Shown: positions 1-64,000 of the stretch, in pieces
Layout: the number at the start of each line of letters is the position of its first letter
Position numbering within the stretch: position 1 is the first letter of the stretch
Source: Candidatus Woesearchaeota archaeon
Lineage (GTDB): Archaea; Nanobdellota; Nanobdellia; Woesearchaeales; GW2011-AR4
Length of the DNA: 64,000 nucleotides
Reading direction: 5' to 3'
Assembly: GCA_016185945.1 (NCBI GenBank)
Contig: JACPMR010000010.1
Span: forward strand, 109,923-173,922
The notes under the pieces: generated by a model
What the model was told of the DNA's origin: nothing
Databases searched by the model: none
The model's input: the letters and a program-made list of their open reading frames with translations, nothing else
Position numbers and translations under genes: made by a program

Positions 1-381
1 GTGAAAGAAAGCACTACAAGAAGCATCTTATTTGACAAGAATTTTGAATTTATAACATCCGACTACACTATAAGCGAGATGCACGAGCATAAAGACGAAT
101 TGAAAGCCAAGACAAATCTAAGCGATGAGGAATTTGATATTCTTTTGACTTTAATTTTTGAGCATATTAAAATTATTCCAGAATCATATTACAAGGATTT
201 TATGGATGAATGCAAGAATGACATAAGCGATCCAGATGATATTCCCATTCTAGCTGTGGCAATTGCTGCCAAAGCCAATGGTATTTGGGCACATGACCTA
301 CATTTTAAGAAACAGAAAAGAGTGAAAGTATTCACTAACATGGATTTGTTGAAATTAAGTAAAAAGAATGAGTTCGATTAA
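1..381 (+). CDS. PIN-domain protein (PIN_2-like toxin), probably 5'-truncated by the window edge
   Basis: DPDDIPILAVA..IWAHDLHF motif; paralogous to 37258..37668; the first PIN strand (xxDTN) is missing, so the start is probably upstream. Confidence 0.75.
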   Translation: MKESTTRSILFDKNFEFITSDYTISEMHEHKDELKAKTNLSDEEFDILLTLIFEHIKIIPESYYKDFMDECKNDISDPDDIPILAVAIAAKANGIWAHDLHFKKQKRVKVFTNMDLLKLSKKNEFD

Positions 382-394
382 AAGTAATAAAATA

Positions 395-590
395 TGCGGA
401 GGGCAGGACTTGCGTGCGAGCCTCGTCAAAGACTCGGCAGTTCGAACCTGCGTAGGCACTAAGCCAATAGGTGTCTTAATTTCATTGCATTCTATGAATG
501 CTCATAACACCAGAAATGCCTAAGCCTATCCCGTTTGACCATTGCGGCTTGCGAGCGAACTTATCGTTCGCATGTCTCCGGCACCTCCGC
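395..590 (-). tRNA. trnL: tRNA-Leu(UAG) with three predicted introns: 15/16 (542-575), 37/38 (473-518), 59/60 (409-440)
   Basis: Spliced minus strand gives an 84-nt cloverleaf: GCGGAGGTGCCGGAG|TGGTCAAACGGGATAGGCTTAGG|ACCTATTGGCTTAGTGCCTACGCAGGTTCGAA|TCCTGCCCTCCGCA. Acceptor stem GCGGAGG/CCTCCGC, anticodon TAG, long variable arm. Perfect BHB at 37/38, relaxed BHBs at the other two; no encoded CCA. Confidence 0.9.
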
Positions 591-700
591 ATATGGCAAG
601 ATTAGAGAATATTGTTTAAAAAGGTTGCTAAAAATAAGTTAATAGTTAAGAAGAAAATTTCAATCTGCCTTCGGCAAAAACTTGAATCTTAACTTATTGT

Positions 701-873
701 TTCAATCCGTCGTGCTTCGCACGACAATATCTTGGCGCGTCGGCAGTCTGCTGTGGAAGCTCTTGCCTTCGTACTCCTCCTCCGCGCCTATTATATTCAA
801 TAATTTCAGGCGAACTTTCCTGAGCTGGGCTCCCATATCATGCTTGCATATAGTGGGAAGCGACGTTGATTGA
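701..873. repeat. Dispersed structured intergenic element, family A copy 1
   Basis: Bounded by TTCAATC...GATTGA; core CCTGAGCTGGGCTCCCA..TGCTTGC..TGGGAAGCGACGT; colinear with 43344-43513. Confidence 0.8.
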
Positions 874-957
874 GATATTTTTCATTGAGTTATTTATATT
901 TGAATTTTATTATTGAATCTTTATGTTTTAATTACAATAACAAAGAACTCAAACTTT

Positions 958-1128
958 TTACCTTATCTTTTTTTGCCAAGTATAGCTTCTCAATCTTTTG
1001 CTTTTGCCATAACCGCATGAGCTGCACCTTTTCTTGCTGCCTATATTAAAAGTCCTTTTGCCGCAGCGCCTGCAGTAAATCATGTTCTTCTTTCCAGACT
1101 TCTCCCCCATTGAAGGCGTGCCTTTCAT
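958..1128 (-). CDS. rpl37e: 50S ribosomal protein L37e (not in ORF track, 56 aa)
   Basis: Translates MKGTPSMGEKSGKKNMIYCRRCGKRTFNIGSKKRCSSCGYGKSKRLRSYTWQKKIR; CxxC..CxxC; downstream of Lsm as is usual in archaea. Confidence 0.95.
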   Translation of the reverse strand: MKGTPSMGEKSGKKNMIYCRRCGKRTFNIGSKKRCSSCGYGKSKRLRSYTWQKKIR

Positions 1129-1142
1129 TTTATTCCAGAAAT

Positions 1143-1367
1143 CTATTCAGTTGATATTACGGTTATTGTGTCTCCTCTTATAAAGATAGTATTGAGCTTT
1201 CTTGTCATTTCTCCATCAGCCCTTTCCTCAACATCTTCAAGAACTACATTAATGTGAATGTCAAATGATTTAAGCTTGCCGATGTACTGCTTGTTGTTTT
1301 TCAACTCAACAATAATTCTTTTGTCTCTTGCCTTGTTCAATGCATCCAGTGGTCTTGCCTGCTCCAT
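1143..1367 (-). CDS. Sm-like (Lsm/SmAP) RNA-binding protein
   Basis: RPLDAL, GKLKSFDIHINVVL, IFIRGD Sm1/Sm2 motifs. Confidence 0.95.
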   Translation of the reverse strand: MEQARPLDALNKARDKRIIVELKNNKQYIGKLKSFDIHINVVLEDVEERADGEMTRKLNTIFIRGDTITVISTE

Positions 1368-1415
1368 AAAACACCTCGGGTGGATGAAATTTGGCTTGTT
1401 TATAAAACTTTCCCA

Positions 1416-1835
1416 TCATTTCTTTTTCAAAACTCCGTCAGGGACTTTGTATTCGCGCCATGAGACATTCCTGTTTTCAATCGCCGATTTCAGGGATTTT
1501 TGGATTGGCGAAACTTGGGATGTTCCGCTTTTCACTTCAACAAAAACAACTTCATGAATTTTTTTTTCGTCCATTCCCTTGAATACAACAAAATCGATTG
1601 GCTTGCCGATGAACCTTGCCTCTGTCGGCTTAAAAGGGAAATCGGAAAAGTATGGCGCTAATTGCTCGGAGAATTGCCCGCCCAAGACAGCCCTTGACTG
1701 CTTTATAGCGTCTTCCCTTATTTCAGGTATTTTTTCTTTGTGTTGCTTGTGGGAGATGTATTTTCCAAGCAGATACCCAATAAATAAAATTACACACAAT
1801 AATGCGATAATTCTAACCAACTCAATGAATTCCAT
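1416..1835 (-). CDS. Membrane-anchored Holliday-junction-resolvase-like endonuclease (Endonuc_Holl type)
   Basis: N-terminal TM; SRAVLGGQFSEQLAP, FIGKPIDFVVF, FVEVKSG PD-(D/E)xK motif. Confidence 0.85.
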   Translation of the reverse strand: MEFIELVRIIALLCVILFIGYLLGKYISHKQHKEKIPEIREDAIKQSRAVLGGQFSEQLAPYFSDFPFKPTEARFIGKPIDFVVFKGMDEKKIHEVVFVEVKSGTSQVSPIQKSLKSAIENRNVSWREYKVPDGVLKKK

Positions 1836-1913
1836 AAAAAGGGATTAATTTTGCTTTAATAAATAATTATCGATATAGAAACACTTATAAATCTTTAAAA
1901 ATTACCTTATGCT

Positions 1914-2294
1914 ATGGCGATTTCGCAGGCACGTCCTAAAAGAAAGGTAACTGGCGGAAGGTATATTGACTACAGAAAGAAAAGGCAGTACGAGCTAGGC
2001 AGAGAGCCGTCTTTCACAAAGCTTGGCAAGAAAAGAGTGCAAGTAATAAGGACTAGAGCCGCAAACAGAAAGCTAAGATTGCTAAGCGCAGACATTGCCA
2101 ATTTATTTGACCCTAAGACAAAATCATTCAAGCAGGTTAAGATAAAAACAATAACTGACAACCCTGCAAACAGGCACTTCATAAGGAGAAACATAATGAC
2201 AATGGGCTCTGTGATTGACACAGAGCTTGGAAAGGCAAGGATAACTTCAAGACCCGGACAAGATGGAGTTGTCAATGCTGTGCTGATTTCTTGA
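1914..2294 (+). CDS. rps8e: 30S ribosomal protein S8e
   Basis: RKVTGGR, KKRQYELGR, ITSRPGQDGVVNAVL. Confidence 0.97.
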   Translation: MAISQARPKRKVTGGRYIDYRKKRQYELGREPSFTKLGKKRVQVIRTRAANRKLRLLSADIANLFDPKTKSFKQVKIKTITDNPANRHFIRRNIMTMGSVIDTELGKARITSRPGQDGVVNAVLIS

Positions 2295-2345
2295 GTTTGT
2301 TACTTTAGAGTTAAGAAAAGAGAAAGGTTTAAAAATAATCTATAA

Positions 2346-3026
2346 ATGACTTGCCTAATGGAGGAAGTAGCCAAAAGACCAAAACCATCAGGGAATCTTT
2401 TGTTTAGTGTATTAGGCGGTAATCTTGATCGTCTTGAAGCTTTGCATCATGGTTTAGCAGAAACACCCCTAAAGGAATTTTACCCACATTTAAATCTTGA
2501 AGAATTGATTGTATTTGAAATAGCTTCTTGGGAACTAAGAAGTACTCATGATTCTGGCCTTCGAAATGCAGTAAGATCAAGAGATATTTATGGGATTTTT
2601 GATTATATATTTGGTTATGGTTTTCCTAGAGTTCATAGATATGAACCAACTTCAAAAATACTAAAGGGGAGATATGCAAGAATGAACCCATTTAAAGGTA
2701 GAAACTTAAGGCATAGGCTTCAAAGAGTTAGCTTAGGAGTAGTTAATGATTTAATTGATGCATTAAAAGCTCCCGTCAATAAATACCTATTCGAGAGTGA
2801 TTTCGAAGATTTTAGTAGGTTTACTGATATGGACGCGACAAAAATGTTAGGATTTCAGCCAAAAAGATACAACAGAAAACACAGAGAATCTATTGCTCAG
2901 AGATATGCTGCTGAAATTGCAAGATTTATTTCTCAATACCTGGGAGATTATGTTCCCACTCCCAATCAAGGCCAACTTTTTCCTGTTGCTGACAGATATT
3001 CTAGAAGAGTTCCTGTGCATAGCTAA
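2346..3026 (+). CDS. Hypothetical protein
   Basis: 226-aa ORF preceded by a BRE/TATA-like GAAAGGTTTAAAAA; no recognised motif. Confidence 0.6.
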   Translation: MTCLMEEVAKRPKPSGNLLFSVLGGNLDRLEALHHGLAETPLKEFYPHLNLEELIVFEIASWELRSTHDSGLRNAVRSRDIYGIFDYIFGYGFPRVHRYEPTSKILKGRYARMNPFKGRNLRHRLQRVSLGVVNDLIDALKAPVNKYLFESDFEDFSRFTDMDATKMLGFQPKRYNRKHRESIAQRYAAEIARFISQYLGDYVPTPNQGQLFPVADRYSRRVPVHS

Positions 3027-3057
3027 ATTTAAATAACATTTTCATTATCGCTTTTCT

Positions 3058-3765
3058 ATGAACAAACTACTTAAAATCTACAACTCGCTCCATTCCCATT
3101 TCGGTTTACAAAATTGGTGGCCAGTAACCGAAGAAAGCAAGATTCATCCAGAGTATTCTGGCGGTCCTAAGAATGAAAAACAGCAATTGGAAGTAATTTT
3201 TGGCGCTATTCTTACACAAAATACAAGCTGGAAGAATGTGGAAAAAGCCATTGCTGAATTGAACAAAAACAATTTAATTGATATCAAAAAAATAAATGAA
3301 ATTGAGCATCAAAAATTAGCTAGAATAATAAAATCATCCGTCTACCACAATCAGAAAGCGAAGAAGCTGAAGAATTTCTGCAATTTTTTATTAAGAAATT
3401 ATAATGGAAATTTAAGGCGATTGTTTAAAAAAAATGTTGGTGAATTAAGAAAAGAACTTCTATCCGTTAATGGAATCGGACCTGAAACTGCTGATTCAAT
3501 AATCCTGTATGCAGCGAAAAAGCCCATATTCGTAATTGACGCCTACACAAAAAGGATAATCCATAGGGTTGGCTACAATGAAAAAACTTATGACGAGCTG
3601 CAAAAGCTTTTCATGCAAAATCTTCCAAACAGCGAAAGATTATTTAATGAGTGCCATGCATTATTAGTAGAATTAGGGAAGAATATATGCAAGAAAAAAC
3701 CGTTATGCGTTGAATGCCCAATTAATATGCATTGCAATTATTATAAAGCCTCATTCAAGCTTTAA
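3058..3765 (+). CDS. Endonuclease III-related HhH-GPD DNA glycosylase with 4Fe-4S motif
   Basis: GAILTQNTSW, NGIGPETADSI, VIDAY, CKKKPLCVECPINMHC. Confidence 0.92.
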   Translation: MNKLLKIYNSLHSHFGLQNWWPVTEESKIHPEYSGGPKNEKQQLEVIFGAILTQNTSWKNVEKAIAELNKNNLIDIKKINEIEHQKLARIIKSSVYHNQKAKKLKNFCNFLLRNYNGNLRRLFKKNVGELRKELLSVNGIGPETADSIILYAAKKPIFVIDAYTKRIIHRVGYNEKTYDELQKLFMQNLPNSERLFNECHALLVELGKNICKKKPLCVECPINMHCNYYKASFKL

Positions 3766-5361
3766 CTCTTTTAGAATAACATTTGCTACATTCTCTGTTA
3801 CCAACTGATTTGCCTTTAAGGTCGGATGCCCAAAAGTTGGACGAATATTATCCAAAAAATATTCGTTATATGATGCATTTTCCAATGCTTTCTTAAAATT
3901 CTCTTCATTGCTGACAAAGATTATGTCTTCATCTCCTCTAAAATAGTTTTTTAAATCCCGCACATCTAAAGTAGGATACTGCATTGCTATAAGTTTAATT
4001 CCTCTTTCATTTAGTGTCTTGTACAATTTCCTGTAATTTTCTTTTGGAGTTGGCCTATAGTAGCTTTCACTTTCTTTAAATGCCTTATTAATCATTTTAT
4101 CAGCTTCATCAAACTGTCTGTTTTTCTCGTAACGAGTTGCTAGTGTTCCGTAAGCCATTATTTTTGCATTTTTTTCTTTAATATTCTCAAGTAACCCTTC
4201 CGCCTCTTGTGACCTATTATTTTTTAAATAATGCCATGCAAGTTCAGCATATGCAGCATAATTAGTTTGGTTTTTTTCAATTGTCCTTCTTAATAATTCT
4301 ACAGTTTCATTAGTTTTTTCCAATTTCTCATAAAGCTCGCCTATCCAGAATATTTCCTCAATTTTGCCTGAGTTTTGTTCAATTACACCCTTTAACATTG
4401 TATAAGCCATAAAGGAGTTATTTAATTGCATGTAAAGTCTTGCTGATTGTATAAAGACGTGCTCGTCATATTCCTTTATAACTTGCAGATATCTTAGATA
4501 CTCTACTAGCGCTTCTCTTGGTCTATTAGTTTTAATATAGAGTTGTGCCAAATATAGGTATGCATATTTATCGTCAGGCTTTAGCTCAATAATTTTCTTA
4601 AGAACCCTCTCAGCATCTTCGTACATGCCTGCTAGAAAAAACCCGTAACCTAAATTGCTTTGTGGCTTAAAATCGTCAGGCTGTACCTCCAAAAGTTTCT
4701 TTGCCACTTGCGCGCTTTTAGCATACTTGCCATACTGTCCGTAAAATTTTCCCAATTCAGCCAATGCATTTAAATTCCCTGGTTCTTTCTCAACCTTCAT
4801 TTTTAACTTTCTTTCTTCTGCCTTGTATTTTTTTTCTCTGTACCATTCTATTTTTTTAATAATCTCCTGCTTCAATGACTTTATACTAAATTTAATTAAA
4901 TTGTATATCCTAAAATCTTTCAAGATTAGAATAATTTTTTGATTATCTTTCGGCTTAAAGTAAAAATCCGGCTCGTTAACCCCCATCATTGTGATTACCA
5001 CGTGTGGTTTGTACTTATCTAAATTATCGTTTAAGTTCCTTACAATGTCGTAGCTGATTCCTGGCGAAATACCCTCATTGAATACCTTGAACTTTACATT
5101 TTTGCTCTCTTTATTTAAAATAACGCCGAGCTCTTCTGGCCATGAACCCTGCCCATTACGAAGGTCCGCCGTTTCAGAGCCACCCAAGGCAAGAATACGA
5201 TACGTACCCATTGTATTGCCTGCTTTGTTTTGATGACGCTGCCAAGCAATGTAACCAAAAGCATTGACACGAAGCACTACTTCGAGCAGAATAATTATTA
5301 AAAGAAATCGAAATATTGCTATTCTTATTTTTCTCTTAGAAAATCTCAAAACTATCATCAA
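3751..5361 (-). CDS. Membrane-anchored SGNH/GDSL-like protein with inserted TPR array
   Basis: N-terminal TM; ILALGGSET (block I variant), FNEG, MMGVNE, C-terminal FGHPT; central TPR-like helices. Confidence 0.75.
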   Translation of the reverse strand: MMIVLRFSKRKIRIAIFRFLLIIILLEVVLRVNAFGYIAWQRHQNKAGNTMGTYRILALGGSETADLRNGQGSWPEELGVILNKESKNVKFKVFNEGISPGISYDIVRNLNDNLDKYKPHVVITMMGVNEPDFYFKPKDNQKIILILKDFRIYNLIKFSIKSLKQEIIKKIEWYREKKYKAEERKLKMKVEKEPGNLNALAELGKFYGQYGKYAKSAQVAKKLLEVQPDDFKPQSNLGYGFFLAGMYEDAERVLKKIIELKPDDKYAYLYLAQLYIKTNRPREALVEYLRYLQVIKEYDEHVFIQSARLYMQLNNSFMAYTMLKGVIEQNSGKIEEIFWIGELYEKLEKTNETVELLRRTIEKNQTNYAAYAELAWHYLKNNRSQEAEGLLENIKEKNAKIMAYGTLATRYEKNRQFDEADKMINKAFKESESYYRPTPKENYRKLYKTLNERGIKLIAMQYPTLDVRDLKNYFRGDEDIIFVSNEENFKKALENASYNEYFLDNIRPTFGHPTLKANQLVTENVANVILKELKLE

Positions 5362-5407
5362 ATAAGGAAAGTTTATATAGTCTATTTAAATTTTGTTGCA
5401 ATTTAAA

Positions 5408-6880
5408 ATGATATATTTATTCAACTCAATCGATTTCATCTTATTTTTTATTTTAATATTTCTTGCATATTGGATTCTGCCTAATCACTTCAAAAATATC
5501 TTTTTGCTTATTGTAAGTTATGTTTTTTATGCAAGCTGGAATTGGAAACTGTTAAGCTTGCTTTTGATTTCATCTATTGCAAATTATTTCTGCGGATTGT
5601 GGGTTCTCAGAGCAAAAAACCAAGCTTCAAAAAGATTCTATTTAATTTTGGGCATTTTATTTAATTTATCATTGCTTGGATTTTTTAAATATTTCAATTT
5701 TTTTGCTGAAAATTTCTTTAACTTGCTGAATGCTATAGGCTTCAAAGTGAGCTTTACAGCACTAAAGATTATACTCCCGCTTGGAATATCTTTCTATACT
5801 TTTAGAGCATTAAGTTACATTATTGATGTCTATACTAATAAATTTGCGCCAACAAGGAATTTCATTGATTTCTCTTTATTTATTGCCTATTTCCCGCATT
5901 TGATTGCTGGCCCAATTGAAAGGGCAAAAGATATCGTACCTCAATTACAAGCTGAAAAACAGTTTAGGAATATTAACTACAAAGAAGGTTTTTATTTGTT
6001 TATATATGGCTTGTTCAAAAAAGTAGTCATTGCTGACACAGTAGCATCTGTAGTCAATGGTATATTCGCATTTTCCAGTCCCTCAGGTGCACAAGTTTTG
6101 CTTGCAATATACGCTTTTGCAGTTCAAATTTATTGTGATTTTTCTGGCTATACCGACATGGCACGAGGCATCTCATATTTTTTGGGAATTAAGTCGAGCA
6201 TAAATTTTAATTTGCCATTTTTTACCAAGAAGCCTTCGGATTTTTTAAAACGATGGCACATAACTCTGTCAAAATGGATTACAGATTATGTTTATATGCC
6301 ACTTTTTTTCCATTTATCTGGAAAAAGCTTGATGTTTCTCAAGAATATTAGGGTTAAGTTTTACATTTCTGGTATTATTGCAACTTTTGCCACAATGGTG
6401 GCATTTGGCTTTTGGCATGGTGCTTCATGGAATTTTATATTCATGGGCGTGTACCTATTTGCTATAGTCATGGCGTCCAAAGTTTTCGAATACTTATCAA
6501 AAAGATTTGTTCCAGCAATAAAGAACAAATTTATACAATATATAACTTCAGCATTAAGCATTGTGCTCACATCTCACATAATTTGGTATGGACTAACATT
6601 TTCTTATAAATCTCAAAGTACGATACAAGTTTACACATTTACAAAATCATTAATCTCAAATTTTAAATTATCAGAACTATTTGTTCTGAATTACTGGTAT
6701 CTTTATTTATTTATAGCGTTTTTAGTCATTTATGAGGTACTTCAATATATGAAAAATGACGAATTATTCATCACAAAACAAAATTTTTATATCCAGCTTG
6801 TATTTTATTTGATTATAGCCCTTGTATATATCAATGTTGGGGCTATAACAAATGTTGAATTTGTTTATTTCCAATTTTGA
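5408..6880 (+). CDS. MBOAT O-acyltransferase (AlgI/DltB/PatA type)
   Basis: LPLGISFYTF, FPHLIAGPIER, YCDFSGYTDMA, RWHITLSKW, GFWHGASWNF, C-terminal FVYFQF. Confidence 0.95.
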   Translation: MIYLFNSIDFILFFILIFLAYWILPNHFKNIFLLIVSYVFYASWNWKLLSLLLISSIANYFCGLWVLRAKNQASKRFYLILGILFNLSLLGFFKYFNFFAENFFNLLNAIGFKVSFTALKIILPLGISFYTFRALSYIIDVYTNKFAPTRNFIDFSLFIAYFPHLIAGPIERAKDIVPQLQAEKQFRNINYKEGFYLFIYGLFKKVVIADTVASVVNGIFAFSSPSGAQVLLAIYAFAVQIYCDFSGYTDMARGISYFLGIKSSINFNLPFFTKKPSDFLKRWHITLSKWITDYVYMPLFFHLSGKSLMFLKNIRVKFYISGIIATFATMVAFGFWHGASWNFIFMGVYLFAIVMASKVFEYLSKRFVPAIKNKFIQYITSALSIVLTSHIIWYGLTFSYKSQSTIQVYTFTKSLISNFKLSELFVLNYWYLYLFIAFLVIYEVLQYMKNDELFITKQNFYIQLVFYLIIALVYINVGAITNVEFVYFQF

Positions 6881-6886
6881 GTAATA

Positions 6887-7243
6887 ATGAAAATAAAAAA
6901 TAAAATTGGAATTGGTGCAGATATTGTCAGAGTTAATAGGTTTGAAATCGTAAAAAATGACAAAAAATTTTTAAATAAAGTATTCTCTAAGAAGGAGATA
7001 GAATATTGTAGGAATAAAGCCAATGCTGCAGAAAGATTCGCAGCAAAATTTGCTGGGAAAGAAGCTGTTATGAAGGCATTCAGCGCCTTTAACAAAAAAA
7101 TGAATTTAAGCGATGTAGAGATTATAAACAAAAACAAAAGCCCAAAAGTAATAATAAAAAACCTTAAAGGGTTTAATATAAACTTGAGTTTATCGCACGA
7201 AAGGGATTACGCTGTTGCTTTTGCATTAATAACAAAAGAATAA
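6887..7243 (+). CDS. acpS: Holo-ACP synthase (AcpS-type phosphopantetheinyl transferase)
   Basis: GIGADIV, FAGKEAVMKA, LSLSHERDYAVA. Confidence 0.93.
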   Translation: MKIKNKIGIGADIVRVNRFEIVKNDKKFLNKVFSKKEIEYCRNKANAAERFAAKFAGKEAVMKAFSAFNKKMNLSDVEIINKNKSPKVIIKNLKGFNINLSLSHERDYAVAFALITKE

Positions 7244-7253
7244 GGGGGTAATT

Positions 7254-7505
7254 GTGGTAATAGAAAAAGTTATTGCTTTTTTGCAGTCAGACCCAGAGGT
7301 CAAGGAAAAATGGGATGATAAAGTTACCCATGACACGCATTTGATTGATGCTGGAGTTATAGATTCTTTCGCAATCATAAAACTGATAATGTTTTTAGAG
7401 GAAGAATTTAACATTAAACTAGAGTCAAATGAACTCGTTGAAAACAATTTTTCTACTCTTAAAAATATTGAGAAACTTGTAATTGAAAAAAATAATCAAA
7501 AATAA
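7254..7505 (+). CDS. Acyl carrier protein (DltC-like)
   Basis: 83 aa, acidic; GVIDSFAII phosphopantetheine Ser motif; FLEEEFNI. Confidence 0.9.
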   Translation: MVIEKVIAFLQSDPEVKEKWDDKVTHDTHLIDAGVIDSFAIIKLIMFLEEEFNIKLESNELVENNFSTLKNIEKLVIEKNNQK

Positions 7506-7506
7506 G

Positions 7507-9261
7507 ATGGCTGAACTAAAATTTAGCGAATATATCAACAAAAGCCCAACATTGGTTAAAAAACCGTCAATGAAAGATGTTAAAGTTGCATTTCTATCAA
7601 ATTTTACAATTACAGGGCTTGCTGAAACATTCAAAGTTTTATGCTATGAACATGGAATTTTCATTGATTGCTATACTGCCCCATATAATCAATATCAGCA
7701 AGAAATCCTAAACAAGTCCAGTCAGCTCTACAAATTTAATCCAGATATAATTTTTATTCTGTTGGATGGAGAGCAGCTTTTCAGCGATTTTTATTACTTT
7801 CCATATAGAATGAGCGAAGAGCAAAGAAAACAATTTATTGAAAATCAGTTTAAAGAAATAAAAAATTTGATTTCAATCTTAAAGGAAAATACTAATGCCA
7901 AGATTGTGATTAATAGTTTTCTTGTTCCACATTACTCAAGCAGAGGGATTATTGAAAACAAGCAAAAAAATGGAATAAGAAGTAGTATTCAGGCGCTTAA
8001 CAGCATGCTTGAGTCGTTATCACATAAAAATTTGCAATTATTCGTATTTGATACAAGCATATTTTGTTCTAAAATTGGATACGAGAATTTGGTTGATAAG
8101 AGACTATATTATTACGCTGACATGAAAATAGCACCAAAAGCATTGGTAAAATTAGCGAATGAGTATTTAGCATACATAATCCCACTAGCATCTATGACAA
8201 AAAAATGCATTGTTCTTGATTTGGACAATACAATTTGGGGAGGCATTATTGGAGAGGATGGCATTGCAAATATAAAACTTGGACCTGAAAAAGATGGTAA
8301 GCCATATTTTGGTTTCCAAAAAAGATTGCTTGAATTGCATGAGAGAGGCATTATATTGGCCATTAATAGCAGAAACAACTATAAAGAGGCAATCGATGCG
8401 ATAAAAAACCACAAATATATGGTTTTGAAGGAAGAACATTTTGCCAGCATAAAAATCAACTGGGAGGATAAAGCTACTAACATTAGGGAAATAGCGAAGG
8501 AAGTGAATATCGGATTGGAAAGCATGGTTTACATTGATGACGATGTCAGAAACCGGGAGATGATAAAGGAGCTTATTCCTGAAGTTTTTGTAGTAGAAAT
8601 GCCAAATGACTATGCTATGTACCCTGAAGTTATTGAAAATCTGAAAATGTTTAACACTTTTAACATAACAAGCGAGGACTTAAACAGGGGCAAGATGTAC
8701 TTAAGCCAGAAAAAAAGAGAACAATTAAAGTCAAAAGTGCAGGACTTAAATTCGTTTATTAAAATGCTTGGAATTGAAATAGACATTTCTAAAGCGAATA
8801 ACTTTACTATACCCAGAATAGCGCAACTCACCCAAAGAACTAATCAATTTAACTTAACTACAAATAGATATAGCGAAGAAGACATCAAAAAACTAGCTTC
8901 AGATGGCAATCATTTAGTGTACGGAGTTAATGTCAAAGATAAATTTGGCGACAATGGGCTTACCGGAACATTTATTATAAACAAAAAATTTAAGGAGAAA
9001 TGGGTGATAGACACGTTTCTGTTAAGTTGCAGGGTGCTTGGCAGGGATATTGAAAAAGCCATGCTTAATGAGCTCATTAGCATGGCTCATAAGGAAGGAG
9101 TGAAAGAATTGATTGGAAAATATTTTCCAACTCAAAAAAATATGCAGACTGCTAAATTCTATGCAGAGAACGGGTTTAAGCATTTAGACGAGAATACTTT
9201 CTTGTGCGAGAATCCTAGTCCTACAGAGAATATCGATGCAATTAGTGTAATTTTAAATTGA
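7507..9261 (+). CDS. FkbH-like glyceryl-ACP transferase/phosphatase (HAD-IIIC)
   Basis: LDLDNTIWGGIIGEDG, YIDDD, QLTQRTNQFNLT, DKFGDNG, LLSCRVLGR. Confidence 0.95.
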   Translation: MAELKFSEYINKSPTLVKKPSMKDVKVAFLSNFTITGLAETFKVLCYEHGIFIDCYTAPYNQYQQEILNKSSQLYKFNPDIIFILLDGEQLFSDFYYFPYRMSEEQRKQFIENQFKEIKNLISILKENTNAKIVINSFLVPHYSSRGIIENKQKNGIRSSIQALNSMLESLSHKNLQLFVFDTSIFCSKIGYENLVDKRLYYYADMKIAPKALVKLANEYLAYIIPLASMTKKCIVLDLDNTIWGGIIGEDGIANIKLGPEKDGKPYFGFQKRLLELHERGIILAINSRNNYKEAIDAIKNHKYMVLKEEHFASIKINWEDKATNIREIAKEVNIGLESMVYIDDDVRNREMIKELIPEVFVVEMPNDYAMYPEVIENLKMFNTFNITSEDLNRGKMYLSQKKREQLKSKVQDLNSFIKMLGIEIDISKANNFTIPRIAQLTQRTNQFNLTTNRYSEEDIKKLASDGNHLVYGVNVKDKFGDNGLTGTFIINKKFKEKWVIDTFLLSCRVLGRDIEKAMLNELISMAHKEGVKELIGKYFPTQKNMQTAKFYAENGFKHLDENTFLCENPSPTENIDAISVILN

Positions 9262-9274
9262 TAATCTGAAAGCC

Positions 9275-9688
9275 ATGAAATATGAAGATATATTGATTGG
9301 AGATACGGCTTCATTCAAGCATACAATTACAGAAAAGGATGTTGAATTATTTGCAAAAATATCAGGTGACAAAAATCCGCTGCATTTTGATGAAAATTTT
9401 GCAAAAAAGGCAGATTTTTCAGGAAAGATAGTCCATGGAATGCTTGCCGGCTCATTGTTTTCGAAGCTTGTTGGTATGCATTTGCCTGGAAGATGTATTT
9501 ATGTTTCGCAAGAACTCGAGTTTAAAAATCCCATAACCCCAAATACCGAAATCATTATAGAAGGAAGAGTAATAAAGAAGATAGATGTATTTAGATTGGT
9601 GACTATAGAGACAAATATCAAGGATCCATTGTCAAACAAAAAATACATAACTGGCAAAGCAAGAGTAAAAGTTCTAAATGTCGATTAA
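9275..9688 (+). CDS. MaoC-like (R)-specific dehydratase
   Basis: FAKISGDKNPLH, IVHGML hot-dog hydratase motif. Confidence 0.92.
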   Translation: MKYEDILIGDTASFKHTITEKDVELFAKISGDKNPLHFDENFAKKADFSGKIVHGMLAGSLFSKLVGMHLPGRCIYVSQELEFKNPITPNTEIIIEGRVIKKIDVFRLVTIETNIKDPLSNKKYITGKARVKVLNVD

Positions 9689-10625
9689 AATGATATTCAG
9701 TGAGCTTAAGGAAAAGTATCCTTTACTTGTTGACACAGCTAACTATCTTGAACAGAATTCTTTCTTTTTCAGAACCACTCTTACAAAAATTAAGGGCTCG
9801 GGGTTAGATTACGAATTGGCTGAAAAGCTTTGTAGTGATTGCCTAAATCATGTTAAACAGAATAGAGATGGGTATTTTAAATGCGTTCATACACTGATAG
9901 ATTTCTCTCTTGAATTTCTAAAGCTGCAAATGCATCTGGAAAAGACAGGAAGGTACACCTATTCAACTTTCAAGGAAATAGAAGAAAATATTTACAGCAA
10001 TCCTAATAGAAAACTGAAAGGTCCGTGGTATACCTGGGCACTATACTTTTCACAAATTTTTTGGGTTAGCCACTGGAATGTTTTTAGGTTTTTTCTATCA
10101 GAATTTGCAAAAAACAATAAAGAGCATGGAGAAGTGCTTGAAGTCCCAACAGGAACAGGGATTTATATTGCACAATTCCTTGCAAATAATCCATCGTGGC
10201 AGGGCACTGGTGTTGATTTAGGGAATACTGCTATCGAATTTACCAAAAACGTGCTTGCATGGAATAAAATACCAAGTCATAGAATTGCTCTTTATAAAGA
10301 GGATATTTATAAATTTGAAACAGACAAAAGATTCGATAGGATTATGTGTGGAGAATTCTTAGAGCATGTTGAAGATCCTCTTGGTGTATTGATAAAACTC
10401 CACAAACTTCTCAAGCCTGATGGAAAATTATTTCTGACTGTTGCAGTCTATGCTGAAATGATAGACCATATTTATCTCTATAAGAGCGCTGATGAAGTAC
10501 GTGGGCATGTAAAAGAAGCAGGATTTATACCTGAGAAGGAGCTTGTGCAGGCTATATTTGAAAACAAATCCCCTGAAGATAGAGATACGCCAATTAACTA
10601 TTGTGCTATACTCAAAAAGATTTAA
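9678..10625 (+). CDS. Class I SAM-dependent methyltransferase
   Basis: VLEVPTGTG motif I, FDRIMCGEFLEHVEDP, LKPDGKL. Confidence 0.88.
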   Translation: MSIKMIFSELKEKYPLLVDTANYLEQNSFFFRTTLTKIKGSGLDYELAEKLCSDCLNHVKQNRDGYFKCVHTLIDFSLEFLKLQMHLEKTGRYTYSTFKEIEENIYSNPNRKLKGPWYTWALYFSQIFWVSHWNVFRFFLSEFAKNNKEHGEVLEVPTGTGIYIAQFLANNPSWQGTGVDLGNTAIEFTKNVLAWNKIPSHRIALYKEDIYKFETDKRFDRIMCGEFLEHVEDPLGVLIKLHKLLKPDGKLFLTVAVYAEMIDHIYLYKSADEVRGHVKEAGFIPEKELVQAIFENKSPEDRDTPINYCAILKKI

Positions 10626-10652
10626 AAGGTTGAATATTAACAGATAGCTAAA

Positions 10653-10814
10653 ATGGTATCTTTATTATCAATAGTTATTGTGGTTGTTGCAGGTTATTTT
10701 TTGGTTATGTTCATATTGCATCATTTGTTTGAGAAATTTTTCAAGATGATATTTTATATTGGGACTATCCTGTTTGCCCTTGGGCTGATTTATTATGTGC
10801 TCAGAGGCGCTTAA
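10653..10814 (+). CDS. Small two-TM membrane protein (53 aa, not in ORF track)
   Basis: MVSLLSIVIVVVAGYFLVMFILHHLFEKFFKMIFYIGTILFALGLIYYVLRGA fills the gap. Confidence 0.6.
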   Translation: MVSLLSIVIVVVAGYFLVMFILHHLFEKFFKMIFYIGTILFALGLIYYVLRGA

Positions 10815-10865
10815 TCCAAAAGTTTATATATGTCCAAATAAAGCAAATATAAGAGAGGTGAATAG

Positions 10866-11282
10866 ATGGCTTTCTTTGACAAGCTGAAATTCTGGAAGAA
10901 AAAGGATGATTTAGGTGACATAGGCAAAGACTTGGGTTTGGACAAGGATTTGGGTTTGGGAAAAGATTTTGGAATGGACTTGAGTTCAGGCCCTTCGCCA
11001 GATTTGGGAATGGGGTTGGATACAGGGCAACCACCGCAGCAGCCATTCCAGAAATACCCTTCATTCCAGCAACCTAGTTTTCAGGCACCTTCTTTCCAGT
11101 CGCAACCAGCTTTTCAGCAACCTTCTTACCCAAATGATATAGCATCTAAAAATTTGGAAGTTATTTCAAGCAAACTTGATGCTTTACGGGCTACGCTGGA
11201 CAGCGTCAACCAGAGATTGGCAAACATAGAGGCGATTGCAAGAGGCGAGCAGGAAGACGCAAGAAAGAGGAGGTATTATTGA
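10866..11282 (+). CDS. Hypothetical protein with low-complexity (DLG, Q/P/F) region and C-terminal coiled coil
   Basis: SD GAGGTGA upstream; KDLGL and PSFQ repeats. Confidence 0.8.
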   Translation: MAFFDKLKFWKKKDDLGDIGKDLGLDKDLGLGKDFGMDLSSGPSPDLGMGLDTGQPPQQPFQKYPSFQQPSFQAPSFQSQPAFQQPSYPNDIASKNLEVISSKLDALRATLDSVNQRLANIEAIARGEQEDARKRRYY

Positions 11283-11318
11283 AAAGTTTTTTATATGCTC
11301 ATTCCTTGATTTCTTCTA

Positions 11319-11762
11319 ATGAACAAAAAAAACATTATTATATTTTTGACTGGATTGTTAATTCTGCTTTTAGACCAACTAACCAAGTTCTTGATAAAAC
11401 AAAATTTTCAGTTAAGCCACTCAACTCCAATAATTAAAAATATCCTTCATGTGACTTACATAACAAACACCGGCTCTGCTTTTGGCTTGTTTAAGGGCTT
11501 TAACCTGTTTTTTGTATTGTTTTCTGTTATTGTGGTTGTTACAATAGTTTATAATTTAAAAAAAATAAAGAATAATGAAAGACTATTGCAGTTTTCTGTC
11601 GGATTATTGATTGGCGGCACAATCGGAAATTTAATTGACAGATTGCTTTATGGCGCTGTGGTTGATTTTATTGATTTCAGAATCTGGCCCGTATTCAATG
11701 TAGCGGACAGCGCTGTAACTATAAGCATAATCATGCTGATAATTTTGCTGTGGAAGAGGTAG
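11319..11762 (+). CDS. lspA: Lipoprotein signal peptidase II
   Basis: DQLTK, NTGSAFG, GGTIGNLIDR, VVDFID, WPVFNVADS. Confidence 0.93.
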   Translation: MNKKNIIIFLTGLLILLLDQLTKFLIKQNFQLSHSTPIIKNILHVTYITNTGSAFGLFKGFNLFFVLFSVIVVVTIVYNLKKIKNNERLLQFSVGLLIGGTIGNLIDRLLYGAVVDFIDFRIWPVFNVADSAVTISIIMLIILLWKR

Positions 11763-12368
11763 TCAAACACATGCGTCTGCTTCAAGCCCTTGAGCTTCTG
11801 CCTCTTCCCTTGAATCGAACCATAGCTGGTTTTCTTTGCCAATCCTTTTTGCCCAGTCGCATTTCGGGCTGTGAAACTTGTTGGCTTTCTTGCTTGCGAC
11901 ATATTTGCCGGGAGTAAATGTTTTTTTCATATGTTCTTCAGGTTCTGCAGCTTGTGGCTCCATCTTGTCGATAAAAGGATGGTAATCTTTAACTTTTTCA
12001 TATTGTTCTGTTGTTTCTGAGCGCTGAAACGTTTCTCTAAGATTAAACAACGCCAAGATTATGCCGATTGCAGAAAAAACGATTATTGTCAGATGCGCAG
12101 TATCAAATTCTCTTGCTAAAAAATAAACAAAAAATGTGTTGAACATTACAAGCATCAATGCTAAACCTAAAATCGTCCATCCCCATTTTTTGTTATGATA
12201 AACAGCAAACATCCCAAGCGCAACTATAAAAATGAATATCAGCAGCATAGTCAATTCAAAAACGAAAGCAAACCTGTGCAAATCAAAAACAACCAGGATA
12301 AAGCTTGTAACCACAAATAGCATTATAAAGCTCATCACAAAGAAACTTAATGGGGGTTTTTCCATCAA
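11763..12368 (-). CDS. Four-TM protein with C-terminal Ada-like metal-binding domain
   Basis: Hydrophobic N-half; KFHSPKCDWAKRI..N..WFDSREEAEAQG..AC. Confidence 0.7.
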   Translation of the reverse strand: MMEKPPLSFFVMSFIMLFVVTSFILVVFDLHRFAFVFELTMLLIFIFIVALGMFAVYHNKKWGWTILGLALMLVMFNTFFVYFLAREFDTAHLTIIVFSAIGIILALFNLRETFQRSETTEQYEKVKDYHPFIDKMEPQAAEPEEHMKKTFTPGKYVASKKANKFHSPKCDWAKRIGKENQLWFDSREEAEAQGLEADACV

Positions 12369-12511
12369 TCAAAGTAATATATTTTTGTATTTAAAGATTT
12401 CTATCAAAGAGTGGTGATCAATTATATTTTGAATAAAAACAAATAAACGTCAATTAATAGACTCAAACAATAACGAGAGCTATTTTGGATTAAACAATAA
12501 ATAATAGAATA

Positions 12512-12788
12512 TTCAATCACGATGGCGACCCATGCACACAATCAAGTAAGTGACTTGTGAGCGAGTTCGCTGTTGCTTGCGAGAAAAGCTCGCAAGCTCG
12601 CTTTTCAGGTCGAACGAAGCTCACTCGCATGCCACTGGGTGCCCCGCGTACTAAAGTGGCACTTTATGCAAACAATCAAGTGCGACTGCAGAGGCTGTGG
12701 CTCCCTCATCACAACCCGTGGGATTGCAAATCCCACTTGCACAAGGTGTCAACGGACTTTGCCGTTGCAGGGAAGCCCCGTGATTGAA
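12512..12788. repeat. Family A element, expanded copy with nested hairpins
   Basis: Perfect 10-bp terminal inverted repeat TTCAATCACG/CGTGATTGAA; two inverted half-units; several internal perfect hairpins. Confidence 0.8.
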
Positions 12789-12835
12789 ATAAAAAATTTT
12801 ATCATTGTTTTTTAGGAAGCCAGATTTTTGAAAAT

Positions 12836-12983
12836 TGTCAAAAACCACCAATCAAAGATTGGTGGCATGCTGCTAACGCAATAGTTATTCAGTGGTTTTT
12901 GAGCATGCTCGAAAATATACCATAATTGGTAACCACATTTGACTTACGTCCATCAGTCATAGACTGATGGTATATTTTCGACA
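12836..12983. repeat. Family B double-hairpin element (TGTC-stem-GAGCATGCTC-stem-GACA)
   Basis: TCAAAAACCAC/GTGGTTTTTGA and TCGAAAATATACCAT/ATGGTATATTTTCGA stems joined by the palindrome GAGCATGCTC (12901-12910). Confidence 0.75.
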
Positions 12984-13003
12984 TATTAAAATTGTTAATT
13001 TTC

Positions 13004-13348
13004 TTAGAACTCTTCAAACTCCTCCAGTTGCTTCAGATATCCTTTTTTCTTTAGGAAAGAAGTCTGTGTTGGAGTGTACTTGTAGATTATGTCGCCTTTT
13101 TCATCGCCAGAATATTCCCACGGCTCAACAATTACAATGTCGCTTTCCCTCACCCACAATTTTCTTGTAAGCCTTCCTGGAATCCTGCAAATTCTTGTTT
13201 TGCCATCCAAGCATTTGACGCGCATTCTGCTTCCGCCAAGTCTTTGCTCAATAACGCCAAAAGTTTCTCTGCCCCGAGGAAGATGAATCCTAGAAATCTC
13301 TTGCTGTAATTTTTCTTGTCTTGCCTGCTCTTCCTTTTTTTTGCTCAT
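13004..13348 (-). CDS. eif1a: Translation initiation factor aIF-1A
   Basis: QRLGGSRMRVKCLDGKTRICRIPG, LWVRESDIVIVEPW, KGDIIYKY. Confidence 0.96.
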   Translation of the reverse strand: MSKKKEEQARQEKLQQEISRIHLPRGRETFGVIEQRLGGSRMRVKCLDGKTRICRIPGRLTRKLWVRESDIVIVEPWEYSGDEKGDIIYKYTPTQTSFLKKKGYLKQLEEFEEF

Positions 13349-13429
13349 CCAATAAGTTGGAATGAGGTTTGTTTATATAACTTTCTATAAAACACAATTT
13401 ATAAATACTTAAAGCCATCCTCTGAAATA

Positions 13430-13942
13430 ATGAAACACCTTAATCTCCCGAAAGAAAAAACCTTTACAGGGCCTGCTTCAATATGGAAAAGGATTTTTGC
13501 TTTCTTTGTGGACATTGCAATAATAAACTTAATTATTTTGTTTCCGTTCAGGAACTTGTTCAAAGATATTATTCCAAAGAGTTACTCTTTTTCAGAAGCT
13601 TACAGATTTATGAGCACCAGCACTAATTATGCTGGATTTATAACCTCTATAACTTTTGTAATGTCTGTGCTGGTTATTTTGTATTTTTACATGATGGAAA
13701 AGAGGATGGGACAAACAATAGGCAAGATGCTGATGAGAATTTTTGTTGTGAGCGACAGCAAGGAACTAAAGGCATGGCAAATGCTTGTGAGAAATCTTGT
13801 TTTCATCCCTATATTCCCTTTTGTTTTATTATGGGTGATTGATCCAATATTCATGTTTTTCACAAAAACAAACCAGAGATTAAGCGAGATATTGAGCAGG
13901 ACAAGGGTTGTTGAAAGATTCAGTTTCGAGCAACAAATTTAA
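13430..13942 (+). CDS. RDD family membrane protein
   Basis: ASIWKRIFAFFVD, GQTIGKMLM, QRLSE. Confidence 0.88.
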   Translation: MKHLNLPKEKTFTGPASIWKRIFAFFVDIAIINLIILFPFRNLFKDIIPKSYSFSEAYRFMSTSTNYAGFITSITFVMSVLVILYFYMMEKRMGQTIGKMLMRIFVVSDSKELKAWQMLVRNLVFIPIFPFVLLWVIDPIFMFFTKTNQRLSEILSRTRVVERFSFEQQI

Positions 13943-13961
13943 TAAGGCAAGAATTTTGGCG

Positions 13962-14162
13962 ATGCAGATGACTGAACAAAAAATTTTTTTGCTTAGGGTT
14001 GATGTAATGCCGAACAACATACAGACAACAATGAAAACCCAAAATGTAAGCCCGCAGGAAGCCCTTGGATTTTTGGAGATGGCAAAGGACCAGATACTTG
14101 ATAATTTAAAGCAGGGAAGAAAAGACATATTCCAGGCATTCAAGAAAGAAGGTGAGCAATAA
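13962..14162 (+). CDS. Small hypothetical protein
   Basis: Co-oriented and stop-start coupled to sppA; start uncertain. Confidence 0.6.
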   Translation: MQMTEQKIFLLRVDVMPNNIQTTMKTQNVSPQEALGFLEMAKDQILDNLKQGRKDIFQAFKKEGEQ

Positions 14163-15097
14163 TGAATGCCAACCAGCCGAATTTCAGATGGGGTTATGCA
14201 ATATTTGTTTTATTGCTTTTAAGCTTTCTTGCGCTTATATCTGTAGGAGTATTATCGTTGTTTGTGGGCGTTGATGTTGAAAGCTTAGGCGGCAATGTCG
14301 CATTGATACCTGTGCACGGGGTGATTTTGGGAACAGAGGATTCTGAGTCATTTTTTGAAACCACAACAACTTCCACAGATATAGTGGAGCTCATAGAAAA
14401 AGCCGACAAGAATCCCGGCATCAAGGCGATAATATTGGAGATAGACAGCCCAGGCGGCTCAGCTGTTGCATCGGAGGAGATAGCAAATGCTGTCAAGAAA
14501 ACAAACAAGACAACAGTTGCGTGGATAAGGGAATCAGGCGCTTCGGGTGCTTACTGGGTTGCATCAGCTGCTGACTATATAGTTGCCAGCAAAGTTTCGA
14601 TAACCGGCTCAATCGGTGTGATTGCTTCTTACCTGGAATTTCCGGGCTTGTTAGAAAGGTACAATGTGACGTACCAGAGATTAGTTGCTGGAAAATACAA
14701 AGACATTGGAAGCCCGTTCAAGGAAATGACAAACGAGGAAAAGGCATTATTCCAGCAGAGTTTGGACGCTATAAGGGATTATTTTGTAAGCGAAGTTGCA
14801 AAAAACAGGAATTTGAACAAGAAAGATATTGACAAAATCGCGAATGGCTTGTTTTATCTTGGGGTGCAGGCAAAGGAACTTGGTTTAGTAGACGAACTTG
14901 GCAGCAAAGACGAAACTATTGCCTATATAGAGAAGAAAGAAGGCATAAAGGCAGAGCTTGTTGAATACAAGAAAGAAAAAGGTTTATTGGAATTGCTTGG
15001 TGAGGTTTTCAGCAAGCAGTCATTTTTTGTTGGAAAGGGCATTGGAAGCTCTTTGCTTGACAGACAAGCTGTTTCAAGTGTCAGTATAACAACGTAA
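14162..15097 (+). CDS. sppA: Signal peptide peptidase SppA (S49)
   Basis: IDSPGG, GASGAYWVA, TGSIGV, AGKYKDIG. Confidence 0.95.
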   Translation: MNANQPNFRWGYAIFVLLLLSFLALISVGVLSLFVGVDVESLGGNVALIPVHGVILGTEDSESFFETTTTSTDIVELIEKADKNPGIKAIILEIDSPGGSAVASEEIANAVKKTNKTTVAWIRESGASGAYWVASAADYIVASKVSITGSIGVIASYLEFPGLLERYNVTYQRLVAGKYKDIGSPFKEMTNEEKALFQQSLDAIRDYFVSEVAKNRNLNKKDIDKIANGLFYLGVQAKELGLVDELGSKDETIAYIEKKEGIKAELVEYKKEKGLLELLGEVFSKQSFFVGKGIGSSLLDRQAVSSVSITT

Positions 15098-15098
15098 G

Positions 15099-15305
15099 AT
15101 GTATGTAAAAATATTCAAAATATTCAAATATACGGTTGGTATTGTTTTAATAGTTATTGGCGTCATAGGGCTTTTTCTCCCAATAATACAAGGCATTCTT
15201 TTAATAATTGCCGGGCTGCTTTTGATGGGTGTGAAAAAAGAGCAGATTAAGAAATGGTTTAAGAAGCTGAAGTTTCGACATTCTTCTCAACAAAATCTGA
15301 GATAA
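15099..15305 (+). CDS. Small membrane protein (PGPGW-like hairpin)
   Basis: GIVLIVIGVIGLFLPIIQGILLIIAGLLL. Confidence 0.7.
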   Translation: MYVKIFKIFKYTVGIVLIVIGVIGLFLPIIQGILLIIAGLLLMGVKKEQIKKWFKKLKFRHSSQQNLR

Positions 15306-15338
15306 ATTTTTAAATGATTACTATTAATAAGTGCTAAA

Positions 15339-17495
15339 ATGTCTGCTCAAGAAAGACTGGAGTTACTAGTATCACAGCATATAGAACATGGAAATAAAAA
15401 TCTTGCGGCAGACAAAGCATTAGTTGAAGCTATTGTTCTTAATTGTGCTGTAGATGAGGCTACTGCTAAAGAATATCTGGAATTCGCATCAAGGTCGCCG
15501 CTTTTTGAAGTGGTGCATAGCTTGCAAATAGCTTTTACCCAGATTAATGGCAGCTATCACAACATATTGAGAAGCCTTGAGAGAGCTGTTGCTAAATATG
15601 AATCCTGGCTTGATGAATCACAAAAAGAGCAGTCAATAAAAGGAGTTTTAAGGCGAGGTACGCCTCCTGTTGTGGTAGTAGATTTGTATAAGAATTCTCA
15701 CTTAAGCCCAGAACAAGGAATGGAATTAATAGAAAAAGCAGTTGCTTTAACCTCAAGAATAGATTACGCATTGAAGCATATCCCTAATGAAATAGAGGTA
15801 ATCCAGCAATCGGGAAAATTCCGGCATCTGCGAATATTGATTGAAAGACTGAAGTCAATGTTTGATGCAGGAAGTACCCAATTAACAGAAAGATTTGTGC
15901 AGGATTTTTTAAGGGAATTGAACATGGCACAGATTCTTCCTTTCTCAGATTTAACTTCCAATTCAAGAGGAATATCAAACGATTACATTAATATGGCTAT
16001 TTATGCAATGCTAGGTTCAAGGGCTACACCATTGCTCAATGAGCTAGAAAAAGCATATAGGGCTTCTTACTTGAGACTGGCTAAAGGGTTAGAAGGAAAG
16101 ATATTGGACTCTATCCCGCAAGATGAGAATACGGGAACTTTTGAACGAGCAAAATTTGTTGGTTTAATTGCAGACAGAGTTGCGAGTTTGGCAGAATCCA
16201 AAATAAATTTAAGATATGTACGGGAATTAATGTATGCTGTAAATTCAGAGCAAAGATTTGGATTTTTAACCATACTTAGCGTTAAACCTGAAATTGTTTT
16301 GCTGTATGAAAGGTTGGCGAAGACAGGGCTTAAAGCTGATGTTTATACTGGATTTTTACTTTCTCAAAGCAGTTCAATTGAATCAGATGGAAAGCAGAGA
16401 AATTTATTTGATATAGTATTGGAAATATCAAATACACAAAGTCAAGTGCCTGCAGCTGCTTGCCTAGTTGAAAACTCCAGTTACTTTGTTTCAGGTCCAA
16501 ACACACAAACTATGTTTAGCATTGCTAAGAATTACGAGTTAGCGCACTTGGTTTTGGCAGATTACTTCGGGGCAGTTCAAAAACCTGAGCCAAATAAGGC
16601 AGAAATCTTGCTGAGAATCGGGCAACGACAACCATCTCAATCAACATTAAGGGAACTGCTCGGAAAAATCCAACAAATTCCTGAAGAACAATTAGAAGAC
16701 TTAGTGGCTTTACCATATGATGAATTACAAAGTAAAATTTTAGGCTATAGCAGGTCCGCCACTTTACAAAGAAGTGCTTCTCAGAAAAATCCAAGGGATT
16801 GGCACCAAGAAATGTTGAATTATATTCGCAAAAAATACTCTGGGCGTGGAACCCCGGCAATTGTAGAGCATGCTTACAGAATATTGCACGATGCTTCCTT
16901 ATCTAATAGAATGAGGGCTATTTGGACTGAACAAAAAGAAACGCTTGAGGATTTTTGCAGGGATGTAGTTGAGTTTAGAGAAACAAGAATATTCCCATTT
17001 TTGCTGAATTATCCATTATTTGAACTTTATAAGCTAAAACTCGCTGGTGGGAATGGTAAGCTTAGAAATGAACTAAGAAATATTGCTAATTCAAATACCC
17101 CATATGCTGACTTAAGAAGGGTTTTATCACCTAAAGTTCGCTCTTTAGCAAAAGCCCCTGATGAAGAATCGTCAGCAACAGAGACCTTATCGGCTAGACC
17201 AAATTTCAGGAAAATTTATGTAATTGGAGGAGCATATTCTGAACCTATCAGAAGAAGGGTGAAAGAGGCAGTGAATCAAACTCCAGTTGTATTTTATGAT
17301 AATGATCCTAAGGCAAGCGACATTAAAGGTTTATCACCAGATTGTTGGGCAATTTTAGTCCTTGACATAGGCCACGATACAAGAGACTATGTGATAAGTA
17401 TATGCAAAGAACACAAGATACATTTATCCAGGATATTTAAAGGTAGGGGAACTTCACTTCTCAGAGTTATAGGTGCACTATATACTCCTTACTGA
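15339..17495 (+). CDS. Hypothetical helical protein with C-terminal DUF2325-like alpha/beta domain
   Basis: 718-aa ORF; C-terminal KIYVIGG...IGHD...CKEHKI. Confidence 0.6.
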   Translation: MSAQERLELLVSQHIEHGNKNLAADKALVEAIVLNCAVDEATAKEYLEFASRSPLFEVVHSLQIAFTQINGSYHNILRSLERAVAKYESWLDESQKEQSIKGVLRRGTPPVVVVDLYKNSHLSPEQGMELIEKAVALTSRIDYALKHIPNEIEVIQQSGKFRHLRILIERLKSMFDAGSTQLTERFVQDFLRELNMAQILPFSDLTSNSRGISNDYINMAIYAMLGSRATPLLNELEKAYRASYLRLAKGLEGKILDSIPQDENTGTFERAKFVGLIADRVASLAESKINLRYVRELMYAVNSEQRFGFLTILSVKPEIVLLYERLAKTGLKADVYTGFLLSQSSSIESDGKQRNLFDIVLEISNTQSQVPAAACLVENSSYFVSGPNTQTMFSIAKNYELAHLVLADYFGAVQKPEPNKAEILLRIGQRQPSQSTLRELLGKIQQIPEEQLEDLVALPYDELQSKILGYSRSATLQRSASQKNPRDWHQEMLNYIRKKYSGRGTPAIVEHAYRILHDASLSNRMRAIWTEQKETLEDFCRDVVEFRETRIFPFLLNYPLFELYKLKLAGGNGKLRNELRNIANSNTPYADLRRVLSPKVRSLAKAPDEESSATETLSARPNFRKIYVIGGAYSEPIRRRVKEAVNQTPVVFYDNDPKASDIKGLSPDCWAILVLDIGHDTRDYVISICKEHKIHLSRIFKGRGTSLLRVIGALYTPY

Positions 17496-17550
17496 TTTTT
17501 CCAAAACTTTATCAAAAAATTTTAAATATTAGACTAAGTATCATTCAAAA

Positions 17551-20500
17551 ATGAAGAGGGGGCTATTGGCTTTTTTGGTGCTTGTTATTGTTCTAGCTTA
17601 TTCTATGTCTGCCTATTCAAAATCCCATAAGGAGATTGAGGAATTATTCGGCAACGAAGAAGAGATTGAAATTATTGTTGTTCTGTATGATGACTATGGT
17701 GTTTTAAGCAGTTATGGCATAAGCAGTTATAATGACAAAGACAATTTTGAAATGAAAAAGCTAATGATAAACGAGCAGCAGGAAGATGTCTTAAAAGAAT
17801 TAAAGATAAAGAAGAAAGACAATGATTTTTCAATTCAATCAAATCAAGATTATGATTTTGATTTGACGAATACATACACAACAGTTAATGGCTTTGCAGG
17901 CAAACTGAAAAAATCAAGTTATCAAAAATTGAAGAATAATCCGAAGGTTAAATCCATATATAAGTCAAGGAATATAAGTTTATTGCTGAGCGATTCTGCT
18001 GGAATTATAAATGCAACAAGAGTATGGAACTTGATTTATAATGGCACGAATGTGACAGGCAAAGGCGAGTCAGTTTGCGTGATTGATACCGGGGTTGATT
18101 ACACTCATGCTGCGCTTGGCGGTTGTACATCTGCTTCTTTCCTAAGCGGTACATGTTCTAAAGTTATTGGTGGCTACGATTTTGTCAATGACGATAACAA
18201 CTCAATTGATGACAATGGGCATGGCACTCATGTAGCTGGGATTGTTGCTTCAAATGATACAACATACAAGGGCATTGCTCCTGATGCAAATATCATTTCT
18301 GTAAAGATTTTGGATTCTAGTGGAGGTGGAACAAGCGCAGACTTGATAAGCGGAATTGATTGGTGTGTAAATAACGCATCAAAGTTTAACATTAGTGTTA
18401 TTTCAATGAGCTTGGGCACACCAACTTTGTTTACTTCCTACTGCGACAATGACGACACTACATTAACAAGTTCTATAGCAAATGCAATTGCAAAAAACAT
18501 TAGCGTGATTGCGGCAACTGGCAATGCTGACAGCACAACAGGTATTGCAAATCCAGCATGCATAACTAACGTAACATCTGTCGGAGGAACAACAAAAGCA
18601 GATGCAATGGATTTTAACAGAAACAGCATAACTGATTTATTGGCGCCTGGAGTTAGTATTACCTCAACTCAAAAAGGTGGTGGTTTTATTTCACAAAGCG
18701 GCACTTCAATGTCAACTCCCCATGCAGCAGGAGCATTTGCATTATTGAGGCAGTACAGGAGACTAGAGCAGAATGTCACATTGACGCCTGCGCAGATACA
18801 AGATGCTTTGAATGATACCGGAAAGCAAATATCAGATTCTGGCAGCGGCCTAACTTTTTCAAGAATCAATGTTTTTCAAGCTTTGACATCCCTTGATACA
18901 ACCGCCCCAAACATAACAATTGTTGCGCCAACTCCGGAAAACAACTCCAACTTATCAAATCATTCTTTTGTTATCAACCTCACATCCAATGAGGTGCTTT
19001 CCACAGTTGTGCTGGAATTCAATGGCACCAATGAAACAATAAATTCAACTTCTATTCAATTAAATTGGATGGTAAATAAAACAATAAATCTGTCAAAGTT
19101 TGCAACATTTGGAGTATTTACTTACAAGATTTACGGCAATGATTCTGCAGGAAATACAAAAATAACACCGATATTCCAGATAAACATAAACAATACAGCG
19201 CCTAATATAACATCATTTTATCCGTTAGAACTTAATACAAGCATAAATGAGCCCAATAATTTGACATTTAACATATCTGTTGTTGACATAAATGGAGATG
19301 CAATAACAACAAAATGGTATCAAAATGGAACTTTGAAGTCAGCAATAAACAATTTCACATTTGCCAATAATTTTTCAGCTGCAGGATTTTATAATATTAC
19401 AGTCATAGTTTCTGATAATAGTCTTGAAACCTCTGTATCGTGGAATTTGAGTGTTAATAATACGAACAGGGTTGTAAATATTACTAGTTTCTCTCCAAAT
19501 GCAACTTTGGATGTAGCAGAACCCAATAATCAAACTTTTAACATTACATATATTGATTTAGATACTAACGATACGATAAATGTGACTTGGTACCAAAATG
19601 GCACTAATAAGTCAACAACCATAAGTTCACAATTTAGTTCTTCTTTTTCTGTATCTTCAGGTGGCGGAGGTGGTGGTGGAGGGGGCACAGCGGCTAGCTT
19701 AGAAAGGGCTTCCAACTTTACCTTTTCAGGCAACTCAACAGCAGCAGGATTTTACAATATAACCGTGATTGTTTCTGATGGTTATAATTTAACGTCACAA
19801 TCATGGAATTTAACTGTTTACAATCCGCCCCCGAATGTTGCATCAGCAGGTATAACAAATACCGATGATATGAATAGAACGAATGGGACGCTATTCGGAG
19901 AGTTGGTTGCTTCCGATCCAGACGATGACAATTCAACTGCAAGGGAAACATTATGGTACATCAACAATACATTGGCGGCAATTTACACAAACAAGACGCT
20001 TATCCATCCAATCAACACAACAAAACTAGAAAACTGGACATTTAGCGTAAGAGTTTTTGACGGGCAGAACTGGAGTGATTTTATTAACAGCTCGACAATA
20101 AGAATATCTAATGCAAAACCAACAATAAACATAACTACACTTTCAATAACAGTGCTAGAAACTCAACTTGTGAATGTCTCGTTAAATGCTTCTGATTTGG
20201 ATAATGACGCCTTAACTTTTACATCCAACAGAAGCGAGTTTTTACTGTCAAATAATTCACTATTATGGTTTACCAATTTAAACAATAGCGGAATTTATGC
20301 AATAAATGTTACAGCCAATGACAGCGTTGAAATAGACTCAGTAATTGTTAATGTGACAATAATAGATGAAAGAGATTTGGACAACGACGGCAACCCTGAC
20401 TTTAACGAAACAGATGATGATAATGATGGAATAAATGACGTAGATGATTTTCTGATTGGCAATTTATCATCAATAAATACAACCCTCTTACTTAATTTAA

Positions 20501-21507
20501 CAATAAACGGAACATCAAATCTTTCCAAATTATTTAATGGGACTTTCACAATTAACATAACAAATGGAACTCATCCAATTTTGGAATTTAATTTCACATT
20601 AAATGCTTCAAACATTCTTGACTTTGGAAATCTGACAATAAACAGAACAATAAATGGCAGCAGTGCAGTTTCAATAAGAGGATTGCGCTTGGCTAACTCA
20701 ACCAAAACTATTTTCTTGGAAAAAATAAACACAACTGCAAGGGCTGTCTGCATAAAAGATGCTGATGCTGGCTTTGATACAATCAGTTCTGCATGCAATT
20801 CTGCAAATGAAACTCTGCTGAGCTGCGTCAACCAGTCAAGCGGACAATACACTTGCCTGGATTTTGGCACAAGATATCAAATCTCTGGCTTGAACCATTC
20901 TGCTGTAAAAGAGCAGTGCACGGACAATGACGGGGATGGATTCGGCACTGGGTGTTCTGCTGGAAGTGACTGCGATGACAATGACAGAAGCAAAACAACC
21001 AACTGCGGTGGCGATGGTGGGGGTGGCGGAGGCGGGGGAGGTGGCGGAGGCGGGGGTGGCGGAGGTGGTGGAGGTGGAGCTATTTTCGTATGCAACATGG
21101 ACTGGAAATGCGGAGAGTGGATTGCATGCATAAATGGACTGCAAACAAGACAATGCGAATTTGTAAAAGTTCCTCAGCATGCTTCTGATGTGCAATGCCC
21201 AAGCCAGTCAAGCCAGCCTATAACAAGCCAGAAATGCGAAGTGCCAAAACAAATAGCTTTAGCAGCGGAAACCTGCGAGGATGGCATAAAAAATCAGGAC
21301 GAGATTGGCGTTGATTGCGGCGGAGTATGCAAGCAGTGCGTACAGCAGATGGCAACTACTGAAGCTGTCCAGAAAAAAGAGGAAACAAAAATAACCGGAT
21401 TTGCAATCAGAGATTTGGTAACAAAGCCAAATATTATGACAATTTTTGTTGTAGCTCTGATTGCACTTGGTTTTTTTGCTTGGCTTAAATTCTTAAAGCG
21501 CAGATAA
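17551..21507 (+). CDS. Surface-anchored subtilisin-like S8 protease with Ig-like repeats, poly-Gly linker and Cys-rich stalk
   Basis: Signal peptide; IDTG, HGTHVAG, SGTSMSTPH triad; many N-x-S/T sequons; C-terminal TM followed by KRR. Confidence 0.93.
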   Translation: MKRGLLAFLVLVIVLAYSMSAYSKSHKEIEELFGNEEEIEIIVVLYDDYGVLSSYGISSYNDKDNFEMKKLMINEQQEDVLKELKIKKKDNDFSIQSNQDYDFDLTNTYTTVNGFAGKLKKSSYQKLKNNPKVKSIYKSRNISLLLSDSAGIINATRVWNLIYNGTNVTGKGESVCVIDTGVDYTHAALGGCTSASFLSGTCSKVIGGYDFVNDDNNSIDDNGHGTHVAGIVASNDTTYKGIAPDANIISVKILDSSGGGTSADLISGIDWCVNNASKFNISVISMSLGTPTLFTSYCDNDDTTLTSSIANAIAKNISVIAATGNADSTTGIANPACITNVTSVGGTTKADAMDFNRNSITDLLAPGVSITSTQKGGGFISQSGTSMSTPHAAGAFALLRQYRRLEQNVTLTPAQIQDALNDTGKQISDSGSGLTFSRINVFQALTSLDTTAPNITIVAPTPENNSNLSNHSFVINLTSNEVLSTVVLEFNGTNETINSTSIQLNWMVNKTINLSKFATFGVFTYKIYGNDSAGNTKITPIFQININNTAPNITSFYPLELNTSINEPNNLTFNISVVDINGDAITTKWYQNGTLKSAINNFTFANNFSAAGFYNITVIVSDNSLETSVSWNLSVNNTNRVVNITSFSPNATLDVAEPNNQTFNITYIDLDTNDTINVTWYQNGTNKSTTISSQFSSSFSVSSGGGGGGGGGTAASLERASNFTFSGNSTAAGFYNITVIVSDGYNLTSQSWNLTVYNPPPNVASAGITNTDDMNRTNGTLFGELVASDPDDDNSTARETLWYINNTLAAIYTNKTLIHPINTTKLENWTFSVRVFDGQNWSDFINSSTIRISNAKPTINITTLSITVLETQLVNVSLNASDLDNDALTFTSNRSEFLLSNNSLLWFTNLNNSGIYAINVTANDSVEIDSVIVNVTIIDERDLDNDGNPDFNETDDDNDGINDVDDFLIGNLSSINTTLLLNLTINGTSNLSKLFNGTFTINITNGTHPILEFNFTLNASNILDFGNLTINRTINGSSAVSIRGLRLANSTKTIFLEKINTTARAVCIKDADAGFDTISSACNSANETLLSCVNQSSGQYTCLDFGTRYQISGLNHSAVKEQCTDNDGDGFGTGCSAGSDCDDNDRSKTTNCGGDGGGGGGGGGGGGGGGGGGGGGAIFVCNMDWKCGEWIACINGLQTRQCEFVKVPQHASDVQCPSQSSQPITSQKCEVPKQIALAAETCEDGIKNQDEIGVDCGGVCKQCVQQMATTEAVQKKEETKITGFAIRDLVTKPNIMTIFVVALIALGFFAWLKFLKRR

Positions 21508-21560
21508 CAACAAAGTTTAAATAATAGTTTATAAGGAGAAATGGAAAAAGAGGGTGTTAA

Positions 21561-21830
21561 ATGCAAAACAACAAGCTCAATATTTTTGAGATTGTGCTTC
21601 TAGTAGTCGGGTTAGGGGCAGCTGTGCTCGGGTTCCAGCTTATAAACCAGATTTACAAGGCGGAGAGCGGGCAGCTAAGCTGGCTGATGATTATCGCAAT
21701 CTTTAATTGGCTTACTTTGCTTGTCATGTTTATCCTTCTAAGCTTGATGGTAGATGTGTCAAAAAGAGAGCTGAGCGAGACAAGAAACCTGATTTACCTG
21801 CTGATGCAAAACCTGAATAAAAAGAAGTGA
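21561..21830 (+). CDS. Small two-TM membrane protein
   Basis: Two hydrophobic helices; SD-like GAGGGTG. Confidence 0.7.
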   Translation: MQNNKLNIFEIVLLVVGLGAAVLGFQLINQIYKAESGQLSWLMIIAIFNWLTLLVMFILLSLMVDVSKRELSETRNLIYLLMQNLNKKK

Positions 21831-22523
21831 TTATTTCATTGTTAGTGTCAATAGCTGCATCTTCTCTATATCGCTTAAATCCACTAACGGCTTAGGAAAT
21901 TTCTCATAATCATCAACTATTCTGTTGCAGGCAGTGTTAACCCAGCATTGAACGAATGGAAAGTTCTCTACCTGATTAAACTCAAGCGTGTCGCAGGCAA
22001 ATATGTAGCAGTTCTTGTCTTTTAATTGGTTTTTCAGCTCAACTGCCTTTTTGAAATTGTTTTGCCCCGGCTTCAATGAAACTATGATGCCTATTTCTGT
22101 TGCCTCGAGGAATTTCATGTATGCTGCTTTTCTTTTCCTGTTATATTTTTCCACTTCATTTCTGTCAATCTTTGACATTATTGCATTTATTGGGTCGTAG
22201 CAGAAAACATCCTTATCGACATTCAACGCAATTCCTAGTGGATGGAATATTCCGGTTCCGATATAAAAGAAAGCATCAACATTGTCCTTTACCTTTTCCG
22301 CAGCGCCTGTGTCGCAGCCAAGCAGCTGCCCTTCGTATTTTTGTTTTATTTTATCAACAAAAATTGTCTTTCCACTTTTTTCAAGGTATTTCTTTATTTC
22401 ATCAACATAATCAAGAAACTGCACAGTTGCCGCTAGTCCAATTTTCTTTGGTAATATGATTGTGTCCAAATTTGAGAGGTTTATTTTGCCTTTGTACCTC
22501 CCCTCAACCATCATTATTTTCAT
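21831..22523 (-). CDS. dph2: Diphthamide biosynthesis Dph2-like protein (short form)
   Basis: ATVQF, GQLLGCD, GTGIFHPLG, LKPGQ, VNTACNRI. Confidence 0.85.
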   Translation of the reverse strand: MKIMMVEGRYKGKINLSNLDTIILPKKIGLAATVQFLDYVDEIKKYLEKSGKTIFVDKIKQKYEGQLLGCDTGAAEKVKDNVDAFFYIGTGIFHPLGIALNVDKDVFCYDPINAIMSKIDRNEVEKYNRKRKAAYMKFLEATEIGIIVSLKPGQNNFKKAVELKNQLKDKNCYIFACDTLEFNQVENFPFVQCWVNTACNRIVDDYEKFPKPLVDLSDIEKMQLLTLTMK

Positions 22524-22650
22524 GATTATTTAAGTAGGATTGGCTGTTTTTAAAGGTTTGCGATAGTTAGTGTTTGGGCGTTTATTAAGCCGCAGTATTC
22601 AAAACAATAAAAGTACAGCCAGGGCATAAAGACAAAAAGATTTTGAAGGC

Positions 22651-23703
22651 TTATTTTTTGAATTTTTTATGTTGTTTTTTGTATAAGTAATTCAAAATTA
22701 AAGCAAATAAAATAATAACCAAAGCGATGACAAGATAATTTGACTTTCTTTTTTCCTCTGTTTTCTCTTCAAACTCCTCAAACCCTGTTGCAATCCCGAA
22801 AGCAGTAAGAAGATTTTTGCATTCTTCATCTATTCTTTTGGAAACCTTGTAGGAGATTTCCTCTTCCTTGTCAACTTTTGCGAATGCCCACAGAATCAAT
22901 GGTTCGTCATTAATGACTTCATAGCCTGCTGTTATGAACAGGATTTCATTAACGTAATTGCTGACGCATTTGGGGATTTTTTCGTAAACGCTTACATTCA
23001 GCAATGTTTTTTTCGGCTTAAGGTTAAGTTTTATCTGTGTGCTTCTGTCTGTTTCATTATAAGCTATTTCCCTTGTTATTTCAAGGTTCTCTCTGGTAAA
23101 ATTAAAATATTTGTCAAGAATTGAATTAACCTCCCTCAAAATCTCATCTTCTCCCAAAAACGGCTTTTTCAGCTTTATCACTTCCAGCATTATCTCTTTC
23201 GGTGATGCCGATTCTGCTTCTGCTATCTCTTCTTTGACTTCTGATTGCTCTTCTTGAATGAGAGATGACTGAAGATTTATTGTGCTTTCACGAATATTAT
23301 CAAGCAAAACATTATCATCAATATCGTTATTGAACGAATTAAACAAGGCAATGCCAAACTTGTTTTTTGTCAAATAGTTGTTGTTTAGGAGATTATTAGC
23401 GGAATTGTCCAGATAGATGCCTACTTCAAAATTTGAGATATTGCAATTTTGAATTCTCGCATTATCAACGTTTTTTAACAAAATCCCGTAGCCGATCCCA
23501 TTTCCAACCAAGACAGAGCTGTTGCAATCCAAAATTACACTGCTATTAGCTATTTTTATCCCATTTTCAAGATTGTAAGCCCCAAAACAAAAAATAGTAT
23601 TATCATTTATTTCCATCCCCTCAGTTGGGGTTATGCAGACAGCATTAACCATAGGCACTAGAAAAAATATCATCAATAAAATAATCGCTCCCTTCATAAT
23701 CAT
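22651..23703 (-). CDS. Secreted, membrane-anchored NosD/pectin-lyase-like beta-helix protein
   Basis: Signal peptide; GIxL..N repeats; C-terminal TM and basic tail. Confidence 0.75.
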   Translation of the reverse strand: MIMKGAIILLMIFFLVPMVNAVCITPTEGMEINDNTIFCFGAYNLENGIKIANSSVILDCNSSVLVGNGIGYGILLKNVDNARIQNCNISNFEVGIYLDNSANNLLNNNYLTKNKFGIALFNSFNNDIDDNVLLDNIRESTINLQSSLIQEEQSEVKEEIAEAESASPKEIMLEVIKLKKPFLGEDEILREVNSILDKYFNFTRENLEITREIAYNETDRSTQIKLNLKPKKTLLNVSVYEKIPKCVSNYVNEILFITAGYEVINDEPLILWAFAKVDKEEEISYKVSKRIDEECKNLLTAFGIATGFEEFEEKTEEKRKSNYLVIALVIILFALILNYLYKKQHKKFKK

Positions 23704-23833
23704 TACTTATCACATGCCGTATTTATTTATTTCTATTTCTATTAAAGAATATGGCATTAAATACCCAATAACAAAAACTCCATCAACACGAGAGCATCCT
23801 TTAGATTAAAATTTAGACATAAATAAAAATAGA

Positions 23834-23983
23834 TTCAATCAACTTAGAGCTTCCTTTGAAAGCAAGCGCGAAGAAGGAAACCTGCTGTCAATGTAGCACT
23901 ATAAATCACGACAAACAAGTGCGACCAGAACTGCGGGGCACTCATATCAATATGCAGAAATTGGGTCGCCTGTTGTTTTTAAA
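23834..23983. repeat. Family A element copy
   Basis: Aligns over its full length with the reverse complement of 52215-52364 (TTCAATCAAC, GTAGCACTATAAATC, GCnGGGC stem). Confidence 0.75.
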
Positions 23984-24064
23984 AAATTCAATTTTAATTG
24001 TTTTTAGTCACCACAATATAGTATAGACAATTATTTTTAAAGATAGGTAAACAAAGCCAGTATA

Positions 24065-25972
24065 ATGGCTGAGTTAAAGAGAGTTCTGGGTTTTTGGACT
24101 ATTCTGGCGCTTTCGATTGCCTCAATCATGGGAACTGGCTTGTTCTTCGGCGCTGCAATAGGCTCAAGCTACTCCGGCAACGCTTCAATACTGGCGTGGC
24201 TTATCCTAAGCTTTGTTGCTTTTTATATCGCAATGTATTTTGCCGAGCTTTCCTCTATGTACCCAAAGGCTGGCGGAGTTTACGAGTTCAGCAAGCATGC
24301 ATACACCAGATTTGTGTCGTTTTTGATGGGGTGGATTGCGTGGCTTGTCGGCAACCTCGCAACTGCTTTGCTTGTTGTAGCAGCTATTGACTACCTTATT
24401 CCGGATTCTTCGCAATTCTGGCTCAAGATGGGCATAAGCATATTGTTGATAATCATATTAAATTTGGTTGCTTATTTTGGAATCAAGGCAAGCGCACTAT
24501 TGCTTGCAGTTTTTGCGTTTATCTCAATCGGCGTCCTGATGGCCTTTATATTTCCGGGATTGTTTCAAATCAATGCAGCCAATTATTTTCCAATCTATGA
24601 ATTTGGATTCTCTTCTGTACTTATAACGATGTTTTTTATTGCAGAAAGTTTTTTCGGATGGGAAAGCGCCACTTATCTCGCAGAAGAAACTCAAGAGCCA
24701 GAAAAGGTTATACCCAAAGCGATTTTAATAGGCACGATAATAATAGGGGTTATAGGAATTTTAACTTTTATCGTGTCGCTTGGGGTTATTCCATGGAGGA
24801 TACTTGCTGCTTCAAACGCGCCTCTGTCCATTGTGTCTGAAAAGGTGCTTGGCAGTTTTGGCATGAGGGCAGTCAATCTTGGAATTTTTGTTGCGCTCAT
24901 CGGCTCTGCAGCAGGAGGCATAATAACAATGCCCCGCCTTATTCTTGCATTGGCGAGGGACAAACTGTTCATCACCCAGTTAAGTGAAATTCATGAAAAA
25001 TTCAAGACTCCCCATAAAGCGATTATTTTCCAGACAATTGTTTCGCTTCTTGTATTCGGAATGGCTTTTGGAAGATACAAAGCCTTGCTTAGCCTGCTAC
25101 TTCCTCTTGGCTTTATGATGTACTCATTTGTGATATTGTCAGTTCCTGTGTTAAGGAAGAAAGAACCAGATACGAAAAGGGGGTTTAAAGTGCCTTTTGT
25201 AGGTGTTGGCTCTATTGTTTTGATTGCCTTCATAATAAGCGTTGTGGCTGTTTGGCTTTTGTCAAATCCTGACGCAGCCAACACGCTCAAATTAGGATTT
25301 TCGCTTTTTTTCGTTGGAGTGCCAATATACCTTATGCTTGAGATATACTACAACCCGGATGCCATAATAAAAATAAACGACATGCTCGCTTATTTGACTT
25401 TATTGTCCGAAAGCATAATTTTGCCAAAAAGCGTCAGAAACGAGATACTTGCATTACTTGGGGATTTGAAAGGCAAAAGGGTTCTGGAGTTTGGCTGCTC
25501 CGTAGGGACATTGACAATGCATCTTGCAGAGGCAGTCAAGCCAAACGGAAGGGTTTATGCAACTGACTTGTCGAGAAGGGACTTGATGATAACAAAGAAA
25601 AGATTGAATAAGAGAAACCATAAGCATGTCATTGTAGTGCATGATGAGCACCAAGTAAACAGGGTGCATCCGTCCATTCCTCATGTTGATGCAATAGTAA
25701 GCATAGGAATGATGGGATATTTGCAGGATGTGAAAAAGGTTTTGAAAGAGATGAGGGAATTATTGCCTTATGGGAGCAAGATTGTTTTTGTTGACTATGC
25801 TGATTTCTTTAATATCATTCCAAATGTCGCATGGCTTTCCAATGACAGAGTTATTGAAAAGATGTTTCGTGATGCCGGCTTTTCTGTCTTTGTGACGAGA
25901 AAAAAGGGGTTGTTCTGGAATTATGTCTATGTTTATGGGATTAAGTTTCAAGAAAATGTGCCGTATGTTTAG
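24065..25972 (+). CDS. APC-family amino acid permease fused to a C-terminal class I methyltransferase domain
   Basis: IMGTGLF, ELSSMYPKAGGVY, GWESATYLAEE; C-terminal RVLEFGCSVG motif I. Confidence 0.88.
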   Translation: MAELKRVLGFWTILALSIASIMGTGLFFGAAIGSSYSGNASILAWLILSFVAFYIAMYFAELSSMYPKAGGVYEFSKHAYTRFVSFLMGWIAWLVGNLATALLVVAAIDYLIPDSSQFWLKMGISILLIIILNLVAYFGIKASALLLAVFAFISIGVLMAFIFPGLFQINAANYFPIYEFGFSSVLITMFFIAESFFGWESATYLAEETQEPEKVIPKAILIGTIIIGVIGILTFIVSLGVIPWRILAASNAPLSIVSEKVLGSFGMRAVNLGIFVALIGSAAGGIITMPRLILALARDKLFITQLSEIHEKFKTPHKAIIFQTIVSLLVFGMAFGRYKALLSLLLPLGFMMYSFVILSVPVLRKKEPDTKRGFKVPFVGVGSIVLIAFIISVVAVWLLSNPDAANTLKLGFSLFFVGVPIYLMLEIYYNPDAIIKINDMLAYLTLLSESIILPKSVRNEILALLGDLKGKRVLEFGCSVGTLTMHLAEAVKPNGRVYATDLSRRDLMITKKRLNKRNHKHVIVVHDEHQVNRVHPSIPHVDAIVSIGMMGYLQDVKKVLKEMRELLPYGSKIVFVDYADFFNIIPNVAWLSNDRVIEKMFRDAGFSVFVTRKKGLFWNYVYVYGIKFQENVPYV

Positions 25973-26014
25973 AAATATAAATTTTTAAATAAAATAAAAA
26001 ATTATTTCAAAAGG

Positions 26015-26270
26015 ATGTATAGATTAACAACTAGAAGCAGAAGAGCGGAGAAACAATTTTATGATTTTCTTAATTCGAGAGATGGTATACCAGAAAAATT
26101 AGAGAAGCTTAAAAGAGATCCAAGAAGGGAATTAGATGCGCATAAGCTTAGAGGAAAGTTAGAAGGAAAATGGAGCTGTAGGGGGAGACATAAGAATGGT
26201 TTATGAAATTGATGACGAAAATAAAGAAATAATAGTTGTAGCAGTCGGCTCTCATAAGATTTATCGTTGA
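26015..26270 (+). pseudogene. RelE/YafQ-like toxin, frameshifted near 26180
   Basis: First frame ..AHKLRGKLEGKWSC; another frame continues GDIRMVYEIDDENKEIIVVAVGSHKIYR* (stop 26268-26270). Confidence 0.8.
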
Positions 26271-26419
26271 GTTTTAAGCTCCCACGTTTTAACGCCTTTC
26301 TTCTTGGCCTCGTCACTTTCTTTAATGGCTTTCATCATTTCCTCATTTCTCAATATTCCTATTTCTTCAAGAAGTTCTTCATATTCCTTTCTTGTTATTT
26401 GAACCATTTCCTGTTTCAT
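26261..26419 (-). CDS. Putative antitoxin (52 aa, not in ORF track), convergent with the RelE-like gene
   Basis: MKQEMVQITRKEYEELLEEIGILRNEEMMKAIKESDEAKKKGVKTWELKTQR resembles the toxin-binding part of YefM/RelB. Confidence 0.65.
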   Translation of the reverse strand: MKQEMVQITRKEYEELLEEIGILRNEEMMKAIKESDEAKKKGVKTWELKTQR

Positions 26420-26682
26420 ATTAATACTTTAGTTATTTGCTGTTTTTAAATCTTTTGCTTTTCTTAGTGGATAAAATTTATGAGAATGTACCATATTTTT
26501 GAACGGAAAAATTTAAATAAGATTAGGCATTAACTTAACTTGGGGGTGTATGGCTATTTCGGAGTGGTTAATAGCTAGGATTGGGATTTTGACTTCTATG
26601 TTCTTCTTTTGGGAAAACTGCCATTCAATTTCATCAAAATCTATTAAAAAACAAAGATGGTTTTCTATGAATGGGGGTTAAG

Positions 26683-29622
26683 ATGAGAAAAATAATTATT
26701 TGGATTTTTGGGGTGTTTTTGCTGGTTATGCCGCTAGTTAATGCCTTCGTAATAAATGAAAGCTTTGTGAATGAGAGTACGCTCAATAATTTTCTCACAA
26801 CAGGTTATGTAGATTTATTTGATGGAAAATTTCATGCTAACTGGATTTATAATTGGACAAACACTGAAGAGGATGGCAGCATAAGCGATTGGGATGATTC
26901 AGCGACTGGGACACTTGTGACAAGCCCGGTGAAGAAGGGAGTATATTCCATCAGAGCAGACTCTGGCATTTATGACAACTTTGTAAGTGCTGCTGCAACC
27001 GATTTATGCGGAGAATGGTGGTATCAAGATAATGGCGGAAATAATGAGATGCATGGATTTAGGGACAGCGGTTCTACAGCCCACAGGATAGGAAGATGCA
27101 GCGTTGGGGCATGCGGAACTTCTGACAGCTTCTGGACTTATCAAGATTCAGCTTCATTGCAAACTTCAAACATACCAATGGATACAGCATCAGGCAAATG
27201 GGCAAAAATAAGAATGTGTGCTGGTGCAGGCGGCGGCTACATTCTTGTCTGGGATAGCACACAAAAAGGAAGACATGTTGCCAACATATCTAACTTGTAT
27301 GCCATAAACAGGTACGATTTGGCAAGTACCGGAGCATGGGGGTTTTATGTGGATGAGCCTAGGGTATTCCGCCCAAGCGCAGGCGCAAGAAACGCAAGCA
27401 CAGGCTCTATGTCATTTGTATCCCTTCCACAGGAATTAGGTTCGCAGGAGACGTCTATAAAAGCAAATTGGAAAACAATTGTTGGCTCTGGAGTGGTGGT
27501 AAAGGTAAGCTTGGATAATGGAACAACCTGGGACACAATATCCGCGAGTGGAGATTCTGTGACTCCTGGCGGAACTTCTGGGCATTTAGTGTACAACATT
27601 TCTGTAACAGACGCAACTACTGAAATTGATTGGGTTTCATTTGAACGCGGAGTTGCTCAGGCTGTTGAACAAAATTGCTGGTCAATGGATAAAACAGACA
27701 TGAAAGATAACGAAATATTGAAGGATTTAAACAATACAAACAATATGACTATAATCAGCTCTCCCTTAAACGAATCGGGGACAGATTGTAAAATAGGGGG
27801 ATGCATACATTTTGACGGCAATTCTGATTATTTAAAAAGTCAGGAAAATGCCGGAATAACAGGTGCAAGTGCAAGAAGCTGGACTGCATGGGTTAAGCAT
27901 GATGCAGCCCCGGCTACAACCCAAGATTTGTTTGTTTACGGAAGCGAAGTTGACTGCGGAGTTAATGGTTTAATAACCTTAAGCAGCAATGTTTTATACC
28001 ATTTCGGATTTGGCCCTTGCGATATTACTTTCACAGGTTATAAAGCACCGGAAGAATGGACATTTTTTGCTGTTGTTTATGATGGTAATACTCTAACTTT
28101 ATTTATCAACGGGACTAATACAAGTTCCGGAGTTGTACCACTTAATTCTGTGAATAATAAAATAAGCGTAGGTCTTAGGCAGATAGGGGGAAGTCCTACA
28201 ACTTATTTTGATGGCAGAATAGATGAATTAAAATTTTGGGACGGGGCTTTAACTTCTGCTCAAATAACATCTGAGTATAATTCTGGAAGCGGTATAAGTT
28301 GTAGTGGAACAACTGCTCCACCCCCAAGCACACCATCATCAAAATTTCCCTACTCCAGCCCGTTAGGCAGAAGTGGAAATGAGACTTTCGACAGCAATGC
28401 TGTTATGTCTGTCAACTGGTCAACAGCTTCAACTTCAAATGGAGTTGCATCTATCACCAATGGCTTGAGTTCAGCAACACACAAATATCATTATCAGGTT
28501 GCAGAAGCGACTGGTGCTACATTGCATTACCCAGTTTCACAATTCTTTAAATTCAGAGTAAGAAATTCAACTGCAAATTGTAACTTAATAGGATGGATGT
28601 CAACCAATGATACAACAGGAGGAGGTATAAGTTGGTATGAAAGCGGAGGAAATTTTATATTGTATGATGATGAACGAGGTAACTTCGATATTATTGATGG
28701 GTTAAAGGCAGACAGCACTTGGCAAGATGTGGCAGTTAAAGCAGGACTCGATGGCAGAATAAATGTTTCTATAAATGGTACAAAAGTCGCTTCAGTTGAA
28801 TGGAGAGCAGATGGAGCGCCAAACGCACCACCATTGTTTTTTGCATTAAGAAGATTTAAAGGTGCAGACACTTCTTGTGGTTATGAGCTTGATAATCTGG
28901 TTTTTGTAAATGGGACTAATTATCCTGCTGACCAACAACTACCTCCACCACCTCTTGACACAACACCGCCAGGAATAACATCATATAACATGACTTCGTC
29001 TGGAGGGTGCACTAATTGGAACATTGACAAGAATAATCCTTGTACAACCAGCAATACTTTGCCAATTGTAAGCTTTGCAACAAATGAAAGCGCTTTCTGC
29101 AGGATAGGGGTTACTAATGTAAATTACACAAGCATGGGGGTTACTAGAAATTGTTTAGGTGGGGAAGGAACAATACAGCACGCATGTACTTTAACCCAGC
29201 AAGACCAGTTGACACAGCAGAGCTCTTTCATTTACTTAAGCTGCAAAAATGCAAATAACAATGAAAACCCAGCAAGCACTTCTGGAGCATTGGCATTGAC
29301 TATAACGGGATTAGTAGCGGATGAGCCACAAGGCGTCGCTGCAATAGAAACAGGCATCAGCAATGCTCTTGTTTCTGGCTACACAGTTCACTCAAATCAG
29401 AAGATATATGTAAGAAGGCTGGATGGAACCCAAAGTTATGGCACATTTGACAGAGTGGCAAAATGGAATGGAAAGATATGGGCATTTAATTATATTACGG
29501 GATTGGATAATCTGATGGGCATGCTGAATATGACGCCTGTGCTGCATGTGCTTGAGCTTGCAAACTTGAGCACAGCAACTATTACATCTAATGTTCAAGC
29601 AACTATAACTTCAACCAAATGA
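26683..29622 (+). CDS. Secreted LamG/concanavalin-like domain protein
   Basis: Signal peptide; FDGNSDYL, WTAWVK, WTFFAVVYDG, FDGRIDELKFWD; Pro linkers. Confidence 0.85.
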   Translation: MRKIIIWIFGVFLLVMPLVNAFVINESFVNESTLNNFLTTGYVDLFDGKFHANWIYNWTNTEEDGSISDWDDSATGTLVTSPVKKGVYSIRADSGIYDNFVSAAATDLCGEWWYQDNGGNNEMHGFRDSGSTAHRIGRCSVGACGTSDSFWTYQDSASLQTSNIPMDTASGKWAKIRMCAGAGGGYILVWDSTQKGRHVANISNLYAINRYDLASTGAWGFYVDEPRVFRPSAGARNASTGSMSFVSLPQELGSQETSIKANWKTIVGSGVVVKVSLDNGTTWDTISASGDSVTPGGTSGHLVYNISVTDATTEIDWVSFERGVAQAVEQNCWSMDKTDMKDNEILKDLNNTNNMTIISSPLNESGTDCKIGGCIHFDGNSDYLKSQENAGITGASARSWTAWVKHDAAPATTQDLFVYGSEVDCGVNGLITLSSNVLYHFGFGPCDITFTGYKAPEEWTFFAVVYDGNTLTLFINGTNTSSGVVPLNSVNNKISVGLRQIGGSPTTYFDGRIDELKFWDGALTSAQITSEYNSGSGISCSGTTAPPPSTPSSKFPYSSPLGRSGNETFDSNAVMSVNWSTASTSNGVASITNGLSSATHKYHYQVAEATGATLHYPVSQFFKFRVRNSTANCNLIGWMSTNDTTGGGISWYESGGNFILYDDERGNFDIIDGLKADSTWQDVAVKAGLDGRINVSINGTKVASVEWRADGAPNAPPLFFALRRFKGADTSCGYELDNLVFVNGTNYPADQQLPPPPLDTTPPGITSYNMTSSGGCTNWNIDKNNPCTTSNTLPIVSFATNESAFCRIGVTNVNYTSMGVTRNCLGGEGTIQHACTLTQQDQLTQQSSFIYLSCKNANNNENPASTSGALALTITGLVADEPQGVAAIETGISNALVSGYTVHSNQKIYVRRLDGTQSYGTFDRVAKWNGKIWAFNYITGLDNLMGMLNMTPVLHVLELANLSTATITSNVQATITSTK

Positions 29623-32600
29623 GGCAACAAGAGTTTATGGCAAAGAAGGGTGTGCTGATGAAAAATCAGAAAAAATGGCAGGCAGCAAGCTTAGTTGCCC
29701 TTTTGATTATTCTAGTTTCTATGATTCCTTTGTCTCTGGCAGCTGAAAACCAGCAGACTAATAGAATAGAGAAACTCTCTAAAGCCCAGCTTAGTAAACT
29801 GGACGAGCAGGTCAAGGAAAGGCTTAATTCTTCCGACGCCACCATAAAAGTCCTGCTAAAGAAAAAGAAAGCAAAAAAGGTTTTTGGAATTTCAGTTCTG
29901 GAGAATGCCAACAGGAAGGCTGTCTTCAATGCCTTATCCGATTCAGAAGGCAAAGTTTACAGGGAAACAAAAAATTATGTTGTTGCAGAAGTTCCTGCTG
30001 ACAAATTAGCTGATTTGGTTTTGAGCAATTCTGTGGAAATGATGTATGCTGAGCAAAATTACAACTTACTTCTTGAGCAAAGCGTTCCTGCTGTCAATGC
30101 TCCTGCTGCATGGAATATTGGATATACAGGAGCCGGAGTTAAAGTTGCCGTGCTGGATACCGGAATAGACTATGGGAATAGCGCTTTTCAAAATCGAGTT
30201 GTTTTGTCCCAGGCATTTACAGGAGAAAATCACACTATTGACCTGCATGGGCATGGCACTCATGTTGCCGGCATCATAGGAGGCAATGGCACATTGAAAG
30301 GAGTTGCTCCTGACGCATTGCTATTAAATGCAAAGGTACTGAATGACTATGGCAGCGGAACTTCATCATCAATAATTGCAGGCATTGAATGGGCTGTGCA
30401 AAACGGGGCAAGAGTGATTTCCATAAGCTTTGGAAAATCTGACAGCTCCCAGGACATTCCATTATTTGAATCGTTGCAATATGCGATTGACAATGGAGCA
30501 GTTGTTGTTGCAGCATCCGGCAATTGCGGAAGCTGTGGAAGCTGCAATGGGTTTTTTGGAGTTACAACTCCCGGAAATTTCGAGCCTGCCATTACAGTGG
30601 GAGCTGTTGACGACTTGAAGCAAATTGCCTGCTTTTCCTCGGGGCAGGATTTTGGAAGCTACGTCAAGCCCGATGTTGTTGCGCCTGGCGTCAATATAAA
30701 CTCATATTATATTAACAGCCAGCTCAAGGCATTAAGCGGCACTTCAATGTCCACTCCCCATGTTTCAGGAGCAGTGGCTTTGCTATTGCAGAAAAATTCC
30801 AGCCTGAACAATTCCGAAGCAAAAAAGCTGCTTGAAAGTTCTGCTGTTGATTTAGGCGCAGGCGGAAAAGACATTTCTTACGGAAGCGGATTCATTGACA
30901 TAAGCAAGCTTGTTTTGGGCAATGCCGCAAACCAGACATTAGTCGTCAACAACACCAATATCACAAATCCCATAATCCAAAACACAACAAATGGGCTTAT
31001 TGTTGATTTCAGAAAAACTATAGATGTAAACGACACCAATCCAATCAGTCTAAGCAGCGAGCAATACCTTGCCAATATTTCCTTAACAATTGCCAAAGAC
31101 GGCATTCCATCAGTGCAGGAATATTCGGAAATGCATTATTTTGAATACAACTTTACCAAAAGCTCCGAGATTGGCAATTACAATATGAAATTCAATCTCT
31201 GCGGAGACAATTGCACTAGTTTGAATTACAGCTTCGATGTTGTTGACAAAAATGATGGCATCCAGATTGTAAGCATCCAGCCAATAAAGGAAAGCGATAT
31301 TGCATTTATAAAAAGCGTGAGCAACACTTTCAGCATTGATGCTGCCAACGAGTCAGGTGCTTTAGAGTACTCAAGCGCGGAAGCAAGCAACACATGCACA
31401 GGTGCAGGTTTGCTTAACCTAAATACATTGTATTATGCTTACATTCAATCTGCCGGCGATGTAGATTGGTTTTACTTCAACGTGCCCGGCGCAGGCACAG
31501 GGGAGTTTACGACAACACTTGATGTCCCCACAAACAGGGATTATGAGCTGGAGCTTTATGACTCGTGCTCAAACATGATATGCTTCTCATATGGAGGGAC
31601 TGGCACGGATGAAAAATGCATAGCCAACATAAGCAGCAAGAGCAAGATGTATGCAAAAGTCTATGGCTACAATAGTCAATACGACGCGTCCAGCGAATAT
31701 TATATCAAGAGCACTTTTCAGGAAAAGACAGGATATGCAAGGCTCTATGTCAACAACTATGAGCCGTCAGGGTATTATTTATACATATACATTGATGGCT
31801 CTCTTTACGGGAGCATTAGTGTAAGCGGGTACATAAATTATTTGGTGAATCCTGACATTGTGCTGTCAAGCGGAAGCCATTCCATAAGGCTGATAGGGAC
31901 AAACAACTACAACAGCAAAACCTATGACAAGACAATTACACAAACCATTAGCGGCGGGGCTGTCACAACCTTCCAATACAATATAGACTTGAGAGACTGC
32001 ACCTCAGGCAGCTGCTGCGATTCATATGGCTACTTCAAGGGCACTAATTGGATTTGCAACAGCATATACCAAACAAGCTATGGCTGCCCTTGGGGAACTG
32101 ACGCAGGAAGCGATGTTGGGATAAGATACCAAAGGATGTATTGCAGCGGCACAAGCTCGTCCTGCAACGGAAACACTGTATGGGGAGACTGGGCTCTTTA
32201 CGCAAGCTGCAGCTCAAGCCAAAGATGCAATTCCGCGACTTTAAGCTGCGAGAATATAGTTGTATGCGGCGATGGAACATGCAGCAGCAATGAAGTATGC
32301 CCAAAAGACTGCCTGAAAGTCACTTCTTTTACTGCGGCAGTGCCTAGTGAAGTAAGTGAAGGGCAGGAAATCAATGTAGAAGTAAACATAAAAAATATCG
32401 GAACCGTAACGCAGTCAGGAAAAGTGGAAGTTGGCATTATACCAACTGACTTTTTTAACAGGAATATTCTCCAAGCGGATACTTCTTGGCCAGTAACAGG
32501 GTGCTGCGAGCAAAATGAATACTATGACACGAGAGAAGTGGAAAGAGATCCCGGAAGTCAGAAGTATACTGTGTTTACACTGAAAGCTCCCACCACATCG

Positions 32601-35600
32601 TCATTTGATAATTGCGATGCAAACTCGCCAAAAAAATCAGCATGGGGCAGCTCTTTTAAAGTCATAGCAGGCGCTTACGACGCATGCGGAGGTAGCTATT
32701 ATTCAAGCATTGAAAAAACCATCAGCATCAAGAACAGATATGATTACATTGACTTGGTTGATTATAGTTTAGTGCCTCCCAACCCCATAGTCTATAAAGG
32801 AAATTCTCTTAAGTTTAGATATCAAATAAGCAACAGCTGGCATTCTTCGGTAAATGTCGGGCTTGGAGCATCACTGAGAGATTCTAATAGCAAGGGGTAT
32901 AATGATGAGCCAAATGATATAGTCATTTCGGTGTTGCCCGGGACTTATTGGTATGAAAGGACATTTACTACAAACAATAATTACATATTTGGTAATTATG
33001 ATGCTGCTTGGGGCGTACATAAAGTTGACGCTAATAATAAGTTTGCTGGTGAAATTGAATTTTCAAATCCTTTGTGGGCAGATGATTTGGTTAAAGTTGT
33101 CGGTTGCGGTGATGGCGCATGCGGCAGCGGAGAAACATCAACGTCATGTCCTCAGGACTGTTATGCAAACATTCAGATAGGCAGGATAGAAGAAATAAGT
33201 CCAGCAAGTGCTGTGGAAAATCAGCAAGTTACCTTCCAAGCTTCTGTATCTAATACCGGGACTGTTCAGGGAGAGAAGTCAATAGAGGGCGCTGTTGTGC
33301 CTGAAAGCTGGGCAGGAATAATTTATCCAGCTACCGAGTATTCAACATCTTATGTTGAGCCAATAACCAAACCATGTCCTGACAATAAATATTATGATGC
33401 TTTCAATATCACCTTAAATCCAAATGAAGGCGAATTTGTGCAATTTACTGTGATTGCGCCAAACAGAACTTCAGTAGATGCCTGCAATCCAAGCAGGAGC
33501 GCATGGGATCCGAATGGGAGATTCAGAGTTATTGCAGGAACATTCCAAAATGCAGGCGACACATATGAAAGCTTTAAGAATGTTTCTTACACAGTAAATC
33601 AATATGTCTGTTTAGTAGATTCTGAATGTCCAGACGGAGCTTTGATAACCCAATATTGCTTGGGCAATGATATCTATGAGGACTATAATGCCGGAAAATG
33701 CTCAGATAATAAATGCTCCTTTCAGCCAAAATCAAGGCTAGTCAAAAGCTGCGCTTATGGGTGCACTTCCGGAACCTGCAATCCCCCTCCTTGCAACTTC
33801 AAAGACGGCTCTTCAATGGACTGCGAATGCGACTCTGATGTGGAGTGCCCTTCGGGACATTATTGCAACCAGGTTTCAGGGCCTGATGCTTGTGAGAAAA
33901 TAATTTATCAAAATCAATGCTCAAATTTCAATGATTATTTCTGCGAAGATGGGGCTGTGAAGAAATGCGTCAATAACGGAAAGTTTTGGGAAAAGCAGAA
34001 AATCGATGGTTGTACTGGCAAATTTCAATATTGTGATCCATCGGTTGTTGATGGAACTGGGAACTGCTCTGAGTATCCTAAGAATTTTGATGTATGGCTT
34101 GATTATGCAGACACTGGAATGGTTGTGAACAAACAGCCAGGGGACAAATTAAAGATTAATGTTTACTCTGAATCTTCATATACATTGAATGTTATTTATG
34201 ATTCAAGCATCTTTGCAGGCAATTGCAGAACAATGTCTGTGCATTCAGGCGAAAATACTTGTAGTTTGACTGTGCTGGACACTGCTGAAGAACAAACAAT
34301 TTTCATTAAGGTTGAGAACAAGCCAAAGCAAGTCAATATAATAAACAAGCCAGAGCTTCTCATAATAACAGATTCTGAAAAACTTACTCAGCAATTCCAG
34401 TTTGAATCGAATGGAGTAAAAGCAGTTTTAAAGCAGGCATATGCAAATGCCCGAGATAAAGGAGTTGTTTATGACTTAAGCTGGTACAAGAACGAATTGG
34501 GAACTTCAAGTCCATTTAGTTCTTTTGTTGCTTACAACGAGAAAATAACAAAGCCATCAATGACAGATAATTCCTATAGCACAGCAGTCTCTACATTCAT
34601 TAAAGACAAATGCACTGATTGCAAAGACGTGATGATTGTTGGGGATGATTATGTGGTGCCGGGGTATAGGGCAGAGACTGTAAATTACGACTCAGACTGG
34701 TATTATTTATGGCTAAATAAACGTATAGAAACTTCACCTATTTACACTGACTCACCTTATATCATCAAGAAAAAAACATTTGGAGAAATAAATTCCCTCT
34801 TTGTTGAAAATGGAAAAAAGAAAAATGTAGCTTTAGTTTATTCGAATAATGCAGATGCAGAAGTTATAAATGAGATAAGTAATTTAAAAAACTTAATCAA
34901 AACAAAATATTCAATTGACAGTGAAATAATTGATTCTTCTGCGGTTGCATGTAATTCCTTCAACAAGCTTAAAGACAAAACTTTGATTATCATAGGAAGA
35001 AAAAACTCAAATAATCTTTTGCCTTGCTATTCTATGTTTGAATCTGACTTTAACAACTCAGTTTCTATAGAAAGAAATTTATGGTCTAATAAAAAAGATT
35101 CCTCTGTCATTATAGATGAAAAGAAAAGAGCCATATTAACATTTGAAGAATTTATTAAAGATAATCAAGAGTTAGTTAAATTCAAGGAAAAATCTAAAGT
35201 TTATGCATATGCAAATGATTTCCTGGATATTTTTAAAAATTTTGAGGTAACATTAGATGATGGAACAAAAATAACTATAGAGCAAGGATTCAGAGGCTAT
35301 ATTATGGGCCAATGCGAATATATTCCTGGCTTAGTAAACAGCCTCAAATGTTCTGCTTTTGACATGACTGTTTCCTCAATTCCCGGCGTTGGGATTGTTA
35401 CTGATGCGAGAGATGCGGCTTTAATCTGTCCAGAATTTGTTGCTGAAGGAGGTACTTTAAATGGCATTGTCTGCGGTGCATCTACAGGAGGCGCAATTAC
35501 TTCTGCGACAACTATTATTTTTGGAGCTACAGTTGTTGGAGGAGTTGCTTCAGAAGGGGCTGATATTGCACTTTCAACTATTAAGGTTGTTGCTAAAACC

Positions 35601-36329
35601 ATTGCAAGGGTGGACAAGAGAATCTTTGAGGTATTTAAGTTTGGGAATAAGATTGATTCGATGAAATCTTTCTTTAAGATAAACGACTGGAAAGAGGTTT
35701 CAAAAATTAAGTCTATTTTGAAGAATATGCTTGAAAATGCAAGACAGATAAGAGTTTTAATTGATACTAAAATTGATGTGATTGGAAAGCACATAAAGAG
35801 TTTTGATAATTTGGTAAAAACTTCTAAGACTTATGATAAAGTATCTAATTTCCTGAAAAACAATTTAAGAAATAGTGATAGCGTTAAAAAAGCATTAGAT
35901 GAAGGAAAAATCAGTCCTGATGACTTAGAATATTTTGATGAGATGCTGGCTAACAAGAATTTGAAAGTTAGTAACTTTGGTAAAGGTGCAACTGAACAAG
36001 GCGGTGTAAAGTACCCTGTTACACTTGAGAATTTTGGAAAACCTCATGATGAGGCATATGTATTTGTTAGAAGTAATTATCCCAATCCTCAGAAATTCAG
36101 CCATCAACTTCAAGTAAAAAATGGGGAGAAAGTTTATAATTTCAGGTTGGATAGTGATCCTAAACCCCATTCAAATATTGAAATCAGAAAAAAAGAAGAG
36201 CTGGATGCAATAGTTAATGAACATTTAGACCTTGATTTAGATATTAAAAATCAAAACGATATGGACGATGCTCTTGAGAATTTCTTTACACTCATTAAAT
36301 CAACTGTTAGTAGGGGTGAACTGCCATGA
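29619..36329 (+). CDS. Giant secreted S8 subtilase with PPC/CARDB/Cys-rich repeats, N-half of a C25-like domain, pre-toxin-like segment and candidate toxin tip
   Basis: LDTG/HGTHVAG/SGTSMSTPH triad; GDVDWF PPC-like; CGDGxC repeats; LLIITD..MIVGDDYVVP..YTDSPY; SIPGVGIVTDARD; basic divergent C-terminus. The subtilase call is firm, the toxin call is inferred. Confidence 0.8.
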   Translation: MRQQEFMAKKGVLMKNQKKWQAASLVALLIILVSMIPLSLAAENQQTNRIEKLSKAQLSKLDEQVKERLNSSDATIKVLLKKKKAKKVFGISVLENANRKAVFNALSDSEGKVYRETKNYVVAEVPADKLADLVLSNSVEMMYAEQNYNLLLEQSVPAVNAPAAWNIGYTGAGVKVAVLDTGIDYGNSAFQNRVVLSQAFTGENHTIDLHGHGTHVAGIIGGNGTLKGVAPDALLLNAKVLNDYGSGTSSSIIAGIEWAVQNGARVISISFGKSDSSQDIPLFESLQYAIDNGAVVVAASGNCGSCGSCNGFFGVTTPGNFEPAITVGAVDDLKQIACFSSGQDFGSYVKPDVVAPGVNINSYYINSQLKALSGTSMSTPHVSGAVALLLQKNSSLNNSEAKKLLESSAVDLGAGGKDISYGSGFIDISKLVLGNAANQTLVVNNTNITNPIIQNTTNGLIVDFRKTIDVNDTNPISLSSEQYLANISLTIAKDGIPSVQEYSEMHYFEYNFTKSSEIGNYNMKFNLCGDNCTSLNYSFDVVDKNDGIQIVSIQPIKESDIAFIKSVSNTFSIDAANESGALEYSSAEASNTCTGAGLLNLNTLYYAYIQSAGDVDWFYFNVPGAGTGEFTTTLDVPTNRDYELELYDSCSNMICFSYGGTGTDEKCIANISSKSKMYAKVYGYNSQYDASSEYYIKSTFQEKTGYARLYVNNYEPSGYYLYIYIDGSLYGSISVSGYINYLVNPDIVLSSGSHSIRLIGTNNYNSKTYDKTITQTISGGAVTTFQYNIDLRDCTSGSCCDSYGYFKGTNWICNSIYQTSYGCPWGTDAGSDVGIRYQRMYCSGTSSSCNGNTVWGDWALYASCSSSQRCNSATLSCENIVVCGDGTCSSNEVCPKDCLKVTSFTAAVPSEVSEGQEINVEVNIKNIGTVTQSGKVEVGIIPTDFFNRNILQADTSWPVTGCCEQNEYYDTREVERDPGSQKYTVFTLKAPTTSSFDNCDANSPKKSAWGSSFKVIAGAYDACGGSYYSSIEKTISIKNRYDYIDLVDYSLVPPNPIVYKGNSLKFRYQISNSWHSSVNVGLGASLRDSNSKGYNDEPNDIVISVLPGTYWYERTFTTNNNYIFGNYDAAWGVHKVDANNKFAGEIEFSNPLWADDLVKVVGCGDGACGSGETSTSCPQDCYANIQIGRIEEISPASAVENQQVTFQASVSNTGTVQGEKSIEGAVVPESWAGIIYPATEYSTSYVEPITKPCPDNKYYDAFNITLNPNEGEFVQFTVIAPNRTSVDACNPSRSAWDPNGRFRVIAGTFQNAGDTYESFKNVSYTVNQYVCLVDSECPDGALITQYCLGNDIYEDYNAGKCSDNKCSFQPKSRLVKSCAYGCTSGTCNPPPCNFKDGSSMDCECDSDVECPSGHYCNQVSGPDACEKIIYQNQCSNFNDYFCEDGAVKKCVNNGKFWEKQKIDGCTGKFQYCDPSVVDGTGNCSEYPKNFDVWLDYADTGMVVNKQPGDKLKINVYSESSYTLNVIYDSSIFAGNCRTMSVHSGENTCSLTVLDTAEEQTIFIKVENKPKQVNIINKPELLIITDSEKLTQQFQFESNGVKAVLKQAYANARDKGVVYDLSWYKNELGTSSPFSSFVAYNEKITKPSMTDNSYSTAVSTFIKDKCTDCKDVMIVGDDYVVPGYRAETVNYDSDWYYLWLNKRIETSPIYTDSPYIIKKKTFGEINSLFVENGKKKNVALVYSNNADAEVINEISNLKNLIKTKYSIDSEIIDSSAVACNSFNKLKDKTLIIIGRKNSNNLLPCYSMFESDFNNSVSIERNLWSNKKDSSVIIDEKKRAILTFEEFIKDNQELVKFKEKSKVYAYANDFLDIFKNFEVTLDDGTKITIEQGFRGYIMGQCEYIPGLVNSLKCSAFDMTVSSIPGVGIVTDARDAALICPEFVAEGGTLNGIVCGASTGGAITSATTIIFGATVVGGVASEGADIALSTIKVVAKTIARVDKRIFEVFKFGNKIDSMKSFFKINDWKEVSKIKSILKNMLENARQIRVLIDTKIDVIGKHIKSFDNLVKTSKTYDKVSNFLKNNLRNSDSVKKALDEGKISPDDLEYFDEMLANKNLKVSNFGKGATEQGGVKYPVTLENFGKPHDEAYVFVRSNYPNPQKFSHQLQVKNGEKVYNFRLDSDPKPHSNIEIRKKEELDAIVNEHLDLDLDIKNQNDMDDALENFFTLIKSTVSRGELP

Positions 36330-36949
36330 GAAAATTTATTGTAAATAATAAGGGATTTATAGAATTGACATTAGACCCTGAAAGGAAAAAAGACCAGTAT
36401 TCGCGTATGCAGGATTTGAAGAAATTATTTGAACTATTTTCCAAATACTTAAATGTAAGATATATTTGTATACTTAGTGGATCATCCCCTATTTCAGAAT
36501 TTTTTTCTGTTCATGACTTTAGAAATTCTTTACAACTCATGAAAGGAGTCTATGATTATATTAACAACCATGCTATTGAATGCAAAGGTACCAAAAAATT
36601 AATTGGGGATGAATTCCATAATAGTTATGCTTACAGCGAGTATATTCTAAAAATTGATGAATTTTTTAAATTAATTGACAATTATGTTAAACTCAGGGAG
36701 AAATATGAACCAAAATATAACGCAAGGAATTGGATTATTACAGAAACAACTTTTGAGTTACTTGATAATAATAATGGGACTATGTTGGCATTCCATAATT
36801 ATGATAGCGGCCCTTTTATCATTAGCAACAGATTAGATGATATGTCCAATCCTGTAACCCCTGATTCTGATTTTGTTAATAAAATCTTGCCTATATTAAA
36901 AGAATGGGAGAAAGAAATAGAACAAGAAGAAAAAAATGCAAGGAAATAA
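36326..36949 (+). CDS. Candidate immunity protein
   Basis: No signal peptide; ATGA overlap and SD GGTGA inside the end of the toxin gene; AT-rich like the toxin tip. Confidence 0.6.
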   Translation: MRKFIVNNKGFIELTLDPERKKDQYSRMQDLKKLFELFSKYLNVRYICILSGSSPISEFFSVHDFRNSLQLMKGVYDYINNHAIECKGTKKLIGDEFHNSYAYSEYILKIDEFFKLIDNYVKLREKYEPKYNARNWIITETTFELLDNNNGTMLAFHNYDSGPFIISNRLDDMSNPVTPDSDFVNKILPILKEWEKEIEQEEKNARK

Positions 36950-37106
36950 ACTGTTAATCAGCATTATTGTATTGTTAGTTTTGCCCAGCTTAGCCTACGC
37001 ACAAACCCATTTAGAAGAAACCTCCTCCGTCTCAAGAATTGTCGGCGAATCTCCGACAGAGATGCTGAGGCAGATGCAGAGAAACGGGATAGAAGGTGAA
37101 AAATGA
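36936..37106 (+). pseudogene. Truncated paralog of the 38002 gene (signal peptide plus 24 conserved residues)
   Basis: MQGNKLLISIIVLLVLPSLAYAQTHLEETSSVSRIVGESPTEMLRQMQRNGIEGEK*. Confidence 0.8.
37014..37084 (+). repeat. 71-bp direct repeat, second copy at 38080-38150
   Basis: 66/71 identical by manual comparison; all 5 differences are at synonymous third positions. Confidence 0.9.
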
Positions 37107-37257
37107 CCTTTGAATCTGATTCGGACATTGAATGTGCGGCTTGCGGAAATAACTTTTACAGAGGCAGTATTATTGGGCAGTGCATAAATGATGGATTGTT
37201 TATTGCAGGAAAAAATAATGACGGAGATATTAACGAATCAGTTAAAGCAGAACAAAA

Positions 37258-37668
37258 TCACAGCCCAACCTCTTTCAACAGCTCCGAAGTAGAATATACT
37301 TTTACTTTTGATTGCCGCTTTAAATGCGGATCATTTGACCAGATTGATAGTTTAAGTTTCAATGCTAGAGCAAGGAAGTCTGTATCATCAGGATGCATTG
37401 GTATTAATGAAAGAGACTCTGGCAAAAATTGCTTGTACTCATCTAAAGGAATAAACTCGACAAATATTGCAAGGTCTCTCCTTAACTCCTTGAACTTTTC
37501 TAGTGATATGCCCGTTTTTTCTATAATTTCATCTGAGTATTTGTTGATTTCCTCCAGTGCAAATTCGGGAGCAAAAAATTCCAAATCTTGGTCTACTAGC
37601 AAGCCTTTGGTAAATGAATTTTTCCAGAAAAATGTAAACAGAATATTAGTGTCTACTACAAATTTCAT
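37258..37668 (-). CDS. PIN-domain toxin (PIN_2-like)
   Basis: FVVDTNIL, HPDDTDFLALA, IWSND. Confidence 0.9.
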   Translation of the reverse strand: MKFVVDTNILFTFFWKNSFTKGLLVDQDLEFFAPEFALEEINKYSDEIIEKTGISLEKFKELRRDLAIFVEFIPLDEYKQFLPESLSLIPMHPDDTDFLALALKLKLSIWSNDPHLKRQSKVKVYSTSELLKEVGL

Positions 37669-37866
37669 TTATACTAAACCCTTCTTTTTTAACTCATTAA
37701 ACCTGCCTCTTCTAGAGGCTCTTTGCAATTTTACAGACCAGTCGGTCATTTCTTTTTCTTCTTCTAATTGCTTTACTAGCCTTTTGACTAAGATGGACAT
37801 GTCTACTCCAGATTCTTTTATTTCTTTATTTAGCTCATCAGGAATTTCAACCTTTAACTCTGCCAT
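37669..37866 (-). CDS. Antitoxin partner (RHH/VapB-like)
   Basis: MAELKVEIPDEL; directly upstream of the PIN gene; SD GGTGA. Confidence 0.8.
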   Translation of the reverse strand: MAELKVEIPDELNKEIKESGVDMSILVKRLVKQLEEEKEMTDWSVKLQRASRRGRFNELKKKGLV

Positions 37867-38001
37867 TTTGCACTCACCGGATAAATACTATGAAGTTGTA
37901 TATTTAAATGTTGCGGAAGTCGTTGACTCTCAAAAATATGATAATGCTCTATTAAAAGTATTGGACGAAGTTAAAAAATTGAAGGGGTATTTAGGCGAGA
38001 A

Positions 38002-41000
38002 ATGAAAAAGGATAAACTAATAACTTCATTTTTTGTATTTGTACTACTTATTAATATAGCCTCAGCCATAACCACTTACGAAGAAACCTCCTCCGTCTCG
38101 AGAATAGTCGGCGAATCACCTACAGAAATGCTGAGGCAGATGCAGAGAAATGAAATAGATTTGCAGCATGCAACTTACTTTGGCCATAACCTTATTCTTA
38201 ATGAGAAAATATCTATTTTGAATGAGCAGTTTAAGGCAAACAAGCATGTTGAGACTGGATGGATGAGAAGAGAATTAGATAATAAAATTCCGGGATTTAG
38301 CACAAATGAGCTGTTTTTATTGGAAACAACTGGAGAGCCAGATACGCTATATGCAAAATCTAAAACTCTTACGTTTTTTGATGAAAAAATAACTCCAACC
38401 CATTTGCAACAATGGCAATTGTCATTCGAGACAAACAATCCATTAATGCTGTGGGACAGCCCTTATGCAGGCTCGTATCTTCCGAAAGAGGATACTTTTG
38501 TTTCGAGACTGGTAAGGGACACAACAATAATTGCTCCAACTTCGTTCAACAGCCCTGAATTCACAAAATCTTTCCTTTGCCAATTAGTAAATGACAAAAC
38601 CATAGGGCAGGTTTTCAAGGAAGCAAGAAACTTCCATTACAATGGAGGCTCAAAAACATCAGGAGATAATTTAATCGGATTAGTTCTGCAGTCATATGCT
38701 TTGTACGGCAATCCAAGGCAGGTAATAAAAATGGACTGGAACGATGCAGATTTGGAAAAAATAAAAAAATATTGCGAAAATTTCCTAGAAAACCTTGCGC
38801 CAGACATTGATTTTCTTGAGCAGGTTGGAAACTATTCAAAGTTCAGGAAGCATGTTGTGTTTGAGATTCCTTCATACACAATTGAAAGCAACGGCAACTA
38901 CTCTATAATAAACGCTGAGAACACTTTCCAGAACCTTGAATTTGGGGAATTAGTGCTGCCAATGGCAGTAAGGACAACACATTTCCCATTAAACACTTTG
39001 ATAACCAACTTTTCTGTTGACTACATTGGAGATTATGTTGATTTGACAGTCAATGACTTGCCATCTTACGAGCAGGAACTAGCAAACAGGACTTGCTATA
39101 CAGACAATGAAAGCCATTCCATACAATTTGAAAACTCATACACTGAAAACAGCCAGGATTTCATTGCAAGAATAACTCCAGTTGAAATTATAAACTGCAC
39201 TGAAGGAAGATTCAGGCTGTACAAAAAATTCAATTACTCAGTAGATTATATAGCGCTAAGCCCTGTTTTAATAAAAAGCATTGTTGCGCCGATTGTAGAG
39301 CCGGTAAACAGCATAGTCAATATAAGCATTGAGCTATTGCCATTGACAAGCAATGTATCAAATGGCTCCTTGGCGATATTTGATGAAAACAACAACAAGC
39401 TCTGGGAGCAGGAAACAACAACAAACATAACTAATTACAATGCCTCATTCTTAGCGCCAAACAAAGAAAGCTTAAGCACTTACAGCGTTGAATTCATTGT
39501 AAATAATGAAACCCTGAACTTTGATAAATTCTCTCTATTTTCAATATTGCTGGATGTCAGCGCAGATATTCCGGTGCATGCAAACTCAACTCAAGCAATA
39601 AACCTTAACTTTTATTCCTATTCTGCAGACAGCTTTGAGCTTCGAGGAAAATACTATCTCACAAAAGGAACGCAAATCATAGCAGAAGGCAATATAACAA
39701 AAACAATAAGCCAAGGGGCAAACCAGCATCAGCTTGTACTCTCCAACCTCTTAAGGGAAGAGCAAAGCTATACCCTAACTTTCGAGCTTAATTACCTCGA
39801 GCAGAGCAAGACATTAAGCTATATATTGAGCACAAACAATGTGCCGATTCTTTTCGCTGACATCTCTAAAAGTTACACAGAAAATGACACTGTAGCTATA
39901 AACTATACGGCATTTGATTATGACAACGACGCATTGAACATAACAATAAACGATTCCAGATTCGTAAACCAAGACAATGCATTTTTCTGGAAAACAAATA
40001 AGGGAGATGAAGGGAATTATAGTGTGAAACTTACAGCAAGCGACGGCTTAACCCAAGATACAAAAACACTTTCTTTCAGCATATCAAAGCCGCCTGTATT
40101 AACATTCATGAAAATTGAATCATTAAGCACAATATACACTCAAGGCTACTATAAAATATTTGAGTTTGTAATATTTAATGATGGATTTGTTACTATAACA
40201 GATGTCCAATGGCAGTTCGACACTGGTGACGCAAATATAATATCAAACAATCAGAATATAACTTCTTTAAGCCCTGGAGAAAGGACATTTGTCATTGTTG
40301 AATACAATTACACAAACAATGGAGTTTATAATGTGACTGCAAAAGCAAGCGGCATGGGGCAAGAGCCAGTAACAGCTCAATTAAGCTCAAGCGTGAATAT
40401 TGGAGGGCTTATAATAAAAAGGTTTGATGCAATCAGCATTATCGGAACTAATGCTGTATTTGAAGTGGAAGCCCAGAATATGCTTAACGAGCCGATAGGC
40501 AGCATAAGATGGACACTGGCAACAGGAGATGGAAGCATAATAAACTCGACAAATAGCTTCATGCTTGCTTCAAATGAAACCATAACGCTATTATTAGAAT
40601 ATAATTACACTTCAGGCAGTGTTTATAATCCAGTTTTTGAAATAACTAATGGTACTTACTCTAATTCAAAGTCAATGTTGATAAACACAACAAGCCCGGG
40701 AATATTGCCAACTCCTGTCCCGGCAAACAGAACGTTTCCAGATGTAAGCAAATTCCTTGTCAAAGACTCCTCTGGCAACAGCATAGCATGGTTCGGAGAT
40801 GCCGGCAATATTGTTATAAAAGGCGTGCTTGAGCAAAACTCCAATTATCAGGAACAGCCAAATGACCTGTTTGCAATGGCAAAGGATGGAAATGTGTTCT
40901 TTGTAATAGCGCAAAACGGCTCAATGTACATTGACGGAACTTTAACTGAAAAATTTGAAGGAACCTTGACATCCTCCAATGGGGTTAATAATTTGGGAAT

Positions 41001-41091
41001 TTACGGAAGTGATGGCAACCTTGTTGGACTGGTAAACACTTCAGGGCACATATTCCTTAAAGAAACTTTAACTCAGAATGGTAACCCTTAA
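38002..41091 (+). CDS. Secreted protein: C-half of a degenerate C25 gingipain-like domain, C25-propeptide-like region, CARDB/PKD-like domains
   Basis: Signal peptide; VSRIVGESPTEM, TIGQVFKEAR, YALYGNP, FGELVLP; Ig-like repeats. Confidence 0.7.
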   Translation: MKKDKLITSFFVFVLLINIASAITTYEETSSVSRIVGESPTEMLRQMQRNEIDLQHATYFGHNLILNEKISILNEQFKANKHVETGWMRRELDNKIPGFSTNELFLLETTGEPDTLYAKSKTLTFFDEKITPTHLQQWQLSFETNNPLMLWDSPYAGSYLPKEDTFVSRLVRDTTIIAPTSFNSPEFTKSFLCQLVNDKTIGQVFKEARNFHYNGGSKTSGDNLIGLVLQSYALYGNPRQVIKMDWNDADLEKIKKYCENFLENLAPDIDFLEQVGNYSKFRKHVVFEIPSYTIESNGNYSIINAENTFQNLEFGELVLPMAVRTTHFPLNTLITNFSVDYIGDYVDLTVNDLPSYEQELANRTCYTDNESHSIQFENSYTENSQDFIARITPVEIINCTEGRFRLYKKFNYSVDYIALSPVLIKSIVAPIVEPVNSIVNISIELLPLTSNVSNGSLAIFDENNNKLWEQETTTNITNYNASFLAPNKESLSTYSVEFIVNNETLNFDKFSLFSILLDVSADIPVHANSTQAINLNFYSYSADSFELRGKYYLTKGTQIIAEGNITKTISQGANQHQLVLSNLLREEQSYTLTFELNYLEQSKTLSYILSTNNVPILFADISKSYTENDTVAINYTAFDYDNDALNITINDSRFVNQDNAFFWKTNKGDEGNYSVKLTASDGLTQDTKTLSFSISKPPVLTFMKIESLSTIYTQGYYKIFEFVIFNDGFVTITDVQWQFDTGDANIISNNQNITSLSPGERTFVIVEYNYTNNGVYNVTAKASGMGQEPVTAQLSSSVNIGGLIIKRFDAISIIGTNAVFEVEAQNMLNEPIGSIRWTLATGDGSIINSTNSFMLASNETITLLLEYNYTSGSVYNPVFEITNGTYSNSKSMLINTTSPGILPTPVPANRTFPDVSKFLVKDSSGNSIAWFGDAGNIVIKGVLEQNSNYQEQPNDLFAMAKDGNVFFVIAQNGSMYIDGTLTEKFEGTLTSSNGVNNLGIYGSDGNLVGLVNTSGHIFLKETLTQNGNP

Positions 41092-41195
41092 TGTTGCTTG
41101 CGGACTAAAACGGTTTTACACCTCTTTTTGCGTAAAACCACCCTTTGTCCGCAAGGTTTAGAATCATAAAATTAAAATTGTTTGAGGTGAATAAA

Positions 41196-42902
41196 ATGGA
41201 AAAGATACGTGAAAAGGAATTTAAGACCAGAAAAAAGAATGTATTGGGCAGAATATTCTCCCACAAATTAACCAATTTCACCTCATTAATATTTATCCTA
41301 GCGGCAGCCCTAATCTTCATGCCTCTTGCAAATGCAGCCACTGTAAGAATCCAGAACGGAGTTTTAAATATCTCAAATAATTTGTTAGTCAGCACAAATG
41401 CATTATTTGTGGACGCTGCAAACAACAAGGTAGGCATAGGCACCACAAGCCCGGGCATCGCGACCACAGGCTCGCCGGCATTTACTGTTCTTGGCTCATC
41501 CGAGACACTAATTGAAGTAGGCAGGTCAGCTCCCATCTCTGATGGACTTAGGTTGGGGCAGTATGACTTTATTTCGACAGCGCAGAATCCAGGGAATGAG
41601 CAAGTAGGTGCCATTATCGGCGAATTGCAGGGAAACCATCCTGGAGTAAAAGGAGGAAGGATCCTGCTGCAAACGCGTGCAGATGGAGGCGGGATGACAA
41701 ACCGAATGACGATAGACAATGCAGGAAATGTCGGCATCGGTACGCTTTCCCCGGAAAGCACGCTTGATGTCAGGGGCGCGGTGAAAGCAACATCCTTTGC
41801 CGGGGATGGAAGCCAGCTTACCAATTTGCCAACTGCAACAGGCAGCAGCAATTCTTTATGGAACAGTACAGGCAACAATATCTATCAAAGTGAATTGAAA
41901 GGAAATGTAGGCATTGGTACGGCTAGCCCAGATACCCTTCTTCATCTAGCAAGTTCTACCAATGCAATGCAAATCTTGGAAACAGCCAATGTAGCGAACG
42001 CCGGCGGCATGAATTTCCGACGGGCAAGAGGAAGTTTAGCAAGCAAGAGTGCTGTTCAGAACGCTGATGAAATTGTGAACTTGCAGTTCCAGGCTTATGA
42101 CGGAACAGCTTACAGGAATGCAGGAGTAATCGGAGCGATAGTTGATGGCACACCGGGAAGTAGCGATATGCCGGGAGCGTTGCTTTTTCTGACCACTCCT
42201 GATAATTCTGGCGCAGCTTCGGAAAGAATGAGAATTGACAGCAAGGGCAACATCGGCATTGGAACTACAAACCCTCAAACTAAGCTCGACATCACAGGCA
42301 CACTTCGAGCATCTTCAACGATAACCTCTTCAGCATTAACGCAAGGCTCGGTTATTTTTTCTGGAGCAAATGGGGCATTATCGCAAGATAATACAAATCT
42401 TTATTGGGACAACACGAATAAGATACTATCTCTTGGAACGACAACGCCGACAGATGTTACCAATGATGCAAAAGTCATAGTAATCGACGCTGGAAGCGGC
42501 AGAGCGAGTTTCAACATAGCAGGTTCGGCAGGCGGGGAAGGAGAAGTCTTCGGAATGATGGTTTTCAACAACAAAAACTCTGATGCAGCAACGCTTTTCC
42601 GCACGGCTTCAATTCAGGCAATTCAGCCAAGCACGGACGCAGATGAATCCGAAGTACAATTCGCTGTCCATAGCGCAACGGCAGGAGGGGCAGGCAATGT
42701 CCAAGCCATGCGGATAGACAAGAGAGGCTACGTCGGCATAGGAGACACGACTCCGGATGCAATGCTTGACGTGGCAGGAGAGATGAGGGCGGATGGCGTA
42801 GCTTTAGATGGCTCTGGAAAAGTTGTATGCATCAAATCAAATGGTGATTTTGGGACTTGCTCGTCGGTTGCAGCATCAGACGGAACTTGCACTTGCGGGT
42901 AA
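41196..42902 (+). CDS. Secreted tail-fibre/adhesin-like protein with GNVGIGTxxP repeats
   Basis: SD GAGGTGA; hydrophobic signal; five (K/N/Y)(V/I)GIG repeats, several preceded by RMxID; Cys-rich end. Confidence 0.8.
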   Translation: MEKIREKEFKTRKKNVLGRIFSHKLTNFTSLIFILAAALIFMPLANAATVRIQNGVLNISNNLLVSTNALFVDAANNKVGIGTTSPGIATTGSPAFTVLGSSETLIEVGRSAPISDGLRLGQYDFISTAQNPGNEQVGAIIGELQGNHPGVKGGRILLQTRADGGGMTNRMTIDNAGNVGIGTLSPESTLDVRGAVKATSFAGDGSQLTNLPTATGSSNSLWNSTGNNIYQSELKGNVGIGTASPDTLLHLASSTNAMQILETANVANAGGMNFRRARGSLASKSAVQNADEIVNLQFQAYDGTAYRNAGVIGAIVDGTPGSSDMPGALLFLTTPDNSGAASERMRIDSKGNIGIGTTNPQTKLDITGTLRASSTITSSALTQGSVIFSGANGALSQDNTNLYWDNTNKILSLGTTTPTDVTNDAKVIVIDAGSGRASFNIAGSAGGEGEVFGMMVFNNKNSDAATLFRTASIQAIQPSTDADESEVQFAVHSATAGGAGNVQAMRIDKRGYVGIGDTTPDAMLDVAGEMRADGVALDGSGKVVCIKSNGDFGTCSSVAASDGTCTCG

Positions 42903-42908
42903 ACTGAG

Positions 42909-43313
42909 TCAATTCACAAACACAATCCCATTGCTTTTTGTTACTTTGTTGCTTCCCTTTGCAATATTGCCCGTGACATTCGCAGGCAGAAACTTGACAT
43001 ATTCATTGCCGAGATAATCCACAACAATCTCCTTGTTGTCAATCACGCTTATGGTGTAGTTAATTCCATTGACTGTCTGCGGCATTGAAAATGCTCTTAT
43101 GTAGCCGTCATTGACTGACTTTGCAATCTCAATTTCCCTGTAGGCAAAGTTTGCTATGTCCTCTGCAACCTTCTTGTTGCCTTCCTCTTTTGCCTCGAGA
43201 AATCTTGAGCTTGTGACTGCGAAAAATCCAAGCATAACCATAAGCATAAAGGTTGCCAGAAGAACAAACTCCATGGCTGACTGGGATTTTGGATTTGTTT
43301 TGAGTTGATTCAT
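42909..43313 (-). CDS. Class III signal peptide (pilin-like) protein
   Basis: KSQSAMEF followed by a hydrophobic helix. Confidence 0.85.
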   Translation of the reverse strand: MNQLKTNPKSQSAMEFVLLATFMLMVMLGFFAVTSSRFLEAKEEGNKKVAEDIANFAYREIEIAKSVNDGYIRAFSMPQTVNGINYTISVIDNKEIVVDYLGNEYVKFLPANVTGNIAKGSNKVTKSNGIVFVN

Positions 43314-43343
43314 TCTTAATTGAGGTTATTGTGATTTTAATTT

Positions 43344-43513
43344 TTCAATCTGTCGCTTCGCGACATTGGTTACGCGCCTCGGCATTTTGCTGTTGAAGAT
43401 TGTTTTTCTTTGTGCTCCTCCTCGGCGCAAATTTATTTTGACTGCCAGCGATACGTCCCTGAGCTGGGTTCCCACATTATGCTTGCTAATAGTGGGAAGC
43501 GACGTCGATTGAA
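43344..43513. repeat. Family A element copy
   Basis: TTCAATC...GATTGAA ends; colinear with 701-873 with compensatory stem changes. Confidence 0.8.
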
Positions 43514-43567
43514 TTATTTTTTTAATTGTTTTTTGATTTTTTAATTATCTGGTATTTTCCAAACAAA

Positions 43568-44038
43568 TCAAATAACATCTATGCTGACAGAGTTCTTGCC
43601 TGCCTCTACCTTGACTTTCTTCAGCCCTGAGCTTGAAAGCCCTGGAAGCGAGCATATATTCGCGCTGCAAGTTCCGGCTGTCGTGAGATTTACAGAGGAC
43701 AGGAACACAATCTCTGAAGTGCCGAAGCTTGTTGTCAAATTAAAAACAAGCTCCCTGCCGTCTATGATTATTGCGCTGTAAACACTATCTGGAACATTAA
43801 GCTCAAGTGTTGTCTTGGAGCCCTGCCCTGAATAGAATATTGACTCTGCGGCATCAATTATCCCCCTGCCCAGCTTTGTCAGCTGCGCATCAGCTATCTC
43901 CTGAGTTGATTCTTTTGAATAGCTGTAAAACAGGTAGGTTGTCGGCACTATTATTGCGAAAGTAAGGGCAACCACAAGCAGGTATTCCATTGATGCCTGG
44001 GCCTTTCCATGCCCTTTAGCTTGATGTGATTTTTCCAT
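43568..44038 (-). CDS. Class III signal peptide (pilin-like) protein
   Basis: KAQASMEYLL followed by a hydrophobic helix. Confidence 0.85.
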   Translation of the reverse strand: MEKSHQAKGHGKAQASMEYLLVVALTFAIIVPTTYLFYSYSKESTQEIADAQLTKLGRGIIDAAESIFYSGQGSKTTLELNVPDSVYSAIIIDGRELVFNLTTSFGTSEIVFLSSVNLTTAGTCSANICSLPGLSSSGLKKVKVEAGKNSVSIDVI

Positions 44039-44486
44039 TTATCTTGCCATTTACTATATGCACAGGCTTACTAGGAGTGTTGACGGCATAATAGCTCATT
44101 GAAATTTTTAACTCTGCTCTTGTGCCTGCAATATAGCCGCCGCCGGAGCATGATTCAAATTTTATGTCTTTTTCAGAGGCGTGAGACCAGTCAAATGCAG
44201 CTTGAGGAGCGCAGCTTATTGGAGGGGTAGCATCATTTGTTATCTGAAGCGATGTGACCTTTACATCTTCTCCCAGATTATTGACCAGCTTTATCCTGAC
44301 TTCGGACGGCTTTAAGCCAAAATCCAGGCACTTGAACTGGGACGGGAAAACGCATTTCTGCGGCAAATATTTGCCAAAATCAAAAACTCCAAAGTAGTAG
44401 AGCGCGCCTATTGTAAGAGCGATGGCAAAAAAAGCCCATACATATGTGGTGAGAAACTCTAAGGCAGCTTGCGACTTTTTATGCAT
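44016..44486 (-). CDS. Class III signal peptide (pilin-like) protein
   Basis: KKSQAALEFLTTY; paralog of 44873..45382. Confidence 0.87.
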   Translation of the reverse strand: MHKKSQAALEFLTTYVWAFFAIALTIGALYYFGVFDFGKYLPQKCVFPSQFKCLDFGLKPSEVRIKLVNNLGEDVKVTSLQITNDATPPISCAPQAAFDWSHASEKDIKFESCSGGGYIAGTRAELKISMSYYAVNTPSKPVHIVNGKINGKITSS

Positions 44487-44504
44487 TTTAACCTCTTTTT
44501 AAAA

Positions 44505-44825
44505 GTCAAAAACCACCCATCATAGATGGGTGGCATGAATATGTCAGCATAAACATAGCGTGGTTTTGGACATCACAAAATTCCACTTATTCATGGGTTG
44601 TTTTTGAGCATCGCGAAAATCGTAGATTTTCGGGATCCTGAAAATTCATTGAATTTTCAGGATATCCAAATTCCATGCAATGTCATTGTTACACTTAAAC
44701 CACTTGTCAAAAATTCCATTAATATATAAAAAATACATGGAATTTTTGAGCATGCTCAGAAATCGCAACTATTATAAAATGTATATTGCGATTTCTGACA
44801 TATGAAACATAAGTGGGGTTTTGAT
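44505..44825. repeat. Cluster of family B hairpin elements (nested)
   Basis: GTCAAAAACCACCCATCATAGATGGGTGGCATG matches the 12837 copy with a compensatory pair; complete TGTC..GAGCATGCTC..GACA unit at 44705-44800. Confidence 0.75.
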
Positions 44826-44872
44826 ATTTAAAATCTAAAGAAGACAATATATAAAATTTGCGTTTTCAAGAA

Positions 44873-45382
44873 TTATATAACAGTCGAGAATATTTCGCCG
44901 TTTACTTCCTTAGCGTAATTAGAGCCGCTGGATACTGTATAATAGGCTATTTTAAACAGGACTTTTCCCTTCTCTCCGGAAAGCATACCAGATGCTGCTG
45001 AATTGCAGCCGCTCCATGTTAAGTCCACAATCTCTCCCGTCTTCCAGCCTGTAGGCCATGGCGGAGGAGTGGTGCATGCATATTTAGTTGCTGTTTCGCT
45101 GTCGAGTGTTATTGAACTGACTGTTATAGGCTCTCCTATGTTATTCTTCAGCTTAATTTTGAATGTACCGGTAGTTGCACCTACATAAGCTACCTGGTAG
45201 TCAAGGCATTGGAACTCAGGACCCATTGTGCACCTGTTTGGAAGCACTTTGCTCGGCTTCAAAATGCCAAAATATGCAAGAGTGCCTATCATTATCAAAA
45301 TTATCAGAAATGCCCAGCCGTATGTTGTGAGAAACTCCAATGCCGCCTGAGCCTTAGGGCTTTTAATTTTCATTCTTATCAA
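44873..45382 (-). CDS. Class III signal peptide (pilin-like) protein
   Basis: KAQAALEFLTTYGWA. Confidence 0.88.
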   Translation of the reverse strand: MIRMKIKSPKAQAALEFLTTYGWAFLIILIMIGTLAYFGILKPSKVLPNRCTMGPEFQCLDYQVAYVGATTGTFKIKLKNNIGEPITVSSITLDSETATKYACTTPPPWPTGWKTGEIVDLTWSGCNSAASGMLSGEKGKVLFKIAYYTVSSGSNYAKEVNGEIFSTVI

Positions 45383-45446
45383 CCATCTTTTTTGATTTTA
45401 ATCCAATCTATTGTTTATAAATCTTTCGATTAGTGATTTTATTTAG

Positions 45447-46472
45447 TCATAAAATACTGCCAAACAATGACGTGAAAATTTTCATAAAAAGGAAAAAAAA
45501 TGACATTGAACCAAAAATATAAAGCGGAAGGTACTTAAGCCCGCCTTTTATGTCCCCTTTTTCAACTATAGCAACTATCAGCGAGGAGAAAAGGGATATG
45601 ACAAATATTGCAACCATTGAAAATATCCTGAAGTCATTGGGATTTATGTTAACCTTTGAAAACAAGAATGGAAGGGTTGCCGCCTTTTGGGCTGCAACTG
45701 AAAGCTGCCCTACAAATTTTAAGGTGAGTATCAGCAGATGAAACGAAAGCGCAAACAGCAAGGGGCTTATTACAACAACAATAACCGAGATGAATATTAC
45801 ATACGCTATTGAAGCTGCAGACATCTCGTCTTTCAGCGCTTTTGTTTCCTTCAAATTGTCCACAAGCCTGTCGATAAGCTGGGCAACATTGCCTCCGCTT
45901 TCAATTTCGCTTATTACCAAGTCGACTGTCCTGCGAAGCATCAATGAGTCGTATTTTTCAGAGAGTTCTATCAGTGCCTTGCTGACCTCGTAGCCCGTCA
46001 TCACTTTTTTTGAGGCCTTTGCCATCTCGCTCCCCAGAACGCTGAATCTTGGCTTTATCGCTGCCCACAGAGCCCTTTCAAAAGTCATGCCTCCTTTCAG
46101 ATTGGCTGAGAGGATCTGAAGAAAATCCGGCAACTGCTCTTCCATCGTTTTTGTCCTTCGGTATATCCTCAAATCCAAGTAAAAATACACAAGCAATATG
46201 AATAATGCTGCAAAAAATAATTGTATGGCTGCCCATGCAATGAAGGAATAAACATAAACCTCAAAAAGCGAGAATTTTTTCAGGTATGGATAAATAAAGA
46301 CTATAAAAATCAATGTTGTTATAAAAGCTGAGATATAAAACAAAACTCCGAAGAACTTGTACGGGACTTCATTAAAGCCTGCCTTGAGCAGGTATCTTCT
46401 CAAATTCGGCGCAAGCTTCTTTGGCACGAATGCCTTTCCAAATTCCTCCAAGAATATTATTTTGAGTGCCAT
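45447..46472 (-). CDS. Type II/IV secretion system F-family membrane platform protein (TadC-like)
   Basis: MEEQLPDFLQILSANLKGGMTFERAL; multiple TMs; next to the ATPase. Confidence 0.88.
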   Translation of the reverse strand: MALKIIFLEEFGKAFVPKKLAPNLRRYLLKAGFNEVPYKFFGVLFYISAFITTLIFIVFIYPYLKKFSLFEVYVYSFIAWAAIQLFFAALFILLVYFYLDLRIYRRTKTMEEQLPDFLQILSANLKGGMTFERALWAAIKPRFSVLGSEMAKASKKVMTGYEVSKALIELSEKYDSLMLRRTVDLVISEIESGGNVAQLIDRLVDNLKETKALKDEMSAASIAYVIFISVIVVVISPLLFALSFHLLILTLKFVGQLSVAAQKAATLPFLFSKVNINPNDFRIFSMVAIFVISLFSSLIVAIVEKGDIKGGLKYLPLYIFGSMSFFFLFMKIFTSLFGSIL

Positions 46473-47290
46473 CAGAGATTCACCATCGGCCTTATTGACT
46501 TGAACATTGTTATGAATATAAACTCAATAATTCCAAAGAAAAACACAAACAAAAGCAGTGCCTTCAAATCAATAGGCAAATTAATGAAGCTTGATATGAC
46601 AATAAGCATTGCAATGCCAAGCGAAGGCAGTATAACGGCTCCAAGCATATAAAAAATAACCAAAGTACTGAGCTTTTTCCCGTATTTCTTTATCTCTATT
46701 TCCTCTTCCTTGGTTATTTCGTCCAAAACCGATTCAAGCGGCTTTGTGACATCGATGCCAAGCTGCAACGCGTTGTTTACATGAAACAGTATTTTTCTCA
46801 ATTTATCGGAAGGCGAGTAAACCATTGCGTTGTTAAGAGCCTTCTCAATTGTATTGCCTGTGTTAATGTCGTCAACTATTTCCTTTATGTATTTTGCAGC
46901 TATGCCCCTGCTTTCAGAGGTTTCTATCAGCGCATTGAGCAAAGGCCTTCCGGAATAAAGCTTCACAAGCAGATATCTTCCAATAAAAAGCGCTTCTTTG
47001 TTGATTTCACGCTCTCTTTTCCTTATTTTTGCCTTCACTGTAAGAAAGGAATATTCAAAAAGCAGGATGAATATTACAACAAATATCGGCGCAAGAAGCG
47101 GCAATGGCAATTTTGCCTTTTGAAGCACGAAAAAAAAAAGAGACGTAAACAAAAATGCGTACAAGGCATTTATTTTGAGATTCTTATTCACGAATTCTAC
47201 AGGAGTATAAGGCAGGTGGGCTATCCTTAGCCCTGTCTTCAGGTTTGGAGAAAGTGAAGCTATTCTGTCTACAAAGCCGATTTTACACAC
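46472..47290 (-). CDS. Second T2SS F-family membrane protein (TadB/C-like)
   Basis: SGRPLLNAL, GNTIEKAL; TM pattern. Confidence 0.85.
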   Translation of the reverse strand: MCKIGFVDRIASLSPNLKTGLRIAHLPYTPVEFVNKNLKINALYAFLFTSLFFFVLQKAKLPLPLLAPIFVVIFILLFEYSFLTVKAKIRKREREINKEALFIGRYLLVKLYSGRPLLNALIETSESRGIAAKYIKEIVDDINTGNTIEKALNNAMVYSPSDKLRKILFHVNNALQLGIDVTKPLESVLDEITKEEEIEIKKYGKKLSTLVIFYMLGAVILPSLGIAMLIVISSFINLPIDLKALLLFVFFFGIIEFIFITMFKSIRPMVNL

Positions 47291-48737
47291 CCTTTACCTG
47301 CATAAACGGCTTGTTGTGGTAGTACTTTGACATTATCAAGCCAATTTTATTGACATCTGTTATGTTCTTGCTTCCCATCCATTTCAAAATTTCAATCTTT
47401 GAATGAATGTCTGATGATACTTCTGATTTTGAAAGTCCTGTGTAAAGGTTTAATGTCTCAGCAATTGCAACCGGCTCATTGACAATTTCCAAAGTGTCCT
47501 TGATTGGGTTTAACTGCATCAATACATTTGGATCACCGCTTGGCAGTATTTCGGCAATCTGCAAAGTTCTCCTTCTTCCAGTTCTTCGGTTGATGTGCTG
47601 CACACATATAAGCGAAAGGGCTGACAAAAGCTGCTTTGGCAAGTCAATAGGCGGGTTTGTAAGCCTGACTATCACCTCTATCACATTGCTTGCATGCAAT
47701 GTTCCATAAACAGAATGTCCTGTGTGCATTGCCTCGAAAAGCACTTCTGCTTCCCTTTTTCTTCTTATTTCTCCCACTATTATTCTGTCAGGCCTCATTC
47801 TTAATGAGTTAACTATCAAATCGAGCATTTCAATGCCGCCTTTGCCTTCTGGATTTGGAAGCCTTGTTTCCATAGGCACCCAGTGCAGCATTTTCGGCAG
47901 TATAAGCTCGCGAGTGTCTTCAATTGAGATAATTCTTTGATTTGGCGGAAAAAAGTTTGAGATTGCATTCAGCATGCTTGTCTTTCCAGAAGCTGTGCCG
48001 CCTGCAACTATTGTTGACAATTCATTCTGAACAGCCATCCAGAGCAATGCAGCGCCTTCATAGGATATTGTTTTTTCTTTTATGAAGTCTATTATAGTCC
48101 ATGGCTTGACTGCAAATTTTCTTATGGTTATTGTATTTCCTTTTGACGAGATTGGCGCAAGAGTTGCATTTACCCTGTCGCCTGTCTTTAAATGCGCATC
48201 CATGAGAGGGTTGAGCAATGTTATTTCCTTGCCCACATCTCGGCCTATTATTGTTGAGTAATGCCTTATTCTGGCTTCATTTGGCAATAAAACATTTGTC
48301 TTCAGCCAGCCGTGCTTTCGGTGGTAAACCCATACCGGTTCTTTGGAGTTGTTGATTACAACCTCCTCCAAGTTCGTGTCCTTGAGAAGTATGTCCAGAT
48401 TTCCCAGTCCAATGTTCTGCTGAAGTATGTAATTTATCAGCATGTCCATTGTCTTTCTGCCTGCGTTCGGGAAATATTTTGCAAGCAATTTCAGTATTTT
48501 TTCCTTGAACTGCTCCTGTATGTCATAAACGCTTTCCTCTTCGCTCACTGCTTTTGTCTCTTCTGAGACAAACTCGTCCCTGATCTTCTCGAGAATCAGC
48601 TTTGTTGTGTCGCTTATATTGGTTATTGAAATGCTATATGTCGGCACCGGGTCATCTTTTTTTGCAATAATTGCAACATCAACAACTATGTCGTTTACGA
48701 TAAGTTCATAAGAATCAATTATTTTTTCGTCTTGCAT
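47283..48737 (-). CDS. Type IV pilus assembly ATPase (VirB11/CpaF/TadA family)
   Basis: GGTASGKTS Walker A, SIEDTREL, LRMRPDRIIVGEIR, HTGHSVYGTLHA. Confidence 0.96.
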   Translation of the reverse strand: MQDEKIIDSYELIVNDIVVDVAIIAKKDDPVPTYSISITNISDTTKLILEKIRDEFVSEETKAVSEEESVYDIQEQFKEKILKLLAKYFPNAGRKTMDMLINYILQQNIGLGNLDILLKDTNLEEVVINNSKEPVWVYHRKHGWLKTNVLLPNEARIRHYSTIIGRDVGKEITLLNPLMDAHLKTGDRVNATLAPISSKGNTITIRKFAVKPWTIIDFIKEKTISYEGAALLWMAVQNELSTIVAGGTASGKTSMLNAISNFFPPNQRIISIEDTRELILPKMLHWVPMETRLPNPEGKGGIEMLDLIVNSLRMRPDRIIVGEIRRKREAEVLFEAMHTGHSVYGTLHASNVIEVIVRLTNPPIDLPKQLLSALSLICVQHINRRTGRRRTLQIAEILPSGDPNVLMQLNPIKDTLEIVNEPVAIAETLNLYTGLSKSEVSSDIHSKIEILKWMGSKNITDVNKIGLIMSKYYHNKPFMQVKGV

Positions 48738-48895
48738 TTTTATTTGGAAATTTTTATCGACAAGCGGATTACTTTATTCACTTTTCAAATCCAAATGTCG
48801 CTCTCGTTGATTGAATTATTTTTGTTGTATATTGTTGTTTTTTTGGTTTTATTTTTTATTATGTAATGTTACCTAATTGGTTTAAATTTTTATTT

Positions 48896-49840
48896 TTATT
48901 GCAGTGTCCTTATCTTTGCGTGTATTGCCTTTGCCTCTGCATCGTTTGGATCGAGCTGCAATGCTTCTCCGATTTCCTTGGCTGCCTCGTTGTAAAATCC
49001 TTTTTGCAGATTTTTCTTTGCGCGCTCTTTTTTGATGCTCGATAATGAGCTTGTTTCTTGCGGCAGGGCACTTTGACGGACATGCTGCTGCCTTAGCTGG
49101 CTTTGCAGCTCCGATATTTCATTGTATATGCTTAGATTCTTGTAAATTTCCAAAATCTTCATGCCGACTGAGTTCCTCTGCATAAAAAATCCCTCTGGCA
49201 CTTGGTTGTAAAGCTGTATGCACTTGTTGTAATTGTAGACTGCATTTGCCATGTCGTTTGCCTGTATTGCAAAGTTTGTTTTGTCTATAAGCTGGCTTAT
49301 TTCATGCATCAAGGAGGCTACCTTTCTTATAAGCTCGCTGTCTGTTGTGTTTTTCAGCTCTTTGTAAAAGTCGCTTATCTGCTGCTCCAGCATCCTCTTT
49401 TCCTCAAAAAATACATTGGGTATTGAATTAAAAATGGCTTGGATTTCTGAATAAAGCTTGAGCGGCATTTCCCTTTTGCCTTCCTTGAAGGATGCTCTTG
49501 CACTGCTTATCAACTCGTTTATTTGCATTGATTTTCTTTTTACATCGCTGAGCGCCTGGCTTAAAACACTTGATAATTGCCTGCCGAGAATCAGCAACTG
49601 CCCATACAATTCTTTATTCCATTTCAGCTTCTGCTGCATAAGAGCATGCCAAAGCTGAAGATAAGATTGCTCTGCCTGTTTGAGGTTGCCTTTGCTCAAA
49701 CTGGCTTTTATGTTTTCAAACAAAGAATGCTGCTCAGGTGCGCCTTCAAATTCGGGAATTTCAATTGCTTCCTTTTCAGATTTGCCTGTCTGTAAACCTA
49801 AGTCAGAAAGCTCTCTATCCAAAAACTCATCAATGTCCAT
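48896..49840 (-). CDS. Helical/TPR-containing hypothetical protein in the pilus operon
   Basis: C-terminal ALQLDPNDAEA TPR-like. Confidence 0.7.
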   Translation of the reverse strand: MDIDEFLDRELSDLGLQTGKSEKEAIEIPEFEGAPEQHSLFENIKASLSKGNLKQAEQSYLQLWHALMQQKLKWNKELYGQLLILGRQLSSVLSQALSDVKRKSMQINELISSARASFKEGKREMPLKLYSEIQAIFNSIPNVFFEEKRMLEQQISDFYKELKNTTDSELIRKVASLMHEISQLIDKTNFAIQANDMANAVYNYNKCIQLYNQVPEGFFMQRNSVGMKILEIYKNLSIYNEISELQSQLRQQHVRQSALPQETSSLSSIKKERAKKNLQKGFYNEAAKEIGEALQLDPNDAEAKAIHAKIRTLQ

Positions 49841-49857
49841 TTTAGTTACAGGTTCAT

Positions 49858-50346
49858 CTATAAATATGAAATATATTTATTCCAGATATCCTCTATTTTT
49901 TCTCCAGGCAGATTTCTTTCCTTTGCCTTTCTCAAAAATTCTGCCCTTATCTGAACTAGGTTTTGCTGCAGATACCTCCTCCATAGCCCCTCAATGTGCT
50001 CGTGCGGCACATTCCTCTCTTTTGCCTTCTCGTAAAACTGCTCTTTTGTTATAAGCCCTTCTGTAAAGCTCTTTTCCTTGCGCTCTGTTTCCTGCACGCC
50101 TTCCTTGTATATGTAAACATAGGGTGTAGTGAATTTGTATTCAAGTCCAAATACCTTTTCCTCCACCAAAAAATCTATCAATGCCTGGACGCTGTCAACA
50201 GACATTTTAAGCTTTTTGGCAGCTTCTTCTACCGATATTTTCTTGCTTATGTTGACTAGCTCAACAAGCTCGTCTGCTACTGTCCTCAGCACATTGTCAG
50301 CGGGCATATTCTTAAATTTGATGGATGATATAAAAACTTTAGTCAT
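49858..50346 (-). CDS. Hypothetical protein with wHTH-like N-terminus
   Basis: ISVEEAAKKLKMSVDSVQALIDFLVEE; start may be 50307. Confidence 0.65.
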   Translation of the reverse strand: MTKVFISSIKFKNMPADNVLRTVADELVELVNISKKISVEEAAKKLKMSVDSVQALIDFLVEEKVFGLEYKFTTPYVYIYKEGVQETERKEKSFTEGLITKEQFYEKAKERNVPHEHIEGLWRRYLQQNLVQIRAEFLRKAKERNLPGEKIEDIWNKYISYL

Positions 50347-50578
50347 TGTCTGTGAGTAGCAACGTAATTGACTTTTTTGTTTAATATTTAAATATCTTTT
50401 ATTTTAGATTTTTAAATCCGCCTTCGGCAAACTTTAGTGCTCGGCAAAACTTTTCTATCATTAAGTTTTGCCTTGCCTATAAATTTAAAATTTTTGAAAT
50501 TTTTATTTTGTTGATTGATTTTTTATTATTGAATTAATTTTTATCATTAAATTTTGTTTTTATTGCTGTTTCATATTT

Positions 50579-51544
50579 TTAACAAGTCTTTACAGCATCT
50601 TGGGCTGTTATGTTATACTTTATTACATTGTCAAAGTCCAGCTTGAAGTGCCTGAACTCGTCCCATAATCCGGTTATGTTGTAAAGCTGCGTGCAGTTAT
50701 TCTGGAATTTATGCGTCCAAAAAAGATAATCGATGTAGCTTTCCCTCTGGTCAGACGGGCTTATTTTGTTTGGGTTGACAAATGCCTCGATGCCGCAGCA
50801 GGTTGAATTTGCAATTGTGTTTGTGAATCTCATCAAAAAGCCTGGAGCTTTTTCTGACTGGATGTAAGTGCCGTTTCTTACGTGCTCCCTTACACTTGTT
50901 ATGTTCCACTGGTTGAAAGGCACGCTTGATTTCTTAACCTGGTTTGTGTATGCCTTGTTTGTGTTTACAAGAAAATAAGGATCGTGCAGCCCTTCTATGC
51001 TGATTGTTGTTGTGATTACAGAATTTCTTTTCCACTCAGCAACATTTGATTTAATTGTTAAATTTATGTTAAGGGCAGAGTCAATATTCCATGGCTTTGT
51101 CTGGAATACACTAACGTTGTTGACTATGATTGTTGCGTTTACATTCAAAGTGTCTTTTGCCGACTCAACTATTCTATTGTTCCAATCAGTTAATGTGTTG
51201 TTCTCCATAATTTTTTTGCCTGTTACCGAGTCAATAGGCTCTCCGCCAATTTTTCCTGTCAGCATAACCTCTGAAAATGCAGAGTCAAGGTTTGGAATGT
51301 AGGAGCCGGTTGAGTTCATGTAGAATATCAAAGACAAGATTGCCTTGTGGGTTGTTGCTCTGAGCACTGTTTCCAAGTATCGATTTTCCAAATCGCTTAC
51401 AAAGCTGTCAACAGAGCTTATCCTTGCCCTTACTGACTGCAAATCCTTCTGCAAGCTTATGTCTGCCTGCGGCGTTGATACAAGCAAGAATACTGCCATT
51501 AGAGTTATTGCAATAAATGTGAAGAATATGCCCTTCTTTTTCAT
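50579..51544 (-). CDS. Class III signal peptide (minor pilin-like) protein
   Basis: MKKKGIFFTFIA followed by a hydrophobic helix. Confidence 0.8.
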   Translation of the reverse strand: MKKKGIFFTFIAITLMAVFLLVSTPQADISLQKDLQSVRARISSVDSFVSDLENRYLETVLRATTHKAILSLIFYMNSTGSYIPNLDSAFSEVMLTGKIGGEPIDSVTGKKIMENNTLTDWNNRIVESAKDTLNVNATIIVNNVSVFQTKPWNIDSALNINLTIKSNVAEWKRNSVITTTISIEGLHDPYFLVNTNKAYTNQVKKSSVPFNQWNITSVREHVRNGTYIQSEKAPGFLMRFTNTIANSTCCGIEAFVNPNKISPSDQRESYIDYLFWTHKFQNNCTQLYNITGLWDEFRHFKLDFDNVIKYNITAQDAVKTC

Positions 51545-51546
51545 TG

Positions 51547-52077
51547 CTATCTTTCCCATACAAACACCTCTGCCTTGTAAGGGCCCCATATGCTGCTTGT
51601 TGTCTTGTTGAGTATTCCGAATGTAATTTTCTTTGAAGTGAGCAGAATCTCTGTGTTGTTCCTTGACTTGATATGCTCTGCTGAAGGTACTCTTGGATAA
51701 AGCAAAGCGCCTTCCATTACAACTTCATATCTGAATTGTTCTGGCACAACACCTTTTGAGACATTCTGTATGAATTTTTCTGCAATGTCGAGCTTGTTTG
51801 TCGCATAAAACTCCCCTGTCTGCTGCAGCAAGGAGTTTTCCGGCTCGGTTATCTGACCCTGCAGCCAGAGCTGTCCCCCGATGCCTGCATATTGGTTGTT
51901 AAGCTCGCTTATCTTTGTGTTGGCCAAAAAGTCAAGCACGTCATCTGCAAGAAAGCTAACCTGAGCTGTCTGGGGCGCACTAAAATAGGAAGATGAGATT
52001 ATGAAAACACCTATTACGAGAACGAATAATCCAAGCACAGCGTCCAGTATAAAGAAATAACCCCTCTTTTTTTGCAT
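51547..52077 (-). CDS. Class III signal peptide (minor pilin-like) protein
   Basis: MQKKRGYFFILDA followed by a hydrophobic helix. Confidence 0.8.
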   Translation of the reverse strand: MQKKRGYFFILDAVLGLFVLVIGVFIISSSYFSAPQTAQVSFLADDVLDFLANTKISELNNQYAGIGGQLWLQGQITEPENSLLQQTGEFYATNKLDIAEKFIQNVSKGVVPEQFRYEVVMEGALLYPRVPSAEHIKSRNNTEILLTSKKITFGILNKTTSSIWGPYKAEVFVWER

Positions 52078-52214
52078 TTTCCATTTGAATCTTGGAATTA
52101 GTGTATTTATAGTTTTTTGTTTTGGAGAAAATAAAAGGGCTATTAAAATAACAATCAAAAAAATAATGTTTAGATAAAACAAAAATTATAACAAATCAAA
52201 ACTCAAAAAATTAA

Positions 52215-52364
52215 TTCAAAAACACGTCGCTTCCCAACATATGCAAGCTATAATGGGAGCCCAGCTCAGGAATATTACACTATATGACTGAGATTTATAG
52301 TGCTACTGCAAAAGCTGGTCTCCTTATTCGCGATTGCATATAAAGGACGCTCTCGTTGATTGAA
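52215..52364. repeat. Family A element copy (inverted relative to 701-873)
   Basis: ACGTCGCTTCCCA..TGCAAGC..TGGGAGCCCAGCTCAGG; ends CGCTCTCGTTGATTGAA, identical to 48799-48815. Confidence 0.8.
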
Positions 52365-52417
52365 ATTTTTTTATTTGATTTTTATTGAATTTTGTTATAT
52401 CGCCTTTAAGAATAATT

Positions 52418-52813
52418 TTACTTTTGGCTGCAAGGAGTGCCGCTAAGGTTTATGTTCGGAGAGCCAATTCCTTTATAGCTGTCGTTTATTATTATAATGT
52501 TGCCATGCTCGTCCTCAAAATAGATGCAGAAATCGCCCTCAACCCTCAATCTTCTGCTTAATTCCCCATAGCTTAAGTTTTTCAGCTCGTTCAGTTTGCT
52601 TACATTCACTTCTTCGCCGTCAACAAAGCTTAAAGGCGCTTCTTCTGAAGCAACCTGTTTTATAACGCTTGACGCCTCTTCCTTCAGATTGCTTGCTTTT
52701 GCGCTCTGGTTCGGGCTCAGCAAGGTGTAGAATATGAAAAATGCTGCTATGAAAACAACCACTCCCAAAGCAATGTCTATGCTCCATGACTGGGCTTTTG
52801 GATTGATGTTCAT
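52418..52813 (-). CDS. Class III signal peptide (minor pilin-like) protein
   Basis: KAQSWSIDIALG followed by a hydrophobic helix. Confidence 0.82.
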   Translation of the reverse strand: MNINPKAQSWSIDIALGVVVFIAAFFIFYTLLSPNQSAKASNLKEEASSVIKQVASEEAPLSFVDGEEVNVSKLNELKNLSYGELSRRLRVEGDFCIYFEDEHGNIIIINDSYKGIGSPNINLSGTPCSQK

Positions 52814-52829
52814 TTCCGCAAAAGCATTT

Positions 52830-53171
52830 TCACAAATTTTCCGGCTCTATTATGATTTTATCCCTTTCAGGGTGTATGTATGCCTCTTTCCCTTCCTTCA
52901 AATTGAGGAAATTCGCAATTTCCTTCGGTATCCTCACAGCCAAGGAATTTCCCGTCCTTGTGATTTTTGTCTTCTTCCCCAAGCCCCATATGCCCTTTTT
53001 TTTGGCAGCTTTCTCTATTGCTCTTGTGGTTTTTTCGTCGGTAAAGGACTCATTGCAACTGCCGCATATCTCCGCAGGAAATTCTCCCAAATAAACTCCG
53101 AACATTGTTTCCTTTATTTTGCCTTTCTTTAAAATTCCTTTTTCGCACATCGGGCATTTCATGCTTATCAC
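52830..53171 (-). CDS. YgiT/MqsA-type zinc finger fused to AbrB/MazE domain (antitoxin)
   Basis: CPMC..CGSC and KITRTGNSLAVRIPK. Confidence 0.88.
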   Translation of the reverse strand: MISMKCPMCEKGILKKGKIKETMFGVYLGEFPAEICGSCNESFTDEKTTRAIEKAAKKKGIWGLGKKTKITRTGNSLAVRIPKEIANFLNLKEGKEAYIHPERDKIIIEPENL

Positions 53172-53398
53172 CTTGGTTTTACTGTTACGACATAAAAATC
53201 ACTGCCAATTTTTTTATAAACTACACAAAAGTACTTGTAATAAGATAAAATCTTGCTGGGCTTTTGAAGTCCTTTTGAGCCTCTTTTAATTCCCTCTTCA
53301 ACCTCTTTTTCTGATATGCCTCTTGCAACCATTTGCTCTCTGGCGTGCTTGCTGTACTTTATAGGCAAATGTAACACCTGTAAGTACAATATATACAA
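53168..53398 (-). CDS. DUF4258-like toxin (BrnT/RelE-like)
   Basis: YSKHAREQMVARGIS...VVTV; overlaps the antitoxin start; start codon uncertain. Confidence 0.8.
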   Translation of the reverse strand: MYILYLQVLHLPIKYSKHAREQMVARGISEKEVEEGIKRGSKGLQKPSKILSYYKYFCVVYKKIGSDFYVVTVKPR

Positions 53399-53418
53399 AG
53401 AGTATTTAAATCTTTCTT

Positions 53419-53760
53419 TTACTCGCTGCAGTAAATTCCATCCTCATTAAATCTGCTTGAGCCCTTTGCAAGAATTAGGTTGCCTTCCCCATCCTCAATA
53501 TAGACGCAAAAGTCTTTATTTACCTTGAGGGAATTTTTGAAATCATCGTAATCCATATTCTGGATTTCCCTGAGCTTGTTCTCGTCTATAATGCCGTCAT
53601 TGGCAAAGCTTATGTCGTGGTCGTCCAAAATCATGGCAGTTATCTTCTCGGCCGCTCCCGTGCCAGAGCCTGTTTTTGAAAATATCACGGCGAAAAATAT
53701 AACAAGCACTATAGAAATAATCAATGCCTCGTCGCTGATTTTGAAATTTGGCTTTTTCAT
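53419..53760 (-). CDS. Membrane protein paralogous to the 52418 pilin-like gene
   Basis: Shared KLxE..N..Y....L.V..DFC(V/I)Y.ED..GN motif. Confidence 0.75.
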   Translation of the reverse strand: MKKPNFKISDEALIISIVLVIFFAVIFSKTGSGTGAAEKITAMILDDHDISFANDGIIDENKLREIQNMDYDDFKNSLKVNKDFCVYIEDGEGNLILAKGSSRFNEDGIYCSE

Positions 53761-53761
53761 T

Positions 53762-55813
53762 TTAACCGCATGCTGCAACAACCAATTTAACGGGCTTGCC
53801 GTTGTAAACGACAATCCTTGTGACCTTCACCAAAGTTCCGGATGAGCAGCTTGTGCTTGCAGATATCTCAACTTTCGGCTGCGGGGCTCCTGGGGCACAA
53901 GTTACATAATGGCTTGTGTTGTAATCCCTGACCCATCCGGGCTGGGAGTTGTCGCAGACAAGCTTTGAAACATCATCATAGAATGTGCAGCTGTTTTGGC
54001 TGTCGCATGCAGCATGCACAATATTGTCTGCTGCATAGGTGCAGTCTGCCTCGCATGAAGTGCCTGGGACTAATGCATCAGCTCCTTCAAAGTTTGCGAT
54101 TGTCTGCTGCTGGGGATTGACTATAATGTTGGCTTTTGTCTTGGAAGCGTAATCCGGGTGGGAAGCAACTAAGTTGTATGCGCCGCAGTTTAATGATGAT
54201 AATGTGTAAGTTCCCTGCGAGCTTGTTGCTGTTGCTTTTATTGTTGTCAAGTCTTTCTTTGCGCTTACATCTGCTGAAGCCACAAGCTGGTTGTTTTGGT
54301 TTTTGACATTGCCTGCTATAGAGCCATCACAGTTGTTGTCAGAGCAGTCAGTTGCTGAATCGCAGTCATTGTCCAACGAGTCTGTGCAGGCATTTTCTGT
54401 TGCTGTCTTTGTCGAGTCATAAACATTTTTGGAGTTGTCGCATAAGGAATCTCCGCATTGCAGGTCCATTGCATCGCTGTCTGCATTTGTTCCTGAGTTC
54501 TGCCATGCACAGTTCGAGCATGATTGGTATTTGCCATTGGAGCATTGAGTCTGCCCTGAATCGCATTGCTTGTTTGAGTTTACAAAATTGGCATTGTTGT
54601 CGCACAAGGAATCGCCGCACTGCACATCAGTTCCGTCATTGTCATTGTCGATGCCTGAGTTCTGCCATTGGCATCCGGAATTGCATGCCTGGTATCTTGT
54701 GGCAGAGCATTGCGTTGCGCCAGGAGCGCATGGGCCCTGATTGACGCATTGGGAGGCTCCCCACTGGCAGTTGCTTTGGCATGCTTGCTGTAAAGTGCCG
54801 CAGTTGCCGCATCCGCCTAAATTTTGAGTTTGTCCAACTGAACATGGGCCTTGGTTGATGCAATTTCCCGAGCAGTCTATTGTGCCGCATCTTCCGCAGC
54901 TTTGTCCCTGCCTTGAATCGCATAGCCTGCTGCATCCGCCATTGCATTGGATTGCTCCGCCATTTCCGCAAGCCTGCCCATAGTTAGACGGGGTTGAAAC
55001 GCTGCATTGTCCGTTGCATTGGACTGTGCCTCCACAGGAGCCGCAAGATTGTCCTTGCCTTGAGTCACAAGGTCTGCTGCAAACACCATTGCATTGTATA
55101 GCGCCCCCATTGCCGCATGATTGTCCAATATTGCTTACACAGCAATCCTGAGGGCAGTTTTGGGGGTTTTCTAAATTACAAGTAGAGCCACTTCCACCAC
55201 CACCTCCCCCAGCAGCTGGTGTTCTATCTTCTTCACGATATTCGCCTTCACCGCGTCGCTCAGTGGTTCCAGAAGGACCCGGGCCCGGACCTGGAGACCC
55301 AGGACCGATAGAAGTTCTACCTCCCCCACCTTCCCCACTTTCAGCTATTATATTCCCTGTGATATCATAAACAGCATTGCCACTAACAGAGTCAACTGCA
55401 ACAACTCTACCTTCTGCCCCTCCACCGCCTATTTCTCTTTCTTCAGGCGGCGGACTAGGTGCAGATTCTGGTATTCTTTCCAACCTCACACAGCCACAAA
55501 TTCCGTCTCCGCAATAACCGATGCCTCTCATGCCTTCTGGAATACCGCCTGTAAAACCTATTCTATCTGGGTCTAAGCCGGATGGACCTGATGAAGGGGT
55601 TCCCGAGGTTCCCCCGAAACTTGGGGCTCCTGGAGCCGTTGGGTCCCTCCCCCCTTTAAAAAAATCCCTGACAGCATCAGCAACTTTCTCAGCAACACCT
55701 CTAGCTGCGTCTAAAAATTCACCAGCATAAACAACATAAGCAGAAATGATAAAGCATACTAAGAAAACAACAAATAGTTTAGAGTGTCTCTTATTAAAAC
55801 CTCTTTTTTTCAT
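53762..55813 (-). CDS. Secreted Cys-rich repeat protein with Gly/Pro-rich N-region and carboxypeptidase-regulatory-like domain
   Basis: Signal peptide; GQxCGNGGAIQCNG repeats; DNDCD motif; ATSSQGTY..GAYNLVASHPDY. Confidence 0.8.
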   Translation of the reverse strand: MKKRGFNKRHSKLFVVFLVCFIISAYVVYAGEFLDAARGVAEKVADAVRDFFKGGRDPTAPGAPSFGGTSGTPSSGPSGLDPDRIGFTGGIPEGMRGIGYCGDGICGCVRLERIPESAPSPPPEEREIGGGGAEGRVVAVDSVSGNAVYDITGNIIAESGEGGGGRTSIGPGSPGPGPGPSGTTERRGEGEYREEDRTPAAGGGGGGSGSTCNLENPQNCPQDCCVSNIGQSCGNGGAIQCNGVCSRPCDSRQGQSCGSCGGTVQCNGQCSVSTPSNYGQACGNGGAIQCNGGCSRLCDSRQGQSCGRCGTIDCSGNCINQGPCSVGQTQNLGGCGNCGTLQQACQSNCQWGASQCVNQGPCAPGATQCSATRYQACNSGCQWQNSGIDNDNDGTDVQCGDSLCDNNANFVNSNKQCDSGQTQCSNGKYQSCSNCAWQNSGTNADSDAMDLQCGDSLCDNSKNVYDSTKTATENACTDSLDNDCDSATDCSDNNCDGSIAGNVKNQNNQLVASADVSAKKDLTTIKATATSSQGTYTLSSLNCGAYNLVASHPDYASKTKANIIVNPQQQTIANFEGADALVPGTSCEADCTYAADNIVHAACDSQNSCTFYDDVSKLVCDNSQPGWVRDYNTSHYVTCAPGAPQPKVEISASTSCSSGTLVKVTRIVVYNGKPVKLVVAACG

Positions 55814-55949
55814 AATACACTTATCTTTTAAATTGGTTCTTAATAAATATTTCGGTTTTGTTAAAATTGTATTAATTTAACTACCATATAATAACTATAA
55901 TAGAAAAGTTTAAAAAGTGCTAAATGTTTGGAAGTTTTGTCTAATAAAA

Positions 55950-57101
55950 ATGGGAAATTTAGGGAAGATTACTAGAGGAGATTTTTTAGAAAGATTAGCT
56001 GGAGCAGCAGCTTCAGTTAGTTTACCCAACCTTATTCCTAAAGATTCGGTAAAACTGCTTTCTCTGGAAAATCTTATGAATGAATTGTCAGCACAAGCTT
56101 ATGGTGCACCTGATTATCATTATGTAAAATTAGATGATGGAAGATTAGTTCCTGCGGATTTTTATGTGCATATACTAGATTGGGAAAAGAATAGGAGAAA
56201 CATAGGTGGAGTTGATACAAAATTTAAGCCTCGTAAGCCTCCACATGGGGCTCCTGTTGTAAGTCCTGTCAGGGGTGTTGTCGTGCAGGTAGATAACTTT
56301 ATTATAGTCGAGTATGGTATTGTCAGGATAAAGCTCGACCATTTGGAAAAAATACTCATACCAAAAGGAAAAGATATAAGAGTTGAGGTAAAAAGAGGGC
56401 AAATCCTTGGACTAGAAGGGGACCATACACAATTAAGTGTTTCAGGAGTTACTTTAGAGCGTGGCTTAACTTATGATTATGACTATCTGGATAGGTTTGA
56501 AAGAAACGAAGACAGATGGAAGGTGTGGAGGACTGTTGTAAATCCTGCTAGATTAGCTATAGATAAAGTAGGGCCAGTGCATAAATTCCCTTTTAAGTAC
56601 AAATTAGATGGAGAAGATTATGACACACCTTACTTGAATGCTTCAGCTAAGGTTAAAAGCGGTTTGGAGAAATTAGCAGAAGATTTCGGAAATACAGAAA
56701 TTGGAAGAAGTATAGGTGCTTCATTAAAGGGGAATAGACCAATTCCTATCATAATTAATTATGCAGTAGGAATGTATCCAAAAGTAACGGATAAAGCATT
56801 AAGGACGACTTTAACTGATATTTTTGCAGACGTAAAAGAAGCATTCAGATTGCTCAAATTAACATCAATATACATTGATCATGTAAATCCTGACGTTATA
56901 GCAGAAGCAGTTAAAGCAAATTCAAATATTGTAGATTATTTACGACCTTATTATAGGATACCCCAAGTTCAAGCATATAAATCTGCACCAGGAAAAGAGT
57001 TAGTTTCATCTTATAGCCAACCTGTCCCAAGAAGAGGATTTCTAAAAGAAGGTTTAAGACAAATCGCGTCTTTTGCTAGACGACATTATAGAGCAGCTTG
57101 A
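55950..57101 (+). CDS. M23 peptidase-like protein (degenerate), Tat-like N-terminus
   Basis: TRGDFL; GGVD, GAPVVSPVRGVV, DHL, VKRGQILG; lacks HxH. Confidence 0.7.
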   Translation: MGNLGKITRGDFLERLAGAAASVSLPNLIPKDSVKLLSLENLMNELSAQAYGAPDYHYVKLDDGRLVPADFYVHILDWEKNRRNIGGVDTKFKPRKPPHGAPVVSPVRGVVVQVDNFIIVEYGIVRIKLDHLEKILIPKGKDIRVEVKRGQILGLEGDHTQLSVSGVTLERGLTYDYDYLDRFERNEDRWKVWRTVVNPARLAIDKVGPVHKFPFKYKLDGEDYDTPYLNASAKVKSGLEKLAEDFGNTEIGRSIGASLKGNRPIPIIINYAVGMYPKVTDKALRTTLTDIFADVKEAFRLLKLTSIYIDHVNPDVIAEAVKANSNIVDYLRPYYRIPQVQAYKSAPGKELVSSYSQPVPRRGFLKEGLRQIASFARRHYRAA

Positions 57102-57108
57102 ACGATTT

Positions 57109-57210
57109 TTAAAAGTCTTCTCCAGCATAAACAACATAAGCAGAAATGATAAAGCATACTAAGAAAACAATAAATTGTCTAGAATATCTCAAATTCCCTC
57201 TTTTTTTCAT
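57109..57210 (-). pseudogene. Signal-peptide-only remnant of the 53762..55813 gene
   Basis: MKKRGNLRYSRQFIVFLVCFIISAYVVYAGEDF*; 57122-57170 is identical to 55722-55770 (49 bp). Confidence 0.8.
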
Positions 57211-57339
57211 TATGCTTTTTGTTCTTGTAATTTCTTATTGATTAAAATTTCGGTTTATAAAAATGTTTTAAAGATTAACTACTAATAGATAACTAATATA
57301 GAAAAATTTAAATATGGTTAAAATGTTGTTCTTACTAAA

Positions 57340-58527
57340 ATGGATAATGCAATAAGCAGAAGAGAATTTTTGAGGTTATTAGCAGCAGTACCTTTAGCAG
57401 GCAGTAAGCCGGTATCATTACTTGAAAGTATTGTTAGCTCTCAGCCACCTAACCAAGTTATGGTTTATGTCCCGCGTGAGGTTCCGAGACGATTGCCCAA
57501 TAATCCTGATTACGATAGACCGGGTGGCACTGCAGCAGATTTTCAGTCCCATTTAAGAGATAAAGACAAAGATGAAAAAGATATAAACATTGGAGGGATT
57601 GATTTAGTTTTTGGTGATGGTGTCCCTGTCGTTAGTTCAATTGATGGTATTGTTTTTGAAGCAGATTGGTTCGACGATGCGGGTTGGAGTGTGTTTGTGG
57701 AATTTGAAGATGGTCAAGTGGCTTATTCACATTTAAAAGAACAACCTTTTGTAATCAAGAGACAAAAGGTAAAAAGAGGGCAACTACTTGGAAGGGTAGG
57801 TGACACTGGTCTTGCTAAACGTAGAAAACACCTTCATGTAAGTGTTGCATTAAAGCGCGAGATTTTGGAAGAGATACTTAAAAATCCTAACAAGTATGTG
57901 ATTCGGGATAATAGAAGGTATGGCGGACTTATTATTGTCCGCGTTGGGGACCGGATACTCAATATAAAAGACTATGGAAATCGCTATAAGGGAACTTTTA
58001 GTATATTTAATGTAGTTGTTGACCCAAATGATTTAACTTATGTAGATCCAGAAAAACCCATAAGTGGAAGGAGGTTATTAGTAAACAATCCTACAGATTA
58101 TAAGGTTGTTTATTCTTACTCAAAGTCTGACAATATTTTAGAAAGATTAAGTTCTGTTGTTTTAACTTCTCCTTTTATTGGACATAAAGATGAGGTAATA
58201 AAGCAATCTATTGAAGCTAATGGTCCAGGTACAGACAATTATTATACGGATTTCAAGCTTTTAGTATTAGCTTATTATGGCAGATTTATGCCTGAAGGCA
58301 GGGCTATGTTAGAGGATATGCTTAGAAAGCTTAATTTGCCTCAAGATGTAATTTATCAAAGAGGGCAATCTACTTTCCAACCCTATGTCCCGCAAGGAAA
58401 TCTTTTAGTCCCTGACAAACAAATTGTAATTCCAGGTTATGAAAGCCAATCTGCTCTTCTAAGAAGAGAATTTATCACAGGCGGTTTAAAGCAAATCGCA
58501 TCTCGTTTAGGTCACAGAGCGGCTTAA
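57340..58527 (+). CDS. M23 family metallopeptidase with Tat signal
   Basis: SRREFL; GGID, GVPVVSSIDG, YSHL, VKRGQLLGRVGDTG, HLH. Confidence 0.87.
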   Translation: MDNAISRREFLRLLAAVPLAGSKPVSLLESIVSSQPPNQVMVYVPREVPRRLPNNPDYDRPGGTAADFQSHLRDKDKDEKDINIGGIDLVFGDGVPVVSSIDGIVFEADWFDDAGWSVFVEFEDGQVAYSHLKEQPFVIKRQKVKRGQLLGRVGDTGLAKRRKHLHVSVALKREILEEILKNPNKYVIRDNRRYGGLIIVRVGDRILNIKDYGNRYKGTFSIFNVVVDPNDLTYVDPEKPISGRRLLVNNPTDYKVVYSYSKSDNILERLSSVVLTSPFIGHKDEVIKQSIEANGPGTDNYYTDFKLLVLAYYGRFMPEGRAMLEDMLRKLNLPQDVIYQRGQSTFQPYVPQGNLLVPDKQIVIPGYESQSALLRREFITGGLKQIASRLGHRAA

Positions 58528-58560
58528 AACACTAAACATTCGGCAAAATTAACTGTCTGA

Positions 58561-58968
58561 CTAAAAACAGTTTTCAAGAAACTCTTCAGGTGATACAATC
58601 TTAATGTTCCTGAACTTATTTAGCTTGAGTAAATGTTTATTTTGAGTCGCAATGAATTCAGCTCCACAAGCTAAAGCACACTCTATTATCCTGTCGTCAT
58701 CTGGGTCTTCTTTTACTACCTTAACTTTTTCTTTTGGCTCGATAAAGCGAGTGAAATATGCTACTGCATCCACAATATTGTCAATCTCCTGTTTTTCTAA
58801 CATAAAGTCTCTTGCTAATACCTTTTTGATTTCTTCGATAATATCTTGCGAAATAAATACGATAATTTCTTGATTTATTGCTTTCTTAACAATTTTGTAG
58901 GGTTTTCCTTCCCAAAATACAGCAGAAATAAAGATATTTGTATCCAACACAACAATGGGCTTATTCAC
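58561..58968 (-). CDS. PIN-family toxin
   Basis: VVLDTNIFISA, EDPDDDRIIECA. Confidence 0.92.
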   Translation of the reverse strand: MNKPIVVLDTNIFISAVFWEGKPYKIVKKAINQEIIVFISQDIIEEIKKVLARDFMLEKQEIDNIVDAVAYFTRFIEPKEKVKVVKEDPDDDRIIECALACGAEFIATQNKHLLKLNKFRNIKIVSPEEFLENCF

Positions 58969-58978
58969 TTTAATTGCC

Positions 58979-59218
58979 TCAAGCTTTATTGATGAAATCT
59001 TCTTCTTTCCAACCTTTCTTCTTTGCTAACTCTGTTCCCCATTTATGAACTTTTTCAAAGACTTCTTTAGCTGTAGGCACATTTACTTTCTTTAATATCA
59101 AAGTGTCGTCTTTTCCAAAAATCGCAAAATTAGTGCCTGTTTCAAGTCCAAATTCTTTCCTTAGTTGCTTTGGAACTACAATCTGCCCTTTTGAAGACAT
59201 AGTTACAATTTCAGCCAT
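58979..59218 (-). CDS. AbrB/MazE-type antitoxin
   Basis: MSSKGQIVVPKQLR. Confidence 0.92.
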   Translation of the reverse strand: MAEIVTMSSKGQIVVPKQLRKEFGLETGTNFAIFGKDDTLILKKVNVPTAKEVFEKVHKWGTELAKKKGWKEEDFINKA

Positions 59219-59498
59219 TTTACATCACTAGTAAGAAAGTAAGCATAACTTACTTATAAACCTTTCGTTCAAGCAGAAATTATTTAATCTTTCTTTTCCT
59301 AACCTCCCTGCAAAAAACTTTCTCAATAGTTTTTTTGCCTCCCCTTACAAGAACTTTCTTCAGTTCACAAATGAATTTCTTTTTCCCGAATTTAACAATC
59401 CTTTTCATTTTTGTTCTTACCATGGAGTAAATAAATCATTTATGAATTTTGTGCTTATAAATTATTAAATATATATATTTTTGAATATATTTTCTATA

Positions 59499-59567
59499 TT
59501 GAAAATAATAGATTGTTCTTATAATGAAGTATTTTTTGATGGAAAAGGAAGAGTTAGTGTTGATAAA
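59499..59567 (+). pseudogene. Orphan internal fragment of a paralog of the 61942 gene
   Basis: Encodes LKIIDCSYNEVFFDGKGRVSVDK versus LKITDCSFNEVFFDGKGRVTLDK at 62572-62640. Confidence 0.8.
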
Positions 59568-59579
59568 ATTTTATTATAA

Positions 59580-60023
59580 CTATCTAAAATTACTCAATAA
59601 TTTAACAAATTTTAGTTTCTTGATTTTATCAAACAGATTATCATCGGCAGTTACAAAATCGTAATTGAGTTCTTTGGCTAATGCTATAAAATATGCATCG
59701 TATAGTGTTATATCGAACTGATAAGCCAATGCGAGAGCTGATGATATAACATCTTTTGTAGGCACTACTATATTGATGCCTATGTCAATTAGACTGTTAA
59801 CTGCGCTTGAAACATCTGCGCTCTTTAGTTTCTTGTTATACCTCAAGGCATTCGCTATTTCATAAAGTTGCAAGTCGGGAACTATTATATCGACGCTACC
59901 TTTAAGGAAACCTTCTCTGAACTGTAATGCCAAATCTGTATCTTCTTCCTCACAAAACCATTTTATAATTACAGAACTATCTAAAACATAATTTCCAATC
60001 AAGTTACTCTTTTTTCTCTCCAT
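59580..60023 (-). CDS. VapC-type PIN toxin
   Basis: YVLDSSVIIKW, YEIANAL, YDAYFIALA, VTADD. Confidence 0.92.
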   Translation of the reverse strand: MERKKSNLIGNYVLDSSVIIKWFCEEEDTDLALQFREGFLKGSVDIIVPDLQLYEIANALRYNKKLKSADVSSAVNSLIDIGINIVVPTKDVISSALALAYQFDITLYDAYFIALAKELNYDFVTADDNLFDKIKKLKFVKLLSNFR

Positions 60024-60196
60024 CTTCTAATCTCTTTAGAACCGTCCCAAAATCCTACTTTTGACCGAATGGAGTCTTGTGTCTTTACTGCATTTTCCAC
60101 TCTAGATTCTTCTCTAAATCTTGCACCTACCATTATCCCCAGTCTTTTTTGGAAAATGTTTAATCCGTTTGTTTGTTGTGCCATGACAGAATACAT
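59999..60196 (-). CDS. Putative VapB-like antitoxin
   Basis: Overlaps the VapC start; WDGSKEIRRWR tail. Confidence 0.7.
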   Translation of the reverse strand: MYSVMAQQTNGLNIFQKRLGIMVGARFREESRVENAVKTQDSIRSKVGFWDGSKEIRRWREKRVT

Positions 60197-60305
60197 GCAA
60201 GTTATTCCTTAAATATTTATCTATTCTTTATGATAATAGATTTATCTTCTATATTGAAGATAAAGATATATATTAGTGAATTCAAGGTTGCAAACATTGT
60301 TGAGA

Positions 60306-60623
60306 TTACACTTTAACAAGAACCTTAAGTTTATCAACCATATCGCCTAAATTTCTTGTAGGTTTCTTAGACAACTTCTCAAACAATAAGTATAGGTCAT
60401 ATTTTTCAGCCTGCTCCAAATCTAAAAATTCTTTTCCACATTCACTGCACCTAAATTTTATTATGTGGAATGTTATTGCTCCGTCAAAAAGGTTTTTATT
60501 TTCAATAATTTTTTCCATTTTTACATTGCAGTTTGGACACATGCCTGCGGTTACCTTAAAATACCCCTCATCTATCTCTGCTTTTACTTCTTCCATTTTT
60601 TCCAATTGTTTAGATTTTTCCAA
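60306..60623 (-). CDS. YgiT-type zinc finger protein
   Basis: CPNC..CSECGKEF. Confidence 0.75.
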   Translation of the reverse strand: MEKSKQLEKMEEVKAEIDEGYFKVTAGMCPNCNVKMEKIIENKNLFDGAITFHIIKFRCSECGKEFLDLEQAEKYDLYLLFEKLSKKPTRNLGDMVDKLKVLVKV

Positions 60624-60834
60624 TAAACTCTTCTCTTGTTATTCCAGCCTGTCTTATAATACTAAGCAATGTTCCTTTTTTAATCTCCTTCTTTAATGGC
60701 ACCACAACAAGAATAGTTTTATTGTCTATTTTCTTGTGGAGAGAAACATGGCTGCCTTTCTGTCTAACAATAGCAAATCCTTCTTTTTGCAGTAATTTGA
60801 GAACGGCATTTCCAGAAACAACTGGCAGCTTCAT
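60610..60834 (-). CDS. HicA-family toxin
   Basis: GFAIVRQKGSHVSL, KKGTLLSIIRQAG. Confidence 0.93.
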   Translation of the reverse strand: MKLPVVSGNAVLKLLQKEGFAIVRQKGSHVSLHKKIDNKTILVVVPLKKEIKKGTLLSIIRQAGITREEFIGKI

Positions 60835-60836
60835 TT

Positions 60837-61118
60837 TTATTGTATAGAAATCTCGACAGGGACATTTGCAGTTACAACTCTTGGCACTAGAGACTTTTTC
60901 TTTAAATCTTCTTTTGTTAAACCAAGCTGTTCTAAGACTTCATCTATTATTCCTAGTTCTTCTGCGCTTTCTATGTAAAGTTCAACAGCTTCTTTGATAT
61001 TTTCTATGGACTCTTCAAATGTTTCGCCTTGAGATGCAACATTAAGTTCGGGGCAGATAACTGAATATCCTTTTTCTTCCTGTTTTACTATAACATTCAA
61101 TAAAAGTTTGCTTTCCAT
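60837..61118 (-). CDS. HicB-family antitoxin
   Basis: CPELNVASQGETFEESIENIKEAVELY. Confidence 0.93.
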   Translation of the reverse strand: MESKLLLNVIVKQEEKGYSVICPELNVASQGETFEESIENIKEAVELYIESAEELGIIDEVLEQLGLTKEDLKKKSLVPRVVTANVPVEISIQ

Positions 61119-61288
61119 TTTTGTCTTTATGATAATTAGATTAGCTATTATTTAAAATTATCTAAAGTAAATGTTGGATTTTATCTTCTATATAGCAAAT
61201 AACTCTATATAATCTATATATTATTTTACTACTACAAACAAGTGAAAAATAGAAAGATTTATAAAGGGGGAAGATAATGGTATAGAGT

Positions 61289-61900
61289 ATGGGGTACACT
61301 CAAAATAATGGTAGTGCTGAAACTAATTATGGAATTAGTAGAAGAGATTTTCTAAGAGTTGCAGCAGGGGTTACGGCAGGCATTGGACTTGCTGGATTGA
61401 TTAATTCATTATCTTTACCCGCTCATGCACAAGGTACACCTAATTATCAGCAGAATGTTCCCCAACAGACAGCGCAAGTTAATAATCCTCTTGAAGCAAG
61501 AATCGACAAAACAACTTATTGGACTCCTGAAAAATTTATCAGAGAGATTGCAGAAAGTGATAAAATAACTTATGTCCATTGGTTATGGGAAAATAGAGGA
61601 AACATGAAAGCTGGTGACGAATTTTTAAATAATTTGATTAGAGATTTCCCAGAGATAGACAGATTTGTAATAATCGACCTAAGTAAGTATGGAGAACCTA
61701 TATGGAAACAATTAGTACAAATACCCGCTAGATACAACACAGATAAAAGTGTTGGTCCAGTACAGAGAGTTCCAAGTGGCAGTTTGTTTAAACATAAAAG
61801 AGAATTGAGAATTAAGGGCCCTCCAAGCGACGAATCTCCTTATGATAAAACTCGTGCTGGGATGAAAAACTGGTTGGCTCAATTTGATATACCTTCTTAA
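61289..61900 (+). CDS. Tat-signal protein with thioredoxin-like fold lacking CxxC
   Basis: SRRDFLR, hydrophobic stretch, AHA cleavage site; TPEKFIREIAESDKITYVHW..VPS..LFK pattern. Confidence 0.65.
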   Translation: MGYTQNNGSAETNYGISRRDFLRVAAGVTAGIGLAGLINSLSLPAHAQGTPNYQQNVPQQTAQVNNPLEARIDKTTYWTPEKFIREIAESDKITYVHWLWENRGNMKAGDEFLNNLIRDFPEIDRFVIIDLSKYGEPIWKQLVQIPARYNTDKSVGPVQRVPSGSLFKHKRELRIKGPPSDESPYDKTRAGMKNWLAQFDIPS

Positions 61901-61941
61901 GATTAGATATATTTAAAAATCTAGATTATTTAAGATGTATA

Positions 61942-63387
61942 ATGCTCAAATTCAAAAAGGGGTTTGTGTATTTTCTTATATTAATTCTAATAACAAATTT
62001 TGTTTTTTCTCAAGCAGAAAGTACTGAAAAGGGAACTGAAAAGATTGGAGATAGCGACAAAGAAAAATCAGTAGATCCTCCTACCAAAGACGCAGGCGAA
62101 GCATTAGCCTCTGGCGAGAGTTTTAAAGGAGATTTCCCTCCAAACACAGTCCTCCAAACTCCTTATAATCCGATAAGTGTCAGCGGCGAAGTCTCTATCG
62201 AAAATGGTGGACTATCTGCTGATTCAATTAAATACAACGGCATGCAGGCAATAGGCGTTGTTGGATTTAAGGCAACTGCTGACGGCTACACAATTCCGCG
62301 AGTGGCTAGCTTGGAGCATAATGGCATTAAAATCATAAATGGCGACGGCATAGTTTTCAAAAATGGCGAGTTTATCATTGAGCGGGCAGATTCTTTCATC
62401 AAGGATAATTCAATAACGACAAATGTAAATAATTTGTATATTAATGCAAAATTCTTCTCTGTCAAAAAAGCAGACTCTTTTCTTAGCGATTGCATAAGGG
62501 TTGATAACATTAAAGACAGCGAGTTTAAAGTTGCAAATATTGTTGAAATTACAACAAAATCCCGTCAAAAATTGAAAATAACTGACTGCTCTTTTAATGA
62601 AGTTTTCTTTGATGGAAAAGGAAGGGTTACTTTGGATAAAAATAGTGAATCTCCAACTTATGTTTTAGAAAACGGTACTTTAACAAAAACAGAAAATGGA
62701 TATAACGAAACAATTGAGTCAAATAATTCGATGATTATAGAGACGGATAAAACTTTTGGCTTTAAGTGTCTAATAATAAACCCTGTTGGAAGCTATTACT
62801 ATAATGACAATGATTTAAGAAAAGATTTCATAATCAATATCCCAAAAGAATCTTCTGTTTACAGATTATGCTTGAGAAAAAATATTGCACAAAAATTTCA
62901 AAACTATACAGGATTAGTAGATTTCCCAAATAAAAAGATTGAGCTTAACGGGACTGTCAATTATCTAAGGTATCCGTTAAAAAACAGCCAAGTATCAAGT
63001 CTGCTGAGTGATTTTGTCTACAGGGGATTGAAGAATGTAAAAACATTATTGAGCTATGATAATGATTTGCTGCTCTTGAAGAACGTCGCAATCAACAATA
63101 TCCCGAATAACAAACAGCAGATATCAATAACAATTCCAAACAACTATTACAAAATAGAAGAGCTGCAAATTGGCAATGGGGAAATACACCGCACTTTAAA
63201 ATTGAATTTGATAGACAAAAGTGACTTGAATGACGACATTTCATACAATTATGAAAGCGACAGCATGGCTCCAAAAATAGAGATAAGAAAAAGCGTTTTG
63301 GTGCAAAACTCAAGTGGAAATTCTGTTACGGTTCTGCCTCCAGGGCATCCAAGGATAGACAGCATATTAAAGGGCTTGAAAAGTTAG
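61942..63387 (+). CDS. Secreted beta-rich hypothetical protein
   Basis: Signal peptide; ADSF-type repeats. Confidence 0.7.
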   Translation: MLKFKKGFVYFLILILITNFVFSQAESTEKGTEKIGDSDKEKSVDPPTKDAGEALASGESFKGDFPPNTVLQTPYNPISVSGEVSIENGGLSADSIKYNGMQAIGVVGFKATADGYTIPRVASLEHNGIKIINGDGIVFKNGEFIIERADSFIKDNSITTNVNNLYINAKFFSVKKADSFLSDCIRVDNIKDSEFKVANIVEITTKSRQKLKITDCSFNEVFFDGKGRVTLDKNSESPTYVLENGTLTKTENGYNETIESNNSMIIETDKTFGFKCLIINPVGSYYYNDNDLRKDFIINIPKESSVYRLCLRKNIAQKFQNYTGLVDFPNKKIELNGTVNYLRYPLKNSQVSSLLSDFVYRGLKNVKTLLSYDNDLLLLKNVAINNIPNNKQQISITIPNNYYKIEELQIGNGEIHRTLKLNLIDKSDLNDDISYNYESDSMAPKIEIRKSVLVQNSSGNSVTVLPPGHPRIDSILKGLKS

Positions 63388-63422
63388 CAATATTTTTATA
63401 TTCTGCGAAAACAAATAGATAC

Positions 63423-64000
63423 ATGGCAAAAAAAAGAGGGCAAATAACCATTGTTATGGCATTAGCCATTGTTATGCTTATAATCGCGGCATTGACAATC
63501 TACGTTCTGAATTACTACAAAAAAAACTTTACTGAGCCATTGGTGTTTGAAAAAGCAAGCATTGAGAATTACATTAACAACTGCATTAAAAAAACAGCAG
63601 AAGATGGGGTGAAGCTGCTTGGCAAGCAGGGCGGTTACATAAACTTAGAAGATAGCATTAAAGCTCAAAACAACATTGCTGTTCTATCACTAAATAACAA
63701 AAGTAAAGCCCAGCCCATTGCCGGAATGGAAAATGATTTGTCAAATTATTTGAAAAATAATTTAAATTCGTGCTTGAAGAATTTTAAAGATTTCAAGAGG
63801 CAGGGATGGCAGGTTGAAGCAGGCAGCATCAAAGCAGCTGCCAAAATAAATGAAAACGACGTGACATTTGAAGCTAATTTCCCCATGAGCGTCAACAGCA
63901 AAGGAGACACAATAAAATTTGAAAGGTTTGTTATAATGCTGAATGTGAGGTTAAAATATGTTTATGAATTAGTTGATAGCATTGTTGACTTTAAAATAAA
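63423..64000 (+). CDS. Class III signal peptide protein, 3'-truncated by the window edge
   Basis: MAKKRGQITIVMALAIVMLII..YINNCI..LGKQGGY; reading frame appears open to the window end. Confidence 0.8.
   Translation, partial: MAKKRGQITIVMALAIVMLIIAALTIYVLNYYKKNFTEPLVFEKASIENYINNCIKKTAEDGVKLLGKQGGYINLEDSIKAQNNIAVLSLNNKSKAQPIAGMENDLSNYLKNNLNSCLKNFKDFKRQGWQVEAGSIKAAAKINENDVTFEANFPMSVNSKGDTIKFERFVIMLNVRLKYVYELVDSIVDFKI

Follow-up and report, generated by a model that had tools for sequence, protein, structure and literature searches.

A modular family of dispersed hairpin repeats at gene junctions of a Woesearchaeote

Hairpin repeats in the window and across the genome

In the window, by which we mean the whole 64,000-nucleotide stretch of Woesearchaeote DNA that was analyzed, dispersed, non-coding, GC-rich hairpin repeats sit at gene junctions, as they do elsewhere in this genome and in those of its close relatives. 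A preliminary description of the same DNA had listed five copies and two end remnants, and all seven places do hold the described sequence and belong to one repeat family. The features are given below in order of position, with module names that are used throughout.

659..700, + strand: solo M1-like piece (TTCAATCTGCCTTCGGCAAA...), directly before the first element (repeat family D20)
701..873, + strand: type I element M1-M2-M3, then a T-run (R1 score 159.5 bits)
701-727, + strand: M1 of this element, TTCAATCCG plus a hairpin, with loop TTC here and GAA on the opposite strand
735-787, + strand: M2 of this element, a GCGCG...CGCGC stem with CCTCCTC unpaired
814-873, + strand: M3 of this element, a TCCCA/TGGGA hairpin terminating in GTTGATTGA
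12512..12788, + strand: composite bounded by TTCAATCACG...CGTGATTGAA, made of A2b (palindromic, 12549-12636), A2c (12640-12709) and A2d (12732-12777)
23834..23983, + strand: inverted pair of a reverse M4 (23846-23901) and A3R (23912-23974) (I1)
43314..43343, - strand: AT-rich 30-nt stretch from an M1 end to the ATG of gene 42909-43313, BRE/TATA-like and in register
43344..43513, + strand: type I element of M1, M2 (43375-43427) and M3 (43456-43511)
48760..48815, + strand: solo M4 half-unit terminating in CTCTCGTTGATTGAA, then a T-rich flank (repeat D6)
50413..50488, + strand: M5 unit, in which an M1 end is joined by another hairpin flanked by GCTCGG and CCTTGCC (repeat D20)
52215..52364, + strand: inverted pair of a reverse M3 (52220-52272) and M4 (52298-52355) (I13, I21)

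The two supposed remnants, placed at 48799-48815 and ~50415-50518, are family members but not remnants, the former being the end of the solo M4 and the latter the M5 unit, which scores 83.1 bits with R2 (L012:332-414). The tandem arrangement of a solo M1-like piece before a type I element recurs at three other type I copies, and the architecture of the inverted pair at 23834..23983, which has divergent genes on either side, was found 20 times in the genome. The second type I element lies inside a pilus-like gene cluster on the minus strand, on which the adjoining AT-rich stretch reads GATTGA-AAAATTAAAATCA...ATG. The solo M4 is antisense to the genes on both sides of it, and the inverted pair at 52215..52364 lies between genes that in most relatives directly adjoin each other. 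No tRNA or tmRNA lies in the window, none of the 19 ORFs adjoining the window copies carries a transposase domain, and an Rfam search of the whole window, which the preliminary description had called for, returned no match at gathering thresholds and none at E<=1.

Genome-wide, approximately 200 loci belong to this one modular hairpin-repeat family, which occupies 2.1% of the 1.5 Mb genome. Self-BLAST of the genome resulted in 210 islands that were matched at least five times (31,591 nt in all), and profiles built by iterated nhmmer, by which modules were assigned, gave 296 module matches in 197 clusters with recurring architectures. Three words of the family are enriched over mononucleotide expectation: GCCTTCGGC occurs 40 times in the genome vs. 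2.1 expected, CGTTGATTGAA 14 times vs. 1.1 and CTCCTCCTC 38 times vs. 3.7. Since the copies are related to each other, numbers of sequences, here and below, do not represent independent events.

Each locus, 150-280 nt in length, consists of interchangeable hairpin modules of 55-90 nt set between inverted TTCAATC...GATTGAA ends, which are 7 nt long and in inverted pairs extend up to 16 nt, as TTCAATCAACGAGAGC/GCTCTCGTTGATTGAA. Inverted half-unit pairs number 29 (20 A3R/M4 and 9 M3/M4), and modules are also nested in the hairpin loops of other modules, as in the case of A2b within M5 loops. The M1 end is a GNA-triloop mini-hairpin followed by CGGATTGAA. Additionally, a stretch conserved beside 12 M1 ends, which resembles the 3' end of a paralogous gene, was considered as coding sequence; no conserved reading frame was found in it and we list it as repeat module M6. 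The preliminary description was right that the copies are real but had seen a small part of a far larger and more modular family. Its single consensus for a half-unit of about 70 nt lumped at least four modules; its stem pairs TCCCA/TGGGA, ACCCA/TGGGT and TCCTT/AAGGA are real, but mark the different subfamilies M3, A3R and M4, respectively; and its GAA-triloop hairpin is present, but belongs to a separate end module (M1/M5) with 64 copies.

Stem covariation, strand of folding and flanking signals

Alignment of further copies bore out the covariation claimed from the window. Across 53 copies of M5, 96.8% of stem cells are paired vs. 70.5% in shuffles, with none of 500 shuffles as high, and double-sided changes number 149 vs. 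42 in shuffles; slid controls were 31-51% paired. The compensatory G-C swap noticed in the GCGCnTCGGCA module likewise holds genome-wide, with 17 C-G, 16 G-C and 1 mismatch at the swap position of GCGCnTCGGCA...CTCnGCGC among 34 full-length distinct copies. The base pairs of the hairpin stems are under selection. For type I, the consensus fold contains 1 covarying pair among 21 predicted pairs.

Folding is also strand-specific. M5 is more stable on the GAA-loop strand in 30 of 32 copies with RNA parameters and in 31 of 32 with DNA parameters, as is M4 in 85 of 97 copies; for the M2 and M3 hairpins of type I the opposite strand to that of M1 gives the slightly more stable fold. At supported M5 pairs the minority states comprise 13 G.U vs. 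1 A.C, together with 16 G.A/A.G, and the G-N-A triloops (GAA, GCA, GTA) and tandem G.A pairs all fall on one strand. Loops of the G-N-A kind form unusually stable DNA mini-hairpins. For M4 and type I the evidence of strand from pairing is weak, consisting of a few conserved G.U columns that RNAalifold picked on that strand. Selection of hairpins on one defined strand suggests that they act in single-stranded form.

We then compared the flanks of M1 ends with the promoters of this genome, in which 458 repeat-free upstream regions carry an A-run at -37..-33 (with a GAAA peak) and a TATA at -31..-23 relative to the ATG. An outward ATG-ORF begins 25-39 nt from the end at 19 of 60 M1 ends vs. 2 of 192 other ends (p=1.7e-11), with genes called as greedy longest ORFs of at least 70 aa, which makes the start codons, and certain of the context classes, approximate. 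This spacing puts the GAA of the M1 end at the BRE position of this genome. Beyond the GAA the flank is T-rich and then has A-rich positions (79-86% A), such that M1 end and flank read GAA-(A)TTT-AAAA with the ATG ~30-34 nt further, in the same register as repeat-free promoters and in the order of an archaeal promoter, where a purine/A-rich BRE directly precedes a TATA that lies ~25 nt before the start of a leaderless gene. In a second species (G013) an ATG lies 20-40 nt from the M1 end in 5 of 11 cases. Taken together, these observations suggest that the M1 flank probably serves as a promoter. At 31 of the 60 M1 ends no ATG-ORF lies at 20-60 nt, and a position weight matrix made from the promoters of this genome (0.96 bit in total) failed to tell M1 ends apart from the rest; TATA-like strings occur everywhere in the AT-rich flanks. 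At one junction in the relative G010 a conserved native TATA stands ~55 nt past the M1 end, and in a sister genus (G186) M5 forms inverted dimers (7 inspected), for which the distance from end to ATG is 47-170 nt or no ATG follows.

The other ends of the family carry a different signal. Within 20 nt past half-unit ends (M3, M4, A3R), T5 occurs at 110 of 192 and A5 at 5 of 192, and nearly every M3 end is followed by a T-run. From this sequence pattern we infer that the T-run terminates transcription. Base composition after stop codons in repeat-free spacers showed no general T-richness, so that comparison with these spacers gave no terminator rule. Neither the BRE/TATA link of the M1 end nor the T-runs at other ends appeared in the preliminary description.

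Orientation relative to genes differs between modules. Solo M4 units between tandem genes are antisense in 33 cases and sense in 5, whereas whole type I elements have no orientation bias (5 ++, 6 --, 6 -+, 4 +-). Replication strand was considered as the cause of the bias and rejected: where local gene direction conflicts with the regional majority, local genes set the orientation of M4 by 16 to 5 and that of M5 by only 10 to 6, the regional direction being a crude proxy taken as the majority of 30 neighboring genes.

We hold with moderate confidence that the family is a lineage-restricted mosaic repeat, akin to REP/BIME, and that it works between genes as a cassette of promoter and terminator, that is, as portable intergenic punctuation. 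A TATA box would follow the M1 end, with its G-N-A triloop mini-hairpin and tandem G.A pairs, in register, such that the terminal GAA of this end stands in for the BRE, and the next gene would be transcribed, leaderless, from that TATA. The T-run past M3, M4 and A3R ends would stop outgoing transcription, including divergent transcripts of the same TATA box. The single-stranded state in which the hairpins act would be either read-through RNA from a neighboring gene or transiently unpaired DNA. A bolder proposal, which we regard as rather improbable, is that M1 represents a novel type of archaeal promoter element, borne by a cassette that spreads itself. A DNA mini-hairpin would then form 9 nt before the TATA, on the non-template strand, the conserved tail would be the BRE, the T-run would stop the divergent transcript and an enzyme other than Y1 would spread the unit.

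Turnover among relatives and candidate enzymes

Of 36 other species in the genus, 22 carry type I, and it was found in none of 24 other families; the M5 model, run with strict filters on 150 further genomes of the order, matched 3. In both scans at most 29 candidates per genome were scored, which caps the copy counts of single genomes. Type I copies per species within the genus range from 0 to more than 27. Comparison of filled and empty sites, as had been proposed, found flanking genes that abut in relatives or that have another family member between them. The genes flanking 43344-43513 abut in G024 as TAG-GC-ATG, where the AT-rich stretch 43314..43343 is also missing. At the same junction a closer relative from a metagenome has an M1-M5-M4 composite in the place of M1-M2-M3; the metagenome scan for an empty site found this one contig, with its junction filled. 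The junction of 52215-52364 has a gap of 32 nt or less in 13 of 24 syntenic relatives vs. 293 nt here, and G010 carries a different composite there. Family members are thus gained, lost and swapped at conserved gene junctions between relatives.

The search for an enzyme covered Y1_Tnp, the TnpB zinc-ribbon family and tyrosine recombinases genome-wide, and among these no transposase bearing the ends of the repeat family was found. Nor was a target-site duplication found in 21 type I copies: with every offset between -4 and +4 scanned at k=2-6, the best excess was 7 vs. 4.1 expected, though old copies in low-complexity flanks may have lost a duplication. The family shares terminal inverted repeats with MITEs, but these two results give no support to the MITE reading that the preliminary description had offered.

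Its other proposal for mobility was a REP/REPIN-like ssDNA-hairpin element. In a more specific form, which we consider unlikely, a Y1 (HUH) transposase of IS200/RAYT type would copy the units in single-stranded form, as it does REPINs or PATEs. Mini-hairpins and G.A pairs would then be recognition structures, and the promoter link a by-product of where insertions are tolerated. The confinement of G-N-A triloops and tandem G.A pairs to one strand, the stability of such loops as DNA, the inverted pairs here and the M5 dimers of G186, and the insertion of modules into hairpin loops are all consistent with it, as is the occurrence of Y1_Tnp genes elsewhere in the genus, where 23 of 42 other species have them. 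They include a mobile, IS200-like element of ~930 nt whose copies in three species (G012, G013, G033) share 88-89% identity. This genome, however, which is 90.7% complete, has no match to Y1_Tnp (PF01797), and the repeats of relatives are not linked to such genes: no family module was found by nhmmer near 4 Y1 loci, and no match to the M5 module (R2) at E<0.5 within ~1.5 kb of 14 Y1 loci with filters off. The ends and hairpins of the IS200-like element do not resemble those of the family and no modules lie near it. Type I and Y1 presence are not associated among 36 relatives (both in 10, type I only in 12, Y1 only in 11, neither in 3), and orientation tracks local genes rather than the regional majority.

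A reading that we find doubtful and rather less probable is that the units are small structured RNA genes. For type I this would be a ~150-nt RNA that begins just past the M1 hairpin, comprises M2 and M3 and ends at the T-run. It would act either in trans or as an antisense transcript from upstream of a promoter, and single-stranded CCUCCUC in M2 would mimic the anti-Shine-Dalgarno sequence. In its favor, the unit strand gives the slightly more stable fold of M2 and M3, CCTCCTC is unpaired in the consensus fold, a T-run lies past nearly every M3 end, stems covary and, judging from spacing, the M1-adjacent TATA would set an inward start just past the M1 hairpin. Against it, the inward side of the TATA is without a purine-rich BRE-like stretch as judged by eye, type I has a single covarying pair, and there is no Rfam match. 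A search for RNA sequencing runs with positions 43001-53000 of the window listed none. Furthermore, copy number varies from none to more than 27 within a genus and the type is absent from the other families, different modules substitute for each other at one junction, and units lie in both orientations relative to genes.

Integrons have been reported in archaeal metagenome genomes, and attC-like or other tyrosine-recombinase sites, which are imperfect hairpins with AAC...GTT near their ends that are recombined as single strands, would fit the ends that read TCAATC-AAC-G...C-GTT-GATTGA, the strand-specific folding and the three full Xer-like tyrosine recombinases of this genome, yet this is very improbable given that the best match to integron integrase TIGR02249 reaches 120 bits vs. 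a cut-off of 265 and skips model positions 178-236, that recombinase counts of 0-4 across the genus bear no relation to repeat load, and that the repeats do not stand in cassette arrays but are scattered over the whole genome, between housekeeping and pilus genes that are conserved. A link of tyrosine recombinases or an integron integrase to the repeats was sought and none was found.

Relation to known repeats and significance

The preliminary description had placed these sequences as dispersed, structured non-coding elements with inverted ends, and that placement stands. The known repeats to which they come closest are bacterial, those of the REP/BIME, BOX or Correia class. As with REP, BIME and REPIN sequences of Enterobacteria and Pseudomonas, there are short GC-rich extragenic hairpins by the hundreds, in mosaics and inverted pairs, whose stems are held by compensatory change and which persist for long in a lineage. 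They differ in having no sequence relationship and an archaeal host; in contrast to REPIN-RAYT systems, a RAYT/Y1 gene is found neither in this genome nor linked to modules in relatives; and the units are longer than REP, with one end joined to a putative BRE/TATA promoter. Correia elements of Neisseria (CREE/NEMIS) are similar in being intergenic, ~100-170 bp long, present in many copies and bounded by inverted ends. The inverted ends of Correia elements measure 26 bp and are accompanied by a TA duplication, and some of these elements supply outward promoters and are co-transcribed as hairpins. Here the inverted ends are far shorter, no duplication was found, and the promoter would be of the archaeal BRE/TATA type and not the bacterial -35/-10 type. 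BOX elements of Streptococcus pneumoniae are modular (boxA-boxB-boxC) and the MIRUs of mycobacteria are inserted at tight gene junctions in operons. The loci described here share modularity with the former and insertion at tight junctions inside operons with the latter, but have no homology to either, use other hairpin modules, nest modules in loops and belong to another domain of life. The proposed promoter also departs from a canonical archaeal BRE/TATA promoter in that the BRE slot would be filled by the repeat end, with a GC-rich mini-hairpin directly before it.

A full-text literature search found no description of such a hairpin-repeat family in Woesearchaeota or other DPANN archaea, and according to one preprint no REPINs are known from archaea. 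A census of archaeal MITEs reports "a Woesearchaea genome" among those with the highest MITE densities, at 105 per Mb (PMC11602168), and may have caught this or a similar family; its text gives no family description, and for the repeats here neither a target-site duplication nor a cognate transposase was found in the searches given above.

The existence, size, modularity and covariation of the family are documented here, as are its turnover at conserved gene junctions, the spacing from M1 to ATG, the T-runs and the bias in orientation. Dispersed small hairpin repeats are well studied in bacteria, while we found almost nothing on archaeal ones, and in this streamlined genome some 2% of the sequence is given to repeats that split conserved operon junctions. 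In practical terms, they cause spurious ORF calls as well as breaks in assembly and synteny in these genomes. If they do act as promoter and terminator cassettes, such repeats would shape how DPANN archaea partition their genes into transcription units, and would be a natural source of compact archaeal promoter and terminator parts. Should M1 in addition be a promoter element on a self-spreading cassette, an archaeon with a tiny genome would rewire its operons by inserting units that say "stop antisense, start here".

Modules of a genome-wide hairpin family

The five copies recognised in the preliminary description (window positions 701-873, 12512-12788, 23834-23983, 43344-43513 and 52215-52364) were confirmed as GC-rich islands within AT-rich spacers, and the TTCAATC...GATTGAA boundaries claimed for them, or close variants, could be read at all five. 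Repeat finding within the window recovered their shared pieces (direct repeats D2, D6 and D20; inverted repeats I1, I13 and I21). In the whole assembly (1,506,178 bp, 24 contigs, 37% GC; the window is C3:109923-173922) each copy had dozens of BLAST matches, located on most large contigs, and a self-comparison of the genome delimited 210 islands matched at least five times, with a combined length of 31,591 nt (2.1% of the total). Against a mononucleotide model, the words GCCTTCGGC (40 observed, 2.1 expected), CGTTGATTGAA (14 and 1.1) and CTCCTCCTC (38 and 3.7) were overrepresented in the genome. We defined hairpin modules by iterated nhmmer profiles with seeds taken from the window; leaving M5 out, 296 non-overlapping hits fell into 197 clusters.

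Hairpin modules (nhmmer)
M2: 36 copies
M3: 60 copies
M4: 105 copies
A3R: 77 copies
A2b: 68 hits (a palindrome, matched on both strands)
A2d: 12 copies
M5: 64 copies

Cluster architectures (M5 left out)
Solo M4: 64
M2 + M3: 27
Inverted pair A3R/M4: 20
A2b alone: 19
A3R alone: 14
Inverted pair M3/M4: 9

The copies were thereby borne out, and the two "remnants" described with them are also members of the family, a solo M4 (48760-48815) and an M5 unit (50413-50488). M5, the end module, combines M1 (the TTCAATC/GATTGAA end with its mini-hairpin) with a second hairpin and is read in five parts.

Parts of M5, on the strand first described
Part 1: TTCAATCCG
Part 2: hairpin with variable stem; loop TTC, TGC or TAC (GAA, GCA or GTA on the other strand)
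Part 3: AATATTTAC
Part 4: second hairpin, frame GC(TC)GGC...GCC(TC)GC, conserved loop CTGCCA
Part 5: CTAT

Because M2 is a variant of this second hairpin, 701-873 and 43344-43513 are read as M1 + M2 + M3, a make-up that we term type I; the genome holds 27 full copies of it, with identities of roughly 73-85%. Modules are also nested: in several copies, as well as in a relative, the palindromic A2b and other small hairpins lie inside M5 hairpin loops.

Two further repeats were observed. A module designated M6 (...TCCTTTAGTTGATAT...CTTCTTGCCCTTGCCAATAAGGCAATTTCAAT) occurs at 12 places in the genome, 25-40 nt outward of M1 ends (for example G000:C9:82100-82200 and C3:203996-204100, outside the window); it forms a covarying hairpin, and a conserved reading frame was not found in it. 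A second, different hairpin-repeat family occupies window positions 44500-44835 and 12824-12916, and includes small AT-rich hairpins and pieces such as GTCAAAAACCACC...GGTGG or GTTTTTGAGCATGCTCG; a query piece had many matches in relatives at 77-97% identity, and small hairpins of a similar kind are nested in M5 loops elsewhere.

Pairing and the strand that folds

The window gave no Rfam match at gathering thresholds or at E<=1, in line with the preliminary description, which could assign the element to no known family, and no tRNA was found in it. The compensatory G-C swap first noticed in the M2 stem held genome-wide, with 17 C-G, 16 G-C and one mismatch among 34 distinct full-length copies; type I is otherwise conserved in sequence, covariation being seen at only 1 of 21 predicted pairs. 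The M4 stem exists in two main versions (ACTTT/AAAGT in 24 of 44 copies, TCCTT/AAGGA in 20), and three M4 copies carry a G-C to A-U change. The second hairpin of M5 varies freely in sequence while its pairs are kept, double-sided changes affecting 7 of 10 pairs among 15 copies. In a set of 53 M5 copies, drawn from 784 kb of this genome and from loci of three other genomes, 96.8% of cells were paired versus 70.5% in shuffles (none of 500 as high), and 149 cells carried double-sided changes versus 42; sliding the partners by 1-3 columns left just 31-51% paired. This alignment was fitted to the covariance model and is biased towards structure, yet the margin is large.

The pairing is also strand-specific. 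Of 32 M5 copies, 30 (RNA parameters) and 31 (DNA parameters) folded more stably on the strand bearing G-N-A loops, and the same strand was favoured in M4 (85 and 78 of 97, respectively), whereas in M3, A3R and M2 the opposite, "unit" strand was slightly more stable; in inverted pairs these preferences coincide on one physical strand. On its preferred strand the internal loop of M5 is a tandem G.A (GC-GA-GGC...GCC-GA-GC), and several M1 hairpins (GCGAGC-GAA-GCGAGC) likewise have tandem G.A. Minority states at well-supported M5 pairs comprised 13 G.U versus 1 A.C (p=0.002), plus 16 G.A/A.G. The G.U excess in M4 (42:1, from one conserved column) and type I (54:4, from three) is weak evidence since the folding program chose those columns on that strand. 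Taken together, selection acts on pairing within single strands, which makes a duplex protein-binding site unlikely, as does the variation of the stem sequences themselves; the strand concerned could be either RNA or transiently unpaired DNA.

Distribution, turnover and mobility

Among 36 further species of the genus, 22 had matches to the covariance model of type I (R1), at 1-27 copies per genome, and none were seen in 24 genomes from 24 other families of the order (stricter filters, at most 44 candidates scored per genome, which limits the count for this genome to 44 as well). The M5 model (R2), with at most 29 candidates scored per genome, matched three genomes out of 150 others in the order: at least 22 matches in G186, which belongs to a sister genus within the family, and one each in two others. 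In G186 the M5 units are paired back to back as inverted dimers, each M1 end pointing outward.

Comparing filled sites with their counterparts in relatives, as the preliminary description had proposed, revealed abutting or differently filled junctions at both 43344 and 52215. The genes flanking 43344 abut in one relative, G024 (TAG-GC-ATG), versus a 254-nt spacer here, in which the element lies between flanks of 30 nt (AT-rich) and 55 nt (T-rich); another relative, G025, has a different ORF at this junction. A metagenome contig with much closer flanks (86% identity across 1,087 alignment columns, the unalignable junction included) carries M1-M5-M4 with nested hairpins in place of M1-M2-M3, its M1 end facing the same gene at 33 nt (30 nt here). 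At 52215, where the gap is 293 nt here, 24 syntenic relatives have gaps of at most 32 nt (13), 53-217 nt (six) or at least 396 nt (five). The junction in the relative G010 holds A2b, M5 with nested A2b, and M4, and outward of its M1 end lies a native TATA, CTATAAATA, common to the empty site in species G013. These empty or swapped junctions mark the elements as insertions into tight, conserved junctions and indicate, from sequence comparison, that they turn over quickly and exchange modules. Where the empty state is spacer-free, the AT-rich flanks must have arrived with the insertion or arisen later.

The earlier reading as a REP/REPIN-like element or MITE is supported as to functional likeness to REP/BIME and not supported by the defining REPIN-RAYT and MITE features that were looked for, namely a Y1 gene, its link to the modules and target duplication. 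In this genome (90.7% complete) a search for Y1 transposase (PF01797) gave no match, and the TnpB zinc-ribbon family gave sub-threshold hits only. Elsewhere in the genus, 23 of 42 other species have Y1 genes; no family module lay near Y1 at four loci, and at fourteen loci R2 gave nothing better than E=0.5 with filters off. The presence of type I does not track that of Y1 (both in 10 of 36 genomes, type I only in 12, Y1 only in 11, neither in 3), and none of 21 type I copies had an apparent target duplication. A passage in a MITE census mentions "a Woesearchaea genome" with 105 MITEs per Mb (PMC11602168); in PMC3733652 "archaea" occurs in the reference list only.

Three species (L088:1116-2049 in G012, L091 in G033, L092 in G013) carry a mobile IS200-like element, about 930 nt long and coding for a Y1 transposase of 206 aa, with ends different from those of the family. 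Its copies are 88-89% identical although the genes of these species share only about 70% identity, and its ends lie at several contig ends in G013; the element has thus probably moved between species of the genus, and been active there, in recent times.

This genome has three full-length Xer-like tyrosine recombinases (G000:C3:301356-302165, C8:467-1264 and C11:41752-42498), for which no link to the repeats was found, counterparts occurring across the genus, commonly as two to four genes, whatever the repeat load. AAC...GTT is present in the family ends and likewise in integron attC sites, but the integron-integrase model reached no more than 120 bits, well below its cut-off of 265.

Gene context and promoter-like ends

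The elements lie in spacers between genes, as judged from rough gene calls (longest ORFs of at least 70 aa, taken greedily; 1,551 genes, 89% of the genome). Relative to co-directional flanking genes, solo M4 was antisense 33 times and sense 5 times (53 and 10 for all M4), whereas type I as a whole showed no bias (orientation classes 5, 6, 6 and 4). Where local direction conflicted with the majority of 30 neighbouring genes, the local direction was followed 16 to 5 by M4 and 10 to 6 by M5; transcription is therefore a likelier cause of the bias than replication.

Other features of the window include a minus-strand pilus- or archaellum-like cluster (42909-52813), split by four repeat loci (43344-52364), with several small proteins lacking a Pfam family; its genes abut in most relatives.
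47283-48737, minus, T2SSE ATPase
45447-47290, minus, two T2SSF proteins
Glycine-rich GGTGGNGGN-type tandem repeats (19660-21081 and 33102-33134) lie within very large ORFs (17551-21507 and 29619-36329) that have stretches in common at 74-85% identity (D15, D16). A 78-nt direct repeat (90% identity) lies at the 5' end of gene 53762-55813 (55718-55795) and just past gene 55917-57101 (57118-57195).

Aligned on the ATG, 458 repeat-free upstream regions of the genome showed a clear archaeal promoter signature (A-run at -37..-33, GAAA peaking in bin -40..-36, T-rich at -31..-29, A-rich at -27..-23), and from this register most genes look leaderless. An outward ATG opening an ORF of at least 60 codons lay within 200 nt of 43 of 60 M1 ends, and at 25-39 nt in 19 of 60 (mode 30-34) versus 2 of 192 M3/M4/A3R ends (p=1.7e-11). 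In copies with a nearby ATG, ...GATTGAA is followed by four mixed A/T bases and then four at 79-86% A; this pattern and the spacing would place the terminal GAA at the BRE A-run position, with the TATA box directly after. In a second species, G013, the distance to an ATG is 20-40 nt for 5 of 11 M1 ends and 20-67 nt for 9 of 11; one of these ends precedes a gene (start MARYK) that in this genome has an M5 unit upstream, with other modules behind the end in G013. Counting against the reading set out below, about half of M1 ends have no nearby ATG, the ATG in G186 is 47-170 nt away or absent, so that the spacing is not seen there, the promoter matrix is weak, and the gene calls are crude. At the other ends, T5 followed within 20 nt in 110 of 192 M3/M4/A3R ends and A5 in 5, versus about equal frequencies in repeat-free spacers after stop codons (119 and 131 of 380).

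Judged on sequence, the best-supported reading is a REP/BIME-like mosaic repeat family, confined to one Woesearchaeal family, whose loci would behave as intergenic cassettes; REP/BIME/REPIN, BOX and Correia elements and MIRUs are functional look-alikes without sequence kinship. In such a cassette the M1 end would abut or supply the BRE/TATA promoter of the next, leaderless gene, the T-runs at the far ends would halt transcription leaving on the unit strand, and the hairpins would be selected on a defined single strand. The antisense bias of M4 would then arise because copies directed along the operon, with their hairpin and T-run, would be polar and purged by selection.

Follow-up and report, generated by a model that had tools for sequence, protein, structure and literature searches.

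Polymorphic toxins are a main currency of cell-to-cell conflict in bacteria. In CdiA and Rhs toxins, the variable cassette starts at a sharp conserved motif, VENN and PxxxxDPxGL, respectively. As regards archaea, Makarova and colleagues reportedly distinguished, in 2019, four groups of predicted polymorphic toxin systems. DPANN archaea, for their part, live attached to other cells.

The passages of Zhang et al. 2012 (PMC3482391) on Sec-dependent bacterial polymorphic toxins describe a signal peptide, a long surface stalk, a pre-toxin segment, a variable C-terminal toxin and an adjacent cognate immunity gene, together with downstream extra cassettes and recombinational swapping; Table 1 of that paper places subtilisin among the in-built proteases of these toxins. 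In its account of the survey by Makarova et al. 2019 (mBio 10:e00715-19), PMC8416519 reports that archaea were predicted to deliver toxins on contact, that the tips are often nucleases and that the immunity genes sit next to the toxin genes. Archaeal polymorphic toxins are predictions only; according to PMC8416519, experiments had characterised none of them.

Here, we analysed a 64,000-nt stretch (the window) of contig JACPMR010000010.1 from the groundwater archaeon Candidatus Woesearchaeota archaeon. It encodes a protein of 2236 aa, P0001, followed by a protein of 207 aa, P0002. We consider it probable (roughly 0.78) that P0001 belongs to a family of polymorphic toxins and is exported via Sec to the surface of a DPANN-type archaeon, with P0002 as its cognate immunity protein. 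An earlier note had proposed a system of this kind from the window alone; its observations are partly confirmed and its interpretation is partly supported. A literature search returned no publication describing the P0001 family; Makarova et al. 2019 and its supplements lay outside its scope, and a prior description is possible.

The P0001 family resembles the Sec-dependent systems in the features listed above from Zhang et al. 2012, the C-terminal toxin being a presumed one in P0001 and the extra cassettes lying in relatives. With a secretion signal, unrelated tips on a conserved architecture and a co-varying downstream gene, its sequences would class it as a polymorphic toxin family in the sense of these authors. 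Unlike their systems, it has a module with a GDD motif, a pre-toxin segment with a Cys loop and a P0005-like third gene that are specific to it, and its putative immunity proteins match no known immunity family. It would also share the traits of predicted archaeal toxins as summarised in PMC8416519. As in CdiA/CdiI and Rhs, a sharp conserved motif, here GDD(F/Y)VVP, opens the variable cassette, and orphan cassette-immunity pairs lie downstream in relatives. However, P0001 has no two-partner secretion domain, CdiB, RHS repeats or PAAR, its host is a single-membrane archaeon, and the swapped unit is large (~560 aa), comprising a folded flavodoxin-like domain and the pre-toxin segment besides the tip. 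Pfam found no RHS, filamentous haemagglutinin, HINT, PT-VENN or PT-TG domain in P0001.

Architecture of P0001 and its coupled gene

All features given below are on the + strand unless stated otherwise. The P0001 reading frame (29619..36329) is present as the earlier note had it, with M8 (29640) or M14 (29658) as possible alternative starts. Its N-terminus resembles a signal peptide (29658..29750), in which a K-rich stretch leads to a hydrophobic segment (aa ~22-41) and to SLA/AE; Kyte-Doolittle (KD) hydropathy in a 19-residue window, by which the export signal was judged, reaches 2.53 at aa 22-24. A Peptidase_S8 domain occupies aa 171-424 (30129..30890; PF00082, Pfam, E 1.1e-51). The S8 triad is intact, with DTGID at aa 180, HGTHVAG at aa 212 and GTSMSTPH at aa 374 (D180, H212 and S376), and profile and motifs together identify P0001 as a predicted subtilase. 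The stalk that follows (aa 425-1394; 30891..33800) is variable, Cys-rich (43 Cys in aa 45-1394) and contains two CARDB-like Ig modules. It had been described as a PPC/CARDB/Cys-rich stalk: the Cys-rich character stands, CARDB is seen only below threshold (21.5 bits for a Pfam cut-off of 22.7) and the PPC domain had no Pfam match in P0001. An S8 domain occurs in only 17 of the 39 relatives with closed N-termini, and short-form toxins exist in which only a signal peptide lies ahead of the cassette. The role suggested earlier for the subtilase, releasing the tip or breaching an S-layer, is weakened by both observations.

The conserved family module (aa 1395-1865; 33801..35213), recognised from the invariant columns of profile A3, AF2 and VIA-align, comprises Cys knots, an Ig-like sandwich, an alpha/beta domain ending at the GDD motif and a flavodoxin-like domain, in that order, and its AF2 model has a pLDDT of 85-97. 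The invariant VMIVGDDYVVP (nt 34629-34661) closes the alpha/beta domain. The GDD motif (34629..34670) marks both the boundary of the swapped cassette and the onset of a drop in G+C, from 0.419 (GC3 0.41) before it to 0.326 (GC3 0.26) after it and 0.287 (GC3 0.255) in P0002; this lower G+C suggests that the window cassette was a separate acquisition. VIA-align related the module model to 6yg8_A (Z 12.1) and 9fsa_A (Z 11.6). The latter is an archaeal S-layer anchoring domain, which the flavodoxin-like domain resembles; this fold is, however, common. Foldseek found weak Ig-like matches in the PDB and nothing else, and profile A3 found nothing below E 0.08 among PDB sequences. A by-eye impression that the GDD domain resembles peptidase C25 is unsupported, since none of the 50 rows of VIA-align wide, in a search made with the module as a whole, was a caspase- or gingipain-type chain.

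The pre-toxin segment (aa 1915-1990; 35361..35588) contains TDARD, a loop flanked by Cys1937 and Cys1952, both invariant in the family, and a Gly/Ala hydrophobic stretch. Both SIPGVGIVTDARD (aa 1920) and the hydrophobic stretch, which is Gly-rich and has a KD of 1.65 at aa 1959, had been pointed out before and were found again. Across the family, the segment consists of D-x-x-D, two invariant Cys around the loop and flanking Gly/Ala hydrophobic stretches. The proposal that it is PT-TG-like found no support: PT-TG (Pfam PF14449) matched none of ten sequences (the window and nine relatives) at E <= 10, although a very distant link could escape, as HMMER filters drop most matches above 0.1.

Beyond this segment lie a helical linker (aa 1991-2100; 35589..35918) and the tip (aa 2101-2236; 35919..36326), presumed to be the toxin domain. 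The tip had been described as basic and AT-richer; it is AT-richer, but it is the linker that is basic (pI 10.0), whereas the last 136 aa have a pI of 4.95. Linker and tip (aa 1991-2236) contain no Cys, compared with 64 in aa 1-1990, which fits a part acting in a cytoplasm. FRLDSDPKPHSN at aa 2175 and NEHL at aa 2200 are present in the tip. All three copies of this tip type have the motifs DEA..VF.R, SHQLQ, YNFRLD, H.N and N.H.DLDL, and also the RxD..HxN..H residues in which a nuclease had been suspected. Pfam, NCBIfam and PHROGs gave no toxin or nuclease family for the tip and no PDB sequence matched it; its look-alikes in the Atlas (0.88-0.90) belong to clusters that are unnamed or bear DUF6978. 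A single-sequence AF2 model of aa 1880-2236 had a pLDDT of 34.7, too low to use.

The presumed immunity gene, P0002 (36326..36949), is coupled to P0001 by an ATGA overlap at 36326 with GGGGTGA upstream. As had also been noted, the protein is without a signal peptide, having no hydrophobic segment (maximum KD 0.97). Its only match in a search of 5.8 billion proteins was a 136-aa prediction of P0002 itself, and homologues were found solely via synteny. Complex prediction of the tip with P0002, using alignments of three rows each, gave scores of 0.00, 0.72 and 0.01 and is neutral on binding.

Variable tips and cassette swapping in relatives

Roughly 70 proteins from DPANN archaea share with P0001 the C-terminal GDD module and the Cys-bracketed hydrophobic pre-toxin segment, but their tips are unrelated. 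This bears out the polymorphic toxin layout proposed for P0001, in which stalk and pre-toxin region are retained and the tip is exchanged. Ten relatives each match just 21-51% of aa 1480-2236. Among 13 matches to aa 1880-2236, P0017 alone reaches the tip, the other 12 stopping at query position 126-199. BLAST grouped the tips of 42 complete loci into 20 clusters, 13 of which are singletons. When these 42 tips were scanned, known toxin families were recognised on several of them: Scabin-like ART on five, and Enterotoxin_a, Pertussis_S1, NarE, HEPN RiboL-PSP, YhcG PD-(D/E)xK and SprT-like metallopeptidase on one each.

Comparison of homologous loci, which the earlier note had put forward as a check, revealed near-identical stalks bearing different cassettes, and tips that vary together with the downstream small ORF. 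P0007 and P0032 do not differ at all over 308 aa up to GDDFVVP (100% identity); past this motif, their identity is 27.5%. At another locus (L053), the upstream full gene and an orphan copy are 90.6% identical in nucleotide sequence over 662 nt; the similarity stops at GDD, beyond which the orphan copy carries a window-type cassette. L057 encodes three toxins, one long and two short, with a small ORF of unrelated sequence behind each, and stand-alone or extra cassettes were seen in L053, L055 and L057. The window's own genome (90.7% complete) yielded no orphan cassette, second toxin or second P0002 copy.

A + strand ORF begins next to the toxin stop (-26..+23 nt) in 39 of the 41 complete loci besides the window, and in the window as well. 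These adjacent ORFs are 69-356 aa long, except for one of 997 aa. P0002 and 41 other downstream small ORFs matched no established immunity family, bar one weak Colicin_Pyocin match (E 0.007). Their clusters track those of the tips, L018/20/21/36 and L027/31 coinciding in both. Pairwise sharing of tip and small ORF has an odds ratio of 29.7 (Fisher p 1.9e-6, the pairs not being independent); at the thresholds used, 25 tip-sharing pairs are without small-ORF similarity and six small-ORF-sharing pairs are without a tip match. Two further copies of the window tip type were found, one in L054 and one in P0017, the last 95 aa of which lie in L056. At both loci, the tip is followed by an ATGA-overlapped homologue of P0002 (26% over 175 aa, E 5e-11; 28% over 94 aa, E 5e-8). 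The claim of a coupled immunity gene agrees with these data, in that the downstream small gene changes with the tip and P0002 homologues trail the window tip type in two loci. Given no more than three copies of this tip type, common ancestry could be what pairs it with P0002. Altogether, sequence comparison establishes the architecture, its conservation pattern, the co-variation of tip and small ORF and the swapping of cassettes in relatives.

The spread of the module is patchy: among 301 genomes sampled from the phylum, 18 have it, and it occurs in 16 of 225 genera, counts that take in the unpublished G243. Contigs of two other studies, with at least 85% likeness, cover the stalk near GDD, the pre-toxin segment and the vapBC region; they hardly cover the tip or P0002, and this lack of cover is no evidence. 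In X7 and in X8, a single contig links 38101 back to 34626 (side 37), too weak a signal to be used. A search of public sequencing runs listed no RNA data set with the locus.

Neighbouring genes and a conserved third component

The end of P0002 is overlapped by a 56-aa duplicate of the N-terminus of P0005 (36936..37106). Between two direct repeats (36991-37093 and 38057-38159, 83%) sits a minus-strand vapBC-like pair (37258..37866), made of a PIN_2 gene (37258-37668; E 1.7e-21) and, upstream of it, a gene for a 65-aa partner (37669-37866) that had no family match. By its sequence features, it is a predicted VapBC toxin-antitoxin pair. The system had been thought to extend to 38150, with a third gene in 36950-38150; that region holds this pair instead. 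The 300-aa ORF at 37103..38005 was rejected as a gene, as it is the antisense frame of the PIN_2 gene and its partner.

P0005 itself (38002..41091) is a predicted secreted protein of 1029 aa. P0005-like genes were found in 29 of 33 loci, and this gene content marks them as a conserved third member of the locus. The C-termini of P0005 relatives are adhesin-type (CARDB, dockerin, PKD, cadherin-like); against PDB sequences, P0005 gave nothing below E 0.08. Upstream, the LamG protein P0004 is ATGA-overlapped as well. It was not counted in the system because it had no counterpart in 53 fetched loci.

Possible roles of the P0001 family

We propose that a variable head and stalk, here the S8 subtilase and Cys-rich Ig-like modules, would carry a conserved C-terminal delivery module formed by the Ig-like sandwich, the alpha/beta domain with its invariant GDD(F/Y)VVP and the flavodoxin-like domain. 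The pre-toxin segment would follow and might insert into a membrane through its hydrophobic stretch; after the basic helical linker, the Cys-free tip of ~135 aa would be the toxic part, presumably delivered on contact. P0002, translationally coupled and cytoplasmic, would be the cognate immunity protein and may neutralise the tip by binding it. The cassette, which extends from the GDD motif through the whole immunity gene, would be swapped by recombination, and the P0005-like secreted protein encoded downstream would be a conserved third component.

It is very unlikely, in our view, that P0001 is instead a variable surface adhesin or protease for host attachment, with a C-terminus devoted to host specificity or antigenic variation and a chaperone or partner encoded by the small gene. 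Such a protein would resemble the VARTIG modules of Thermococcales. In the description given by PMC8416519, these are, like P0001, large archaeal secreted Ig-domain proteins whose hypervariable C-terminus recombines and whose downstream genes vary, and they offer a precedent for hypervariable archaeal surface proteins without toxins. The adhesin-type Ig/CARDB modules of the stalk, the C-termini of P0005 relatives and a window tip without recognisable toxin domain would suit an adhesin. However, while VARTIG has no identifiable toxin domains, the tips of P0001 relatives match bona fide families of toxins acting inside cells (ARTs, PD-(D/E)xK, HEPN); moreover, the small ORFs have no signal peptide where checked (P0002), and linker and tip are Cys-free whereas the extracellular stalk is not.

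The same toxin-family tips argue for an exported effector and against the improbable case in which the hydrophobic segment is a membrane anchor, linker and tip form a tail that stays inside the producing cell and serves regulation or retention, and P0002 is the partner of this tail in the cytoplasm. A 19-mer with a KD of at least 1.6 lies beside the Cys loop in 23 of 46 family members, and a strongly basic linker after the hydrophobic stretch (a positive-inside pattern) and a tail without Cys are what an anchor would predict; but the window stretch barely reaches its KD of 1.65 and is Gly/Ser/Thr-rich, and two invariant Cys suggest an extracellular disulfide. We also find it unlikely that the S8 subtilase or another protease frees the cassette as a diffusible, bacteriocin-like toxin acting at a distance rather than on contact. 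The passages of Zhang et al. 2012 (PMC3482391) on Sec-exported polymorphic toxins name subtilisin as one of their processing proteases, and the short forms amount to a signal peptide and a cassette. Against this, 22 of the 39 relatives with closed N-termini are without S8, and the resemblance of the flavodoxin-like domain to an S-layer anchor would fit surface retention, common as this fold is.

As an extension of the polymorphic toxin reading, we tentatively consider it possible, though rather doubtful, that DPANN archaea of several phyla share a self-contained three-gene weapon composed of the toxin, the immunity gene and the P0005-like surface partner, with a new delivery unit. The flavodoxin-like domain would dock the toxin in an S-layer, and the disulfide-bracketed loop between Gly/Ala hydrophobic stretches would take the Cys-free effector across a single archaeal membrane without any known secretion machine; in long forms, heads like the subtilase would be added. 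Both the hosts of these episymbionts and competing DPANN cells could be targeted, and the window tip would form a new toxin-immunity pair with P0002.

The P0001 family offers a defined cassette boundary at the GDD motif, a conserved third gene and dozens of pairs of tip and small ORF, several with recognisable enzymology, and it yields many candidate new immunity families. Its pre-toxin segment must account for the passage of a protein through an archaeal envelope. It is a concrete, testable system for harm and competition at the DPANN cell interface. These very small archaea seem to be armed with a weapon such as bacteria turn on their neighbours.

Architecture of the presumed toxin

The window (G000:C3:109923-173922) belongs to a genome of 1.5 Mb in 24 contigs that is 90.7% complete. 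Sequence words sampled from 33800-38200 recur at 98-100% in four runs of a single groundwater-metagenome study, which may be where the window comes from. The presumed toxin, P0001 (29619..36329, plus strand, 2236 aa), has its nearest protein relatives under the labels Woesearchaeota or Nanoarchaeota, which makes a DPANN-type archaeon the likely owner. Its N-terminus is signal-peptide-like, as had been claimed, with a K-rich stretch and then a hydrophobic segment (19-residue Kyte-Doolittle (KD) score of 2.53 at aa 22-24). The subtilase is also confirmed by a Peptidase_S8 domain at aa 171-424 (Pfam E 1.1e-51) carrying the motifs DTGID, HGTHVAG and GTSMSTPH. Of the PPC/CARDB/Cys-rich stalk proposed downstream of it in the earlier note, the Cys-rich character stands, CARDB is matched only below the Pfam threshold and PPC has no Pfam match with the whole of P0001 or its pieces.

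Further on, SIPGVGIVTDARD (aa 1920) and a Gly-rich hydrophobic stretch (KD 1.65 at aa 1959) lie where they had been placed. The “basic tip” holds for the helical linker (aa 1991-2100, pI 10.0) but not for the last 136 aa, the tip proper, which is acidic (pI 4.95). The final 246 aa, formed by linker and tip, contain no Cys, against 64 in the first 1990 aa. The coupled 207-aa protein P0002 (36326..36949, plus strand), presumed to confer immunity, was correctly described: its ORF overlaps the P0001 stop by ATGA at 36326 and is preceded by GGGGTGA.

The segment preceding the linker had been considered PT-TG-like. This did not hold: Pfam PT-TG matched none of ten segments (the window and nine relatives), nor P0001, whole or in pieces. 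Instead, all 46 rows of the family alignment show D-x-x-D, a Cys, a loop of 9-25 residues (68 in one row), a second Cys and adjacent Gly/Ala-rich hydrophobic stretches, with a 19-mer of KD at least 1.6 in 23 of them. The sole near-threshold Pfam matches of these segments are to hydrophobic domains, namely the RTX N-terminal domain (L005, E 1.4e-5, 25.4 bits for a cut-off of 26.8; L004, E 0.038) and SseC (L012, E 0.099). Proteins of the RTX and SseC kinds form pores or translocons. We infer that the segment is a family-specific membrane-active or processing element.

A conserved C-terminal module

Searching with aa 1480-2236 gave ten relatives, 1463-2421 aa long, that each align to just 21-51% of the query region. 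With aa 1880-2236, an exhaustive search returned 13 proteins, among which P0017 alone covers the tip (66% identity); the remaining 12 matches end at query position 126-199. Scanning a single genome of each species then yielded 49 loci, from MAGs labelled Woese-, Nano-, Aenigmat- and Micrarchaeota, Diapherotrites and Altiarchaeia, with some automatic “Methanosarcinales” labels and one “Pseudomonadota”. Invariant in their module are N257, C271, C274, G281-D282-D283, V285, P287, Y289, N404, C543 and C558 (numbering of the family alignment A3, 46 rows), the central residues forming the GDD(F/Y)VVP motif, hereafter GDD. At E ≤ 1e-10 the module is present in 18 of 301 sampled genomes of the phylum and in 16 of 225 genera (counting the unpublished G243), and absent from all three other genomes of the window's own taxonomic family. 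Conflict systems usually show patchy distributions of this sort.

An AF2 model built on A3 reaches a pLDDT of 85-97 over model residues 10-470 and stays below 50 in the pre-toxin segment, 481-616. VIA-align comparison with 48,161 chains matched residues 91-183 to Ig/PapD/MSP-like sandwiches (Z 8-9) and left the fold of the GDD-holding domain unassigned. Residues 325-470 (window aa ~1719-1865) gave flavodoxin-like matches, to BcsB (6yg8_A, Z 12.1), to 9fsa_A (Z 11.6, rmsd 2.7, 120 residues aligned of a 135-residue chain) and to GH115 N-terminal domains (Z ~10). As 9fsa_A is the cell-wall anchoring domain of the Methanococcus voltae S-layer protein, this modelled likeness is a lead; it is not a finding, because the flavodoxin-like fold is common.

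Exchange of tips and small ORFs

The last 200 aa of toxins from 42 loci whose C-termini are complete (the window and 41 others) fall into 20 BLAST clusters, 13 of them singletons, the window included. Pfam recognised a Scabin-like ART in five tips, PI3_PI4_kinase in two, and Enterotoxin_a, Pertussis_S1, NarE, SprT-like, ABC1, HEPN RiboL-PSP, YhcG PD-(D/E)xK and PGDYG in one each, and some members may be counted under more than one family. The window tip matched none. The window and 39 of the 41 other loci have a plus-strand ORF that starts -26 to +23 nt from the toxin stop and encodes 69-356 aa (997 aa in one case). A module common to all 49 loci, followed by variable tips and, in almost all complete loci, by such an ORF, corresponds to the polymorphic toxin layout that had been put forward.

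The downstream gene also co-varies with the tip, as claimed. Small-ORF and tip clusters are identical sets for L018/20/21/36 and L027/31, while the small-ORF clusters L035/38/41/52 and L007/42 lie within one tip cluster. Among 780 pairs from 40 loci, tip and small ORF are both shared by six, the tip alone by 25, the small ORF alone by six and neither by 743, which gives an odds ratio of 29.7 (Fisher p 1.9e-6, the pairs not being independent). Tip sharing is not tied to module relatedness, since median module identity is 31.5% in tip-sharing pairs and 29.4% in the rest. Apart from one weak Colicin_Pyocin match (E 0.007), the 42 small ORFs matched no known immunity family.

For P0002, a word-indexed search found no relative beyond a shorter call of itself. 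The window-type tip occurs in two metagenome loci, L054 and L056 (which is the end of P0017). In each, the next ORF (196 and 189 aa, respectively) overlaps by ATGA, and both ORFs are P0002 homologues (28% over 94 aa with E 5e-8, and 26% over 175 aa with E 5e-11). The three window-type tips share 48-50% identity with that of the window, and all keep DEA..VF.R, SHQLQ, YNFRLD, H.N, N.H.DLDL and RGELP. The residues of the suggested RxD..HxN..H nuclease are therefore conserved, but profile, PDB-sequence and atlas searches assigned the tip to no nuclease or other family.

Relatives point to where exchange occurs. Identity between P0007 and P0032, the first gene of L053, is 100% over the 308 aa that lead up to GDDFVVP and drops to 27.5% beyond it. 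In L053, P0032 is followed by a 228-aa ORF, a 51-aa N-terminal fragment of P0005 (the secreted protein downstream of the toxin), a vapBC-like pair and a 5′-truncated toxin copy; the latter is 90.6% identical to the first gene over 662 nt, loses similarity at GDD and continues with a window-type cassette. L055 has a second GDD-bearing frame (778 aa) downstream of its 2072-aa toxin. In L057 (G299), a 2295-aa toxin and a 198-aa ORF precede two short toxins of 575 and 536 aa (10063-14727), each followed by an unrelated small ORF, which align to the long one only from 20 and 34 residues past GDD. Because these short forms have their own signal-peptide-like starts and only the post-GDD part, head and stalk would appear dispensable for export. 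The window's composition changes at the same boundary, G+C/GC3 falling from 0.419/0.41 upstream of GDD to 0.326/0.26 downstream and 0.287/0.255 in P0002. Given the identity breaks, these copies and this drop, the exchanged unit seems to start at GDD and to stop where the small ORF ends.

Neighbouring genes and a possible mechanism

The extent to 38150 given in the earlier note is too long, as 36950-38150 lies outside the coupled pair and contains a minus-strand PIN_2 gene (37258-37668, E 1.7e-21) with an adjoining 65-aa partner, a vapBC-like pair. A 300-aa ORF at 37103..38005 was rejected as the antisense frame of these two genes. A 56-aa copy of the P0005 N-terminus (36936-37106) precedes the pair and P0005 itself (38002-41091, plus strand) follows it; a 103-nt direct repeat (83% identity) flanks the pair and marks the duplication of the P0005 start. 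Among the loci, the pair is confined to L053, L054 and L056, which are the closest to the window; there it lies at cassette junctions, so it may move together with toxin cassettes or stabilise them. In L056, a stray toxin-stalk-like fragment (1710-1931, ..CSKYPKNFDVW.DYADTGVAVN..) between the pair and the P0005-like gene looks like a rearrangement scar. In two other metagenome studies, X7 and X8, one contig each joins window position 38101 back to 34626 (side 37, likeness at least 85%), connecting the P0005 5′ region to the toxin at GDD; this might perhaps be a short-form toxin of another organism.

Among 33 loci with 2.5 kb or more of downstream sequence, 29 have a P0005-like gene following on the plus strand. 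Conservation covers its first ~700 aa, which match no Pfam family, and the C-termini vary among adhesin-type domains. Upstream, a secreted 983-aa LamG_3 protein (26671-29622) overlaps the P0001 start by ATGA and has no counterpart beside the toxin in the 53 other loci. The window also holds a fusion of an amino-acid permease with a C-terminal SAM-methyltransferase domain (24065-25972, 635 aa), a second large secreted subtilase (17551-21507, 1318 aa; Peptidase_S8 E 6.1e-45, Inhibitor_I9 propeptide) whose N-terminal part resembles the toxin heads of about 20 other loci, and, close to this island of large secreted proteins, minus-strand T2SSF-like and T2SSE-like genes (45447-48737) of type IV pilus or archaellum-type machinery. 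A Peptidase_M23 protein (57340-58527, E 6.5e-15), here in an archaeon, could be an anti-bacterial enzyme, as M23 peptidoglycan hydrolase homologues were reported in four Nanoarchaeia genomes (PMC12352652).

The P0001 locus has the same layout as Sec-dependent polymorphic toxins, for which PMC3482391 names subtilisin among the processing proteases. In this family, the S8 subtilase cannot be the general releasing device, because it is present in only 17 of the 39 toxin frames whose N-termini are closed. Polymorphic toxin systems are rated rare in archaea in PMC3482391, and PMC8416519 has the archaeal ones as predicted and, as of 2021, uncharacterised. We found no description of this DPANN toxin family in the full texts searched, although Makarova et al. 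2019 may already list it.

We can propose the following sequence of events. P0001 would be exported by Sec and displayed on its Cys-stabilised stalk, with the conserved module docking or anchoring the protein. The Cys-loop and hydrophobic segment would then act on the membrane or be cleaved, and the Cys-free linker and tip would enter the target, while cytoplasmic P0002 would protect the producer.

Follow-up and report, generated by a model that had tools for sequence, protein, structure and literature searches.

A dead gingipain-type domain and its conserved partner: a probable docking module in a polymorphic toxin system of DPANN archaea

Bacterial polymorphic toxin systems (CdiA-CT/CdiI, Rhs and similar) were reportedly defined by Zhang, Aravind and co-workers in 2012. 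The locus described here, which lies in a 64,000-nucleotide stretch of contig JACPMR010000010.1 of a Candidatus Woesearchaeota archaeon (the window), resembles them in its large secreted carrier, in which a swappable C-terminal toxin follows a conserved body, in the small variable gene directly downstream and in the extra cassettes of a relative, L003. It differs in its archaeal host, in a carrier with an S8 protease and a conserved domain (X), and in a third conserved partner gene (encoding the domain Y) that closes the cassette; the extra cassettes of L003 bear the Y leader rather than a piece of the carrier.

The gingipains RgpB and Kgp (MEROPS C25, clan CD; PDB 1cvr, 4ief and 4rbm) are the closest comparison for Y, which can be superimposed on residues 102–351 of RgpB (the C-terminal, caspase-like subdomain), aligns as a profile with true C25 domains over a span that opens with the VGR motif and closes with the GDP motif, and is accompanied by a prodomain-like β-sandwich. 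Unlike gingipains, X and Y have neither the catalytic Cys and His nor a Pfam C25 match, X carries an extra flavodoxin-like subdomain, and we propose that the fold is divided over two polypeptides, with 2.8 kb between the coding sequences of the two parts. The gingipain prodomain precedes the catalytic domain, whereas the prodomain-like domain here comes after the catalytic-type domain. True C25 peptidases of DPANN archaea (17 of the 301 genomes searched; loci L037–L048) belong to the same phylum and supply the profile to which Y aligns, but they are single-chain, retain the H-G and C motifs and do not resemble X or Y at the level of BLAST; the window's own genome yielded none.

Dedicated extracellular docking is known from donor-strand complementation in chaperone–usher pili and from cohesin–dockerin pairs. 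The former is alike in its working, as a strand from one extracellular protein fills the gap in the sheet of another, and the latter in the modular coupling of variable extracellular subunits; neither has sequence or fold kinship to X and Y, for which the scaffold is a protease fold. Dead clan CD scaffolds (the protease-like domain of c-FLIP, and the pseudo-orthocaspases of PMC6426788) also keep a caspase-type fold without the His/Cys dyad and use it for protein–protein contact. These are single-chain and pair with an active homolog, whereas here the partner would be a different domain and the contact a shared sheet.

A dead gingipain-type domain

The secreted protein P0004 (1,029 amino acids; plus strand, 38002..41091) consists of a signal peptide, the Y domain (aa 24–247; 38071..38742), a β-sandwich like the N-terminal prodomain of gingipains (aa 267–419; 38800..39258) and Ig-like repeats (39835..40383; weak PKD, Big_9 and DUF7507 matches, all under Pfam cut-offs). 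An initial annotation had quoted C25-like motifs in this protein and in the giant protein P0001, and all are present where it placed them; those of P0004 are VSRIVGESPTEM (aa 32, nine residues past a signal-peptide-like segment), ETTGEP (108), WDSPYAG (151), TIGQVFKEAR (200) and YALYGNP (232).

The predicted model of Y folds confidently alone (pLDDT 87.4). Its best match is RgpB (1cvr; Z 16.7, rmsd 3.2, 206 aligned; model 1–224 on chain 102–351) and the next best Kgp (Z 15.2), followed by CHAT (14.4), separase (14.2), legumain (about 12) and caspases (about 10.7), with c-FLIP also among the matches. The start of Y after the signal peptide is the equivalent of RgpB strand β4. When 40 Y sequences were aligned by hhalign with 12 true C25 domains of the same phylum, the probability was 88–91% (E of 1–3e-6), with Y 6–215 on C25 columns 110–340, SVSRIVGESPTEM on FVGRFPASDPDEL and YALYGNP on MLLGDP. 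T110-G111 falls at the His-Gly and P154/Y155 at the Cys position, in agreement with the earlier reading of TG and P at these sites; across 151 aligned rows of the family, the Cys position holds no Cys and the His position is variable (H in 10). Fold, kinship to C25 and loss of the catalytic residues are all evident, and the P0004 half of the C25-like claim, a dead domain of gingipain type from the VGR-motif strand onwards, is confirmed far above chance. The region described as propeptide-like also proved apt: the sandwich downstream of Y (model 244–396) matches the Kgp prodomain (5mun_A; Z 11.9, rmsd 2.9, 142 aligned) and the 4ief prodomain chains (Foldseek E 1e-7). Complementary Peptidase_C25 coverage of the two proteins, by contrast with what had been anticipated, was absent: Pfam C25 matched none of 40 Y-family members and none of 13 from the X family at E ≤ 1, the Pfam and NCBIfam C25 models matched neither P0001 nor P0004, whole or cut, at E ≤ 10, and a PDB profile search with the Y family returned no C25 chain at E ≤ 10.

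The Y family has 159 representatives at E ≤ 0.001, and almost all of the 150 listed have the domain at the extreme N-terminus; Dockerin_1 accompanies it in 4 of 40 proteins and Cohesin in 1 of 40. Its mature N-terminal motif, E-T-S-S-V-S-R-I-V-G-E-S-P (aa 28–40; 38083..38121), is near-invariant, particularly E28, R34, G37 and P40 in the 151 aligned rows, and all 22 matches to a loose pattern of it in the window and 36 related loci lie at Y starts, a stub or a chimera (see below). We propose that this motif would provide a β4 strand that complements the sheet of X.

The partner domain in a giant carrier

P0001 (2,236 amino acids; plus strand, 29619..36329) is a giant secreted protein that comprises, in order, a signal peptide, an S8 subtilase, β-sandwich and Cys-rich modules, X, a hydrophobic Gly-rich linker and a variable C-terminal tail. 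The subtilase (aa 171–424; 30129..30890) is a full-length match to PF00082 (1–288 of 288; 1.1e-51), in which the D, H and S motifs read VLDTGID, HGTHVAG and GTSMSTPH, and at least 18 of the 36 related loci likewise encode an S8 domain upstream of X. The GC content of the window is 0.427–0.431 at 30–34 kb and 0.336–0.337 at 34–38 kb.

The X domain (34293–35225) contains two α/β subdomains. The first (aa 1576–1718; 34344..34772) includes LLIITD (aa 1580; nucleotide 34356), FIKD (1660), CxxC, VMIVGDDYVVP (1671) and YTDSPY (1709), and residues G117, D118, D119, P123 and D153 (X numbering) are invariant in 13 sequences. Its predicted order is β-α-β-α-β, and we propose that it is the equivalent of strands β1–β3 of the gingipain N-terminal subdomain; it may descend from C25. 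The first part of a C25 domain that had been read in the giant protein stands as far as its motifs are concerned, which are conserved in the 13 sequences, but not in profile comparison: hhalign of X (13 or 30 sequences) with C25 domains was not significant (probability 1–10%, E 0.003–0.04). Joining X(18–160) before Y(27–240) raised the hhalign score against C25 from 46.2 to 55.8, with the alignment running across the junction, but this gain is not specific because 17 of 100 block-shuffled controls equalled or exceeded it (against only 1 of 100 full column shuffles) and the second subdomain of X, put in place of the first, scored similarly (53.3). Every sequence statistic tried left the kinship of the X piece to C25 unsupported; as a lead only, the third-ranked cluster by language-model features of X 15–165 (score 0.92) bears the name ‘Peptidase family C25 domain-containing protein’.

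The model of X is mediocre (pLDDT 69), with residues 121–164 disordered in the monomer (pLDDT under 50), and its structural matches all fall within residues 157–308. They concern the flavodoxin-like second subdomain (aa 1723–1848, TLIIIGRKN..NLW; 34785..35162), for which VIA-align gave the Methanococcus voltae S-layer anchor and dimerisation domain 9fsa as the best match (Z 10.5, rmsd 2.7, 116 aligned), with a GH115 N-domain (Z 10.2) and BcsB (Z 9.4) among the others. The giant protein had been said to diverge after YTDSPY, which has to be revised: this second conserved subdomain is kept in relatives, and the homologous domain continues to about aa 1865, up to which P0001 and P0007 are 53% identical and beyond which they show no relatedness.

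A variable cassette between the two genes

The tail of P0001 (aa 1866–2236; 35214..36326) begins where the homology to P0007 ends, and has a Gly-rich hydrophobic stretch (about 35361–35588) followed by a putative toxin domain. The tails of 24 loci are variable and mosaic, and 3 of the 24 match ADP-ribosyltransferase toxin families over the Pfam cut-off (Scabin-like, 2e-15 and 2e-8; Enterotoxin_a, 5.5e-5). The tail in this window has no Pfam match; position and analogy suggest that it is a toxin. The start of the small ORF P0002 (207 amino acids; plus strand, 36326..36949) overlaps the stop of the giant gene. P0002 has no Pfam or NCBIfam match and no homolog in the 36 related loci, as is expected of the variable partner of a variable tail, and its position suggests an immunity-like protein. 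A tail and a small ORF lie between X and Y here and in 23 related loci, which bears out the earlier placement of a toxin cassette at the split.

Past P0002, a 56-aa ORF (plus strand, 36936..37106) encodes a signal peptide and the N-terminal strand and helix of Y (EETSSVSRIVGESPTEMLRQMQRN), and then stops. It holds a 103-nucleotide repeat, 83% identical to 38057–38159, and is 68% identical to P0145, which has the same length (56 amino acids) and the same end; it is either a stub of a Y gene or a mini-protein. A VapBC-like toxin–antitoxin pair (minus strand, 37258..37866) separates it from the Y gene, and comprises a PIN_2 protein (37258–37668; Pfam, 1.7e-21) and a 65-aa partner (37669–37866); P0003, a 300-aa plus-strand ORF antisense to the pair (37103–38005), has no family match and is probably spurious. 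Additional cassettes of a toxin tail and a small ORF are arrayed in L003, where two ORFs fuse the Y leader with a toxin-tail sequence at a common IGDEAF stretch and each has a small ORF behind it.

Conservation of the gene pair

Across DPANN genomes, a Y gene follows on the same strand, with its start 1.6–4.6 kb away, at 24 of 36 X loci, and at 11 of the 12 loci without Y the sequence ends within 2.1 kb of X. A sample of 201 genomes of the order contained 15 with X and 15 with Y; 14 carried both (13 of 200 when the unpublished G364 is left out) and 185 carried neither. These counts come from related genomes rather than independent samples. A single X and a single full Y are present in the window's genome, and G012 has two of each, paired at two loci. 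Gene order and co-occurrence are thus conserved, and X and Y constitute an old, conserved gene pair of DPANN archaea.

Predicted complex and alternative explanations

Prediction of the X:Y complex gave an ipSAE of 0.87 (0.89, 0.87 and 0.87 in separate runs) compared with 0.00 in the best of three controls; of 157 solved complexes, 116 attain this pass mark, as do 2 of 215 mismatched pairs, and a pass by itself denotes likeness rather than binding. The pass may stem from likeness to a solved fold, or from single-chain gingipain structures that the predictor has memorised. Between runs, at least 63% of contacts are shared, with a partner pLDDT of at least 77. The first subdomain of X forms the core of the predicted interface, which takes in the stretch 121–164 that is disordered in the monomer, and the contacts of lowest error place Y 8–13 (SVSRIV) beside X 112–118 (VMIVGD) in parallel register. 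According to PMC4357240, the RgpB sheet order is 6-5-7-8-9-10-4-3-1-2, with β4 adjoining β3 in parallel; the predicted contact mimics the β3–β4 pairing of the N-terminal subdomain, and is therefore the one that a split gingipain sheet would need. Interface positions are more conserved than others in X (0.60 versus 0.47, Mann–Whitney p 1e-4; 14 of the top 30 positions in the 20% that form the interface) and in Y (0.54 versus 0.39, p 1e-5; 13 of 30 in 24%), a difference that is confounded with conservation of the fold core.

X and Y could be operon-mates instead of halves of one fold: X would be an unrelated flavodoxin-like pair that, for instance, anchors the protein to the surface or mediates dimerisation, Y would be a pseudo-protease that independently heads an adhesin, and the predicted complex would be an artefact of the predictor, elicited by gingipain-like pieces. 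Such an account agrees with the clear structural matches of X, which are only to the M. voltae S-layer anchor domain, GH115 N-domains and BcsB (Z 9–10.5), with the non-significant X–C25 comparison, with the 17 of 100 block shuffles that scored as high as the joined X and Y, and with how well Y folds alone. We nevertheless consider it unlikely, given the near one-to-one co-occurrence of X and Y in fixed order over many families, the absence of an obvious role in an autonomous domain for the free N-terminal strand that is the most conserved stretch of Y, a predicted pairing with the register and neighbour demanded by the RgpB sheet order, and an ipSAE of 0.00 in all three controls.

It is more improbable that the 5′ end of Y and the X/pre-toxin region matter mainly as DNA, serving as homology arms for recombination of the toxin/immunity cassette, so that synteny, Y-leader stubs and chimeras would be by-products of cassette exchange and not of docking. 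The stub directly past the small ORF, with its 83% nucleotide identity to the Y start, the two L003 fusions at IGDEAF and the fall in GC content at 34–38 kb speak for such exchange. The N-terminal motif of Y is, however, kept as protein across families with only 26–35% identity elsewhere, which points to selection on the peptide, and DNA arms leave the conserved interface residues of X unexplained; recombination is, moreover, a reading that can stand alongside docking. That the assembled X:Y is an active peptidase or transpeptidase, freeing the toxin tail through other residues such as the invariant Cys107/Cys110 or Asp118/Asp119 of X, seems very improbable. The invariant CxxC and GDD of X do adjoin the predicted interface, and some means of toxin release is needed, but the 151 Y sequences lack the catalytic Cys and vary at the His, no His is invariant in the 13 X sequences, and the giant protein already has an intact-looking S8 protease.

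Discussion

We favour, with moderate confidence, a DPANN polymorphic toxin module in which X:Y is a dead gingipain-like coupler, and the pair is probably a non-catalytic docking module of such an archaeal system. The first gene encodes a giant secreted carrier (S8 protease, spacers, conserved X, hydrophobic Gly-rich linker and a swappable tail, the putative toxin); the small variable ORF would specify an immunity-like protein, and the third gene encodes a large secreted Ig-repeat protein with Y at its mature N-terminus. Y is a C-terminal subdomain of gingipain type (clan CD, C25-like) whose catalytic Cys and His have been lost, and a free, near-invariant strand, SVSRIVG, precedes it. Outside the cell, this strand would slot beside the VMIVGD strand of X, such that the first subdomain of X (β1–3), β4 of Y and the caspase-like subdomain of Y would form one continuous gingipain-like sheet over two polypeptides.

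The initial annotation had suggested that two halves of a C25 domain re-associate outside the cell as a non-catalytic docking module. The conserved pair, the dead Y and the multimer prediction, with its strand pairing as expected for a split sheet, argue for this docking, and the binding of X to Y is a prediction of the model; the location of the split, in contrast, is corrected. The caspase-like subdomain is unsplit and complete inside P0004, and if anything is divided it is only the N-terminal subdomain, with β1–3 from the giant protein and β4 from P0004. The dead protease fold would serve as a fixed, non-catalytic coupler that joins a subunit we infer to be toxin-carrying to one that is probably adhesin-like, both of which would be free to vary outside the coupler. 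The separation of X and Y on two genes is not peculiar to this genome, but is the standard state of a DPANN-wide family.

Organization of the locus

Three plus-strand genes, all running in one direction, make up the locus. The giant secreted protein P0001 (29619–36329; 2236 aa) carries a signal peptide, a full Peptidase_S8 domain (Pfam, E 1.1e-51), the domain that we call X (34293–35225), a linker and a putative toxin tail. The gene for P0002 (36326–36949; 207 aa) overlaps the P0001 stop, and its product is without a family match in Pfam or NCBIfam. The third product, P0004 (38002–41091; 1029 aa), has a signal peptide, an N-terminal domain that we call Y and weak Pfam matches to Ig-type domains.

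The start of P0004 is repeated in a 56-aa plus-strand ORF (36936–37106), in which a signal peptide is followed by EETSSVSRIVGESPTEMLRQMQRN; a 103-nt repeat, 83% identical, links the two. Between this Y-leader ORF and the Y gene sits a minus-strand pair (37258–37866) with the arrangement of VapBC, in which a small partner gene precedes that of a PIN-domain protein: a PIN_2 protein of 136 aa (E 1.7e-21) and, adjacent on the same strand, a 65-aa ORF without a family match. We rejected P0003 (37103–38005, plus strand, 300 aa) as part of the system; it lies antisense to the PIN_2 gene, has no family match and is probably a spurious ORF. The GC content is 0.336–0.337 at 34001–38000, compared with 0.427–0.431 at 30–34 kb and 0.41 at 40–42 kb. 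The dip takes in X and the toxin tail as well as P0002 and the VapBC-like insert, and is consistent with exchanged DNA.

Several neighbouring plus-strand genes also encode large proteins. A 983-aa secreted LamG-domain protein (26671–29622; Laminin_G_3, 4.6e-18) is encoded by a gene whose stop overlaps the start of the giant gene by 4 nt, so that the two are probably co-transcribed; no homolog of it adjoins X among the 36 X loci described below. At 24065–25972 a 635-aa ORF fuses an amino-acid permease (AA_permease_2, 3e-54) to a C-terminal methyltransferase domain. A second large secreted S8 protease of 1318 aa (17551–21507; Peptidase_S8 6e-45 and Inhibitor_I9) lies 8 kb upstream, with relatives in 21 of the 36 X loci, mostly the S8 part of carriers.

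A predicted gingipain-type fold in Y

The initial annotation described a gingipain (family C25) domain split across P0001 and P0004, catalytically dead and with the toxin cassette at the split. All twelve motifs that it named were found where it had placed them. Its expectation that the two proteins would give complementary Peptidase_C25 coverage failed: neither P0001 nor P0004, whole or cut into pieces, matches PF01364 at E ≤ 10 (Pfam, NCBIfam), none of 40 Y-family and 13 X-family members does so at E ≤ 1, and a six-frame search of the window's own genome returned none at E ≤ 1. As a positive control, the same search recovers Peptidase_C25 in 17 of the 301 genomes that were scanned from this phylum. 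A PDB sequence-profile search with the Y alignment gave only Ig and cadherin matches, in the repeat part, and no C25; no BLAST match links X or Y to the true C25 loci.

Structure and profile comparisons place Y among the gingipains. A model of Y built on 40 sequences (pLDDT 87.4) ranks gingipains first in VIA-align, led by RgpB (4ief_D, Z 16.9; 1cvr, Z 16.7, rmsd 3.2, 206 residues aligned, model 1–224 on chain 102–351) and Kgp (4rbm, Z 15.2), with CHAT (14.4), separase (14.2), legumains (about 12) and caspases (about 10.7) ranking lower. By this match of the model, Y has the clan CD caspase–haemoglobinase fold of the C-terminal subdomain. Residues 244–396 of the model match the Kgp prodomain (Z 11.9). 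We then aligned the Y family by hhalign with 12 true C25 domains from DPANN genomes, which keep the H-G and C motifs, and obtained probabilities of 88–91% (E 1–3e-6, 190 columns). The alignment is the one initially annotated: SVSRIVGESPTEM falls on FVGRFPASDPDEL, T110-G111 on His-Gly, P154/Y155 on Cys and YALYGNP on MLLGDP.

P0004 thus lacks the His-Gly/Cys dyad of C25, and so do its relatives. Among 151 aligned members, Cys never occupies the catalytic position (D in 51, P in 37, E in 21; the next column is Y in 90 and F in 18) and the His position varies, 10 members holding H there; E28, R34, G37 and P40 of the N-terminal motif are almost invariant. The missing Cys and variable His across these rows mark Y, on the evidence of its sequences, as a family-wide pseudo-protease, which bears out the catalytic death proposed for the downstream half. 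The true C25 peptidases of archaeal loci L037–L048 keep their H-G and C motifs and are apparently active; some lie in very long ORFs, up to 5185 aa, and for several the match to the Pfam model begins only at about position 105.

The family is large. With P0004 residues 1–333 as query, 159 cluster representatives matched at E ≤ 0.001 and 131 at 1e-10, and for nearly all of the 150 representatives listed the match starts within the first 20–30 residues, so that Y there lies directly behind the protein's own signal peptide. We rejected membrane anchoring by a C-terminal helix: a hydrophobic end occurs in only 15 of 104 long homologs and is absent from P0004.

X is a conserved domain that ends well beyond the annotated divergence

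Thirteen long proteins of Woesearchaeota and Nanoarchaeota are homologous to residues 1540–1900 of P0001. They cover 77–90% of this stretch, except for P0018, whose match, at the extreme end of that protein, covers 27%. It had been proposed that the giant protein diverges after YTDSPY; homology instead reaches about residues 1860–1865, well beyond that motif. P0001 and the related carrier P0007 are 53% identical over residues 880–1865 and then unrelated, which puts the recombination boundary about 150 residues downstream of the annotated divergence. As far as conservation at the sequence level can tell, X is a whole domain and not a fragment.

Positions invariant in the 13 sequences include T26, G57–D61, N93, Y95, C107, C110, G117–D119, P123, D153, G235, N240 and W264. 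The two cysteines form a CxxC (P0001 residues 1665–1668; 34611–34622) that directly precedes the VMIVGDD strand, at the interface predicted below, and might form a disulfide or bind a metal.

The model of X is mediocre (pLDDT 69, with residues 121–164 below 50). Structure searches show that its second subdomain (165–290) resembles 9fsa (Z 10.5), as well as GH115 N-domains and BcsB; PMC11410804 describes 9fsa as the anchor and dimerisation domain of the M. voltae S-layer. All matches listed from Foldseek, VIA wide and a second VIA look lie in residues 157–308, outside the first subdomain, so that the lack of a gingipain among them is no evidence against one. It is this first subdomain that bears the C25-like motifs. 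Aligned directly by hhalign with the N-terminal subdomain of C25, it falls short of significance (probability 1–10%). When X 18–160 was placed before Y 27–240 in 19 paired loci, the hhalign score against C25 rose from 46.2 to 55.8 and CKDVMIVGDD..IYTDSPY aligned on YLLLVGD..SDYYYS across the junction. Full column shuffles reached the observed score in 1 of 100 cases, block shuffles in 17 of 100, and the second subdomain of X in the same place scored 53.3; the latter two controls led us to reject the rise as specific evidence for kinship between X and C25. A language-model look-up of X ranked a cluster named after C25 third (score 0.92), which we treat as a lead only. Motif order, this lead and the complex predicted below speak for the first subdomain of X being kin to the C25 N-terminal subdomain.

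X and Y genes are paired across DPANN archaea

A scan of one genome per species yielded 36 X loci, which lie in Woesearchaeota, Nanoarchaeota, Aenigmatarchaeota and MAGs labelled Iainarchaeum, a few of these labels being probably wrong. Contigs L001, L005, L015 and others with the module are labelled Pseudomonadota or 'uncultured Methanosarcinales', probably through errors of binning or naming. In at least 18 of the 36, X is preceded by an S8 domain.

The split point recurs in other genomes. A Y gene lies downstream on the same strand in 24 of the 36 loci, its match starting at query residue 1–30; of the 12 loci without Y, 11 stop no more than 2.1 kb beyond X and the other, L033, has only a partial X match. 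The placement of the toxin cassette at the split holds in 23 loci and the window, where X continues in frame for 317–745 aa to a stop, followed by 272–4236 bp before Y starts. Because the split is common to 24 loci and several DPANN lineages, and because every Y has its own signal peptide, we reject the reading hinted at by the GC dip, that a recent insertion of a toxin cassette cut one gene in two. In a sample of 201 genomes of the order, X and Y occur in 15 each and together in 14 (including the unpublished G364); the two exceptions are single matches in fragmented assemblies. X and full-length Y each occur once in the window's genome (1.51 Mb, 90.7% complete). In a genome that looks complete, a single Y is preceded by three successive X matches (G380:C1:913694-929365), which may be tandem carriers sharing one partner.

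A predicted complex that shares one sheet

According to a review of clan CD structures (PMC4357240), gingipain is a single chain in which an N-terminal subdomain (β1–4) and a C-terminal subdomain (β5–10) form a 10-stranded sheet, with the order 6-5-7-8-9-10-4-3-1-2 in RgpB. This order puts β4 parallel beside β3, between β3 and β10. Y begins at the equivalent of β4 and X has no caspase-like part. No fused X–Y form was seen among the Y-family representatives listed; P0032 was rejected as a fused ancestor, as a normal signal peptide follows the 145 additional residues at its N-terminus and its called start is probably wrong.

We predicted the X:Y complex from 13 rows of X and 40 of Y, and the two halves passed this multimer check. 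The ipSAE was 0.87, against 0.00 for the best of three controls; the runs gave 0.89, 0.87 and 0.87, with at least 63% of contacts in common and a partner pLDDT of at least 77. Of 157 solved complexes, 116 attain this ipSAE mark, as do 2 of 215 mismatched pairs. The tightest contacts (X112–Y8, X113–Y9, X114–Y10, X115–Y11/12 and X117–Y13) correspond to a predicted parallel pairing of the VMIVGD strand of X with the SVSRIV strand of Y. This contact matches the β3–β4 neighbours, and the prediction therefore reproduces the gingipain sheet with a break between β3, in X, and β4, the first strand of Y. The proposal of a split C25 domain needs amending: the caspase-like subdomain is not split, and a break, if there is one, would fall in the N-terminal subdomain, between β3 and β4. 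The X segment that is disordered in the monomer model falls in the predicted interface, as would suit binding.

Features of a polymorphic toxin system

Polymorphic toxin systems have a conserved carrier, a variable C-terminal toxin, a cognate immunity gene downstream and extra cassettes. A conserved carrier with variable C-terminal domains is present here, as seen in P0001 and P0007 and in the mosaic tails of 24 loci, of which 3 match ADP-ribosyltransferase toxin families above cut-off. The tail in the window has no family match, and its best language-model score (0.78) gave no lead. P0002, the putative immunity protein, is immunity-like by position only and has no homolog in the 36 related loci. 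Extra ('orphan') toxin/immunity cassettes are absent from the window, which has only the Y-leader stub and the VapBC-like pair, and are present in the related locus L003. The mosaic tails, the toxin matches among related tails and the fixed order are features of a polymorphic toxin system.

In L003 an array at 5094–9343, between the carrier and Y, runs from a small ORF through a chimera (5647–6336), a small ORF, a second chimera (6904–7638) and a small ORF to a 363-aa membrane protein, a small ORF thus following each chimera. Both chimeras join a Y leader and strand (…TTYEE.S.ARIIG) to toxin-tail sequence at a common IGDEAF, which also precedes the toxin in the main gene of L003. By eye, the tail of the first resembles that of P0010, a main carrier in another genome. 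The window's 56-aa ORF is 68% identical to P0145, a 56-aa protein found elsewhere with the same end; their mature parts are identical at 31 of 33 positions, and 16 of 23 positions of the signal peptide have changed. Instead of a dead stub, the ORF could encode a genuine secreted mini-protein.

The L003 chimeras and the 56-aa ORF fit either recombination at the 5′ end of Y or a portable plug. In the latter, which we regard as doubtful, the mature N-terminus of Y (signal peptide, ETxSVSRIVG strand and helix) would be a plug and X its socket, and secreted proteins bearing the plug would clip onto the giant S8/toxin carrier by strand complementation. The two L003 chimeras, a chimeric 109-aa protein (P0127) and the plug-only ORF of the window fit a plug. 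If it were true, the dead, split gingipain fold would serve DPANN archaea generally as a dock onto which interchangeable cargo is loaded, the cargo being adhesins, extra toxins or a capping peptide.

A non-catalytic coupler and its alternatives

We hypothesize that X:Y is a fixed, non-catalytic coupler, a reading that we hold to be somewhat favoured. It would join a toxin-bearing subunit (S8, spacers, X, linker and toxin) to an adhesin-like subunit (Y, a β-sandwich and Ig repeats), with both free to vary outside the coupler. Relatives in the Y family also bear PKD, cadherin-like, dockerin, LamG or MopE domains.

The positions of the predicted interface are more conserved than the rest (p 1e-4 on X, 1e-5 on Y), a difference that would fit binding but is confounded with conservation of the fold core. 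The complex may also have passed through the predictor's memory of single-chain gingipains, and would then speak for likeness and not for binding. X and Y could instead be operon partners without a common fold; the insignificant profile match of X sits with this and the predicted β3–β4 pairing against it, and we think it unlikely. It is less likely still that X and Y are conserved mainly as recombination arms for cassette exchange, a role that is compatible with docking. That X:Y is a non-canonical active enzyme seems very improbable; Y has no Cys at the catalytic position, and no His is invariant in the 13 X sequences.

DPANN archaea are tiny, mostly uncultured and thought to live attached to other cells; the reading bears on how their huge surface proteins are assembled and deliver toxins. 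Clan CD pseudo-proteases and polymorphic toxin systems are known kinds; the two-chain sheet and the strict X–Y linkage would be new. The literature searched gave no description of the module, though part of the module may already appear in Makarova et al. 2019 (mBio), the principal survey of polymorphic toxins in archaea. The docking claim is directly testable, as both domains can be expressed separately. Should binding fail, it would still be useful to have recognized a large family of dead, gingipain-like N-terminal domains, not named before, and the partner domain strictly linked to it. If the coupler is real, it is a protease fold converted to a two-piece connector outside the cell. That would be a new use for a clan CD fold, and a rare one in that two genes contribute to the sheet of one domain. 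The module would then mark an archaeal polymorphic toxin system with three fixed parts (X, a variable tail with a small ORF, and Y) that could be found in metagenomes by simple searches.
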